The translations under genes were made by a program, and so were the position numbers. From NCBI GenBank assembly GCA_003427395.1, contig BFEA01000010.1:4763487-4817511 (forward strand): a DNA stretch of 54,025 bases. Direction: 5' to 3'. Under the pieces are notes generated by a model that was given only the letters and a program-made list of their open reading frames with translations, did no database searches and was not told the origin of the DNA. Positions 1 to 54,025 of this stretch are shown here, one piece after another; the first letter of the stretch is position 1; each line of letters starts with the position of its first letter. The DNA is from Chara braunii (Eukaryota; Plantae; Charophyceae).

Positions 1-364
1 TCAAGGTTTGAAGCAATCTATGAAGGGGAAACATCACGGAATTATCCCAAGGTGAATCGCAAGTTACCCAAGCCCCCAAATCAGTGAAAACTCAANGTTT
101 GAAGCAATCTATAAAGGGGAAACATCACGGAACTATCCCAAGGCGAATCGCAAGTTACCCAAGCCCCCAGATCAGTGAAAACTCAAGGTTTGAAGCAATC
201 TATGAAGGGGAAACATCATGGAACTATCCCAAGGTGAATCGCAAGTTACCCAAGCTCCCAAATCAGTGAAAACTCAAGGTTTGAAGCAATCTATGAAGGG
301 AAAACATCACGGAACTACGCCAAGGTGAGTCGCAACTCACCCAAGCACCCAAATCAGTGAAAAT
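1..364. repeat. 91-bp tandem repeat, about 4 copies, running off the left edge
   Basis: The unit TCAAGGTTTGAAGCAATCTAT...AATCAGTGAAAAC restarts at 1, 92, 183 and 274. Confidence 0.95.
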
Positions 365-369
365 CGCAG

Positions 370-2800
370 TTTTGACAAGAGGGGGAGGGGAAGGAAAGGG
401 AGAGGGAGAAAAAGAAGAAAGGGAGAAGAAGAGGAAGAAGAAGAAGGAGAAGAAGAAGGGGAAGAAAAGGAAGAAAGGAGAAGGAGAGAAGAAGGAGAAG
501 AGGAGGAAGAAGAAGAAGAAGGAGAAGAAGAAGACGAAGAAGAAGAAGAAGAAGAAGAAGAAGAAGAAGAGGAGGAAGAAGGAGGAGGCCTCCTTCCTCC
601 TTCTCTCACCTCTTGCTGATCTCTAGGCAGTGGAGTCCCAATGCTTGGTCCTAGCCTCTTGAGTATGACTTTCCTCTCTCCCAAGCTCTCTCCTCCTTCC
701 CTCACACCTTTCCTTTGGCTATGGCAGGTTCCTACTTCTAGGGCTGTGGAGTCCTTCCCTCTAGAAGGGCTATGGGGACCCCTTTCAGCCTCTCCTCCTG
801 CTCCACAACCTGAGGGCTATGGCGGACCACTCTCCTTGCTTCGTCCTAGCCTCTAGGTCACCTTTCTCAGCCTTACCACCATAGCCAGGTTACAGGCTAG
901 CTCCGGCTCCCACTTCCTTGCTCTATCTCACTAGTACTCACTCACGGACTCATTTGGGCAGCATGGGCACCTCTCATGCTCAAATGAGAGTTGCGGCCTA
1001 CACCTCCAGCTTATATAGGCTGGAACAGGTGCACCGCCCAACCTCTAGGTCCCTCCAAGTGCCTCTAGGTGGAGCGAGGTACCCCAAGGGCCAAATTTCC
1101 AGTTTTGGCCTACCTGGAGGTACCTGGGCCTCATTTTGGCCAGGTACATGCAGTCCGAGAGGCTGGTACCCTCTCAGACTACCCCTTGGCCTACCCCGGC
1201 CTCTTTTCTTTTCAAAAAGTGCTGCCTTTTGGGTACCAATACCCCAAAATGCAGCCTTTACCAAAATTTGAGGCCCTAGAGGCCCATTTTTCGTTTTTTT
1301 GTAGTCTAGGCCTCTTGTGAGCAGGCCGTTGCATTTTCCCAAGTGGCGGCACAGATCTCAGCCTTGGATTTGGCTGAGATCTATGGTTCTCATCAATCCG
1401 AGTTACTCCAAGCACCCCTTGCTCCAAATTTGAGTCCTTTGCCCCAATTTTTATTTTTTTTTATGTACCTGGCCCAAACCTTGGGCCAAATTCGCAGTTT
1501 TGTCTTGTTCCTCTCTTTGTTTTCCCTCCAATTTGCTGCCAACTCATTCCGGAGCTATCCGTTTTGTGTCAGCCCACAAAAAACGGCTAGATCTCCTCCT
1601 CCGCAAGATCAGATCTCAGATCTAAGGCCCAAAAATGAGCCGGCCAACTCACATCAGCATTTTTCTTTATTTTTGTTGCTTAAATTCAGATATTGCAGAG
1701 ATAATGCCCCAAGGACCTTATCTCTGCAATCCGGACTGCACTCCTAGGATCTGAGAGGGATGAGGTCATCATTGGGACCTGCCCATCCCTACTGCTGCAG
1801 TCCCAACCTTGCGGCACATTTTCCTCCACTCCTTCCTCCTCCTTTGTCTCATTCTCCCCCTTTTTCTCCCATTTTCTCTCCCTCCTTCTTTTATTGTTGT
1901 AGGGACAAGTGTCCAACAACTATTTCTCCTCTTTCTGGCTGTCGGACTTCACCCAAGGTCCGTTTTTGTAGCCGGTACCTGGCCGTTGCACCTCGGACTG
2001 CAGTAGCGGCATCCCCAAGGCCAAAGGGGGCTCCTTTTTGCTGCCGCCGCTTCCCGTTTGGGACCCCCTTGCTCCGATTTTCTCCGGCCAACCCTTTTTC
2101 CACATGGAACCCTCGGAACTTCGTTTTTCTCGGCCTGGCTGATCCGGGATACTCGGACTGCTGGCCGGCCCCCTCATTACTACTATCCCCTCCTCTTTTT
2201 TCCCTCGGCACCCCCTGCCGGCGCTTGTCGCGGCGGTACTCATCATTTTCATCCGGACCTCAGGCCCGGATGGTCCCGTCCTCCTGACGTTATGTTATTT
2301 TATTTTTATCGTTGTCGTTGCATTGGATCCAGGATCCCCCTGGGTCGCCCCAGGTGCCCTCCATCTTTCCCGTCACATGTCCATCGCCCCCCCCCCCATT
2401 CCGTTGACAATTTTCTGTCAGCGCCCGACTTCTCCTCCTTTTCTTACCGCTCCTAGTCACCCCGGGTGACGACCCGCTCGCGCGCGTCCCTCTGTCGGGC
2501 TACCCCGTCGGTGGTTCCGACCTTCGGCCCCCGTCCGCAGCTCCTGACGCTTTATCGTATTGATACCCGCCCTACTAGTGGTCCCGCCGGTGCCGCCATC
2601 TTGTCTAGGCCCACGTGGTCCCCGACACTTTGGTCCGCATACGCCTCGTCTATCTCTAGGTCTTACGTGGTTCCTGGTACTTTGTCCTGCCGATACCATG
2701 CCGTCCCTCGTCCCGCGTGGTCCCCTGCACCTAGTCCTGCTGGTACCATGCCGTCCCTCGGTCCCTCGTGATCCCCGACACTTTGCCCCACCTGTACCAC
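370..2800 (-). mobile_element. Long non-coding interspersed repeat (probable retroelement 3' or LTR-like region), inverted relative to 8000-11750
   Basis: Reverse-complement matches: 742-830 to ~11210-11300, 950-1030 to ~11005-11095, 2060-2175 to ~9860-9975, and the GGTCCCCGACACTTT motif at 2617 to 8047-8085. Confidence 0.75.
378..590. repeat. Purine-rich (GAA/GGA)n microsatellite
   Basis: Directly visible. It explains the spurious poly-K and poly-S ORFs. Confidence 0.95.
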
Positions 2801-3329
2801 GTCTTCCCTTGATACTCCCGAAGTCCTTCCGCCTTCAGCGATCTTTGCTCCCTGCTCCTATTGCGTCCCGCAATCTATTCTATTTCCGGGTGCCGGCTCC
2901 CTTCTACCCTGCGGTCCCCTTGGCCCTCCTGCCGCCACGTCGCGCCAGTGCCTTGCGCCCTATCCCTTCCCACTTCCTTCCTTTCCCTTGCTGCACACCT
3001 CCTATGTTGCTACCGACTTCCCGGCGGCCCTTCTCCGTCCTTAGGGAAGGAGTCGCCCCTGCTATTCTCTCACAGTTCTTTTGCCGCTTTCTGCTTAGCC
3101 AACCCATTTCTAGTCTGGCGGCCCCGACGACTCTGGGCAGCCTCTGGCTTCCTGCTGTCCGTGCCCATGCTTCCGCTTTTTGCAGCATTCCTGCCTCCGG
3201 TTTTCTCTGTCGTGCACAAATTGGTCATATACAGTCTCTTGAGTGACGGAAAGTCATTCGGGACTCACCAGTCCCGACACCGTACGACGTCTTGAACTTG
3301 GATTTGTAGCGATCTTGCGACGTATCGAG

Positions 3330-3521
3330 ATCATCGAGTTGCGTGTGGAGAACCGCGAGCTCTTCCTCGCTCATGCGATAGATGCATCCTTTCAGCGACA
3401 CGACACTGGCCTCAAGCATGGTCTCATGGGAGATCGGTCGATTTGGCACCATACCGGTAGGAGACTTGAAGATGTCGGCGAACTCGTCGAGTGATCGCAC
3501 CACTCGGGGGTCCAAAGACAA
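3330..3521 (-). pseudogene. Ty3/Gypsy pol fragment: start of reverse transcriptase, truncated
   Basis: EFADIFKSPTG...PISHE...IYRMSEEELAVLHTQLDDL is the typical pre-RT segment. The expected continuation (xxGWIRPS...SPxxAP) is missing. Confidence 0.85.
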
Positions 3522-3529
3522 GTCTGTAG

Positions 3530-4010
3530 GTACATAGGCCTATGTCGTTGGTCTGTAGGTAAGCGCAAGTGGCCCGAAAAGACTTGGCCGTTACAACTTG
3601 GCACCAGATCGAAGAGTGCGGAAGAGGAATGGTACACGGTTCCTCGGCACCGAAGCCGTCGCGAGCGGTAAGTGTTCGCCGATGGAAGTTGACAGTGTGA
3701 TCCGCACTTGCAAGCCAAGACGTCCCCAAAATGATGTCGAAGTCCGTGTCCAAGATGTCAAACGTCACCGGTTCGCATACATGAGGTATGAAATAAACCT
3801 GCACGGCTTCGATATAGCGAAGGAGTTGTTGCGTCCGACTGTCTGCCAACTTGATCACCGTCGGGCTTGGCTTCCTTCGAACTTGTGTGCCAAGGCCGGC
3901 CATTTGGATAAAGGACCGGGTGATGAAATTGTGAGTCGCGCTGCTATCCAGCAAAGCGTTGTAGGACACTTGCCCAACTTCGATGTGGACATAAAGGAGC
4001 GATGCGTTAT
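3530..4010 (-). pseudogene. Retropepsin (aspartic protease), decayed
   Basis: ALLDSSATHNFI (D-S/T-G-A-T like, G->S), followed by FDILDTDFDIILGTSWL, in ORF 3424..4107. Confidence 0.88.
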
Positions 4011-4850
4011 ACCACTCTGTGTGAAACTCGCAGGCCACCTTGACAAACATACACAAGGATGTCCCCCACCACAGCTTCATCATCCGTCGGCGAAGATGGT
4101 GGTGCATAGAAGGCTAAGTATGTGTGGAGATGGGCGCATGATGTTGCGCATTGCGGTCCCGGCAAGCAGCCTATGGAAGGGAGAGGAAGCCATGCAAAAT
4201 CCTCGGATGTCAACGGGTCCAAGACCTCTATGTTGAACTCGTGCGTTGAATCCCTTGAAGAACCACTTGAAGACGATAAATTGTCGGTGCTTCTGGACGG
4301 AGAACAAACCACACACACATCTTGTCCTTGAGATTGAGAACCCAACGAAGGAATGAGCCCGACAACGTAGTCCTCAAAAGAATATAATAGAGGATTGTCG
4401 ACTTTCACATGTGCCTCGGAATGAAGAGAGGTCGCTTGCGAAGCAACCAGTTTCGAAGGCGTCGAGAGTGCAGCCGCATCACTCTCGACGGTGCTCACTT
4501 TCCCAAAGGGAATTTGCCATTGACTGGCGTGTGGCACTTGGTGGTGTCGTGCACTGCGTTGTTGCACCACAAACAGTATCGGTACTCGGTACGGATGCGG
4601 TAGACGCCTTCCCAGATACCGTAATGCATCTAAGGCTCTTGAGCTGCTGGCCTGCCAGGCCCGGTTCCGGGGGCTGAATTGGTGTATGTCTTCGATTTGT
4701 CACGCCCTCGACCTTTGGCGGGGCGACCACCATCCCCGACGGCTGCCAATCGTCTCCTTCATCAGAAGAGCCGGCCTCTTTTGAAGGGTCGGTCGGCGTT
4801 GTCGCCACGACCATGACCACGACCATTTTTGGTCGATGCTGATCTCTGAC

Positions 4851-6030
4851 CTAGCTCGCAGGAGATAAACGGGCCAAGTTCTTGGCTTCGGTGTTCGTCA
4901 CAATGATCTGTGAGGCTTCATCAAACAGCTGCTCACTTGTGGTGAGCGTCTCCGCAACTTGCATCAAGGCGTTTTGCAACGCCAGACAACACCTCGTGAT
5001 GAAAAAGTGCTTGATGCCTATAAAGTTCATCAGCAAGTTGGGCGTGGACGCCACGCGTTGGTAGTCGGTTATCCAATCCGCGTTTGGCAGGTTGTTCTGA
5101 TAGAGCCTTTGAAGTTTCTCGGCTGCCTGAAGCTCGGGTGGGTCCACTTGGAAGCGCTTGTGCCATGCTGCCTTGAGATCAGCCCAACTGATCTATATAT
5201 GCAGCTCGGAGACTGCGATGTTGTGCGTGGATAACATATTGTCCAGCCATGCTTGGCATGCGCCCTCAGATCGGGAGTATAAGTACGTGTGTCAATTGGC
5301 TCCGCGAACCTTGTGGATGTCCAGCTTTAGTTCAAACTGGCACCACCAAGGTATCGGTTCCGTCGTCGTGGAGTCGCAAAAGATCCGTAGCACGCCATTA
5401 GACTTCGGGATGCTCTCGTGCGATGTCGCGGTAGGACCGGCTGAGGTGGCGCAAATCTGCTGGTCAATCCACTGATTTGTCGCGAGAGTGCCTTCCTTGA
5501 GATTCCCGATGTCAACTTCCAAGACGTTGACACGATCTGCCAAGTTGGAGGGTCTGACGATGGTGGCTGTTGTAGGCTGCTGTTCCAGCCAGCGTACCCG
5601 GTCAAGCAGGTTGGCGATGAGCTAAGCCTGCTTCTTGACCAGGGTATCCACGCAGAGGATGTCCTCTTGTTGTGCTGTGCATGTGGTTACCAAGTCGGTC
5701 ACATGATCAAATGTTGTTGCCATACCTCGCACAGCAGCAGGGGCGTCCTCCTCGTCGGCAGCCTCCGCCCATTCGCCGGCTATCACCTCGAGGTCCCCCT
5801 CCCTTTCAAAAAGCCGGTCTTGGCATTGTCGACGGTGTTCGTCTGCAGCCTTCCTTGCTGCGTCGGCATCCTCCTGTCGCTGCTGCTCAGCGAGGCGACG
5901 CTGCTCCTTAACCTCCTCGTCCCTCTTCTTTCGCGCGGTTGTGGCCGTTGCTGCCCGTTGCTTGTATTCCTCCATCATGGTCAGCATGTGGGCCTCGCAT
6001 GCCTTGGGTGTATTGCCTTGCTACTACTCC
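4851..6030 (-). pseudogene. Ty3/Gypsy gag, decayed (coiled-coil N-terminus plus capsid-like region)
   Basis: Fragments 5622..5987, 5292..5543 and 4851..5147 are collinear with the protease and RT. They read ...EPIPWWCQFELKL...ACQAWLD...ISWADLKAAWHKRFQVDPPE..., interrupted by stops. Confidence 0.8.
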
Positions 6031-7057
6031 ATGCCGCTTGTGTGTGAGCGGGTGAGCACTGGAATACACTGTCGGAGACTGACGTGACCTGCTGATATGG
6101 CGACTTACCAATACCGCAGGCAAGGACAGGTGGGAGGAAGAGAAGTAGAGAAGGTGTGACAACAGGGATCGGGTGGGTGGGAACACTGATCACCCAGATA
6201 AAAAGTCGCTAATCAAATTGAAAAGTTCGAACTTTGTTGAATAGTAATTTTGAAAAAATAAATAAAATTGAAATTGCAAGTTCGGCAGGCTCCCTGCCCC
6301 CAGCAACAGAAATCCGAAAAAAAAAAATGAAATTTTGAATTTCAGACTGCAAACGAAATAAAGAATAATGTGGAACTGTAAAAATAAAAAATTGCAAGTG
6401 TCGTTAATTCCAAATTAAAAAAAAATATAATCCGGATTAATTCCATATGAGAGTATGCGCAGTAATTTGGGGAATAAAATCCCGAAACTTAACGCGAGGA
6501 GAGATTTGTCGAAAAAGAAAATTCCGGAATCTTGAAATAATGGAAATGTTTTTTCGAAAAAATAAGGAATTCGAGTTTCCCACTATGCGCAAATAAAAAA
6601 CGAATGACAACAAACAAAAATTTTGTATTAGAGGAGGCGCGCGTTAGCGCTGCGAAAACGGGTCGCTGCTCAGTGGCGGTGTTCGGGCGTTGGGGGCTCG
6701 CTAACGGGGCTGACGAAATCTGTTTGCTTCAACTGCCAACCCGAGCAGATCTGCCCAAGGTGAGCATACGTGGTCAGGGCACCGGTGCAGAAGCGCGCGT
6801 GCCATTAGGCGCGAAAAAGAATCGCGGGCATTGGTGGCATAGCTTGTGGCGCTCCCAGTGTGCGGCCTCCTGTCCACGTGGATCTGCCCTCCACGTGGCA
6901 ACGTCCTTCCTCCACGAGGAATCACCCTCCACGTGGTTAGGGAAAGGAAGGGGGGTGGAAGAAAGATAGTTCGCTTAGTTGATTGTTGGATGCTAAGCAT
7001 CGCCGCGACAGGCTCGTGGGGGTGAAGGCATTCCCGCTCGAGGGCGAGATCCGAATA

Positions 7058-7217
7058 CTAGCGTTGGTAAAATGATAGGAGGGGCGACAAACTACAGGGG
7101 ATCATAACTGGATGACACGCATGGGCTAAACGACAAACTAGCGTTGGCAAAACACTAGGAGGAGCGGCAAACTACGGGCGATTATAACCGGAGGACACGC
7201 ACGGGCGAAACGACAAA
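7058..7217. repeat. 80-bp tandem duplication
   Basis: CTAGCGTTGG...AAACGACAAA at 7058 and 7138. Confidence 0.85.
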
Positions 7218-7999
7218 TGAGATAAGTAATTTGCTCTATCATGTTGTAAAGATTCGGAATCATGAAGTATCTACTACTGGGGTTACTACCAAAAGAGTAG
7301 AGGGCAAAGGGGATTGAATTGGGATCGACAACTAACTAAAATGAAAGACAACAGGTTGCATGGGGCGATGTGGATACGTGAGATTTACGCATAAGAAAGG
7401 GGAAGCAACATATTGATTTGGTAGTTTTGGCGTCGAAACAACTAAAACAAGGAAGGTTAAAGCATAAATGGTTCGCCTCTCTGAAGTGATAACGGCCAAT
7501 ACAGCCACATGGCAAGAGAATAGAGGGGTGTGAAAAGACAAAGGATTAGGCCGCAGGAGGGAGTGATGCCCTGAGGCGAGAGCCACAGGAGGAAATAACC
7601 AGCGGTGAGAAGCGAGTAAGCGCAAGAACGGGGGCACATAGCACACAACGTGAGGGCAGGAGGGCCGTTGGAATTCAACGAAACTAAGACCGAAGGGCCG
7701 TTGAACCGACAAAAACGGCACGGCGGCAACAAAGGAATGAAAAAGTCGAGAGATGGATGGCCCCGGAGGCCGTGGGAAGCTAGAGAATAAGGGGCCAACA
7801 CGGGGGCCGCCTACAAGAGCCTCGGGATAGAGGCCCCGCGACCAAAGGGACCGACGCGCGCAAGGCGCAAGAAAGACAAGGGAGAAGGGTCACCGCGATG
7901 CGGCGTCAAGAAGGCCAAGGGACCATGGGCTAAGTAAAGAGCCACAACCGGAAGGATTGGCATACGGAACGTGAGGAAGACAAAGGAAATGAGGCCACC

Positions 8000-10900
8000 G
8001 TAGGGGGGGGAAAACGTCAAGGGAATCCGGGACCATTAACGGGACAAAGTGTCGGGGACCACCGACGGGACAAAGTGTCGGGGACCACCGGCGGAACAAA
8101 GTGTCGGGAACCACCGTGAGGAAGACAAAGTGTCGGACCACCGGCGGGACCACCAACGGGACAAGTACCGGCAGGACCATCGGCGGGACTAGTACTGGCA
8201 GGACCACTAGCGGGACTAGTGTCGGGACTGGCACGGACAAGCGGCGGGGAGTTGTGGAGGCCAGGAACAATTGTGGTGTGACGGGAGGTGCAAATAAATA
8301 AAGCAAGGGACACCGTCAAAATCAAAGATTTTGACGACCAAGAATATTAGCGCCACTAGCATAAGCACTAGTGGGAGCAAACAGGAAGGCCAAAAGGAAA
8401 AGAAAAAGCGAAGAAACATGTGATGAGAGGCATGGGAGCAATCAGAAAAATCTCGGATTGACCTCCCCCAAGAAAATGGTGTCAAAGGAGACTCCATGAG
8501 AGAAATGGACCTCCGGGAGAAAATCAGAGTATGAGGGTCTACCATTTGGAAGGGATAGAGGCAAACGGAGGCTCTCATGGGTATGGGAAGGCCACAAGTG
8601 CAGTCCGAGAAATAACGGACTGACCCTTTGGGAAGGGCCAAAACTAAGAGGAAGAGCCTAGAAAAGGGCCTTAACGGCTAGTTGACACTTAGCATGCAAA
8701 AGAAAAAAGAAAAAGAAAAAGGAAAAGAAAAAGAAAAAGAAAATGGGAGGTGAGAGGGAATGAGTGAGTTAGCCGTCAGTAGGGACTGCAGCAAGTAGGG
8801 ACTGGCAAGTCCCTACTGTCCACAAGTGGAGGGAAAAAGAAAAGAAAAAAAGAGGAAAGAAAAAAAAAGTCAAAAGGGCACTAACAACCAAAAACGGCCA
8901 CCTAGGGGATGCATTTGTGACCAGATTCATTCTGGCATATGTCGGTTACAAAGTATCTTGATTTTCTCTTGATTTTGCAGAAAAAATCAAGAAAAATCAA
9001 GCCCTCATGCAACCGAGATACAACGGATTGCATGAGGTAGGCCAAACACATGTTTTAGGTGCACCGGGAGCCAAAATGGAAACCGGAGGCACTTGGGAAT
9101 TGACCGTTTTCTTTTCTTCTAGTTTGAGGCTAGTTGTGGGGCAGTGGGACTAGGAAAATGCCCCCTACTGCAGTCCGAGTTGCAACGGAATGCATGGGGA
9201 AGGGAAAATATAAGTTTAAGGTGCATCCGAGGCCAATATTGAGCCCGGATGCACTCAAAAGTTGGACGCTTCATTTTCTTTCAGTTGGGGGCAAGTTATG
9301 GGGTTGTAGGACTAGGAAATTGAGCACCATTGCAGTCCGAGAAATAATGGACTGCCTGGGGATGCCTAGGCCAAGAGAAAATGAGTCGCGGCATGCCCCA
9401 AAGAGCTAGAAAACGTTGTCGTAGGTCTAGGGGACGGTGACGGTAAATGGTGACGACAAGGTGGGGGTCTCACGACCGGAAATAATCAGCATGCTAGATA
9501 CATGGGAAGAATGGTTTGGGACTGTCGGGGACAAGGGGAGTCCCAAATAAAAATGGAACGCCAACCGGAGCGACACCGGGGACTAAACGAGTCCTAATAA
9601 AAAAATTGTCGGAAATTGGGATTTTGTCGACGGTGCCGCCAGCGGGACAGAAAAAATGGGACTAGCACGGGAAAGTGGCGAGGACTTGAGGTGTCCCAAG
9701 GGGAAACCACAAGCCAATAGGGGGAGTGGATGCACGAGGCCAACGACACCGTAAAGATCAAAGATCTTGACGGTGGAAAATATTAGCACCACTAGTGCAA
9801 GCACTAGTGGAGCCCAAGTGGGAGAACTAGCGGTGAAAAGAAAAGAAAAACAAGAGATGGGAGGGCTGCCCAGCAGTCCGGGATATCTCGGACCAGCTAG
9901 GCATGAGAAAATAAAGTTCCAAGGGGCCCCGTGCCGAGAAAAGGCTGTCAAAAGAAAATCGGAGCCAAGGGGGCTCAAAATTGAGATTAACGGCAGCGAA
10001 ATGAGCCCCTTAGGAGCATGGGGCGGACCATTATTGAAGTCCGAGATGTAACGGCCAACAGCCGGCCATGAACCTGGCCATGAATGAGGTTCCAAGGCCT
10101 AGAAAGAGGGTGCACAACTGCTTGGCACTTGTTACAGCAAAAATAAAAGAAAAAGAAAAGAAAAAAAGGGAGAAAATAGAGGAAGAATGAGACAAAACGG
10201 GAGAAAAAGGTGGAGGAAAATGTGTCGGCCTATTGGGACTGCTGCAGTACAGACTGGCAGGTCTCAATGATGACCTCATCCCTCCTAGAATGAGGGAGGG
10301 CAATCTGGATTGCAGAGATATGACCCTTGGGGCCATATCTCCACAATATCTGAATTAAAAAGAAGAAAATAAGAGAAAATGCAGAAGGAAAATGACCGGT
10401 TTTCTTCTGGACCATGAATCTGAGATTTAGATTCATTGAGGAGATAATATGGCCATTTTTGATGAGGTCACCACAAACGGCCAACTCCGGAATGAGTTGG
10501 CAGCCCAAAATGGAAAGAAATAAAAGGTAGAAAAAGACAAAACTGTGCATTTGGCCCAAACAAAGGAGCAGATGCACCAAAAATTGAAAATGTGGGCTTT
10601 GGGGCCCAAAACTGAAGCAAGGACCACCATGGGGTAGCTCGGAATAATGCTGGCCTTGGATCTTAGCCTGATCCAAGGCTGAGAATGCACCGCCACATGG
10701 AAAAATGTCCCGGCCTACCCAAGGGAGGCCAAAATCAGAAAAAGTCGAAAAAAAGGCCTACAAGGCCTTTTTCTTTCAAGTAGGTTATCCCTTGGGCCTT
10801 GGACTCAAGGGGGCAACATTTTTTAAGGGGCATGAAGCTTGAAAGAGGCCCAAGGGGCAGTCCGAGTTGGTACCAACCACTCGGACTGCATGTATCAGGC

Positions 10901-11493
10901 CAAAATGAGGCCCAGGTGCCCTCGGAGATACCTAGTAGTGAAAATTGGCCATAGGGGGTACCTCGGTTCACCATGGGGCACATGGGGAGGCCCATGGGCT
11001 GACCAAAGCACTGTCCCCAACCTATATAAGCTGGGGAATCAGTCCGCCATACTCCGATTTGCATGAGGAGTGCCCATGCTGCCAAGGTGAGCCCATGAGA
11101 GCTCTACACTCACATGAAGTGAAGAGAGGGGAACCCCTGCCAGTTTGTGAGGTCTAGAAGAGATTGTGAGCTAGTGTGTGGAGCTCTAGAGGCTAGTGGT
11201 AGTGGGGAAGGTGATCCGCCATAGCCTCTAGGCTATGAAGAAGAAGGCAAGGCTAGAAGGAGTCCCATCAGCCCTCCTAGAGGGGAGGACTCCATAGCTA
11301 TAGAGATAGGAGCCGGTTGTAGCATGGGAGAAGGAAAGGAAAGGAGAGAAAGGAGGGCTTGAAGGAGAAGGAAGCCATAGCCAAGGGGGTGTTTGAACAA
11401 GAAAGGAGGAGACTTCATCAAGATTGGTGCTTCGTTCCAAGACACCAAGGAGGTGAGTGGAGAGGAGGGGCTTCTCCTCATCCTTCTTCTTCT

Positions 11494-11549
<56 letters not shown>

Positions 11550-11750
11550 NNNNNNNNNNNNNNNNNNNNNNNNNNNNNNNNNNNNNNNNNNNNNNNNNNN
11601 NNNNNNNNNNNNNNNNCTTCTTCTTCTTCTTCTTCTTCTTCTTCTTCTTCCCCCTTTCTTATCTTCCCTTCTTCATCTTCCCCTCCTTCTACTTCTCTCT
11701 CTCTCCTCCTCTCCTCCACTCTCTCCTTTTCTTCCTCTCTCCATAGGAAC
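8000..11750 (+). mobile_element. Second, inverted copy of the long non-coding repeat, with internal duplications and a (CTT)n end
   Basis: Homologous to 370-2800. It contains ~30-bp GGGACCACC/GACAAAGTGTC repeats at 8028-8235 and an internal duplication (8309-8378 vs 9746-9815; 8783 vs 10236). The (CTT)n/polyT tract includes a gap at 11550-11616. Confidence 0.75.
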
Positions 11751-11847
11751 TCTCCTAAGCATAAGGATAGATGGTAGGGAACCTTCCCACTAGTAATGAC
11801 CTCTCAATAGACTCTCCCCTCTCTCCCATGTTTTGCCACCTTCCCCC

Positions 11848-12185
11848 TTGTGATTTCATACATTTGAGTGAATTTTCATCACTCTACTCTCATTATCTCT
11901 CCATTTCTCCACTTGGATGCAAATCGCAACTTTGATTCTTGCTCATTCTAGTGATTAGATGATGTTTTGTGCTTGTTTTGTCCTAGTCTTCACTCCCATG
12001 TGAATCGCCACTTTCTTGTTTGTGATTTCATGCATTTGAGTGAGTTCTACTCACTCTGCTCTCACTTGCTCTTCATTTCTCCACTTGGATGTAAATCGCA
12101 ACTTTGATTCTTGCTCATTCTAGTGATTAGATGAAGTTTCGTGCTTGTTTAGTCTTATTCTTCNCCCCCATGTGAACCGCCACAT
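11848..12185. repeat. 172-bp tandem duplication
   Basis: TGATTTCAT...CATTTGAGTGA at 11851 and 12023; TCTCCACTTGGATG...ATTAGATGA is present twice. Confidence 0.9.
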
Positions 12186-12987
12186 CCCCGCTGTGCTTTA
12201 ATTGGAATACCGCATGCTTTCACCCCCTGTGTTCTATTCGAACACGGTAATTGAGAAGTAGGTAGGATGTTGTTTTTCCACTTTTTAAACTACTATTGCT
12301 GCTGCTGTTTCTGATAGCTGTAGACCCTTAGCTACTGATAAGGTCTGGCCGGACCAGACATCTGCTATTGCAAGGAAAAGCAAGTGGCCAGCCGCCCGAC
12401 GCAGGACCGCCCCGAGAACCGCAAACGGGCGAAAATGACCCGGGAGCACCCGTATGACAAACCTGTCAAACCTGGGGTATGAGGCCTGAAACTTCTCAGA
12501 CCTCATATCCTAGGCATAAACAGATGGCCTGCAGACCCAGCAGACCATCGGAGTCCGTTTTTTTGAAAAATAAAAAAACGGACTTCCCCGAAACTATTCG
12601 CCTTGAGGCCGGACGACGCCCGAAACAGGCAAGTCGACACAAACGACATCAGAATCAAGCCAAACCTTACAGAGGCCTTCCCTGTGGTACAGTGAGAGGG
12701 ACCACCAAGTTTGGAGTGATCCTGAGGTGGGTTGGGACAGGAAACACAGACCTGTGTTTTTCAGCTCTCCGTACTCAACAAAAAAACAGCAAAATGGCAA
12801 AAATGTCGGAATCTGCAAACTGCAAATTCTGAGGATTTTTCTGCAGACTGTGACTGCTGCAAAACTGTGTTTTCTGCATATTGGCTGTAGGATTAGTACT
12901 GTAGGACTGTGTTTTGTGTCCGGGGTTAGGCAATAGGTCGGAAGACAAACCCGGACACTTAGATTTGGGGAAAACGCCGAGCACGAC

Positions 12988-13945
12988 CCTCCACCTTCTT
13001 CCTCCACCACCTCCTTCACCCATCCACCATAGCCAACCATCCTCCACCTGCTTTCTCCAACACCTCCTTCACCCATCCACCATAGCCAACCACCCTCCAC
13101 CTTCTTTCTCCACCATCTTCTTCACCCATCCACCATAGCCAACCGTCTTCCACCTTCTTCCTCCACCACCTCCTTCACCCATCCACCATAGCCAATCACC
13201 TTGCACCTCCCTCCTCCACCATCTCCTTCACCCGTTCACCATAGCCAACCATCTTGCACCTTCTTCCTCCACCATCCTCTTCATCCATCCACCATAGCCA
13301 ACCACCTTGCACCTTCTTCCTCCACTATGTCCTCCACACACCCACCATAGCCAACCACCTTCCACCTTCTTCCTCCTCCATCTCCTTCACCCATCCACCA
13401 TAGCCAATCACCTTTCACCCTCTTCCCCCACCATCTCCTTCACCCATCCACCATAGCCAGCCATCCTCCACCTTCTTTCTCCACCACCTCCTTCACCCAT
13501 CCACCATAGCCAACCACCCTCCACCTTCTTCCTCCACCANCTNCTTCACCCATCCACCATAGCCAACCGTCTTCCACCTTCTTCCTCCACCACCTCCTTC
13601 ACCCATCCACCATAGCCAACCACCTTACACCTTCTTCCTCCTTCATCCTTTTCACCCATCCACCATAGCCGACCACCACTTCACCCATCCACCATAGCCA
13701 ACCACCTTGCACTTTCTTCCTCCTCCATCCTCTTCACCCATCCACCATAGCCAACCACCTTGCACTTTCTTCCTCCTCCATCCTCTTCCACCATAGCCGA
13801 CCACCCCGCACCTTCTTCCTCCTCCATCCTCCTCACCCATCCGCCATAGTCGACCACCTTGCACCTTCTTCCTCCACCACCTCCTTCACCCATCTGCCAT
13901 AGCCAAACCACTTTGCACCTCCTTCCTCCTCCGTCCTCTTCCGCC
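12988..13945. repeat. 53-bp minisatellite, about 18 copies
   Basis: CATAGCC recurs at 13028, 13081, 13134 and onward. Unit approximately CCACCTTCTTCCTCCACCACCTCCTTCACCCATCCACCATAGCCAACCATCCT. Confidence 0.95.
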
Positions 13946-14063
13946 ACCCGAAAGATCGGGAGCGAAAGGGGAGGCACCAAAGAGCGCAAGGAACGATAGG
14001 TAGGACGGTAGGGCACGCTAGGGGGTAAGATTGATTAGGAATTTTGAGTTTCTTTCTCCTTCC

Positions 14064-14065
14064 TT

Positions 14066-14158
<93 letters not shown>

Positions 14159-14179
14159 NNNNNNNNNNNNNNNNNNNNN

Positions 14180-14264
<85 letters not shown>

Positions 14265-14270
14265 TCTCTC
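14064..14270. repeat. (CT)n microsatellite with an assembly gap
   Basis: Directly visible; N run at 14159-14179. Confidence 0.97.
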
Positions 14271-14362
14271 ATTGTCTTTCCCTAGAGCCTTGACCCTCAC
14301 CTTACCCTCTCCCCCCTTCTTCCTTCTTGGCACGTGACTAACGCCCCGCTCACTTGTTACAT

Positions 14363-16213
14363 TGTCAGGGAACGAACGGCGAAAAGGAGCGGTCCTCACC
14401 TGGTGGAGAAAGAGGGCAAGGGAAGGGTAGCCGGTCCCTTGCGCCACCAAGAAGGAGAAAAGGAAAGCCCTTTGAGGATTTGGGAAGGCAAGGTCCTCGA
14501 GAAAAGTAAAAGAGAGAGAGTTTGGCACAAAGTCAGTTGACTCAACCATTTCCCCAACTGCATGACTAAGGAAACATAGCTTGACTGTGGAAAGGAAGGG
14601 AAAGGCAAGGGAAGCATAAAGGAGAAAGGAACTTAGGCTTGCGGGAAGGGCGATGTGTTGACCCCAATGAGGGATTGTATTGGTCTTTGCATGTGTGTGG
14701 ATTTGTGCAGGTGAGTAGCTTAGAATGACTTGAGCGGGATTGGGTCCGGGGTACGTGAGCAAAAGGGAAGGATGAAGATCGGATGGAAAGACCGAAGGCC
14801 TAGCATGAATTCTGAGACGGGCGGGCCTAGGTGTAGGATGCTTGGAACAAAGGGGCGTGGCTTTGCAGGACGAATGTGCGTTTTGTCTCTTTGAATGCAA
14901 TATGGAAGCCCAAAAGGACTAAGGGCGGGTGAAGGATATATGAACAAGGATGCATGTGTCAAGCAAAGAAAAGGGGTAGGGGCTAGGGGATGGATGGTGT
15001 CGCCTCGCCCCGATGATGCCATAGGGATTGTTGTGTTTAGTGAAAAGGTGTGTGGCCCAAGGATGACGCTTGGCCTACGCACAAAAGAAGAAAAATTATC
15101 AATAACCCCCACCCCTGGGCTGCATGAGTATTGGAAGGAGCAATTGTCTGGCCACATCTAAATGAATCGAGAAAACGTCGCGAGTGACCGTAAAGCTACC
15201 ATCTAACGCGAGAGCGGAGCTACAACCCCCAATGTTAAAGCCCTCTCGTAAATGGCCTATCCCCATCCATCCCATAGCACTAGGTGGGGGTGCCCCTGAG
15301 ACGAACGCTCCGCGCCCTGAGCTTGAGCGTGGGCGGAGCAGAGCCAACTGGGACCCGTAGTGGGGTCGACACAGGCTCGAAAGTCTTTCAGGGTACGACC
15401 TTACCAAAAAATGGTGGAGGCGTCGGGTGTGGGTTAAATTGACTCATGCGATTCCGAAGGGGACGCCCGACGCATGACCATGTACATAATCGAAGAGAAA
15501 GAAATTGGACTTGTGTTTGCTCTTCCCCTTGAGAGAATCAGACTTGGGGGCGGTTGGGCGCGTGGCATGGCCAGGCCTGGAGGTATAACATGCATGTTAC
15601 ACCTTATTAACCTACTCCTCGGTGGAGTGGCTCTAGCCCCCCTTCCTCCGGTGCTGGTGTTCGCCAGTCCCGGGAAGCCTCGGGCAAGTCGCAGGTCGAC
15701 CCCTCCTCTTCGTGCGAAAGAGGGGCTCCGGTTACCTGGCAGGCGGTTGGTGCTTCGGCTTTGGCTGAGGCCCAATGAAAATCCCGCGGTGGAGTGATCC
15801 GACCGACTGGGTGCTTTCCTCCCTTCTTCTTCTGAGCCCAGTGGGCTCATGCACTATACACTTGAAATGCTTGAAGGAACCAACATGAACACAACGATTA
15901 TCAAGAAAGAACAATCCTACCCTATGAAAGGACAGACTATAGAAGATAAGGGGAATGAAGGGAGTTGCTAGACTCCAAGGAAAACTAGCTCACCTTTTAA
16001 GATACTCACGAGAAGGAACCAGCCACTGTGTATGGACAATAAGGGGAGTTGCACATACAGTCCCGAGAGAAAATTGTGAGATGTGTAAGAGGCGCTGGGT
16101 GTACCAAAGGGAAAGACACTTGTTCTATATGTGTCTCACTTGGGACTTGTGGATTGTATGAGAGGGTAATTGAGCGTCCTGCCACTTCGGAAGGAAAGGG
16201 TGGGTCTGCACCA
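14363..16213 (+). repeat. Putative 5' LTR
   Basis: Starts TGTCAGGG and ends ...TCTGCACCA, followed by 2 nt and TGG (PBS-like geometry). The region is non-coding. There is no second LTR in the window to confirm the boundaries. Confidence 0.45.
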
Positions 16214-16215
16214 GC

Positions 16216-16233
16216 TGGTGCAGGTTGCGAAAC
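16216..16233 (+). promoter_or_regulatory. Putative primer-binding site TGGTGCAGG...
   Basis: TGG lies 2 nt after CA and is part of the perfect palindrome CTGCACCAGCTGGTGCAG (16206-16223). Confidence 0.4.
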
Positions 16234-17146
16234 GTTGCTCTCTTTGAAGTTCACCGGGTTCCATGTGCGGAGGTCGGGCCACCGAGCTGTTAGGCAGGAG
16301 TTGGTCTCGTCGGTTGATTAGTAGCATTCCCTCCTGGGCGGGCCGAGCATCGCTCGACGCCTTACCTAGGCGGGGTGTGAAGCGTCTCCTCAGGCGGGGC
16401 GGCTGCTTGTCGACAGACGGCAGGGGGACCCCTGCATGTGGGGCACGGAGGGAGCCTCAGAGACGATTAGTAGCTTCTCTCAGTACGATATGGGAAAGGC
16501 TGATTCTTGTCGGACCGATGGATGTGAATGCCCGGACAGTTGACTTTTGTCCTTACCGGGGTACGCGGGGTGATTCCCGGTGCCAATGGGGGTGTGCAAG
16601 AGCAGCAAGACGGGATGGGGTATTCTGGACAAGAAGGTGAGGGTGTCCCCCCACTGGAGTCCGGGTACCGCGCTCGCGACGGTTGAGTTGTGCTTGAGGT
16701 ACGAGATAAAACTCTGTCGAAAGTAACAGTGGAGAGACCATTTTTTGGGAAAAGGCCGGTGAGGAGATGACCGGCCTGTGTGCGAGGATTGCCTGACTTT
16801 TTTCTTTCTTTTGTGCCTCCCTTTGTAAGGCTGCTTGAGATTGTTGGGAAGGGACCAAGTTTCCAAGTCTGTTCTCGCCCCCTATCTAAGTCCACGAGAG
16901 TGAGAGAAGATGGGGATGAGTAAGGATAGGAGTCGGAAGGAAAGGAACCAAGAGAAGGAATGTCGGCTGATGGTGACCAATTGAAGGTGGAACGGGGCGA
17001 TGATACTCGGGAAATGGGCAAGGGAAATTAGGGAAACCCGGATGAGGGGTCTGAAACAATTCTCATCTAGGAAGAGAGTTAGCTTGACCAAACGGCCCGT
17101 GCGGTGCTCTTTTATGGAAAACAGGAACCGGGGCTGGGAAAACGAG

Positions 17147-17950
17147 ATGGCGCGGCGACTGTCGTCTCCAATCTATTCTAACGGTTCGGAAATGCCGATA
17201 GATGTAAAGGACGGGGTATCCATCGTCCTCCCGGATGAAGGAACGTGGACAGACCTGGAGCCAGCCTATCAAACTATGATGCTGGACGAGAAGGACGCGT
17301 TCCTCTGGATAGAGACGATATGGACTAAGGTCAGCTTGACGAGATTGTCGCCGAGCTTGATGGACTTGGAATTTCGAGGAACGGTGGAAGCCCGAGGGTG
17401 GGTCTACCTATCTCAAGAAAGTGAAAATGCGATGGTGATAGAATTGGTATTGGGGACTGCGTCGGACTTGCTGTTTAAGCAGGCGGAGCGAGAGGTAGTA
17501 TGGGCGGCGTGTCAACGGATGGAAATGGAGAGGGACAAAGTAGAGGTGTGAGTGGAACTTGGAGATAGGAGAAATGTGAGGCGACCCCTCAGAACGATGA
17601 GATGCGTACTACCCCCGTTTCTGGTTGACGCGCTCTTTGGAACCCGGAATAGATTGGAGCAGATATGTCGGTCAATGACAAACCTGAGACTGTACCAGTG
17701 TGCTCGACATGACTTCCTTAGGCTGTTGGTAGAAATGGGGTCTTTCGGAGGGAACTGGGTGGAAGAGTTAGCCGATATGCGAAACTACCTTAGCACTGAC
17801 GACGTCTATGTCCCTAGTCCAGTACATTGGCAGATAGTTTACCGAAATGTGGCAATAGGGGAAACCTTCTTAGAAGGGCTGAGGGAGTTGTTCTATGACG
17901 AAGAGGACGATTTCAGCAATGACGAGAACGATGACGAGATAGAGGATTGA
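17147..17950 (+). pseudogene. Accessory ORF A (unknown family, ~267 aa, one internal TGA)
   Basis: ORFs 17000..17551 and 17552..17950 are in frame across TGA 17549. Motifs DGVSIVLP, FLWIETIW, GWVYLS, LPPFLVDALFG, GSFGGN and IVYRNVAIGETFLEGLRELF are shared with ORFs B-D. Confidence 0.8.
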
Positions 17951-18015
17951 GACTTCTGAGAAGCAAGGCTTACCCGGGGGAAAATGGGTGGTCGGCTCTG
18001 TGCAGGAAGGAAGCG

Positions 18016-18770
18016 ATGGCCAGGGAACTACTGCTAAGGGACTACACATTTAAAGGATGGGAGCCGAAACGAGTCGAAGGGGGGGTAGAAATGTCCATAC
18101 CGACAGATAATGAATGGAGAGGGACCACCTGTGATTAGATCGGACTCGAGATTGCACCAGAATTATCGTACCTGTGGATAGAACAAATCTGGAACCTGAT
18201 AAGGAGGAGGAAGGATGGGAGGAGATTGCGGAAGGAAGGGTGGAATCGGTCGGGACGGTCATCCTCTCCGAGCAAGGGTGACACCTATTTTGCACAACGC
18301 TTGCGGCAGGACATAGTCCGCTGTAGCTTCTGGAGAATGTCGAGGCGAGGACTCAGAGGGCAGGCTAGAGGTTTGCCAATAAAGGATGGGATGTAGTCCA
18401 TAGTAAGGTCGTGATGGGGGGATGGAAGGAGCTTAGACCTCCCTGTCTGCGAACCAAGATTTGGGTACCCGAGTTCGTGACGGACTGGTTTGGGGGTTTT
18501 GACCACGTCGCAGTGGTGGCTAGCACTATGGAGCGGGTACACGTAGATTGTGCATGGTTGTCATAAGAGTTTTATAAAACGTCGTTGAAATTTGGGCCCT
18601 TCCATGGCGACAGAGTCTGGGAGGTCCTCATCATTTTGAATATGGACAGATACGATCAACTAGAGGTAGCCCCAGAGATCAGGGAAACCATAATCCGCAG
18701 GGAGGTAGCGGCAACACCTTGCTATGTGGATGATGTGTTCAAACTATTCGAGGTAGTGTGGTTCGATTAG
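18016..18770 (+). pseudogene. Accessory ORF B (paralog of A; one frameshift, several stops)
   Basis: MAR...GGVEMSIP...YLWIEQIW (frameshift ~18192) ...GTVILSEQG...VPEFVTDWFGG...GPFHGDRVWEVL...IIRREVAATPCYVDDVFKLF. Confidence 0.78.
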
Positions 18771-18988
18771 GGGCAGGAAAAACCTGAACTAGCAGGGTAA
18801 GCTAGGGGGTAGAGGGGAGAGGAAAAGAAGGAAGGGGAAAAATAGGGGGTAACATAGATGGGAAAACATGTAATGTATGCGGACTAGCCAAAGATAGGAG
18901 TACTAAGAGAGGGAATGGGGTGTCCGGCTATTGTGGGGATCACTACGGCGTTGCAGGATAAGGATCAAAGGCGGGTAAAGGACACGTG

Positions 18989-19758
18989 ATGGCACGAAGG
19001 AGGACGTTCCTCGAGGATCGCCCGCTGGGGATCGAGCCGCCAAGGGAAGTGGCTGGCGGCATAGAAGTCAGCCTACCCACCATAAATAAGATCCGGCACC
19101 CGGTGGTGGATTGGGTCAGGGTCGAGCTTATGGAAAATACGGTTTACCTGGTGACCAAGGTTGAATGGCGTGCGGATGGAGAGGACGGGTGGAACCCGGA
19201 CCCGCGGGGGCATGTGCATCGGAAGGTTGGTTGTATGTGTCGGAGGATGGATGGCGCACGTTCGGGATCCTACTAGCATCTGGAGAAGATTCACTGAGCA
19301 TGTTCGAAGAAGCATGGCATTTAGTGTGGCAGGCGGGGTTCGAGTTCGCAGACCCGGAGTTCGGTGACGTAACAGCGGCCCTTAGGGTGCCCATGACCGG
19401 GAGTTTCAATCTGCCTAGTGAGAATGTTCGAATGAAATTGCCCTCCTTCTTACTGGAAAAATTGGGCGGGCTGGATCTTGTCAGGCGAGCAGTGGCCGAC
19501 CTCGCCACCCTGACATTTGAAGAAGCGACGGTCTACCGGGAATATTATCGGGCCTTCCTAGAGATGGGGCCGTTCGACGGTGAGCAGAGGTACGAGGTGT
19601 TGTGAATACTGTGCACCGTATTCGCCACAAGGCCTAAAGTTCCAGTTGTTAGCGATGAGGTTCTATGGGGCGTCGCCTGAAGAGAAATAAAGCAGGGGCT
19701 GATTTACATAGATGACCTGTACCACCTATACGAGCTATCAAGAGAGGAGGCAGGCTAA
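18989..19758 (+). pseudogene. Accessory ORF C (paralog of A; one frameshift, two stops)
   Basis: MARRR...GGIEVSLP...(frameshift ~19205) EGWLYVSEDG...LPSFLLEKLGG...GPFDGEQRYEVL*...VA*REIKQGLIYIDDLYHLY, ending at TAA 19756. Confidence 0.78.
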
Positions 19759-19902
19759 AAAGAGAAAAGAAAAGAAAAGGGAATAGGGAAAAAAAGGAGG
19801 ACGGACAAGAGGTAGGAAGTTGCCTAGTGGTGGTCAGAGGAATGGATGAAATAAGCAGGACTCGCTTGCTGTTTAAACTGTGCAGGGAACCGCTAATTGA
19901 CA

Positions 19903-20682
19903 ATGGCAATGAGACGCGCCCAGATGTCGAGACGACCCACGCACCCTCGGCCGCCCACGGAAAGCGGAGGCGGATGGGAGGTGTCACTTCCAGCAAGCTA
20001 TGTGGTTCGAGGGATTGACACATAATGGAGAGTTGTGACCTTGGGGAGGGACCAAGTGTTCATGATGGTAGAATGCTTGTGGAGTGGTATGAGGTTCAAT
20101 AGGGGGCCAGGGGACGATCTATATGCTGACTTGAGGGTGACGGGGACCGTATACCTACCGGAAATTGAATGGCACATGCTAGGAACCGAGATGGCACTAG
20201 GACATGGGTTGCTACCAATCTTCCGAAGGGCTGCCTAGGCAGTAAACCGGATAGGACAGGAGGTTCGGGGGAGAAGGAATGCAGGGCTGAGAACTCAGGT
20301 GGAGGTAGGAGGCTGGCGAGAGCTTAGGGCCCCGATGACAGGGTTGTGGTGTCGAGTACCCCGTTTCATGGTAGACTTGGTATTCGGCAGCCTCTCGAGG
20401 GCAAGAGACTTGGTGGACTCGACCCTAACCTGGATCCACCACTTCCAGCTGCAGACGACGGGAATGTTTTACGATGTATCAGTAAGGCATGGGCCGTTCT
20501 GGGGAAATCGGGCCCATGAACTACTCATCGAAATCCTGATATTCGGAGTACCGCGTTTGGCGTTTGAAGAATATGAACCAATAATTATCAGGGAGATAGA
20601 AATGGGAGAAAACTACCTTGTGGGGGTGGCTAACCTGTTCGAAGAACCTGACGAACAGGACAGGCATGAGGGTCCAGCGTGA
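19903..20682 (+). pseudogene. Accessory ORF D (paralog of A; two in-frame stops)
   Basis: One frame from ATG 19903, with stops at 20023 and 20236: GGWEVSLP...FMMVECLW...TGTVYLPE...VPRFMVDLVFG...GPFWGNRAHELL...IIIREIEMGENYLVGVANLF. Confidence 0.8.
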
Positions 20683-21136
20683 GAAAAGTACCGAGGAAGG
20701 CAGCAAAAGTAAAGGCTAGAAAACAAAATGAGGGGTTAGCCATCTACGGAGGATAGTGGTCGGAGTCCTATTCTACCTGAGAATACGACAGGAAGGGACT
20801 AGGAAGACCACTACCGCTAAGGACGCTGAGGGTATCCAAAAGCGGGGAGGCAAAAGGGCCACCATCGAAAGGAGAACCGCCAACCCTGGATATCACCTTA
20901 GAACTGAGGCACGATAATGACAAAACGCCAAATCTCGGTAGCGAGCCTTCCGGCAGAGGGAAAGGTAAGCGACACCTCGCGGAGCGAGAAAAGCTTGATA
21001 AGCCGTCACGACCGATATAAGACGGAAAATATGGGAATGACAAAACATGGAGGACCTTAGGACCTGGGAACCAGGGAAGCTGTGAGCGACCGACCGTTTC
21101 GCAAATTTTTTTTTCCATGTGCAGGATTAGGAAAGG

Positions 21137-23400
21137 ATGGCGTCAGAGAAAGAGGTTGGGAACCTGCAAAGCAATGGGAGTCAGTGCACGGAAAGGAGCA
21201 CGGAACGGAACGAAGGGTCAGTAAGGGATCGAGAGTCAGCAAATCTGGAGGGAACCAAGGAAGACGGGAAGGATCTTTCGACAGGGGAAAGTTTGGGAAA
21301 ATTTGGGGGAAGCAAACGGGGATCCCAGGAGAATAAGGAAGGGAGGGACAAGGAAAGGTCGAGTCCGCGAAACTCAGATGGGGTCGTATCCAAGAAAGTG
21401 AAACTTTCGGATGCACGACGTAAGTTGGTAGAAATAGAAAAGCGAACCGCGGAGTATAAGGCAAAACTTATTGAGGAAATGATGACTGGGAATGAAAGGG
21501 GCCTTCCGGGGGAGGAACTACGAGAGGAGCGCAAGACCAGCCAGGGCGAAATTGGGCACGGAGGGAAGGATAGTAGCTGCCGGGGGACGTGTAGCAAGAA
21601 AGGGAAGGAGAAAAGGGACTCCCCGGACGTAGAAGCGGAGAAAGCTACGAACCCGCCTGCCATAGACAGTGGTGCTGACCGTTTGCCTGCCGCCCCGAAA
21701 ATAACAAAGGGGTGCGATGGACTTTGGAGTCTCAGAGAAAGGGTGTTGGGATGGTTCGATCCGGAAAGAACAACAAAAACCGGAGAGAAGCAGAAGGATA
21801 GCAAGGAAGGAGAGGGGACCAGTACGGCTGGCGAAACGGGTAGCTCCGAGGGAGGTCTCAAAAAAATAGTATCCACCCTCTCCCGGGCATTGAACAAAAA
21901 TCAGGGGTACCTCGCAGATTCCAAGAGGAAACTCACCTTCGATGGTGCAAACATTACGGAATTCCTAATAGACTACGAGAACCTAGCAGCCTTGTTGAAA
22001 TGGAGCGAAGAGGAAAAGATGGACCATTTAGGGCAACATGTGTCACTGAGCCTAGGGAGAGATATAATGGTCATCGTCGCCGTCAGCGGATCCTGGAAAA
22101 AAGCCCGAAATGAAATGATGAGAAAATACTTGAAGGCGGAGAAAATGGCAACAGAAGCTGAACTGGTAGTTGTTCAGAGGAAGAACTATGCAACTTACAG
22201 CGACTTCCTGAGGGCATTTACTCTAGTGGCATTACGGATTCCCGGGGTAACAGATCGGATCATGAGCAAGTACTTCCTTAGGCAGTTCTCTGAGTTCGAC
22301 AAGAATAAGATTCTACCGGCCAACCAACTACCAGCAAGTTTGAGTACACGAGGGACGTTGACTTCAACACGGTGACAGACCTCGCAGAGAAGACAGTGGT
22401 AACCGAGACGTTAGCCTTGCTTAAGGAGGGAAAGGCCATAGACTTGACTGGAAAGACGGGAGATAAGGTGAAGAAGGGGATAGAAAGCCTGCACGAACGA
22501 GTGCACGGGGTCGATAATAAGATAGGAAGGGTAGAAAATGCACTATTGGTAATGCAGGCGCAAGTATCCCGACCCGCCCTCCCGCCCCAAGAGGCCGTAG
22601 TTCCGGCGGCAATAGCTAACCGAGGATACGGTAGGAAGGATCCGGCCAATGAGCTGTGCAAATACTGCACGATGGTCGGAGACTTTTTGCGAGCCTGCCC
22701 AAGACTCAATCACGGTATTATAAGACAGAGGTGTAGCAGGTCACTTAAAGACGAAATTTTCGGACCCCGGGGGGAACGGATAAACAGGAATTCGCCTGGT
22801 GGAATCCGGCGCGTCATTATTGCCCTGAACAATCTTGACGTAGCAGCCGTAGAAGCCGAGCCGGTAGCCGACGTCGTTTGGGACCAGCCGCCGGGGCGCG
22901 GAGCACAAGTCAATTTCATCCTAGAGAGTAATGGACAGGATAGGGTGAACATTGCCACCCAACGGGCAGGGGCGGAAAAGAAACTTATCCGAGACACAGT
23001 AATGGAGGAAGTTGCACGAACCAGCGCGGAACAAGTTGAGCCTGGGACCGGGGAACCAGAGAAAGTCTACGGAAAAACGAGAGAAGAAGAGCCGACAGAC
23101 AAAGTCACGGCAGCGAAGAAGAAATTCAGATATCAGATCTCGATTTTAGCCATGCCACTAATCGATGACACCCTGAGCAAGTTGTTGGGAACCATGGTGT
23201 TTGTATCCTTTCAAACTATGTTGCAAGCAAGCCCGAGACTTCTCAAAGGACTCAGACAACTGCTAACTCGCAGACGCATAGAGGTAGAAGAGGCTCTGGA
23301 ACCGCAGGAAGAGGAAACGGAGGAGGCTGAGGCACCGCAAGGGGTCACCAACCTCCAGAGGATTCCAGAAGACTTGGAGGACCTGGAAAAAACCTTTGCA
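21137..23400 (+). pseudogene. gag with a degenerate CCHC zinc knuckle (frameshift ~22322)
   Basis: LTFDGANITEFLIDYENLA...W is capsid-like. CKYCTMVGDFLRAC at 22657-22698 is Cx2Cx4(H->D)x4C. Confidence 0.85.
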
Positions 23401-26400
23401 GACATTCGCTTAAGCTTGTCAGACCGAGAAGGTGGCGAAGTCATGAGGGCACCGCCCGGAACGAAGCTCAGCTTCCATGCACTGCCCGTGGGAAAGTTGA
23501 AAGTCCAGATTGGGACCCATCATACTGACGCACTAGTAGACGGGGTGTGGAAATCACGCTCATAAGAAGAGACTTCGCAATGATCACGGGCTGTACCGTA
23601 AATAAGGAGGTAACAGGAAGCATCCAGGGAGCCGACGGAGAAATTCCGTTCGCTGGGTACGTCACCAAATGCGAGGTCAAGGCTGGGGTCAGGGAGTCGA
23701 TCTGGTCGTTTCAGCGGATGACTGTAATGGAAGAAATGGACCACGACATAATCCTCCGGAGACCATGGTGCTCCAACGTAGAAATGATAGGCGTGCACTT
23801 GCACGATGGCACATACATGGTAGATATAGAGGACCCAGTGACTGGCCGGGGAGAGCTTCTCCGACTCCTTGGGACAGGTGGAGACCCTCCAAAGGGGAAA
23901 TTGGCAACTTTGTCATCTACGTTCGAGGAGAGTGCTCGAAAAGGAGCATTCGCCCGAACGGAGGGTATGAGAGAAAGAGTGAAAATCATGATCAAGGAAG
24001 CCTTTAGCAAAAAGGAATGGATTAAGATGGGTCTGCCTCTGAAGAAAAAGAGGCAAGAAGACGAAGTCTTAGGAATCATGGTGGCTGAGCAAGAGTCGGA
24101 AGTCAAACTTGGGGCCAGCTTGCCCAAACTGAAGGAATGGTGAAAGGAAACGCCGGGGGTAGCGGTCGAAATTCCGGACCTGTTACAACTCGTCAAGGCT
24201 ATTAGGTACCATAAAGTAGGGGTGGACCCGGCAGCACTTGCCAAATTTGAGGATGAGGTTCGAAAGAGCTACTGTTTGAACGGGAAGGTAGTCAACATCC
24301 AACCCCGCGTCGCAGAAATAACGAAGCCGAGTCCGACCGTTTATTTTTTAGAAGAATGATCCCAGAAGGAAGTGTTCGGAAGTATAAACCAGTAGGAAAG
24401 AAAGGTAAGCTGGTTCCGATCCTAGTGGAGACGTCAAAGGAGGAGGCCATGGAGAAAGAGGAGAAAATTTTGAAGGCAATAAGGGAGAGGCAAGCGGCGG
24501 AAGGGCATCGGATACCCGACGAGGTACCAGACACCATGAAAATATGAATAGATGGGTTCCTAACGGAGGAAGAAACCCGGCTGATAAAAAGGACATGCCA
24601 AGAATTTCACTTGGCATTTGCATTTAATGACCATCAGAAAGGACGATTGGAAGCGAAGCTAATTTCCCCCGTTAGGATCCACACGGTGGAGCATGAATGT
24701 TGGAACGACAAAGGGTCTGCCTACGAGTTCGGAATAGCAGCAGAGGTCACAAAATTACTCAGACCTAAGATAGATTCATTTGTGGTGGAACCCACTGCGT
24801 CCCCCTACGCGAACAAGTGGTTTGTTTTTCGGAAACCCAACAAGACACTCGGGTGGATCCAAGATTTGCAGAAGCTGACTGCAGTGACAATCCGAGATGT
24901 GGGATCGCTTCCACAAGCCGATCTGCTGGCAGAATCTCACGCTGGACGAAGCATTTACTCCCTGATAAACCTGTATTCAGGGTATGACCAGCTGCCACTA
25001 GATGTCAGGGATAGACCATACACTGCTATGCACACCCCTGTAGGGCAGCTGCAGATGCAGGTAACGCCTATGGGCTTTACGAACGCTATGGCGGAAGCGC
25101 AGAGGAGGATGCTTGCGGTAGCCGGGGACATGTTCCCAAAAAAATGCGAACCGTATATAGATGACAATCCTATAAAAGGCGCACACAACAAGGATGAGAC
25201 GGAGGTCCAACCGGGGGTTCGAAGATTCGTCTGGGATCACCTACAGGACATCAAGGATTTACTCCAGCGTTTCCTAGTATATAATATCACCGCTAGTGGA
25301 CCAAAGAGCATCCTCGCGGTCCCAGAGGTGACCATACTAGGGTTTCGCTGCGGGGCCTATAGAAGGAAGCCTGACCCGACAAAAACAGATAAGATCTTTC
25401 AATGGCCAACACCCTTGCGCACCACGACGGAGGTACGAGCCTTCCTGGGAGTGGTCGGGTTCTGGCGGATCTTTATCAAAAGCTTTGCCAAGATAGCCGA
25501 GCCTATTCGCGCGATGATTAGAGAAGAAGGAACTATGGAATGGACCGAGGAAAGGGAAGCAGCGGTCCAGACCCTCAAGGATATACTGACTTCTGACCAA
25601 GTCACCTTGGCAGCACCCTGTTTCAACGACGAAAAAAAACGACCGTTTATTTTGTAGACGGACGGAGGACCTTTGGCAGTAGGAGGTGTCCTAATACAGA
25701 AAGACGAGGAGAGCAAAGAAAGGCCAATTAGGTTCGAAAGTAGAACCCTGAACTCAGCAGAACGGCGGTACTCCCAATTCAAAAAGGAGGTTTTAGCCGT
25801 CCTACATTGCCTCAAAACCTTTCAAACGTACCTATTCGGAAGGCGGTTTATCTTGAGGATCGATCCGACCAACGTCGCGGGAGCATTAAAGAACTATAAG
25901 CCTATAGACCCGACTGTTGGGAGGTGGATAGGCTTTATCTGGCAATTCGATTACAAGATCGAGCGAATTGCGGGGCTCCGGAACAAGGCAGACGGGCTAA
26001 GTCGGATATGCATCACACCGGAAGGGGTAGAGGATGCGGAACCAATCGACGCCTTCTTGGAATACGAGGGAGGAACCCTCGCCGTGGACAATGAGATGAC
26101 GAGTCTCGCATGCACACGAGAAGAATTGTTGATTTAGACTTTGGAAAGAGGGCCGCCTGCCATAGTTGCGGAGCTCAGGGAAGGGTCAGTCACCACAGCG
26201 AGGCGTAGGGATGAAAAGGATTCGTGGGGGGCAGCAGTGGGGCCGAAAGAGGAGTTGATGACAATGGTCGTTGAAGGGGGTCGGCACGCCGTGATGTGCC
26301 TAGTTGAACCGTGGGCGCAAAGGGAGTTGAAGTATTTAGTGAATCAGACTAAAAAAAAGCGAGATATGAGCCAGGAAGGACAATAATTTTTCCTTGTACA

Positions 26401-26520
26401 GATGTATGACGGCATCTTCCGAGAGATCGGCCTGCTACTTATAGGGAACAAGCAGCCTATGGAAGTCAGCCTTAAGGCAAGAGAGGAAGCTGAAAAGTAT
26501 GTCTTGAGGAGCGGTCACCT
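23401..26520 (+). pseudogene. pol: protease, RT, RNase H; frameshifts and stops; integrase core absent
   Basis: PR: ALVDG/EITLI...HDIILRRPW. RT: NKWFVFRK, INLYSGYDQ (first Asp->Asn), PMGFTNA, YIDD at 25154. RNase H: FIL*TDGGPLAVGGVL, RFESRTLNSAERRYS, EVLA, RIDP, NKADGLSR. Confidence 0.93.
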
Positions 26521-26899
26521 GTAACAGTGTTTTCGTTAAAAGTGAAATTGTTTTCATGTTCAATTTTTTTTTCAAGTGTGAAATAACACATATAAGAGAG
26601 GAGCAAATGAGGAAAATAACTATGAAACAAGGCAAAATGGTGAAAACTTAGCATTGGAAATTTTGAGAAATATGTCATTTGGACAATAACATTTGAAAAT
26701 CGTGGAAAGCAATACCAACCATAGAAACTATTGTTAACCAACTATTGTCAACCATCAACAAAGTGTTCAATGACACATACAAACTATTGAGACTATTCTT
26801 AACCATGAACAAAGTGTTGCATGACACATACCACTTGAAACTGTTATTAACCATCAACAAAAGTGTTGAAGTGTTTCATACTCTGCGTATCTGGAATGT

Positions 26900-27708
26900 T
26901 CACTCATGCTGGACCATCGACAAAATGTCGAATGCAATTCTATGCCTCATATACGGGATGTTATCTTGCGAGAAATCGAATGGTGGAAAGTGACCTTTAG
27001 CTAGCAAAGATGCAAAACCTAACATAAAACCACCACAACTACAACCATCATGTTGGACGGGCATCCCATCAAGCGATGTCTCGAAAGATGTCGTAAGATC
27101 GTCCACATGATATGTTTCATGAAGATTTTGACGTTTGAACTCCATTCTAAAAAACGCGGCTCATACTTCAAGCGGTGCGAGGCGGTCGCCGCGAGGGAGA
27201 GAGTCTACAAGCTGGAATTGACACTTGCAACCGTCTATTCTAACACATGCCAAAGCCCAGTGGTTTCCAAAATTCAAAGGGATAAGTACGAAGTTAAAAT
27301 CAAAAATATTTTTTCCCCTGACCCACTTCATTCCCTCACAGTAAGCAATTTCTCTCGACGTTGCGGATGCCAATCTGACATAGAAAAAAGAATCTAAAAT
27401 ATACACAGATGGAATGTCCTTCGGACTCTCGTCTCTAATCTCTCCTCTAAACATCAAACTCTCTCTGGCATTATCGTTGTCGATCTGGATGGCTAGCAGA
27501 TACAAATTCACGGCTTCATCGTTCAACCATCCTTCTGCTTCAATGATGACCATGATGTCTTTCTTTTCCACCTTCCAGTCACCCTTGTGAACAACAATGT
27601 CGTATTCTTCATTATCTTCACTGGTGCTCACAACCCTTTTAACATACTGCATCTCGACCTCAGTGAGGCGTTGCGTTGCTAGAGGAATCTTGAACGACCA
27701 GCCAGACA
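26900..27708 (-). pseudogene. Ulp1/SENP-family cysteine protease (peptidase C48) domain, one in-frame TGA
   Basis: GWLNDEAVNLYL, ILDSFFY, VLIPLNFGNHWAL (His), LVDSL (Asp), PVQHDGCSCGGF (Gln/Cys), FDFSQDNIPYMRHRI. ORFs 27161..27724 and 26900..27145 are in frame. Confidence 0.93.
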
Positions 27709-28733
27709 CTGCATAGAAACACACAGGTAAACAACAACGGTATGTTTAAGACTTCCATACAAGTGGTGCCTTTCCGAAAATACATATAAGAAGCGAACAT
27801 GAGTTCATTACGGTGCTTGTTTGCGTACTTCGCTGTCGTTGCCGCTTTCCACAATAGACAAAGTGCAAACCTCACGGTGCAATTTCTTCCCTTGTTTCGT
27901 CCCTATCCCCACAGTTGTAAACATCCGTAGAGCAGCTGGCTTCACAAATGGGATCGTCACATGTTCGTCTCGTTTTTTAACTGTTTTTGGCAACAACGGC
28001 AACGTTGACAAGGCTTGCAAACCACGACATATAATATTCTTGTCTTTGTTCCTTTGCGAGTGCACGCGAGGCGCTTTCCACAGTCCTTTACGCATGTCTG
28101 CACGTTCATCAATGTAGAGACCACAATCATGACCGATAGTAACAAGCAATATGAGTGATGTTCGCTATAACATTATTAAAAATCCACCTAAACAACGTGA
28201 ATGTCAATGAACATTAATAGCAGTAAAATATTAAGAGTCAATCTTGTACTTCATAATATGAGTGACGCTCGTTATAACATTATTAAAAATCCACCTAAAC
28301 AACGTGAATGAGCACGCTACATATATGCAAATAAACATCGAGTATTTCCAATTAAGTGCGGCAGAAAAAAATGAAAAATCAACTCATGTTTTACACAAAA
28401 TATTACATAAATTTTCCCTACGTGAGATAAGCGCTCACCTCTGCGACTAACTGCAATTTTCCCTTCAATATCGTCTTTTTTCGCACCTCCCAACTGCCTT
28501 TCTCTGACAGGGGATTCTTCGATGGTTAAAACTGGAACAACTGGGCTCAACTGTTGGAGAGGAGTTTCAAGTTTGTTCTCTTTTCCTTCCTCCACAGGTG
28601 TGTGTTGCTCTGGAGTAGTCCGTACAATATGGCCTTCATCCTCTTCGATGTCGGGTGCTTGGATTGCTGCTTTTCCCATGAGCCCCTAAAGAGTGTCGTT
28701 TCTTCGTGCAGTAACACATACAACAGGCGAAAC

Positions 28734-29063
28734 CTGAGACCCTCCTTGCGCCTTCTCTGATGATATCGGACTTCGAAATTCGGTAGGAATGTCGAAGTCG
28801 CTGCCGAGGGTCTCTCCATGGAATAGACTGTTAGACTCGACTTCCGGTTCGAGCTCCCCCACAAACATGGTTTCCTCCATTGTTGTTGCCGTTCCGCATG
28901 CAATAGGCGCATCCTGAGACCCTTGTCGTGNNTTCTCCGTCAATATCGGACTTNGAAAATCNGTAGGAATNTCCAAGTCGCCTCTGAGTGTCTTTTCATC
29001 GAGCGGAGTGGTAGGCTCGACCTGCGGTTCNGTCACCCCCGCAAACATGGTTTCATCCATTGA
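28734..29063. repeat. 180-bp (60-codon) coding tandem duplication
   Basis: CAAACATGGTTTC at 28862 and 29042; MDETMFAG...GSQ vs MEETMFVG...GSQ. Confidence 0.85.
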
Positions 29064-30724
29064 TGTCCTAAGTCGCCCTTGACTTTCCAATCCGCATGAC
29101 ATAATATCCATAGACTCCCACATATGGTCATGCGGGCTGCCAATATTTGCCTTCTCGCCAACAGGGAAGACACTTGTGCCGCTGGCATCATACCATACAA
29201 CATCTGTCATTGTGGTACTTGTGAGTGTGAGTGTCGTGGTGGCACTTAGTCCACCTTCACAATCATCAACTTGTCTTTCTGCAGTGGACACTTTGACTTG
29301 CTGCGAACCACCGACATCGATACGTCCTCCTACAGGACCGCCGCTTCCCACGTGCTCGCGATGTGGTTGACCTCTTGTAGCACCTCTTGACGGCTGATTG
29401 GACGCAGGCCCTTGTGATGTCCCTCCACCTTCACCACTCCCTTTCTTATCATTTCCTCCCTCACCACCACTTGGGTGTCCAACTCCCTCTCCACTCGCAC
29501 CACCGCTAGAACCTTGTCCTTTTCCCCTTCGGTGTCGTCATCCTCCTCAATATGCTAGTTGTATCCATATGCCGGGCTTGTTACTCTATCATAAAATTTT
29601 TCCAAGTACTCAAATCTTCGTAATGCTTTGAGTTCCTGGAAAATCTGCTGCTTCCTTGTGTCCACTCTTGATGGGGAAACATTAGGATTGAGTCGAGAAA
29701 GCCGCATCTTGATCTGATCCTCTGCATGTGTATAAAACTTCGATTGCGCTATACGTCTGTGAGAACAAAATTGCCACTGCCCGTCTTGTTTTATTGCCAT
29801 CACCCATTGTCCTTTCCCCAATGCCGGTTGAAAATGTTGTGGATGCCACACGATGTCGTGACCCCACTTATCATCATCCATCATTGTATGGTCATCTCGA
29901 CAAACGATAGGCCCCATCAATAATGCGATGTCCGCGGGGATCTTATCCCCAATCTCATACTCATACTCCAGCACCTCTGCAGGTTCAGGTTCTTGTTGTG
30001 CGGTATGAGAACGAAGGAAACGTTGCAACAAAGCAGGGCTTTGTGCAAATCCTGTGAAACTCGTTAATAACTCGGGGGAGGGCTCAACACCGAACAAAGC
30101 TCTAAAGGCCGCCGCTGGATCGGACATCAATCCTGCAGATGATGACACTGTCGTTGCTAAAGCGGTCGTGCTGTCAGGAGGTGTAGTCAGTGGAAGTGTC
30201 GTTGTGTCGGCAAGCACGACACCAGAAATTCCAATTGAAGGAGTTCCTGATGACGTCCCTGTTGTAGCCATCTTTTGAGAAGACGAGGTACTTGTCCTTT
30301 CCCTTTCGCATGCCAAGGCCGTTTGCAAAGTACCATCGACACTTTCCTCTTCCGAATCTTCAGCATCGAACTCTTCACCCTCCGGAATGCAAGTTGCGTA
30401 GGCAGAGACTGTGAAAGCACCGATTCGTTCACCAAAATACATGATTTCCAATCGGTCGAGGAATGAAATCTCTTTGTCTGAAGAAGCTTTATGATAACCT
30501 CGTAGAAGGGTCTCAACTTTTCGCCTGCGAGCAACATATGCACGGTCTCTCCTGTTTTCAGGCCGCATCTCGAAAAGGAACTGCCAGATGTTCAACATAT
30601 TTTGACCCACTTTGTGCACAAAATCACGAGCTTCATCATGGCGGGGTGGTGGCTTGATGAATTTCGCATGATAATCTCGAGTGTCGACCATCTTGTTTAT
30701 GAATTGTACAAGGAAGTCGAACTT

Positions 30725-31465
30725 CATGTCCTCTCCTTCCAAAACTACGCAGTGGCAATTACTTCTTAATAGCTCCCACACCAAAGCTGCATGACCCTTT
30801 CCCAAAAACACAATAGCTTCATCCACTGGACATAAGTGTTCCAACGTCTTTACCATTGCATTTGGGTCCCTCTCCATTCCTTCATATACAACTTTTTCTT
30901 TCGGCTCCATACCCGCCATTTTCCACTTCGTTGGCAGAAAGTTCTTCTCCAATACATCCGTGAGCACCTTTGGCTTCCGCTCTCGCCGCGCAAGTGTGGA
31001 AATGTCAGTTGCTCGAGTACTGAAAGATGGTCCCGTTGGTTGGATATCTTCGAACAACGGTATTGTATTCCGGTGGTAGTCCCCATCATTGGAATACATA
31101 ATAAGCACCATTCTGTCCGCATCTTCCAATGACAAATTTGCAATCTTATACGGATGGCGGACCTTCTGTTGTTGTTGGCGAGTCCACTTCGCGACTGACA
31201 TGTGAATATCCGACTGGACCACCCGCCTGAAAAAGGTCAGCTCACAGGACCGCGGAATGAAGCATATCAGCGTCCAATACTCCCCTCCCACCATTTTCAT
31301 GAATTGCCAGAGTCCATCAAAAATCGGCTCTGTCCACTTGGCCATTTGAGTAGGATGGCACAAATCAAGCACTGTTGTGTAACATGTCAGATGTCGGATG
31401 ACCTCTTTACAATCCATGACATCTGAGACATCGCTAAGATCTGATTGGAAAGGAACAAAAATAGA
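30725..31465 (-). other. Beta-class N6A/N4C methyltransferase-like domain
   Basis: Motif order IV-TRD-I: MDCKEVIRHL..TTVLDLCH (DPPY position, degenerate), then ERDPNAMVKTLEHLCPVDEAIVFLGKGHAALVWELLRSNCHCVVLE (FxGxG SAM-binding loop and terminal acidic residue). Confidence 0.55.
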
Positions 31466-32534
31466 CTTCACATCTTGTTTTAGAAAGTGTATATATTTCG
31501 CTGCCCGGATAAGCGAATGCTCTTTGAACCTCGCATTGCTGACCTATGCAACAACTTCTCCACAAAACGCTCGAACTCTTTAGGACATTTCTCAGCAAGT
31601 TTTTTGGTTTTCTCAAAACCTTGTTCCCCTTTCTCATCTTGGCCTCCCAGAGTTAACGGGAATGACTTTATCCAAGGCAAATCTTTGAAATGTTGCCTCT
31701 GATCAACCCATCTCTCATATGTAAGGCCCTGATCGCGATAGTTGTCGAATAAATCAACCAGGTCCATGAAAAAAGGGTCCTTCCAATCGGACGGCTTCTT
31801 CGCCGCATTTGAAACAAAGACGAAGTAATGAAGCATTCGCAACATCACTCTCTTCGTCTTCACGACTTCAACATACGTTTCCATTGAATGCAACCCGGCA
31901 ACTTTCGCAGCTTTGCTTTGCTTTGGAACCAAGATCACAGCACCTCCTAAGACATCACACAAGATCTACAGTCGCTCACGCCTGCCCAAAGTGGAAAGTG
32001 ATTTCCATGACCTGACATCCGGATCATGAACAGGAACAAGGAAACCAGGTCCTTTCGTGCCTGGTATCCAATACACAGGAACTCTAGATCCATTCTTCAC
32101 CTCAAAACCGGGACCCGACTTTTGTGCTTTTCCTGCTTCGCCTTGTTTCGTGACAGGCTTCACCGCGTCTCTTCCAGATAGTTGTCCGCTTTCCCAAGCC
32201 GTATACACCTGCTCCACTTTTTCAAATACATCGTCAAATGCCCTAGCTAGGATCATGTAAGGACCGAGGAAGTCCGACCATTCCGAACTCCACTGACCAA
32301 GTGACATACTAATGTAATGATGTATACCAGTCACTCTAAGCGCCTCCCCTACAAATTTCCTATATTCCGCATTTTTGATATCATCTCCCTGCCCACCTTT
32401 GGCATCAAGACAGTCGGACGCCTTCCATAACTTCCTGATGTCTCGAACTACAATGCTCTGATGAGGCGGAGTGTTCCATTTGTCCTTTGCATTCTGGAAT
32501 GTGCTCAACGTTCCATAGTGATCCATGAACTGGT

Positions 32535-32965
32535 CCGGATAATAAACAGGTCTGGCCGTCCAATAATCTAGCCGCAACTCTTTTGACACAGCCGGATTTT
32601 CGCGAAAACATCTCCTTGCTGCCGCCACATTGTGTTGACCACTGAGAGGGTACCAAAAGTACTTATCCAGCGGCTTTTAGTGGAAGTCGTCAGGAGTAAC
32701 CCTTCTTGCTCGCACAACTTCACCCTTTGAGTTTGTATGAAGCTGGTCATGCACTGCCACTAACAACAATATAGGTTTCTCGTATAACGGACTTGTGCTC
32801 AACCCTGTCCTGCCTGTTGTCCTTTCATGAATAGCCGCTTCACCTGATATTACCATCGCTTCGTAGATCTCATCAACGTGATTTTGGCCGAGAAATCTCT
32901 GGTTATATCTAAACTCTTCATCTGGAATGTCCATAATCTTTCGGAATTCGACGGTGATAAACTGT
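32535..32965 (-). other. ParB/sulfiredoxin-like N-terminal domain
   Basis: VEFRKIMDIP..YNQRFL..HVDEIYEAM..G..KPILLL...WYPLSGQHNVAAAR...WTARPVY follows the ParB-N pattern (box I-like; GxxR box reads GQHN). Confidence 0.6.
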
Positions 32966-35009
32966 GTCTCGCTCTTTTGGGTGTCGTCTGGATTGAAGTC
33001 CAGAAAGAATCCCTTCCCGAGATGCAAAGTGGCTGGCTCACTTGGCGACAGTTGCAATCTTGATGGCCGCATGACAATTTTGCCTTTCCCCTCATCGCCA
33101 GACTGTGGCTGTTCAGAGGCGGGGAAAACTGTCGTCTTCTCCATCGTACCTCCCTTTGCTACTCTCTTTTTCCGCGCCGGCTTTTGTTTTGCAGCAGCTT
33201 CTGCATCGCGAGTACGTTGGACTGCTTCATCCATTGGCAGTGGCTGCACTTGTCTTTTCAGAGGTTGCTCCTTCCTGCTCCTTTTTTGGTCAATACTTTT
33301 TCTCCTCTCCTGCCTAGCTTTCCTTTTCTTATCCTCAACAGCCACAACCGACGATGATGTAGTTGTACCTTCTTTGGCTCCTGCATTCTCCTCTCTTGTT
33401 CAAATTTTCCACCGGGTTTGTGTTGCAGCTTGTCCACATGCCAACCCTCTTCTTGCTCCTGCACATCTTCATAGTGCTCGTCATCGCTCTTCTCCTTCCG
33501 CTCAATGCACAACCCAGCATGAACACTTGAGTGTCGTCGTCTCTCTAACTCCTTGGCTTGTGTCCGTTCATGGCCTTCCCTCTCACCAAAAGTTTGTTCA
33601 CTATCCTCTTTTTCCTCTCCTTGGCTTCCACCGCTTCTCTCCTGTGAACCTTCCTCTTCGTCTTCCCTCTCTGTTCCTTCTTTGTTGCTCCCTTCCTCCG
33701 AATCTCCGAAATACAAAGGCTTCTCATGACGTTGCATAGCACTGTACATGCTCGAGTGCTCCTCATGCCCTTGCACAGCGGCACCATACATACTCGACGA
33801 ACGCACAATGTCGTGCAGTACATCCAATGGCTTTTTCGCTGCTAAACCACGGATCTTCTTCGGCGCCGGCGGTGGAACCTGTGCATGAGCGGGGCCCTTG
33901 GAAGCGATCTGACCCGCTTTCGGGACAATCGCCGTGGACGCTGACGGCCGGAGAGATATGGCACCCACAGTTGGTCGCATTATTCCCGAAGACTGTCCTA
34001 GTGCAGCTGCTGACATAACACTTTTTGGTTTTGTCACGGCGTCATCCTTGTGAGCCACAGCCCCATGGCCTCGAATCACATTCGCGTCGAAGAACGCGAA
34101 CACTTCAATTAGATCAGACAATCTCAATTGAAGACTCGGATCTGGATTGAAGATATCCAAAAGTGATTTACCATATCCCTTATGGTTACTCCACCTGACA
34201 ACATGTTTCACATCCGGAACTCTCTGGCCTTTGCCGTTGAGGAGCATAGGCAATTCGAAAGTCACAAACTGATTGTCCCTCCCCACCCAAGACGCAATAC
34301 CGTCGACCGGTCTGAGTTGCTCTCACAAAACGACGAACAGAAGCAGACCACTTCCAGCCTGCCCGATATCGCCTGCCCAATCCAACATCCATAATTTGTC
34401 TTTGTAGTCAACAACAGGCTCGACGTCCGACACCCCATGCACAGACCTCTCGGCGGAGCCCGAATGCCGCGCTGTCTCTTCTGCGCATTGTCGACGACCA
34501 CCACTAGATCCTTGACCACGAACACCACCAGACCCTTGACCACGACCACCACCAGAACCTTGAGCACTCCCCACAATCCGGACATGGTGTTCTCCCTCCC
34601 TGCCTTGATCAGATCCCCGAGGGTGACTCCGCGCACCTGAAAGAGGTGTACCTGAAAGAGGCGTACGTCGCTGCACAGGCGTCTGCATCGCTGAGCTCGA
34701 TGACCGGCGCTGTACTGTCGCCCTAGATCCTGGCGTCTCTTCTTTATCCACCACGGTGACTGGGGTTCCCTTCAATTTTTTGGGCGAGTGCTCGACACTC
34801 GCAGAGCTCCTGGTTCTAGAGCGTTTCGCTTGTTGCTCTGTAGCATCCATTCTGCAGAGTCGAGTGGAGTCTAGTAACAGCCGAGCTGTCATGCCAAAAC
34901 AATCAACAAAGCAAAGCAGTAAATGCGAAACTCCTTCAAGGTGGACAAACATGCATTTGCACCACCCACTCTCAGAAGACAACTTTCGAATGACATTTCA
35001 CAGGATGAG

Positions 35010-35800
35010 GTTATCGTTTCCAACACGACAACGCCGAGAGACGAGCAATAGCCGAGACCTCGTAATCGTGGCGGACACGACAAGACTACTAATAGTCGAG
35101 ACCGCGTTATCATGTCCGACACGACAACCCGGATGGATATCAGTAATAATTCAGCTGTCGTTCAGAAACACATTCGACGGACAAATCCCCTTCGATCAAC
35201 ACTGCACTAGATAGCATTGTCGTGTCAGACGCGACAACCCGGCACAACGACTGGTGGCAAAGACCCACCCCCTACGATTGTCGTGTCGAACACGACAAGA
35301 GCATCCTGAGGAGCATAGTGGCAAACACCCACCCCCTGCGATACGACCATGCCGGAGAGCGGGTTAATGAGTGGGCTGTCCCGGCGAGCAGGGAATGAGT
35401 CCTGTGAATTGAAGAAGCGGACGAGTACTTTTCTTCAGTGGCTGGCGGCATCGAGCCACAGAGTCTTCAGTGCGCAGGACACATCCCCTCCTCGCCACGA
35501 CAACTTCGGGCAGTGGCATTGAGGAACCCTTAGTGATTGTCGGGTCGAACACGACGCGCACTCATTTCCGGAACGGTCGTGTCAAACACGACGATGATTC
35601 TCTCGGTTTCGACGCGACAGTCCCTGAGGGCGGGTCGCTGCCTCCATTGGAGGTTGTCAATAACGACTCGTGGTGGAAGGGCGGGTATTTCTCTTTTTCA
35701 GAGAGTGCAGATTTTTTTCACACAGAAAGAAGCTCTTGCGCAAGATGGTCGTGTCGAACACGACGATGTATGTCGAGGTTGTTGTCCTGTTCGACACGAC
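35010..35800. repeat. Palindrome array 1 (GTCGTGT-N3-ACACGAC), about 9 copies
   Basis: For example TTGTCGTGTCGAACACGACAA at ~35278; further copies near 35110, 35217, 35537, 35576, 35747 and 35782. Confidence 0.85.
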
Positions 35801-36473
35801 CTACCCCGGCATAAGGACAAAATCCCTCGACTTCACAGTGCAAGATGTAGAAGCATGCACCATGCACGAACCCACCTGCGTCACAGTCCACAATAATAGA
35901 ATGGGCTCAGATCAGAGAGCGAAACATTTTACATTTGCGCATGTGTCAGAAATCCATAGTACACTTTCGACAATTTCAGGTCTGCAGCACAAAAGCGGAA
36001 GGGGCTGTTTATGATACCGAAAAGACACAGAAGGCACGCGGATAATGTTGTAGTTGCCGCGACACATTCAAGAAATGCTTTGAAGGCACACATCACTGTA
36101 AACGTCCGACGCCAGAGACTGACAACGAAGCGGAAGACACTCTTCGCATGTACGAGCACAAATACACAGGAAAGAAATGTTTCGAAGGCATGCATCACTG
36201 TAAATGTTCAACGACCAGGCAACCGATCACTTGAAACGGCCTGTTGCCCCAGTCCAAGGTGACGAAAAGAAAGGGGAAGAGATTGTTTCCGATGCCAGAG
36301 ATTGACAATGAAGCGGAAGAAAGTCAGAGGCAGGTCCGACAACAGAACTCGTAGAACGACCAAAAGGCAGGGTGCCATCTGTGCAGAACTCGTAGAACGA
36401 CCGAAAGGCAGGGTGCCATTTGCGATCCCGAAGAAGCGACGCTCAACTTGCTGACGCCCAATGTTTAGAACAT

Positions 36474-37390
36474 CTACCGATGACGGCGAGCTGTTGCAAT
36501 CATGCAGTCATTAGCTGCTCGAACAGGACATCCGAACGTCAGACACAACGGCTCCTCGACAGAAGCATCATCCGCAAACATTGAAATGTATTTCATTCGC
36601 ACAAAACTGGTCGTGCCGGCCAGAGACCTGCCTATGGCATCCCGTATAGATGACGCTTTTGTCTCAACTTCATGCCATGCGTCGACGTCGTCCACCTTAC
36701 CCCCGATTGCCAAATCCCATCTCCTAGCGATCTCTCGTGTAACTAAACCCACCCCGCGTTTTCCTATCTCCAACTTGTTCCTGGACACGTACACCACAGC
36801 GTCTGTGAGGGTCCTACTATTGTTGGAACACGCTATGCAAAGGATCCTACAAAAGAAGAACTGTCCCATATGCAATCTGACGCAGCAGTACGATACGACT
36901 CGAGGCGATAGCCCAGGAGATCGTAAAGGATACTGATCAAGAAACTGACAATGCCTGGCACATTTAGCAGCTCCCGTTTCAGTGAACGACACCATGTGCG
37001 AGGCGAGACAGTAATGTATCTACAGCCGAGGACGTTGAAATAACGACTAGAATTGAGTTTTTTGCACAGGTGTCGCAGACGCACTGAACCTAGGACTTCA
37101 TAGGGCACTGAGATAAGACTTCCGAACTCGAGCATATTAGTGAACTCATAGTCTTTCGCCCACGGGCACTCCTTCAGCATCCTTTCCCACTGATGCTCTC
37201 CCCACGAGTCCAGGTGGTCATTCTTCCACGGGACGACCCTCATCCAGGGATCAGACTAGAAGTCCTCCCGAGTCGCCCCGTAGATTTCAGTGGACTCTCC
37301 ACACCCACGCAAGCCCACCACGCACGGTGGAAAAGGGTAAGCCAAGTTCTCGTGCCGACCAGCAGGGGTGATCCAATCAGAGATGTCCAT
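36474..37390 (-). pseudogene. Unknown gene, ~305 codons (one stop, one frameshift)
   Basis: ATG 37390 (MDISDWITP...) is in frame with 36833..37243, and a frameshift at ~36997 leads into 36474..36995. The peptide is complex and non-repetitive, and is flanked by palindrome arrays. Confidence 0.5.
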
Positions 37391-37629
37391 CGCGATATGC
37401 AAGCGCCCTGCACGACACAATGAAGAAATCAGCAATAGCTAGCAGGAAGAATCCCACTGCTCCAAGGAGTAGGGACAAGGTTTGCGAACACAGACTCGGA
37501 ACCGAACAACGCTGGAAACATGTTCTGCACTGGCAGTTGTAAACATGTTCTGCATGGCAACCGCACGACCAACGCTCGACCTTATGTTGCTGCAGGGATG
37601 GGTGACACTCAAATTTCGACAGGGTGCTG

Positions 37630-40600
37630 CTACTGTCGTGTCGAACTCGACAACCACCGCACAACACTCAGGTGAGATGCCAGAGGCCCCCGGTCTTCGC
37701 CTTCGACATTTCGACCGCCCCTGGATCGTCAGCGCAAAGCGTCCATTCGGAATGGCGACATCTCGAGCCTCACAACCGCATCCCGGTGGTTGTCGAGTCG
37801 AACACGAAGACCGCCCGGCAACATGTCGCACCCCAACTGCACGACCAATGCACGACCTTATGTTGCGGGAATGGGCGCCATTCGAGTTTAGCCAAGGTGC
37901 TGCCACTGTCGTGTCGAACCCACAACCACCGCACAACATCCAGGTGAGATGCCACTGTCGTGTCGAACTCGACAACCACCGCACAGCACTCAGGTGAGAC
38001 GCCAGAGATCGTCGGCACAAAGCGCTCAATCGGGACGATGACATCTCGAGCCTCACAACATCCTGGTGGTTGTCGAGTCGAACACAAAGATCGCCCGGCA
38101 ACATCTCGCACCCCAGGAGCTCGGGTCGGTGGTTGAAAGTGCGGTGTGGTTGTCCTGCATGGTTGTTGTACGGGGTTTGTTGGAATTTTGCCAGGGAGCC
38201 GTGATTTTCATGTCCAACCCAACAACCACCTCACTGTACTCACACGGAGTGGTCGTCGTGTGTGATTATCGAGTTCAACACGACGAGTGTGATCATCGAG
38301 TTCAACACGACGACTGCGGTCGATGTACGCACATCGTCGTGTGGACGACGTGGAAGCGCCGTCGTCGTGTTCAACACGACAACTGACCAGACACCGGGCT
38401 CCGGTTGTCACTCTGAACACGACGACTTCGGAAAAACAAAGGTGTGGTCGTGCAGACGATGTTCGCCCCCGCGCACACACCGTTGAAGACCCATCATCAT
38501 GTTGAACACGACAACTGACGGGACACAAGGCTTCGGTTGTCGCGTTGAACACGACGACAACCGGCGGCTCTTCCACAGTGTAAGGGCGGGGGGGGAACAT
38601 CGTCCACACGACGACCGCAACCTTGTTTCTCCTCTGTCGTCGTGTTCAACACGACAACTGACGAGACACCGAACTTCGGTTGTCGCGTTGAACACAACGA
38701 CTACCGACGTGCCGGAAGCCGGTTGTCGTGTTGAACATGACGACTGCGGAGAAACAAGGGCGCGGTCGTCGAGCGGACGATGTGCGCCCTCGCGCATACG
38801 CCGCGGAAGAGCCGTCGTCGTGTTCAACACGACAACCAATTTCTGGCGCGTTGGTAATTGTCGTGTTCAACGCGACAACCGAAGGCTAGTGTCTCTTCAG
38901 TTGTCGTGTTCAACACGACGACGTCAGTATGTGGGGGGGCGCACATCGTCCTCTCGACGGCACCCTTGTTTCTCCGCAGTTGCCGCGTTGAACACGATGA
39001 CTAGCGACGCGCCAGAAGTCGGTTGTCGTGTTGAACATGACAACTACGGAGAAAGCAGGGTGCGGTCGGCGGGGGGCGATGTGCGCCCCGCTCATACATC
39101 GTGGAAGAGCCGCCGTCGTGTTGAACACGACAACTGACGACATTCATGGCTTCGGTTGTCATGTTGAACACGACGGCTCCCGACACACTAGGGTGCGGTC
39201 GTCGTGTTGAACACGATGGCTCCCGACACACTAGGGTGCGGTCGTCGTGTTGAACACGACGGCTCACGACACACTAGGGTGCGGTTGTCGTGTTGAACAC
39301 GACAACCACAGCGCATCCCCCACGTATGCAGCGGGGAGGAGTCATCGTCGGGCATCGCCCGCGACAATACTCTCGCTGGTCATCGTGTTCGACACGAAGA
39401 CGACGACATTACGCTTCCTTTGCAATGCCGTTCCTCGGGCGATTGTCGTGTTCGATTCGATAATCGCAGAGTTTGAAGTGCCACGTGGTGCGTGGTGATT
39501 GGAAATCATAGGATCCGGACGAATCCTCACCGTCTGTTCGCTGTGCTCGCCTCACAGAAAGTTGCTCCACGATCCGCACTCTAACTCCCGCTCCGGACGA
39601 GCCTCCTCCACGCCTTTGGAACAGCGCTTGCGTCGCGGCGCGGTGAGAAATCACTCACTCTCCAACAGCCGACCCGACAGTGGGTGTCCGATAGGTCTTC
39701 GCCGCCGGCCCACTCGCTCTCTTCTTTCACGCCCTCCTCCTCTCTTGCGCTCACGGACTCCCAACAGCTCTGTCGGCCCCAATCACTCTCTTCTCTCACA
39801 TGAAACAAAGAATACCTAATGGAGGAAGGCCATATCCTCCTTATATACTGTGCAGCATGTCCCCGGCCACAGCGTGACGACCGTCAGATCGTGTCGAATC
39901 GATGGTGGCGATATCGACGCGCCGCAATCCAATTCCGACCTGCGCTGGAAATGGAAGAGGGGCCCCGTCGTCTTTATATACTCCGGAGCCCCTCCCGCGT
40001 TTCATCGACCGTCCGATCGCATCGACCCGACGGTGCCTGGAGCCTGTCCCCTTTCGCGGACCTTCAACCTTCCCGTCGTCGCATGCCTACGGTGCCAAAC
40101 GGGGTGCCGATGGCTCGGTGCCACAAAGGGGGCACAAACGACTATTCTACTAGATGGCGCGACCCTCTTTTCGTGAGCAGATGTGCTGCGACGAGCGCTT
40201 TTGCGTTCACGTTCCCATCGTCGACGATCGAATGTGCTGGGGCGAACATTCGTCCATCAGACAAACTGCCACTAGCGACGCAAAGCGGCTCCATCGTCGA
40301 CGATCGCGTGCGCTGGGGCGAACATTCGTCCGTCGGACAAATTACTACTGGCGACAGGGGAGACGTAAAGCGGGTGCTGCGCTAATTGGCGATCTGCTTC
40401 TCAAAAGATCGTGGTCCATTGCCCAGGTAACTTACCCACTATCTGAAATGTCTATCATGAATATTGCTGTGCTTGGGAAGGGTCCATGCAAGTTGTCGAT
40501 CTCAACGATCAACGGTCACGATCTGTCCTTTGATTTTGACGACGTCAACAAAGACCCCGCATTGCAGCTCCTGTTGCTTGATGTGACCCCTCTAACCTCA

Positions 40601-41360
40601 GTACACCACTGTGCTCGTCGTGTCAGACCCGATAATGCCCGGATTGTCTGATGCTCAAAGATATCTATATGTAGAATTGCAATGCACCAAGATGAAAATT
40701 TCGTCAGCCGTCACGATGACCGATTGTATGGTCGTCGTGTCCAACCCGATAATCGACGGTTCCAGGTGCCCGAAAAGTCCGCTGCATGCAATGGTCATCG
40801 TGTCCAACCCAATGACCACTTACATGGTCCTCGTGTCCAACCCGACAATCAGACGTTCAAGGTGCCCAGAAAGTCCAGTGATGACGTCCTCGTCGAGTCG
40901 AACTCGATGACCATCACGTCGAGCTGCCCGGCGACCATCCCCTAACAACCTCTGCATGACGTNNNNNNNNNNNNNNNNNNNNNNNNNNNNNNNNNNNNNN
41001 NNNNNNNNNNNNNNNNNNNNNNNNNNNNNNNNNNNNNNNNNNNNNNNNNNNNNNNNNNNNNNNNNNNNNNNNNNNNNGTTGCGGTATTACCCGATCTGAA
41101 ACTCTTCAAGAAAGTCCAGTGATGACGTCCTCGTCGAGTCGAACTCGATGACCATCACGTCGAGCTGCCCGGTGAGCGTCCCCTTACAACCTCTGCATGA
41201 CGTTGCGGTCGTGCGCGATCTGAAACTCTTCGGCCGCTCGACTTTCGTCGTCTCCAAAATACAACCTGCCAAACAGTCATGTCGCCGGGCAATTGTCAGT
41301 CAACATATGACATCACTTCCTCCTGTGCATGCCATGGTCATCGTGTCCAACCCGATGACC
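37630..41360. repeat. Palindrome array 2, about 30+ copies (densest at 38260-39460)
   Basis: GTCGTGTT(C/G)AACACGAC near 38363, 38637, 38816, 38901, 39114, 39243, 39285 and elsewhere. Degenerate TCGTGTCCAACCCGA copies lie at 40617-41360. Confidence 0.9.
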
Positions 41361-41619
41361 GGGGGTGCACGGTGCCCGCAAGGTGCCCAAACAAACACAG
41401 CGTGAGGTGGTTGTTACATCTAGACACGTGATTGCCAGCCATGCGACTGACTGTGCGTCGTGGTCAGTCCCAAAACTGAAGATTGACTCACCGTATAAGG
41501 TGCCTGACCGAAGGTGGGGCAAATATTGGTCAAGCAATGACATTGCACATTCTGTGTATCTAGAAACCACAGCCTTCCATGTTCAAGGGACTTGTGGGCC
41601 TTCGAGGAGAACATGTCTC

Positions 41620-42880
41620 GGCATTCTTATGTCTCTTCTGTGTTGTCTTTTTATGGATAGCGTATCAACTGTATAGCATATGTGCATCGACATTCTTATG
41701 TCTCTTTTGTGCTGTCTTTTGATGGATAGAGGATCAACTGTATAGCATATGTGCATCATGGTCAATCCGAGGAGTGAAGACTTCCTTACCCTATCAGGTG
41801 CCTAACCTGCCATTTGTGCATAGTCGTTAATCCCAAAGACTGCCTCAGCCTACCAGGTGCCTAAGGAGCGACAAATGCTGGACATACAGTCCCCTACTAG
41901 TGTAGTGTCAAGTGCCGAACCTTCCATGTTCGAGGGAATGACAACCTTCGAGAATACTTTCTGTCTATGGAAACTGTCGTGTGTCCCCTATGAGGATACA
42001 GTCCCCTACTAGCGACAAATGTTGAACAAAAACTGGAGACTGCATCACCCTATCAGGTGCCTCATGTGCGGTGTGTGCATGGTAGTCAGTCCCGAAGACT
42101 GCAAACTGCCTCAGCCTATCAGGTGCCTAACCGAAGGAGCGGCAAATGCTGGACATGCGTCTACTGTAGTATCAGGTGCCTAGCCTATCGGCAAATGTTG
42201 GCAAATGCTGGACATGCGTCTACTGTAGTATCAGGTGATTACCGACATTCGAGGATACTCTATGTCTGTGGAAGCTGTCGCGTGTCCCCTACAATAGTGC
42301 TTTTGGTGGTCCGAACATGAAACTGCCGACTGTTTGGCACATACAGAAGGTTCTCAAAGCGAAGTGTGCCAACAACGTGCCAACGTTGTCGGTAATCTGC
42401 ACAATGCGTTTAGAAGTCGTCGTGCCAACAACGTGCCGTGTGTGCATGGTAGTCAGTCCCGAAGACTGCAAACTGCCTCAGCCTACCATGTGCCTAACCG
42501 AAGGAGTGACAAATGTTGGACATGCGTCTACTATAGAATCAGGTGCCTAGCCTTCCACGTTCGAGGGAACGACGACATTCGAGGATACTCTGTCTGTGGA
42601 AGCTGTCGCGTGTCCCCTACAATAGTGTTTTTGGTGGTCCGAACATGGAACTACCGACTGTTTGGCACATACAGAAGGTTCTCGAAACGAAGTGTGGCGA
42701 CAATGTGCCAATGTTGTCGGTAATCTGCGTGTCCCCTACAATAGTGCTTTTGGCGGTCCGAACATGGAACTGCCGATTGTTTGGCACATATAGAAGGTTC
42801 TCAAAGCGAAGTGTGGCAACAACGTGCCAATGTTGTCGGTAATCTGCACAATGCGTTTAGAAGTCGTCGTGTTCGACACG
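41620..42880. repeat. Complex hierarchical tandem repeats (68-, 119- and ~367-bp periodicities)
   Basis: CATTCTTATG at 41623/41691; GGTAGTCAGTCCCGAAGAC at 42081/42448; GTGTCCCCTACAATAGTG at 42282/42610/42729. Confidence 0.85.
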
Positions 42881-43226
42881 AGGGAGGTTGTGGAGTTACT
42901 GATGACTGTCTTCGAGAGCGATTCCGATCTAAGTTTCTGAACAGATTATAATGATAGGGTTTTATAGTTATGCTTTTGGCAACGGTGGCGTCATGAATTT
43001 CTAAGATTGGTTGTTTGTTTCTTCACCACAAGAATTTAATTGCCCTATTCAGTATTGCGTAGTCGGTATCCAACTCATGCGTTGGATAATTGACAACCTT
43101 TGACATTCATCTAGGAAAACACGGTGTTCCTACCTTCATAATATTAACCGACTTATTTGTCCTCGCAGACACATTATGCCTTGGGGCACTTCGTATCGGA
43201 GAGCTGAATATCCAATGCCGACAAGT

Positions 43227-43784
43227 ATGGACTGCGTGGCATCTAACATACTACTGGATGCGAATTGTCATCATGATGCGGATATGCACGACCTCGCTGT
43301 GTGCTCTCCACATTCTGAAGATGTGATTCGTGACAATATCTTCAGCTTCAACACGCCTGCTCGTAAGAGAACGAGAGAGTTTGAATTCGATATTGCTACT
43401 TGCGAGAGCAGCTCCCCTGTCGTTCAACGACCACGACCGACAATATCACCTGAATCCGATAATGCATGTCATAAAGCTGATGACTGCGACACTGACATTT
43501 CAACATCTGATGTAGACCGCGTCTTATGGGTGCCCAGGGATTCACTCCAGGATCCTGAACATGATTCTTCCCACCATTACGTTGACTTTCGACTTGCCAG
43601 AGAAAATGTGACCTCAATTGAGGAGATGGAAGAGGATGGGCGCTCGAGTGCTTCAATTTCTTCTAGTGCCGATAGTTCTCCTGATAAAGACAATCATCCA
43701 TGCAATGATGATGTCAGCAACTTTGACAATTGTCAGCGAAATCATGACGCCAATGCTTTTAAATCAAAGTGGCTCCGAACGTGA
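43227..43784 (+). CDS. Possible D/E/S-rich N-terminal gene fragment, divergent from the giant gene
   Basis: Open for ~185 codons from ATG ~43227, acidic and disordered, with an NLS-like PARKRTR. No recognisable domain. Confidence 0.3.
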   Translation: MDCVASNILLDANCHHDADMHDLAVCSPHSEDVIRDNIFSFNTPARKRTREFEFDIATCESSSPVVQRPRPTISPESDNACHKADDCDTDISTSDVDRVLWVPRDSLQDPEHDSSHHYVDFRLARENVTSIEEMEEDGRSSASISSSADSSPDKDNHPCNDDVSNFDNCQRNHDANAFKSKWLRT

Positions 43785-45060
43785 GCCTCAGCCTCTTCAC
43801 TGGCATCATGAAGTTCAGAAATCAGTTTGTCCAAACGGGCGAGCAAAACTTGTTTCCGCTCTTTCACTTGCTGCTTCGTTCGGGGGTCAGGAGTCTCCTC
43901 ATCAACAACAAACATGAGTGAGACTGGATAGAAGAGAAGAGGAATAAAATGTGTGAGCACCGAAAATTTCAGAGAATTCCAGAGAAAAGACATTGTGACG
44001 TGCATTTGCCGCACAATAAATAATTAATTAACGATAATAAATTCCACGGCCGCACTGATCTACCACAACAAGATTTCAAAGAACCGAAGAAAAAAGAACA
44101 AATACAATTATTTCTATTTCTAACTATTGTTGTTCTTTGTCTGTCTGTGTGATGACGTCCTAAACAAGAGTGTACAGGTACCACCTCATGCCCGTGTGAT
44201 CAGATACACACACAAGTACACACAACACCACAACACAGCAAACGACAAAGTAAGTATGCCAACAATCAACAACAAACAATTTGTCAGCACCCTTCTTCCT
44301 TTTGCTAAGTCAAGCCAGGTGTCAATGTGATGTTGCACCCCTCGTGACAGCTGGCACTACAGCTGTCTAATCATTCAATCAGCCATACCGCCGTCGTCTT
44401 CGGAGTGCTGCTCTTACTTGGCAACCACCTGCCTGCCATGTGTCATCCCTGGCGTGCCAACACAACAGATTCTGCCACGTCAGCACATGGATATCCAATC
44501 AACCAGCGGTGGGGATGCCACGTCAGCAAGTGTGTGTTTTGTCCTTCTCACTTGCCACTTCGTCACGTCAACCAATGGAGCCAATGCCACATCAGCAGGT
44601 GATCACCACATCAAGAAGACTAGTATGATGATCCTTCCCCGCCACGTCAACAATCAGCGTCATCATCCAAAGGCCACGTCAGCACCTGTTTGGGACCTGG
44701 TCGCACGTCAGCAACCTATGCAGCGTGTAATTGCCACATCAGCAGCCAGGTCCCTGGACGTGGCACATAGTATGCCACGTCAGCATGGGATCGCGACCTC
44801 ACTATCACAATCCAGGCTGGCACACGGTCACTCCTCGTCGGGATCCCGGCTGCCACGTCAGCAACCTCGTAGGGATGTCCTCTGGCCAGCGAAGTCTGTA
44901 CCTCGTCAGCAGTGTCTTCTCGCCAGTGAAGTCTGTGCCACATTAGCATTCCCGGCGTATCTCTTGCCATGTCATCACTTATTCAACACACGTGTGCTCT
45001 ACACTTGCCTGCGCGCCACCTGGCGCATGCACACATGTACAATCGTCGTCATCAGGACAA

Positions 45061-45074
45061 CTGCTCCGATACCA
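45061..45074 (-). promoter_or_regulatory. tRNA-iMet primer-binding site
   Basis: The minus strand reads ...TTGCA ATT TGGTATCGGAGCAG, which is the canonical TGGTATCAGAGC with one mismatch, 3 nt from an LTR-terminal CA. Confidence 0.85.
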
Positions 45075-45077
45075 AAT

Positions 45078-47058
45078 TGCAATGAACCCAGATCGTGAAG
45101 ACAGTCGTCAACAATGCAAGCCCAGATAAATGTCCATCGGCTGATGATTACTAATAGTCAAAATTGTAACCAGACAGAATGAGATGAGGTAATCATACAC
45201 AGACGAAGAGAGAGGAGGGAGATGAGACAAAGGAGAGGAAAGTACAATGCCCACTCCTGCTTCGGGCTCCCTCCTCTACTATCACCTCAATAATCAATAG
45301 TCTGAACGAGTATCCAAAGTAGCCTCAATGTGCCACATGGCACGTCTAATCAGTCCCACATCAGCACTGGAGAAATGTCGACATGAAGACAGCCAGGTAC
45401 ATATCCACGAACTCTCCTGATCTCCTCCTGAAGTGACGATGAAACAGAACAGCAATGCCGATCACGTAGTCCCAGCCATAGAACACGTGGCAGCAGCCAC
45501 GTCAGCCAATGATACAAGTGGCAGCAGCCACATCAGCGACAGCGCATGGCAGCTGCCACGTCGGCATGCCAAGAAGACAGGAGCAAGCCAGCCACCATGC
45601 CGGACCAGCAGCGCCTCGCCGAATCACAATGCCAGTGTCGCAGCGTCGAGCCGGTGTTGAAGTCAACGCGTGAAGTCAGCATCAACGCAAGACAGAATGA
45701 ATGTCAAAGCCAGGAAGTCAGCGCTTATGTAGCGTTGACGCGGGGTCTGGACCCCGGATGCTGCATCCCTCAGCCGTCCAGATCCCAATGCAAACGAGGG
45801 TCCAGATTGATCCGAAACCGAATTCCCTCCGGCCTGGATAGTGTCTGGGTACCTGCGCACAACAAGTGAGTGTATCCAACCAGGGGCCTGGGCGTGGTAC
45901 CTTTGACTCTACAGTTGACTTTGGCCTTTGAATTTCCGGTATACAGCGTTTGGTCACACAGCCAAACGCAGCAGACTCAGGCCTGGGCGGCGTCTTGGTC
46001 ACACAGCCCAGCGCAGACCAACCCAGGTCAGCGTTGCCTGGGGCGAAGTTCTGGGCCCCAGGCTGCCTCTGAACGGGGTTACTGCAAGGATCCGCAATGT
46101 GATAAAAAGGACCGAATGAACAATACAGTGCTAGTGGAATCTCAACAAGCAATGTACATCCTGATACATACAAAATGGCGCCTTGTGGCGCAGCAAAAGA
46201 CTTAGATATAAGTCCTGATCTGACCGGGACTGACCTCTTTCACGTAATGCAAGACAGCGCAGTGGAATGCTAGAATACCAAGGACTAGCCCAATCAATGT
46301 CGCAGTACAGACCAAACATACATCATCCTTGTCACAAGGTGTGAAGAGGCCTGGCGCTACACACAGGAAGAATGTGCCAGGTCCAGTTCATGCACAGACG
46401 AAGAGGAGGGAAACAGACGATGAAGAGGAGGGGGGAGATGGGAGAGTCTTCAACACCAAGTCTTCGTTACAAGTCCCAAATAATCCCTCGTCAAATTGCC
46501 TGAAGTCCATGTCGAGTCTGGGTCCAAATGCCACCGGGCTCTCTCTCTCTCTCTCTCTCATAGTCTGCTGATGCAGTGAAGTCAGGTGGCGAGAGGGTGA
46601 GAGGGAGATGGTGGAAGAAGGAGAACTCTCTCTCTCTTTCTCTCATATGCCAGGTACTAACCTGTGAAGGTGGCGCTGCGCTGCAGGTACCTCGAAGACG
46701 AAGCTGGAGCTATGGCGCTGCAGGTAAGTCTCCCTGGCCTCCGCCCAATCTCTCTCTCTCTCCGGTACTACTCCAGCTCCTACTAGCGAACCAGCGCTGA
46801 AGACTACTGCTAACGCTACTAGCGCCCAGCGCTGAAGACTACTGCTAGCGCTACTATTACTCCTGCAGCGCTCCTCCAGAGTGCTGCTGCCGGATCCTGA
46901 AGACTACCTCCTGCCTCCTGAACTGCACGTGAGTGCCTGGGAAGTACCTAGGAACTACCTGCAGTCTGCAGGGCGGGCCAGTCCTATATAGTGCTGGCCC
47001 GTCCAGGAGGCTGCTCTTGCCAATGCCAAAACGTGTCAGACCCTGGCACTGAAGCTCA
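45078..47058 (-). mobile_element. LTR (5' LTR of a minus-strand element whose internal region is mostly lost)
   Basis: The left end is fixed by the PBS. The right end is tentative (...GAAGCTCA), with a TATATA box near 46985. Confidence 0.6.
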
Positions 47059-47059
47059 A

Positions 47060-47297
47060 CCAAGGGTTGTCTTGAAAACAGGCCAAAAATGGCCTGTGTT
47101 AAAACCCTGGTCTGGTGCCTGAGTTTCAGGGCAGGTCGATCTTATGAGGGCCTGAAAATGACCCTCAGTTTCAGGCTGAAAAGACTCAGGGCCGGGAAGG
47201 CCCTGTTTTAGGCTGAGACGACACAGGGCCTGTAGGCCCTTGTTTTCAGGCTTTCGGGCTGAAAACAACACGGGCCTGAAAATGGCCCGTGCAGCCT
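47060..47297. mobile_element. MITE-like fragment rich in GGCCTGAAA/TTTCAGG inverted motifs
   Basis: Multiple (GG)CCTGAAAA and TTTCAGG(G)C motifs in both orientations, ending ...GCAGCCTG. No TSD confirmed. Confidence 0.4.
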
Positions 47298-47330
47298 GTT
47301 GCAGGTGCAGCATGTAACAGTGTGTGTGTG

Positions 47331-48261
47331 TGTGTGTGTGTGTTGTTTTGAAAGACCCCAGATTCTCTATCTTATTCCCTTCACAAATCATCACAAGCCA
47401 TCCATAAATATAGATAGGCAATATAATAGAAAATGCAAGGTTGGCCACGTTTGTGTGGTTCAGCGCCAAGTGCCCACACACCCATCTGCCGCCAAAGCGG
47501 CACACTTCCACATGTACATATGTATAGATATATATTTCAAACCATAAGGGGATGGAGGGCAGTAGGCAACTTACCTAAGACAGAAGAGTACTCCAGCAAG
47601 AAGGCACCGACCCGACCCCCTCAAAGGTCTGAAAAAACTTGGAGAGCCTTCCGCATCGGCCCACAAAACCAAAAACTCATTTACCAAAAACTATCAAACA
47701 TAACAGCATTGGCATTCCCAACATTCATCTCAAACTAAACTCCCGCATCACTGCCAAAGAGGAGGAAGAAGATAACAGGCAACTTACCTAAGACAGAAGA
47801 CTCCTCCAGCAAGAACGCACCGACCTGCCCCTGCTAAGGGTCCAAAAAAACTGGGAAAGCCTTCCACGCCGGCCCACGAAACATACATTCCCCCCAAAGA
47901 GAACTCGTGGCCACCCGTAAACATCCAAACATCCCATGCTATAAAGCAGGGCAAAGAATTAGGCCGTGTATAATCAACAAAACCAACAAGACATATCCAA
48001 CCACAAAAAGAGAGAATAGCACGGTAGTACGAGCCGGATCCTAGCAGCTCAAATCTGCCAAGACAGAGCTAGCAAGAGCGGAGTGTGTGTTGTTTTAAAA
48101 GACCCAAGATTCTCTCTCTTATTCCCTTCACAAATCATCACAAGCCATACATAACGAAAAACTATAGATAGGCAATATAATAGAAAATGCAAGGTTGGCC
48201 ACGTTTGTGTGGTTCAGCGCCAAGTGCCGACACAGCCGTCTGCCGCCAAAGCGGCACACTT
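47331..48261. repeat. ~175-bp direct repeats bounded by (GT)n, enclosing an internal duplication
   Basis: 47331-47508 is nearly identical to 48082-48261. AGGCAACTTACCTAAGACAGAAGA occurs at ~47564 and ~47777. Confidence 0.85.
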
Positions 48262-48284
48262 GTGTGTGTGTGTGTGTACGTGAG

Positions 48285-48289
<5 letters not shown>

Positions 48290-48376
<87 letters not shown>

Positions 48377-48377
48377 N

Positions 48378-48437
<60 letters not shown>

Positions 48438-48665
48438 TGATACTCAAATTTCTGGCCATTAAACTTCGTTTCTGAGAGTGGTCATCTGCTTTTTTATTAT
48501 CAGTCCTCTCCTGATGGTTGCCAGTTTGATTCTTCTTCTTCTTCTTCTTCTTCTTCTTCTTCTTCTTCTTCTTCTTCTTCTTCTTCCTCCTCCTCCTCCT
48601 CCTCCTCCTTTCTTCTTTCTATTTTTTTTTCAGCTTCTTCTTCTGCTACTGCTGCTGCTGCTGTT
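48290..48665. repeat. (AG)n and compound (CTT)n/(CCT)n/(CTG)n microsatellites
   Basis: Directly visible. Confidence 0.95.
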
Positions 48666-49344
48666 GTGAAACACCTACAACACACCCATTTATCCCCCCT
48701 GTCAACCTCCCCCCCCCAAACAACCCACCCACCCAACATGCCTTTCACCAGTTTCTCAGCGGTTTTGGGCTGCTCTTGGCAACCGCAGCAATATCCCACT
48801 TTCAAAAAAAACAATAATAGTTCTGGGACACTTTTCAGGCCGCCCGGTTTTGCCGAGCGGAGGCCCCCCGGTCTGTCTGGGCCGGGCGGTGGTTCATAAA
48901 CACAACCATTGAATGCCATCATTCCTAGAATGTGCAACTGAAGTGCCTGCGTACCTTCTCATCACCTCTTCAAGATTTGGGGATGTGGGATGCATGTAAC
49001 TAAAGGGGAATCCTAGGTTTCGTCCAGTGGCAGGAATGCTGATGGGCCTGATGATTGCAGAAAGTCACAAATCACATGAACAGCACGAAAAACCATCATT
49101 CACGCACTGCTAACAGCCTGGACCAGATCTTTGAAAAGAAACAAAAAAAAACAAAAGAAAGAAAGTAGTCTGTACTGCCTTCTGTACTACGAAATTGTCA
49201 AACATGCTTTAGTGCGTGGAGCATACAACTCCCTTAACTCCATTTTGTCGTCTGTAGCGACATAGGATATCACTGATGTGACCAGAAGTGCCTGCACCCA
49301 TACCCAGATTAGCAGGATATCAGTTTTTGTTGTCATCCTTGCAT

Positions 49345-50042
49345 GCCAGCCAGACTACTTACCAGATATGACTGCTGTTTCTAATGCGACCCTGTGGAGG
49401 AACCAGAAACTGGCAGAAAGAGGTGACAAGGTATATGAGGATGTCGTTCACTCGAGCCGTCCAGCCATAATGCGGAGGAGAGTTGTGTGAGTAAACATTG
49501 TATTCCAGTGACTTGCAGGTGGAAAAGGAACTGGACTGACGCTCCCCAGAATGGACACGGAGCCAGAACCATCATGTTCAAAAAACAAAATTCTCATTGA
49601 TGGGAGGAGCCAGCCAGACTACTTACCAGATATGACAAGGTAAATAAGGACGCCGTCCACTTGGGCCATCCAGCCACAAAAAAATGGGGAGGAGTGCTGT
49701 GTGAGTAAACATTGCATTCCAGTGACCCGCCGGTGGACCATCAGGTAAAAAAAAAAAAAAGGAGGTTGTTCGAAGTTGATGTTTCATTCTCATTGATGCG
49801 AGGAGCCAGCTAGACTACTTACCAGATATGACAAGGAAATGAGGATGCCATCCACTCGGGCCTTCCAGTCATAATGGGGAGGAGCGTTGTATGAGTAAAC
49901 ATTGTATTCCAGTGACTTGCCGGTGGAAAAGGAACTGGACTGACGCTTCCCAGAATGGACATGGAGCCAGAACCATCAGGTTCCAAAAAAAAAAAAAAAG
50001 GAGGTTGTTGGAAGCTGATGTTTAATTCTCATAGATGGGAGG
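49345..50042. repeat. Three diverged tandem copies of a 200-265 bp unit
   Basis: AGACTACTTACCAGATATGAC near 49352, 49616 and 49812; GAGTAAACATTG.ATTCCAGTGAC occurs three times. Confidence 0.85.
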
Positions 50043-50697
50043 TCAAACAGGCAGACAAGGTCTAAAAATAGCATAGTACCTCTTTTCCTAATCTCTCTCC
50101 TTCCGCCTGCCTTACTGTCTACTTTCTCTCAGACTTCCTTCTGCTCAGGCCAAAGGACCCCTGATCCACATTGATTCCTCCATATCCTGGAGGATTTACT
50201 GTCAGCTTTCCTTCCCTTCTTAGATCCCTGTCAGCCTCGGCCTTAGCTGTGCCGCGAACCTTCTTCCTGCTTTTAAGTCTTCTTTTATCTGTTTCTCTTT
50301 CCTCATTTCGTGTAGCTTGCAGGCATGGGATTTTCCTGCTAGTTACTCATCGGCCTTGGATAGGGCATTATAGTGGCTGCCCAGAGGTGCAAGATTGCAG
50401 GAACAAGAAGTGGCAACAGCGCACCATGGCGCTGTGGACGCCATGGCGTGGATGATGGTGAGCATTCTGGCTTACCCTAGAGCCAGTCCAACGGGCAATC
50501 CGATGACAACACAGATGAGTCCAATGGCACGGCTGATGGTGATGGTGACAGTGATGTCGAGCAGGAGAAGTACCTGTGATAATCATGTCAACACAACCGA
50601 TTGGCCTTGATGTTCCATTTCATACGGGAAGGGTGATGATGTCAGGTAGGGAGAGTCAAGGGCATGGCTTCCAGTGCTAACAGGAGAATCCTAACTG

Positions 50698-50802
<105 letters not shown>

Positions 50803-52221
50803 ATGTGTGCATGTGTGCATGCTTGCTCGCTCTACATGTTTTCGTTCTTCCCTTCGCTCCCCCTTCTACCCTCTCCATGCACACACCCTCTTCTCAAATG
50901 CCACTTCCTTCTCCTCTTTATCTTCCAGTGTCAGGCCATTCAGGATGTGTAGAACAAACAGGCCATGGCTAGCAGCGACCAATCCGGAGATGAAGGACTT
51001 GTGGGAGGAGCGACAACACGAACCAGCAGTGTGACATCGAGGATCGGGGAGGTCTAGGAGACGGAGGACGAGGACTGTGACCAATAGGGATTGGGACCGA
51101 TAGAGTTTGGTTTGATTAATCGGGGGCCATGCTGCTATAGGATGGGGATTGTGAGGAATTCGGATTGAGATTGGGGTTGGGACAGATAGNNNNNNNNNNN
51201 NNNNNNNNNNNNNNNNNNNNNNNNNNNNNNNNNNNNNNNNNNNNNNNNNNNNNNNNNNNNNNNNNNNNNNNNNNNNNNNNNNNNNNNNNNNNNNNNNNNN
51301 NNNNNNNNNNNNNNNNNNNNNNNNNNNNNNNNNNNNNNNNNAGGAGGAGGAGGATGTCGAGAAGGAGGAGGAGGAGGAGGAGGAGGAGGAGGAGGAGGAG
51401 GAGGAGGAGGAGGAGGAGGAGGAAGAGGACACAGAGGGATTAGAAAGTGGCCAGGTTGCTCACAGAGGAGGTCGTGCAGCAGATGAAGGAAGGAGAATGA
51501 AGTGGGTCACGAGTTAGAGGGCCCTGATGAAATTGCAAACGACACATCGAGGTCCTGCATCTTCTTCCTCTTCCCTCTAACTATTCCCTCCTCCTTTCCT
51601 CCCAATTCTCTTCTTTCTGTTGTCTTTCTCCTTGTCTCAATCCGTCCCCTTCCTCCTCCTCCTCCTCTTTGACATAGATGCATTGCATTGCTAGGTTGTC
51701 CTGCACCCCCCCTCCCCAACCTCAGCAATTCTTCCAGCACACCCCTTGTCATAGGCAGCTTCTTGCAATGTTTTGTAAATTCGTAATTACATGGGCTTCA
51801 ACAGATGTGAGGCTGACGGAAATAGTTGCTGCAGCCCAGCTACCACTGCCACTCTCTCTTTTGGGCTTTTGTCCCCTCTTGCCTTTTTTTTGAAAACCAT
51901 CTGACCACTCTGCAAGGAAAATGAGATATAGCAAAATGACAGAAATCCAGAGTGCAAAATCACATTGAAAGCCAGCAAGTCCAAACGCTGTCCAGAAAGC
52001 AGTAATGCACTGATATTCCACCAACGGAGAAACAAAGCACTGAATCCGAATGTCAATGAGAGGTTACTCTCGCCACCACCAACATCTGTATCCAGAGTCC
52101 TTCCTCCTACTTGGCGCTTAGCACCCAGACTACTTTTACACAGCTACTAGCAGCCTACAAATTGAAAATGCATCCTGTTGACTTCAGCAGCAGAACCGGA
52201 GTACATGAAGATGTCGACCCC

Positions 52222-52936
52222 TGTAGACCATCGCCAAGACGAGGTACGTGCCCTCACGTCATCAACCTCATCTCTCTCTCTCTCTCCACCTTGACTTCAT
52301 TACCCACATCTTCTCCCTCATACACAAAGACCAACACCACCTCCACTGGGCCGAGCCCCGGCTACGTGGAGGTGGCTGTGGCGCTGCCCTCAGCAGCGCC
52401 CTGCCTTCTCGCACGACCGCACGCGTGCGTGCACACTTGCCCACACTCTAGCGCAGCAGCAGCCCCGCGAGCACTAGCTCCAGCAGCACTGCCGCATGTG
52501 CTTGCAAGTGCCCGAATACCCAGCCATGCGCCCCGCCCTTTCCTATATGGAAAGAGGCGGGCGCTTGCCTTTGCTACCCCCACGCGAGACCGAGCTCCCA
52601 GTAGCTTCAGTCTCGGCCAAAGTGTCTGCGCCCAGGCCTGATTCAGACAGTGGCCTGGGTCCGAATCGGTTATGATTGCCCAACCACCCAGGCACAAACG
52701 TGCAATGCTCCCTGCTTCGACCACGTTGCTGGAAGAGCCTGGAAGGCTCACACATATTTTGGATTCTCAAGAGCAAGGCGGATTGTAACCAACTAGCGAG
52801 TGACAACTGTCCGGCGCCGACCAAGATTTACAAAAATTCACGAGTTCAGGGCGCATTGAGATTCACGGGGCCCGCCTTCACTTACGGCGGGCACGCGCCT
52901 GCTGCAGGGCCCTATGCCGAGGCATAAACCTTCGCA
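52222..52936 (-). mobile_element. 3' LTR of a minus-strand chromovirus
   Basis: The minus strand begins TGCGAAGG immediately after the polypurine tract. There is a TATA-like sequence at ~52543. The far end (TGTAGA at 52222) is tentative. Confidence 0.65.
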
Positions 52937-52950
52937 CTCCCTCCTCCTTT
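52937..52950 (-). promoter_or_regulatory. Polypurine tract
   Basis: AAAGGAGGAGGGAG on the minus strand, between the pol stop (52976) and the LTR TG. Confidence 0.8.
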
Positions 52951-52975
52951 ACTTCGATAGTCCTCTGAGAAGCCG

Positions 52976-53743
52976 TTACACAGCAGGCTGCTTTCCTTTC
53001 AAATTTCGTTCATACCTTGACATAATTTGGGCAGCGGTCTTCATTAGCTCTTCTCTTGTGAACCACTGATCTTCTTTAGGATCCGTATGGTGTCTGAACC
53101 ACACCCGGTACTGCATCTGCAGTTTCGGATTGCGTCCCCTGCCTGGAGGCTTGGGCACAGGCATTAGCTTGTGCTCAACAGTGTCGTCCATGTCCACGTG
53201 TCCATCCATGGTTGGGGGCAGCATAGATCTTCTTGAGGGAAACTGCTCAATTTCAGCGAAGGGTGCCAATTGGGATGCATGGAAAACAGGGTGTGTACGG
53301 AGGTGACCAGGAATGCGAATCACATATGATGCGTCATCGGGTTGATGTCGTACTATGTCCAGAATCTCCCAAGGCCCAACGTACTGTGGCATCAGTTTGC
53401 GTGAAATTCCCAACTCTTGGCCCATTTCAGATGATTTTACCCAGACTCGTTCACCTTCCTGAAATGCAGACGGTCGTTTGTGTTTGTTCTCAGATGTCAC
53501 CATGGCATCGTGTGCATTCTGAATATGCTCTACGGCCTGCTGCAGCATCTGTTTGTACTTTACAGCAAACTCTAAGCTTCCAAGTGCTGCAGTTGGCTGA
53601 TTTTCAGGTAACAGAAAGTCAAGAGCAGATCTGGGCTTCCAACCAAGATGCAGCTGGTTGGGGGTCTTGCCAGTAGTGCTGTGCACAACATTGTTGTATA
53701 GGCTGGCGATGAGAGGTAACTTCTCATCCCAGTCATCTTGCAA
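52976..53743 (-). pseudogene. Ty3/Gypsy integrase C-terminal half, GPY/F region and chromodomain (5'-truncated)
   Basis: DWDEKLPLIASLYNNVVHSTTGKTP; KLMPQYVGPWEI; HPVFHASQL; chromodomain-like YRVWFRHHTDPKEDQWFTREEL. Confidence 0.92.
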
Positions 53744-54025
53744 TCAGACTCGTTCTCAAACACACTTTTCATGCATGTAAACAGCAACGCAGCATACCGG
53801 CGACATGCGGGCACTCAAAACTCAGAGATATGGCTTTCAGATACGAGTTCACTCTCAATTGGCTATGGCGACTTCAGCACCCAAACATCTCACTGTTCAC
53901 ATACACTGGATCACCCTGGATATCCCACACGCATCACTCTAACACTCGAGCACACACACACACTCACTACTAACTACAGCTATGGCAGCTATGGCTGCCT
54001 CTAACCTATCGCTATGCTAACTCCT

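Follow-up and report, generated by a model that had tools for sequence, protein, structure and literature searches.

The window analyzed here, a stretch of 54,025 nucleotides on the Chara braunii contig BFEA01000010.1, contains a decayed Ty3/Gypsy LTR retrotransposon of which this copy is dead. Four sense ORFs, designated A to D, are located downstream of a candidate 5′ LTR and primer-binding site (PBS) and upstream of gag, with a distance of 5.7 kb between the PBS and gag. The features of the element are:

14363..15406, + strand: candidate 5′ LTR, TG...CA, 1,044 bp, preceded by ACAT (predicted bounds)
14708..14716, + strand: candidate donor-like site CAG/GTGAGT inside the LTR, the sole CAGGTRAG on the + strand of 14364-26520
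15412..15427, + strand: candidate PBS, beginning with TGG 5 nt past the LTR end
15428..17124, + strand: long leader, non-coding; donor-like sites near 16588, 16636 and 16698
17102..17125, + strand: acceptor-like site before A, ACAG/G, 22 nt ahead of the ATG, kept in the related copy L001
17147..17950, + strand: ORF A, 267 aa, acidic C-terminal tail, 1 internal stop
17999..18006, + strand: acceptor-like site before B, TGTGCAG/G, 10 nt ahead of the ATG, 8 of 8 bases kept in L001
18016..18770, + strand: ORF B, about 251 aa, 5 stops, 1 frameshift near 18202
18951..18957, + strand: acceptor-like site before C, TTGCAG/G, 32 nt ahead of the ATG
18989..19758, + strand: ORF C, about 256 aa, 2 stops, 1 frameshift near 19219
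19879..19886, + strand: acceptor-like site before D, TGTGCAG/G, 17 nt ahead of the ATG
19903..20682, + strand: ORF D, 259 aa, 2 stops
21106..21125, + strand: T-rich tract and acceptor-like site before gag, TGTGCAG/G, 12 nt ahead of the ATG
21137..23565, + strand: gag region, broken
23529..26521, + strand: pol region, truncated (protease, reverse transcriptase (RT), RNase H (RH), first integrase-region residues)

Since no second LTR copy was found within the window, we infer the LTR bounds only. Reads of related copies with loose ends stop at the homologous CCCTACA and continue into divergent flanks. The candidate PBS may be primed by tRNA-Ala, as judged by the acceptor-stem rule, and neither tRNA nor Rfam matches were found in the window. 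The gag region was matched weakly by Retrotrans_gag (E 0.015) and DUF4100 (E 0.055), and also matches gene models bearing gag, zinc-knuckle and protease matches. In pol, RVT_1 (E 3.5e-8) and RT_RNaseH (E 5.7e-22) were identified. Only 22 residues (26456-26521) matched the integrase-side query; the copy breaks off at about 26521, where the integrase begins, and its 3′ end is lost. The domain order is that of Ty3/Gypsy elements, with RT and RH in the window, and a preceding protease and following rve in the family gene models P0040, P0026, P0058 and P0072.

For lengths and alignments, the four ORFs were read through with X at every break. The first residues were MAR for A, B and C and MAM for D, and the spacers between the ORFs range between 65 and 218 nt. 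All six protein pairs could be aligned over 226 to 243 residues with 23.9-31.0% identity (z 16.1-43.0), and the observed score was reached in none of 1,000 shuffles for any pair. At the DNA level, local scores of 22 to 26 were inside the shuffle range. In the phylogenetic tree, A, B, C and D each form their own clade with an SH-aLRT support of 99-100. C was split in a first tree and became a single clade once the chimeric model P0037 had been removed together with seven further rows that were mixed or short. These results agree with an earlier note on this DNA, which had described four sense ORFs of about 250-270 aa upstream of gag (here 251-267 aa, with all quoted sequence blocks present), alignable along their length, with little DNA similarity and derived from old duplications. 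Judged from their sequences, A to D are old paralogues. At the two frameshift sites, other copies carry an extra base (57 of 89 and 65 of 152 of the contig depth), and unbroken B and C proteins exist in other copies (P0021, P0041). The breaks in B and C are therefore specific to the window copy.

Relatives of the cassette were found almost exclusively among Chara braunii gene models, and all 20 long gene models looked up belong to this species, on contigs of 19 different lengths. Of the 67 gene models that contain an ORF of the cassette, 48 run on into the gag-pol of the same family, which shows the linkage in other copies. Adjacent paralogues occur in the order A-B-C-D in 14 pairs and never reversed, with one A-A pair in addition, and the DNA of L001 shows A directly followed by B. 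The summed DNA contig depth of the cassette (636-2749), which does not equal copy number, lies within the range of gag-pol (320-6703). Subfamilies whose B and C share no more than 51-60% identity with the window copy have the same number and order of ORFs; compared with each other, subfamilies show colinear open frames at 53-68% identity, in gene models selected for open frames. No related host gene was found, nor any relative among viral contigs. The HMM search gave no match nameable as fungal among the 35 of 66 matches with a name or look-up, and P0076 was rejected as a repeat-rich false match that gave no alignment. In the Atlas, unnamed Basidiomycota clusters were listed for A at 0.92-0.93 with 134-145 features in common, which is a lead only, and nothing above 0.83 was listed for B.

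For the analysis of selection, the window copy was compared with L001. dN/dS was 0.112 for A and 0.125 for B; shifted frames gave 0.75-2.4 and the leader 0.67-0.74. From these codon comparisons, A and B appear to be under purifying selection. The part of the leader at 16330-17110 is 74% identical to L001 and carries no codon signal, while about 60% of the synonymous sites in A and B differ. For C and D, the results of the protein-level test were mixed: the observed score was reached in 2 and 19 of 200 neutral runs for C, and in 0, 47 and 126 of 200 for D. The earlier suggestion that the cassette was retained under selection thus stands for A and B, and for C and D weaker, protein-level support points in this direction. 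The median identity to the window copy was 73% for A, 72% for B and 70% for gag. Since the rate of change in A and B does not exceed that in gag, no arms-race signature is seen. Paralogy, fixed order, linkage to gag-pol and purifying selection on A and B are, taken jointly, regarded as almost certain.

No Pfam family was matched by natural A, B, C and D or by distant members at E values up to 10. Sequence searches of the PDB returned only designed Pizza proteins (30 residues, no passing stretch), all other rows having E values of 0.2 or worse. A first structure model (A, 11 sequences) reached a pLDDT of 58 and gave no Foldseek match against the PDB and a viral library at E 0.001; its best VIA score was a Z of 6.7 on a 54-residue helical piece. 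A second model of a family member, built from the family alignment, was confident (pLDDT 83) and likewise gave no match to the viral library at E 0.001. Its best Z scores (5.3-5.4) were obtained for a TBC domain, chimallin and the C-terminal bundle of F1-ATPase alpha. The protein divides into an N-terminal domain (about 15-155) and a C-terminal domain (about 155-248). Chimallin aligned to the N-terminal domain (7sqt, Z 5.3, rmsd 3.8, 104 aligned; 8igg, Z 4.4; 8fne, Z 3.9), with Z values below 8 being background level. In line with the earlier view of an unknown family, A to D likely constitute an undescribed protein family without a Pfam relative.

G, P, L, F and W make up most of the positions common to A to D; charged positions are few among them and differ in individual rows. 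The peak 19-residue hydropathy was 0.76 to 1.39 in nine sequences, with no segment above 1.39. An identity as env-like ORFs was rejected on these low peaks and on the position before gag and not behind pol. The six family proteins tested are net acidic (pI 4.2-5.2), and C and D open with Arg-rich stretches. From the nature of the shared positions, the variation of the charged ones and the lack of a strong hydrophobic segment, we infer that A to D would be non-enzymatic.

New in this study is an acceptor-like motif ahead of A, B, C, D and gag, located 10 to 32 nt upstream of each strong start codon. In 12,157 nt of the + strand, TGCAGG was counted 10 times, and four of these copies fall no more than 40 nt from one of the five starts (P ~5e-6, for a motif picked post hoc); TGTGCAGG occurs four times, three of them at starts. 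The site ahead of A is not of the TGCAG type. No ATG lies between any acceptor-like site and its own start codon. A purine at −3 combined with GC behind the ATG was found for 8 of 135 ATGs, and the five ORF starts are five of these eight. ATGs are not depleted, with 100 between A and gag (74 expected) and 34 in the leader, at or above expectation. Of the leader donor-like sites, 16636 and 16698 were identified by scan and the one near 16588 from the N-termini of gene models and L001. None of the four candidate donors could be pinned down, and all have ATGs upstream. In 23 of 28 cases, gene models of other copies enter the ORF at Met1 with a linker that exceeds the expected length by no more than 3 residues; six of these linkers have negative lengths (overlapping alignments). 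For B, C, D or gag, a further 21 entries land inside the ORF; these models are predictions, not transcripts.

Of each raw RNA run, 6-13% was sampled. In run X6 the cassette was covered by about 4-30 reads on both strands without a joint, which may represent DNA or unspliced RNA. Runs X5 and X7 are nearly empty, with 21 and 27 reads on 14300-21400, chiefly at the LTR start. Three joints were found in the X14 contigs, all without GT..AG ends.

The cassette had previously been called operon-like. Because ATGs are not depleted and each ORF has an acceptor-like site and a strong start, operon-like translation is less likely, and separate alternatively spliced mRNAs appear likelier. A donor in the LTR or leader would be joined to one of the five acceptors, each just before a strong start, so that each of A to D and gag would be translated from its own mRNA and the unspliced RNA would serve as genome. 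On these sequence signals, this splicing scheme is considered probable.

Extra ORFs are found in other plant elements. According to the excerpts of Neumann et al. (2019; PMC6317226) used here, a 5′ sense extra ORF is carried by 33% of Tekay, 23% of TatII and 21% of Ogre elements, and rice Retrosat2, RIRE3 and RIRE8 carry an ORF0 (excerpts of PMC3485330). As described there, such ORFs resemble those of Chara in being sense ORFs of unknown function, kept within the family between the 5′ LTR and gag, with dN < dS. The Chara cassette differs in consisting of four paralogues instead of one ORF0 or the one to two extra ORFs given for Ogre in the consulted part of PMC6431247. It further differs from Tekay, Tat and Retrosat2 in the acceptor-like site ahead of each ORF and gag. 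Neither the plant mobile domain nor Transposase_28 of Tat/Ogre was detected in A to D (Pfam E up to 10). The second (archaeal-type) RNase H (aRH) of Tat/Ogre was absent from the RH-to-integrase models P0040, P0053 and P0058 (Pfam E up to 0.01), and the 128 residues following RH gave no Pfam match. A chromodomain of the Tekay and Retrosat2 type is absent, P0040 and P0058 ending soon after a GPY-type module.

DUF4100, weakly matched in gag, is linked to fungal elements. Phygy, Selgy and the fungal Ylt1-like elements share with the Chara element the lack of a chromodomain and of an aRH, as far as the excerpts of PMC6317226 and PMC2864245 extend. From the former, the Chara family may also resemble Phygy, with its 4-bp NCGN target duplication, in the NCGN past the LTR end (read in all 5 consensuses of loose ends, which come from related copies; the window copy has ACAT as its 5′ flank and has lost its 3′ flank) and Selgy in a PBS that may fit tRNA-Ala. 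Phygy and Selgy are described in the same excerpts as short and without extra ORFs, unlike the Chara element with 5.7 kb and four ORFs between PBS and gag. In Arabidopsis, Ty1/Copia elements use splicing to produce a subgenomic RNA for GAG (Oberlin et al., 2017; PMC5580714, in part), a plant precedent for the dedicated mRNAs proposed for Chara. That system is described in this source with a single intron at the protease, early termination and no accessory genes, which differs from the Chara element. No description of this cassette was found among the literature matches, which included no Chara genome paper.

Complex retroviruses such as HIV-1 and foamy viruses use several splice acceptors on one RNA to express accessory genes. 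The alternative 3′ splice sites and one mRNA per gene proposed for Chara are similar; in contrast, the extra genes of Chara precede gag, gag itself has an acceptor-like site, the genes are paralogous and env is absent. In large DNA viruses, tandem paralogous gene families modulate the host. By analogy, each helper protein might bind a different host factor and thereby loosen host control of the element, a counter-host role that is possible and somewhat doubtful. The account preferred here, an old fixed-order cassette whose members would be expressed from their own spliced mRNAs as non-enzymatic helpers against host control, is as a whole considered plausible, short of probable.

Alternatively, with the same cassette and splicing, A to D could be subunits of one hetero-oligomer, for example a coat or shell around the RNA or particle. 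This reading is rather unlikely. It would fit the strong purifying selection, the fixed ORF number and order across subfamilies with diverged B and C, and the weak likeness of the N-terminal domain to the shell protein chimallin, which remains at background level and is equaled by unrelated helical bundles; moreover, the element already has its own Gag. Unlikely as well are proteins that regulate the element RNA (splicing choice, export of unspliced RNA) in a Rev-like manner, or move it between cells or into the nucleus like movement proteins. With five acceptors, some RNA would have to be spared from splicing, the leader is constrained, C and D have Arg-rich N-termini, and regulatory roles for additional ORFs were proposed by Vicient and Casacuberta (PMC7264820, in the part consulted), but the tested proteins are net acidic and no RNA-binding or movement-protein fold rose above background in the structure searches. 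A more speculative and improbable extension is a complex-retrovirus-like element of the green lineage with one 5′ exon joined to five acceptors for Gag-Pol and A to D, in which the latter, as subunits with an undescribed fold, would form a hetero-oligomeric shield or RNA-export complex hiding it from silencing. Similarly improbable is the expression of real genes from one polycistronic RNA (leaky scanning or reinitiation) or internal promoters, with the acceptor-like motifs serving otherwise: the short spacers and the lack of an RNA joint in the nearly empty or both-strand runs fit this reading, whereas the many ATGs in the leader and from A to gag, the strong context of all five starts and the enrichment of the motif at starts argue against it. 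That A to D are passengers, captured or duplicated DNA carried without benefit, is very unlikely and for A and B largely refuted by their dN/dS: the breaks in all four ORFs of the window copy, the mixed test for D and two almost empty RNA runs out of three stand against colinear open subfamilies (in models selected for open frames), a family alignment yielding a confident fold and the failure to find a related host gene.

According to the consulted parts of PMC7264820 and PMC6317226, it is still open where the extra ORFs of plant LTR elements come from and what they do. The Chara family supplies one compact foldable protein, without a known relative, in four diverged versions, many genomic copies usable for selection tests and five exact predicted splice junction ends, the AGs that end at 17124, 18005, 18956, 19885 and 21124. 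Dozens of the 'hypothetical proteins' in the Chara annotation represent fragments of a Ty3/Gypsy element with this cassette. If the splicing scheme is true, retrovirus-like multi-gene expression would have arisen in an algal retrotransposon without env.

The earlier note had placed four paralogous ORFs (A to D) in tandem on the + strand, upstream of gag in a Ty3/Gypsy copy. All four were found at 17147-20682 in this decayed copy, as follows:

17147-17950, + strand, ORF A with one internal stop
18016-18770, + strand, ORF B with five internal stops and one frameshift
18989-19758, + strand, ORF C with two internal stops and one frameshift
19903-20682, + strand, ORF D with two internal stops

With an X placed at every break of the translations, all six protein pairs could be aligned over 226-243 residues with 24-31% identity (z = 16-43; observed score reached in 0 of 1000 shuffles for each pair). 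The DNA similarity among the ORFs, described before as little, was at chance level. Since the proteins align significantly while the DNA does not exceed chance, the duplications are real and old, in agreement with the earlier note. In the tree computed without chimeric and short rows, A, B, C and D formed one clade each (SH-aLRT 99-100); before the removal of these rows C was not a single clade.

Selection on A and B was analyzed in a single pair, the copy in the window against L001, DNA of another copy. The dN/dS was 0.112 for A (245 codons; codon-position differences 49/23/101) and 0.125 for B (217 codons; 34/30/89), compared to 0.75-2.4 for shifted frames and 0.67-0.74 for the leader. In a protein-level test against neutral simulation, A and B passed (0/200), C passed partly (2/200 and 19/200) and D gave mixed results (0/200, 47/200 and 126/200). 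The proposed retention under selection is supported for A and B; for C and D the support is weaker and comes from the protein level. The median identity to the window's copy was 73% for A, 72% for B, 57% for C, 75% for D, 70% for gag and 85% for RT.

Downstream of the cassette, gag starts at 21137 and is followed by protease, RT (E 3.5e-8) and RNase H (E 5.7e-22). The copy breaks off at about 26521, where the integrase region begins and gives way to other DNA, which carries a gene for a Ulp1 protease (ORF 27161-27745, - strand; PF02902, E 6.9e-10). The Ulp1 protease domain occurs in some DNA transposons. The long - strand ORFs at 28686-34997 gave no Pfam match better than a weak one within the region from 26521 to about 35000. 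In family gene models an integrase lies behind the RNase H, and neither a chromodomain nor a second RNase H was found in them; by its domains the element is classified as a non-chromovirus Ty3/Gypsy.

A candidate 5′ LTR of 1044 bp (14363-15406) and a candidate PBS at 15412 were identified; there is no second LTR in the window. Reads from related copies contain a homologous LTR end followed by flanks that differ between consensuses. These flanks are NCGN in five of five consensuses (loose ends at 15386-15394), and the 5′ flank of the window's copy (ACAT, 14359-14362) would fit a deaminated ACGT, which suggests insertion at CpG. Flank and candidate PBS hint at the side of Phygy/Selgy (PMC6317226). 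Within 15412-15480, the candidate PBS pairs with a complementary stretch that lies some 50 nt further on and itself ends in CCA; this pairing may mask the PBS or permit self-priming. Over its first 894 nt, the non-coding leader (15428-17124) has a folding z of -2.3 (20 shuffles). Since leader positions 16330-17110 are 74% identical to L001 while synonymous sites differ at about 60%, this part is, judged by the comparison, under constraint. The summed DNA depth of 14350-16785 exceeds the cassette's several-fold, possibly because related or non-autonomous families have this region in common.

Several further features were observed elsewhere in the window:

718-1875 and 10164-11323, two related inverted repeats with arms 74% complementary
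3424-4113, - strand, retroviral-type protease remnant between these repeats (RVP_2, E 1.8e-9)
12877-13947, tandem repeat of 53 bp with an extreme strand bias towards C (GC skew of -0.78 at 13001-14000)
35254-39461, short near-palindromic core in many direct and inverted copies, often 43 bp apart (families D6, D7, D9, D14 and D19)
52976-53743, - strand, integrase end of a different Gypsy element, with an SH3_Tf2-1 domain (E 1.8e-11)

A search of 5.8 billion clustered proteins, restricted to near lengths, identified 13 A-like, one D-like and two B/C-like proteins, all named Chara braunii. The HMM search proposed before resulted in 66 matches among 1.84 billion representatives. A name or look-up was available for 35 of them: 33 were from C. 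braunii, P0047 was a Logan protein (B-like, 39%), and the last was rejected as a repeat-rich false match. P0055 was left out of the counts, as it matches the window's copy at 95-100%. A cassette ORF at at least 44% identity is contained in 67 of the 76 remaining proteins. The linkage to gag-pol in other copies, a check named in the earlier note, was recovered in 48 of these 67, which extend into the gag-pol of the same family; the others comprise 15 short models lacking gag-pol and four fusions of another kind. Adjacent paralogues follow the order A-B-C-D in 14 pairs and the reverse in none, with one A-A pair; these order and linkage counts rest on gene-finder models, in which exon order mirrors DNA order. 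In L001, leader, A and B were seen directly in DNA.

More distant family members are carried by another seven C. braunii models that differ in what follows downstream (P0073, P0074, P0077-P0080 and P0082; E 3e-10 to 1e-5), one of them with a CCHC knuckle behind the family domain, and by P0047 on a 1349-bp Logan contig. The seven models are probably parts of other LTR families. The Chara kinase gene model P0067 has the C-terminal portion of ORF A at its end and is either a gene-finder artefact or contains an exon taken from the element.

The AlphaFold2 model of P0047 (34 sequences; pLDDT 82.8, pTM 0.78) consists of a beta-rich alpha/beta N-terminal and a five-helix C-terminal domain. No Pfam family for A-D-type proteins and no match among viral structures at E 0.001 was found, and solved chains reached Z 5.4 at most. 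The sole repeated N-domain match, chimallin (Z 5.3, rmsd 3.8, 104 aligned), was within background. The positions common to the family are mainly G, P, L, F and W, and the proteins are acidic and without membrane segment, pointing to a soluble, non-enzymatic interaction module.

For the expression of the ORFs, an operon-like mode had been suggested, which is at odds with the ATGs not being depleted from A to gag (100 vs. 74 expected) and with a YAG/G before every start. Scanning from a single cap is unlikely for A-D and gag, because the gag start lies 5.7 kb behind the candidate PBS and another 34 ATGs are found in the leader. The YAG/G sits 10-32 nt upstream of all five starts, as TGCAG/G at B, C, D and gag and as ACAG/G at A, with no ATG between site and start in any case. 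TGCAGG occurs 10 times on the + strand and three times on the - strand of the element; for its presence at four of five starts P is about 5e-6, with the motif picked post hoc. The acceptor-like sites of A and B are conserved in L001. Just 8 of 135 ATGs have a purine at -3 plus GC behind, five of them being the five starts. In other copies, the gene finder entered at Met1 with a linker of at most the expected length + 3 in 23 of 28 cases (six of the 23 linkers being negative owing to alignment overlap), and 21 other entries were internal. The donor candidates are:

14710, + strand, perfect consensus inside the LTR
near 16588, 16636 and 16698, further candidates

At 14704-14716 an acceptor-type 8-mer overlaps the perfect donor (TGTGCAG/GTGAGT), which is the form of a recursive splice site. 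The B acceptor in L001 is likewise followed by GT. Of the RNA sequencing runs mapped to the window, X5 and X7 gave nearly no reads; X6 gave reads on both strands with a profile resembling that of the DNA run, and no splice joint is listed in it. In the proposed model, A-D and gag would each be made through their own acceptor-like site upstream of the start, by retrovirus-like splicing.

Tandem, diverged, non-enzymatic paralogues of large viruses usually act against host control. For this reason, A-D are tentatively read as helper proteins acting against host control, which we consider possible rather than probable. That A and B change slowly and that the set is fixed at four would instead favour a hetero-oligomer, and a role in regulating RNA is suggested by the Arg-rich starts and by the need to keep some RNA unspliced.

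Tekay, TatII and Ogre are known to carry single extra ORFs in sense orientation at the 5′ side (PMC6317226), as does Retrosat2 with its ORF0 (PMC3485330); Ogre has one to two extra ORFs (PMC6431247), and the GAG RNA of Copia is known to be spliced (PMC5580714). In the literature searched, which was incomplete and included no Chara genome paper, we found neither a tandem paralogous cassette ahead of gag nor a comparable row of acceptors in LTR elements of plants. The cassette is a real feature, and it offers an undescribed protein family together with a testable model of retrovirus-like splicing.

Follow-up and report, generated by a model that had tools for sequence, protein, structure and literature searches.

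The analysed stretch of Chara braunii DNA (the window: 54,025 nt, positions 4,763,487-4,817,511 of the forward strand of contig BFEA01000010.1, assembly GCA_003427395.1) carries a large, decayed minus-strand gene which, as judged by comparison of related loci, represents the second gene in a cut-and-paste transposon of the Sola type (DUF7869). The complete relative L006 is 18 kb long, bounded by inverted ends and flanked by a 4-bp duplication of the target, AATA (the single complete case), and its interior holds a divergently oriented transposase of the DUF7869 family (Sola-type DDD; E 2e-55). The transposase is also carried by L003, L005 (DUF7869, E 1e-22) and L007, and by the distant L011. 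All seven close loci share one gene order, running from palindromes through an orphan gene, the main exon, a short exon and an Ulp1 exon to a conserved terminus and unrelated flanking sequence; in the divergent loci Ulp1 likewise lies downstream (4/4).

The first-pass annotation of this DNA had proposed a selfish element, which these results support; the carrier is of the Sola type, and neither a Mutator-like or Zisupton element, which the annotation had cited as bearers of Ulp1, nor a virus. A Mutator, CACTA or Zisupton element can be rejected because the linked transposase belongs to DUF7869, and an endogenous virus or prophage because neither the window nor the related loci contain viral hallmark genes. 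Host-gene identity of the second gene was also rejected. Known Sola1 elements measure 1.5-2.8 kb and use AWWT targets (PMC3845634). The Chara family shares with them the DUF7869 DDD transposase, the inverted ends and a 4-bp, A/T-rich target duplication (PMC3845634) but differs in its 18 kb length and in possessing a second gene, an orphan gene and palindrome arrays; its target flanks are A/T-rich without being strictly AWWT, which only some of them fit, and it is a candidate member of the Sola1 group. Sola elements have been known as small one-gene transposons, and here they form an old and diverse family of 18-kb elements. We found no paper on Sola combined with Ulp1, on Sola in Chara, or on this family.

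Features of the element copy in the window (positions are those of the window)
Feature	Position	Strand	Basis
Element terminus (inverted-repeat end)	26523..26560	.	Shared with 7 related loci, flanks unrelated
Terminal exon B: Ulp1/C48 SUMO-type protease, stop at 27163	26900..27708	-	PF02902, His/Asp/Cys motifs, phase-1 acceptor
Terminal exon A: basic peptide, 96-97 aa, conserved in-frame stop	27808..28097	-	Acceptor in 8/8
Intron with conserved phase-1 donor	28098..28438	-	G|GTGAGC in 8/8 copies
Main exon of second gene, ~2100 codons, decayed	28439..34850	-	Paralog comparison
Beta-class N6/N4 DNA-methyltransferase-like fold, motifs IV and I degenerate	30700..31470	-	Motifs, weak fold and profile tests
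Candidate ParB/Srx-like domain, split by stop at 32679	32480..32970	-	Motifs
Palindromes GTCGTGT-N3-ACACGAC, n=34, dispersed	35013..42882	.	Up to 2 mismatches
Orphan gene, ~280 aa, frameshifted in window	36474..37400	-	Position conserved in relatives
Remnant of Sola-type transposase N-terminus, divergently oriented	43176..43784	+	Homologous to ORF before DUF7869 core in L003, L005, L006, L007

The second gene of the window is a genuine gene but a dead copy. Its main exon is interrupted by five stops (34325, 32679, 31968, 29557 and 28688) and three frameshifts (near 33350, 31500 and 29500), eight breaks in all, and the Ulp1 exon by one in-frame stop at 27163, which falls between the Asp and the Cys of the protease. 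The retained right end of the element at 26523 interrupts a Gypsy pol frame, into which the element had inserted. Apart from this end, the window keeps of the rest of the element the 34 palindromes, the orphan gene (which had no Pfam match) and the N-terminus of the transposase; the catalytic part of the transposase is missing from the window, within which no opposite element end was found.

That the separate ORF pieces belong to one collinear minus-strand gene starting at the Met at 34850, as had been proposed, is upheld by intact paralogs and by the N-terminal piece, which aligns from this Met in L001, L003, L005 and L006; the three motifs quoted for the gene (SGQHNVAAAR, DLCH and IVFLGKG) also lie where they had been placed. 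Intact copies, which had been called for, exist: CBR_g4202 (P0001) is a single ORF across the position of the frameshift near 31500, CBR_g5685 (P0017) spans the ParB-like to MTase-like parts uninterrupted, and an intact ORF of 1419 aa from a JGI metagenome covers the whole core with an Ulp1 ORF downstream. Every homolog found by word search was a gene model of Chara braunii, with 55-79% identity to the window in most cases, and a profile of the core run against 1.84 billion proteins gave a core family of about 200 clusters at 50% identity; in a sample of 20 clusters, 19 came from Chara braunii and one from the JGI metagenome. In comparison with other copies, the ParB-like and MTase-like parts had dN/dS values of 0.07-0.20, counting unsaturated dS only; Ulp1 and the short exon had values of 0.3-0.6 (0.30-0.43 for the Ulp1 exon). 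By this measure the core is under strong and long purifying selection, and the low dN/dS indicates that the second gene has long been useful to the element.

The manner in which the protease is attached differs from that first described. Pfam, with the exons searched separately, matched only Peptidase_C48 (PF02902) in the window gene, on two pieces of the last exon (E 6e-10 and 4e-5); the His-Asp-Cys residues and the oxyanion Gln are present, and the Ulp1/C48 identity is thus confirmed at the sequence level. The protease had been described as intact, which holds for these motifs but not for the reading frame, given the stop between Asp and Cys. Nor is Ulp1 reached through stops and frameshifts, as had been supposed; introns separate it from the main exon, and a conserved stop terminates the exon in between. 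The phase-1 donor of the main exon (28439/28438) and the two phase-1 acceptors (28098 and 27709) are each conserved in 8/8 close copies, sequence identity is 0.33-0.63 in the intron as against 0.71-0.90 in the next exon, and the stop of the short exon is placed identically in the aligned copies. Lack of conservation of a donor at 27875 led us to reject a three-exon model that used it, and the short exon contains no conserved in-phase (phase-1) donor. All four divergent subfamilies show a donor near the end of the main ORF, followed by a homologous short peptide with a stop and then by Ulp1, so that the donor occurs in 12/12 loci; both acceptors are in phase in the eight close copies, L009 and L010, and that of the Ulp1 exon alone in L012; in L011, and ahead of the L012 short exon, no in-frame acceptor was found. 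NCBI gene models are split on the choice of acceptor (P0011 versus P0005 and P0009). One conserved donor facing two in-phase acceptors suggests two isoforms, and the simplest reading is that the last exon alternates, producing either a tail isoform or an Ulp1 isoform. The three-domain protein envisaged by the first-pass annotation is no plain in-line fusion and is probably just one of two isoforms.

The central part of the main exon product is predicted to have a Rossmann methyltransferase fold, with the motif order IV...X-I-II. Four weak tests agree on a beta-class N6/N4-methyltransferase fold, which we regard as moderately supported, as is the earlier suspicion that it might be catalytically dead. 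Motif IV reads DLCxP, DLAP, DISx or DMSx in the family, its prolines and aromatic residue being gone, and motif I (FLGK-G/A/P-HA) is degenerate; the acidic residue of motif II is conserved. DPPY/SPPY, i.e. (D/S/N)PP(Y/F/W), was absent from the 15 commonest motif-IV variants (68 sequences) and from 24 aligned sequences, and for this reason the domain is probably a pseudo-enzyme. AlphaFold2 models from shallow paralog alignments reached pLDDT values of 46 and 41, and Foldseek found no match for the AlphaFold2 model in PDB or BFVD. Phage fusions of ParB-N with N6/N4 methyltransferases and the beta-class enzymes M.RsrI, CcrM, EcoP15I Mod and YhdJ share the domain order and the beta motif order, and give a weak structural and profile match to the Chara domain (the reference set excluded L018, a phage scaffold of faecal origin); the Chara protein, for its part, has no relative at the level of sequence, spaces the two domains about 320 residues further apart, and has lost the catalytic motif. 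The fold makes a prokaryotic or viral ancestry of the domain plausible, as had been proposed, but searches of phage, plasmid, viral and metagenome sequences revealed no prokaryotic or viral relative of the core: tblastn against phages and plasmids gave chance matches only, and pattern scans of viral and metagenome sequences gave no further relative. Pfam, NCBIfam, PHROG, PADLOC and PDB-sequence searches likewise gave no significant match for the ParB-like or MTase-like parts.

The assignment of the preceding region to ParB/Srx is unproven, and we treat it as a candidate based on motifs. The family motifs YN(Q/H)RxL, GQH(N/T) and an invariant Asn resemble the three ParB/DndB boxes; the nucleotide-binding arginine of ParB GxxR is absent, the family reading GQHN or GQHT where the ParB consensus is GERR/DGQHR. 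ParB HMM searches gave no match to this part, the predicted model (pLDDT <40) gave no usable structure match, and the hhalign score of the family against six phage ParBs lay within the shuffled range. Language-model features were nearest to those of fungal DUF3723 and cnidarian clusters (0.95; 181-187 of 256 features shared with DUF3723). DUF3723 neither matched the ParB-like part in Pfam nor aligned with it, and we found no paper linking DUF3723 to ParB, so that the connection is offered as a lead only. Starships carry DUF3723 as a conserved accessory gene (10.1101/2021.12.13.472469); beyond the feature similarity, the resemblance is that of an accessory gene on a giant mobile element, and the transposition enzyme is different.

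The 34 palindromes all lie in a single region, with none elsewhere in the window and 0.1 expected in resampled DNA. Nine of the gaps between them measure 43 bp. They occupy the interior of the element, close to the promoters and away from its ends, and their spelling differs among subfamilies.

Of several possible explanations for this combination of features, we favour, at roughly an even chance, a helper whose non-catalytic, DNA-binding core is guided by sequence and whose Ulp1 isoform locally strips SUMO to counter silencing. The product of the main exon would be a scaffold without catalytic activity, composed of the ParB-like domain, a helical part, the pseudo-methyltransferase and a SIM-like motif, which is found shortly ahead of the donor. 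This scaffold may recognise the palindromes of its own subfamily, for which the transposase and the orphan protein are also candidate binders. According to the last exon chosen, it would carry a short basic tail or be fused to Ulp1, and the latter isoform would deSUMOylate silencing or chromatin proteins at the element, so that the divergent promoters and the transposase stay accessible. The element may thereby recognise and protect its own copies. CACTA TnpA/TnpD and VANDAL VANC are element-encoded helpers that bind short repeats of their own family, and CACTA transcripts are alternatively spliced; the Chara helper would act like TnpA or VANC, being element-encoded and sequence-guided, but has no domains in common with these proteins.

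We think it unlikely that the core is instead a transposition cofactor which compacts or bridges the 18-kb element so that the transposase can pair distant ends, with Ulp1 adjusting the SUMOylation of the transposase or of repair factors. ParB-type proteins bridge DNA at palindromic sites. Such a role would suit an element so much longer than the usual Sola1 (PMC3845634) and a core whose nearest feature match is a conserved gene of giant Starships (10.1101/2021.12.13.472469), but the palindromes are located near the promoters and away from the ends, and the ParB fold is itself unproven. It is equally doubtful that Ulp1 stands apart as a third gene, transcribed by itself, with the short basic exon as the end of the ParB-like/MTase-like gene. 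The conserved stop which closes that exon would fit, as would the polyA reads, which are faint over the Ulp1 exon and hardly cover the end of the main exon, and the contig of one relative that is unspliced across the second acceptor. The first mates of these reads lie on the plus strand, corresponding to sense transcription in most stranded libraries; depth was very low and no RNA splice junction reached the listing threshold. However, oligo-dT libraries are biased to 3' ends, the in-phase Ulp1 acceptor is conserved in 8/8 close copies and in three divergent ones, and the first Met of the Ulp1 exon in the window is not kept in P0005. Contigs of 280-511 nt identical to the window copy were also found, in runs only guessed to be RNA.

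Least probable, and in our view very unlikely, is that the domain methylates after all, through a non-canonical active site, marking the palindromes of the element with 4mC or 6mA as self. Strong selection maintains both the fold and the acidic residue of motif II, and a bacterial-type amino-methyltransferase, N4CMT, has been co-opted in bdelloids in the context of transposon silencing (PMC8885841); yet motif IV has lost its prolines and aromatic residue and motif I is degenerate. N4CMT shares with the Chara domain a bacterial-type amino-methyltransferase fold in a eukaryote, but is an active host enzyme, while the Chara domain is element-borne and lacks SPPY. Returning to the anti-silencing helper, a bolder version, which we consider improbable, would extend it to self-recognition of the ParB/parS kind: a ParB-type clamp would sit on the family palindromes, the pseudo-methyltransferase would read or shield DNA, the alternatively spliced SUMO protease would serve as an anti-silencing switch, and the module would be shared with Starship DUF3723 across giant eukaryotic elements. 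The family offers a testable model of self-DNA recognition by large eukaryotic elements.

ULP1 domains have been described on MULEs (KAONASHI) and on CACTA elements (PMC2528002). These resemble the Chara family in placing a C48 protease on a plant cut-and-paste transposon (PMC2528002) and differ from it in that the Chara carrier is a Sola element and Ulp1 seems to serve a pseudo-methyltransferase gene as one of two alternative terminal exons. The helper proposed here provides a model, open to testing, for the repeated occurrence of Ulp1 proteases on plant transposons. Many unnamed gene models of Chara braunii are explained as pieces of this transposon.

The orphan gene, which lies between two clusters of the palindromic GTCGTGT-N3-ACACGAC sites and gives no match in Pfam, keeps the same position in the related Chara loci L001 and L003–L007, and we regard its product of ~280 aa as a candidate binder of these palindromes. 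In the divergent subfamilies L010 and L011, the coding linker includes repeated units that contain each subfamily's own palindrome, and in the window the linker carries a tandem duplication of 180 bp. A second repeat family is common to the window, L001 and L007.

Features in the window and in two relatives
Feature	Locus	Position	Strand	Remark
Ty3/Gypsy element	window	16900-26520		gag, protease, RT, RNase H; broken by the Sola-type transposon at 26523
Tandem duplication, 180 bp	window	28700-29059		inside coding linker
Orphan gene, ~280 aa	window	36474-37400	-	flanked by two palindrome clusters
Second repeat family, units 59-367 bp	window	41750-42870		directly upstream of transposase remnant
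Further ORF	L006	26723-27280	-	between transposase and left end of complete element
Sola-type transposase piece	L012	22484-22912	-	downstream of Ulp1, convergent orientation

The transposase remnant ends after 202 codons and is followed by other repeats (43784-44150), with possibly the end of a retroelement near 44150; the left end of the transposon is absent from the window. The convergent transposase piece in L012, a divergent subfamily, represents either another layout or a neighbouring element. An intact family member, about 30% identical, comes from a metagenome (L009, JGI 3300064063), and two acidic motifs that resemble SIMs lie at the start of its Ulp1 exon.

Several ORFs lie upstream of gag in the Ty3/Gypsy element (17000-20682). 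A few RNA reads of opposite orientation map to the short exon and first intron of the second gene (27990-28229).
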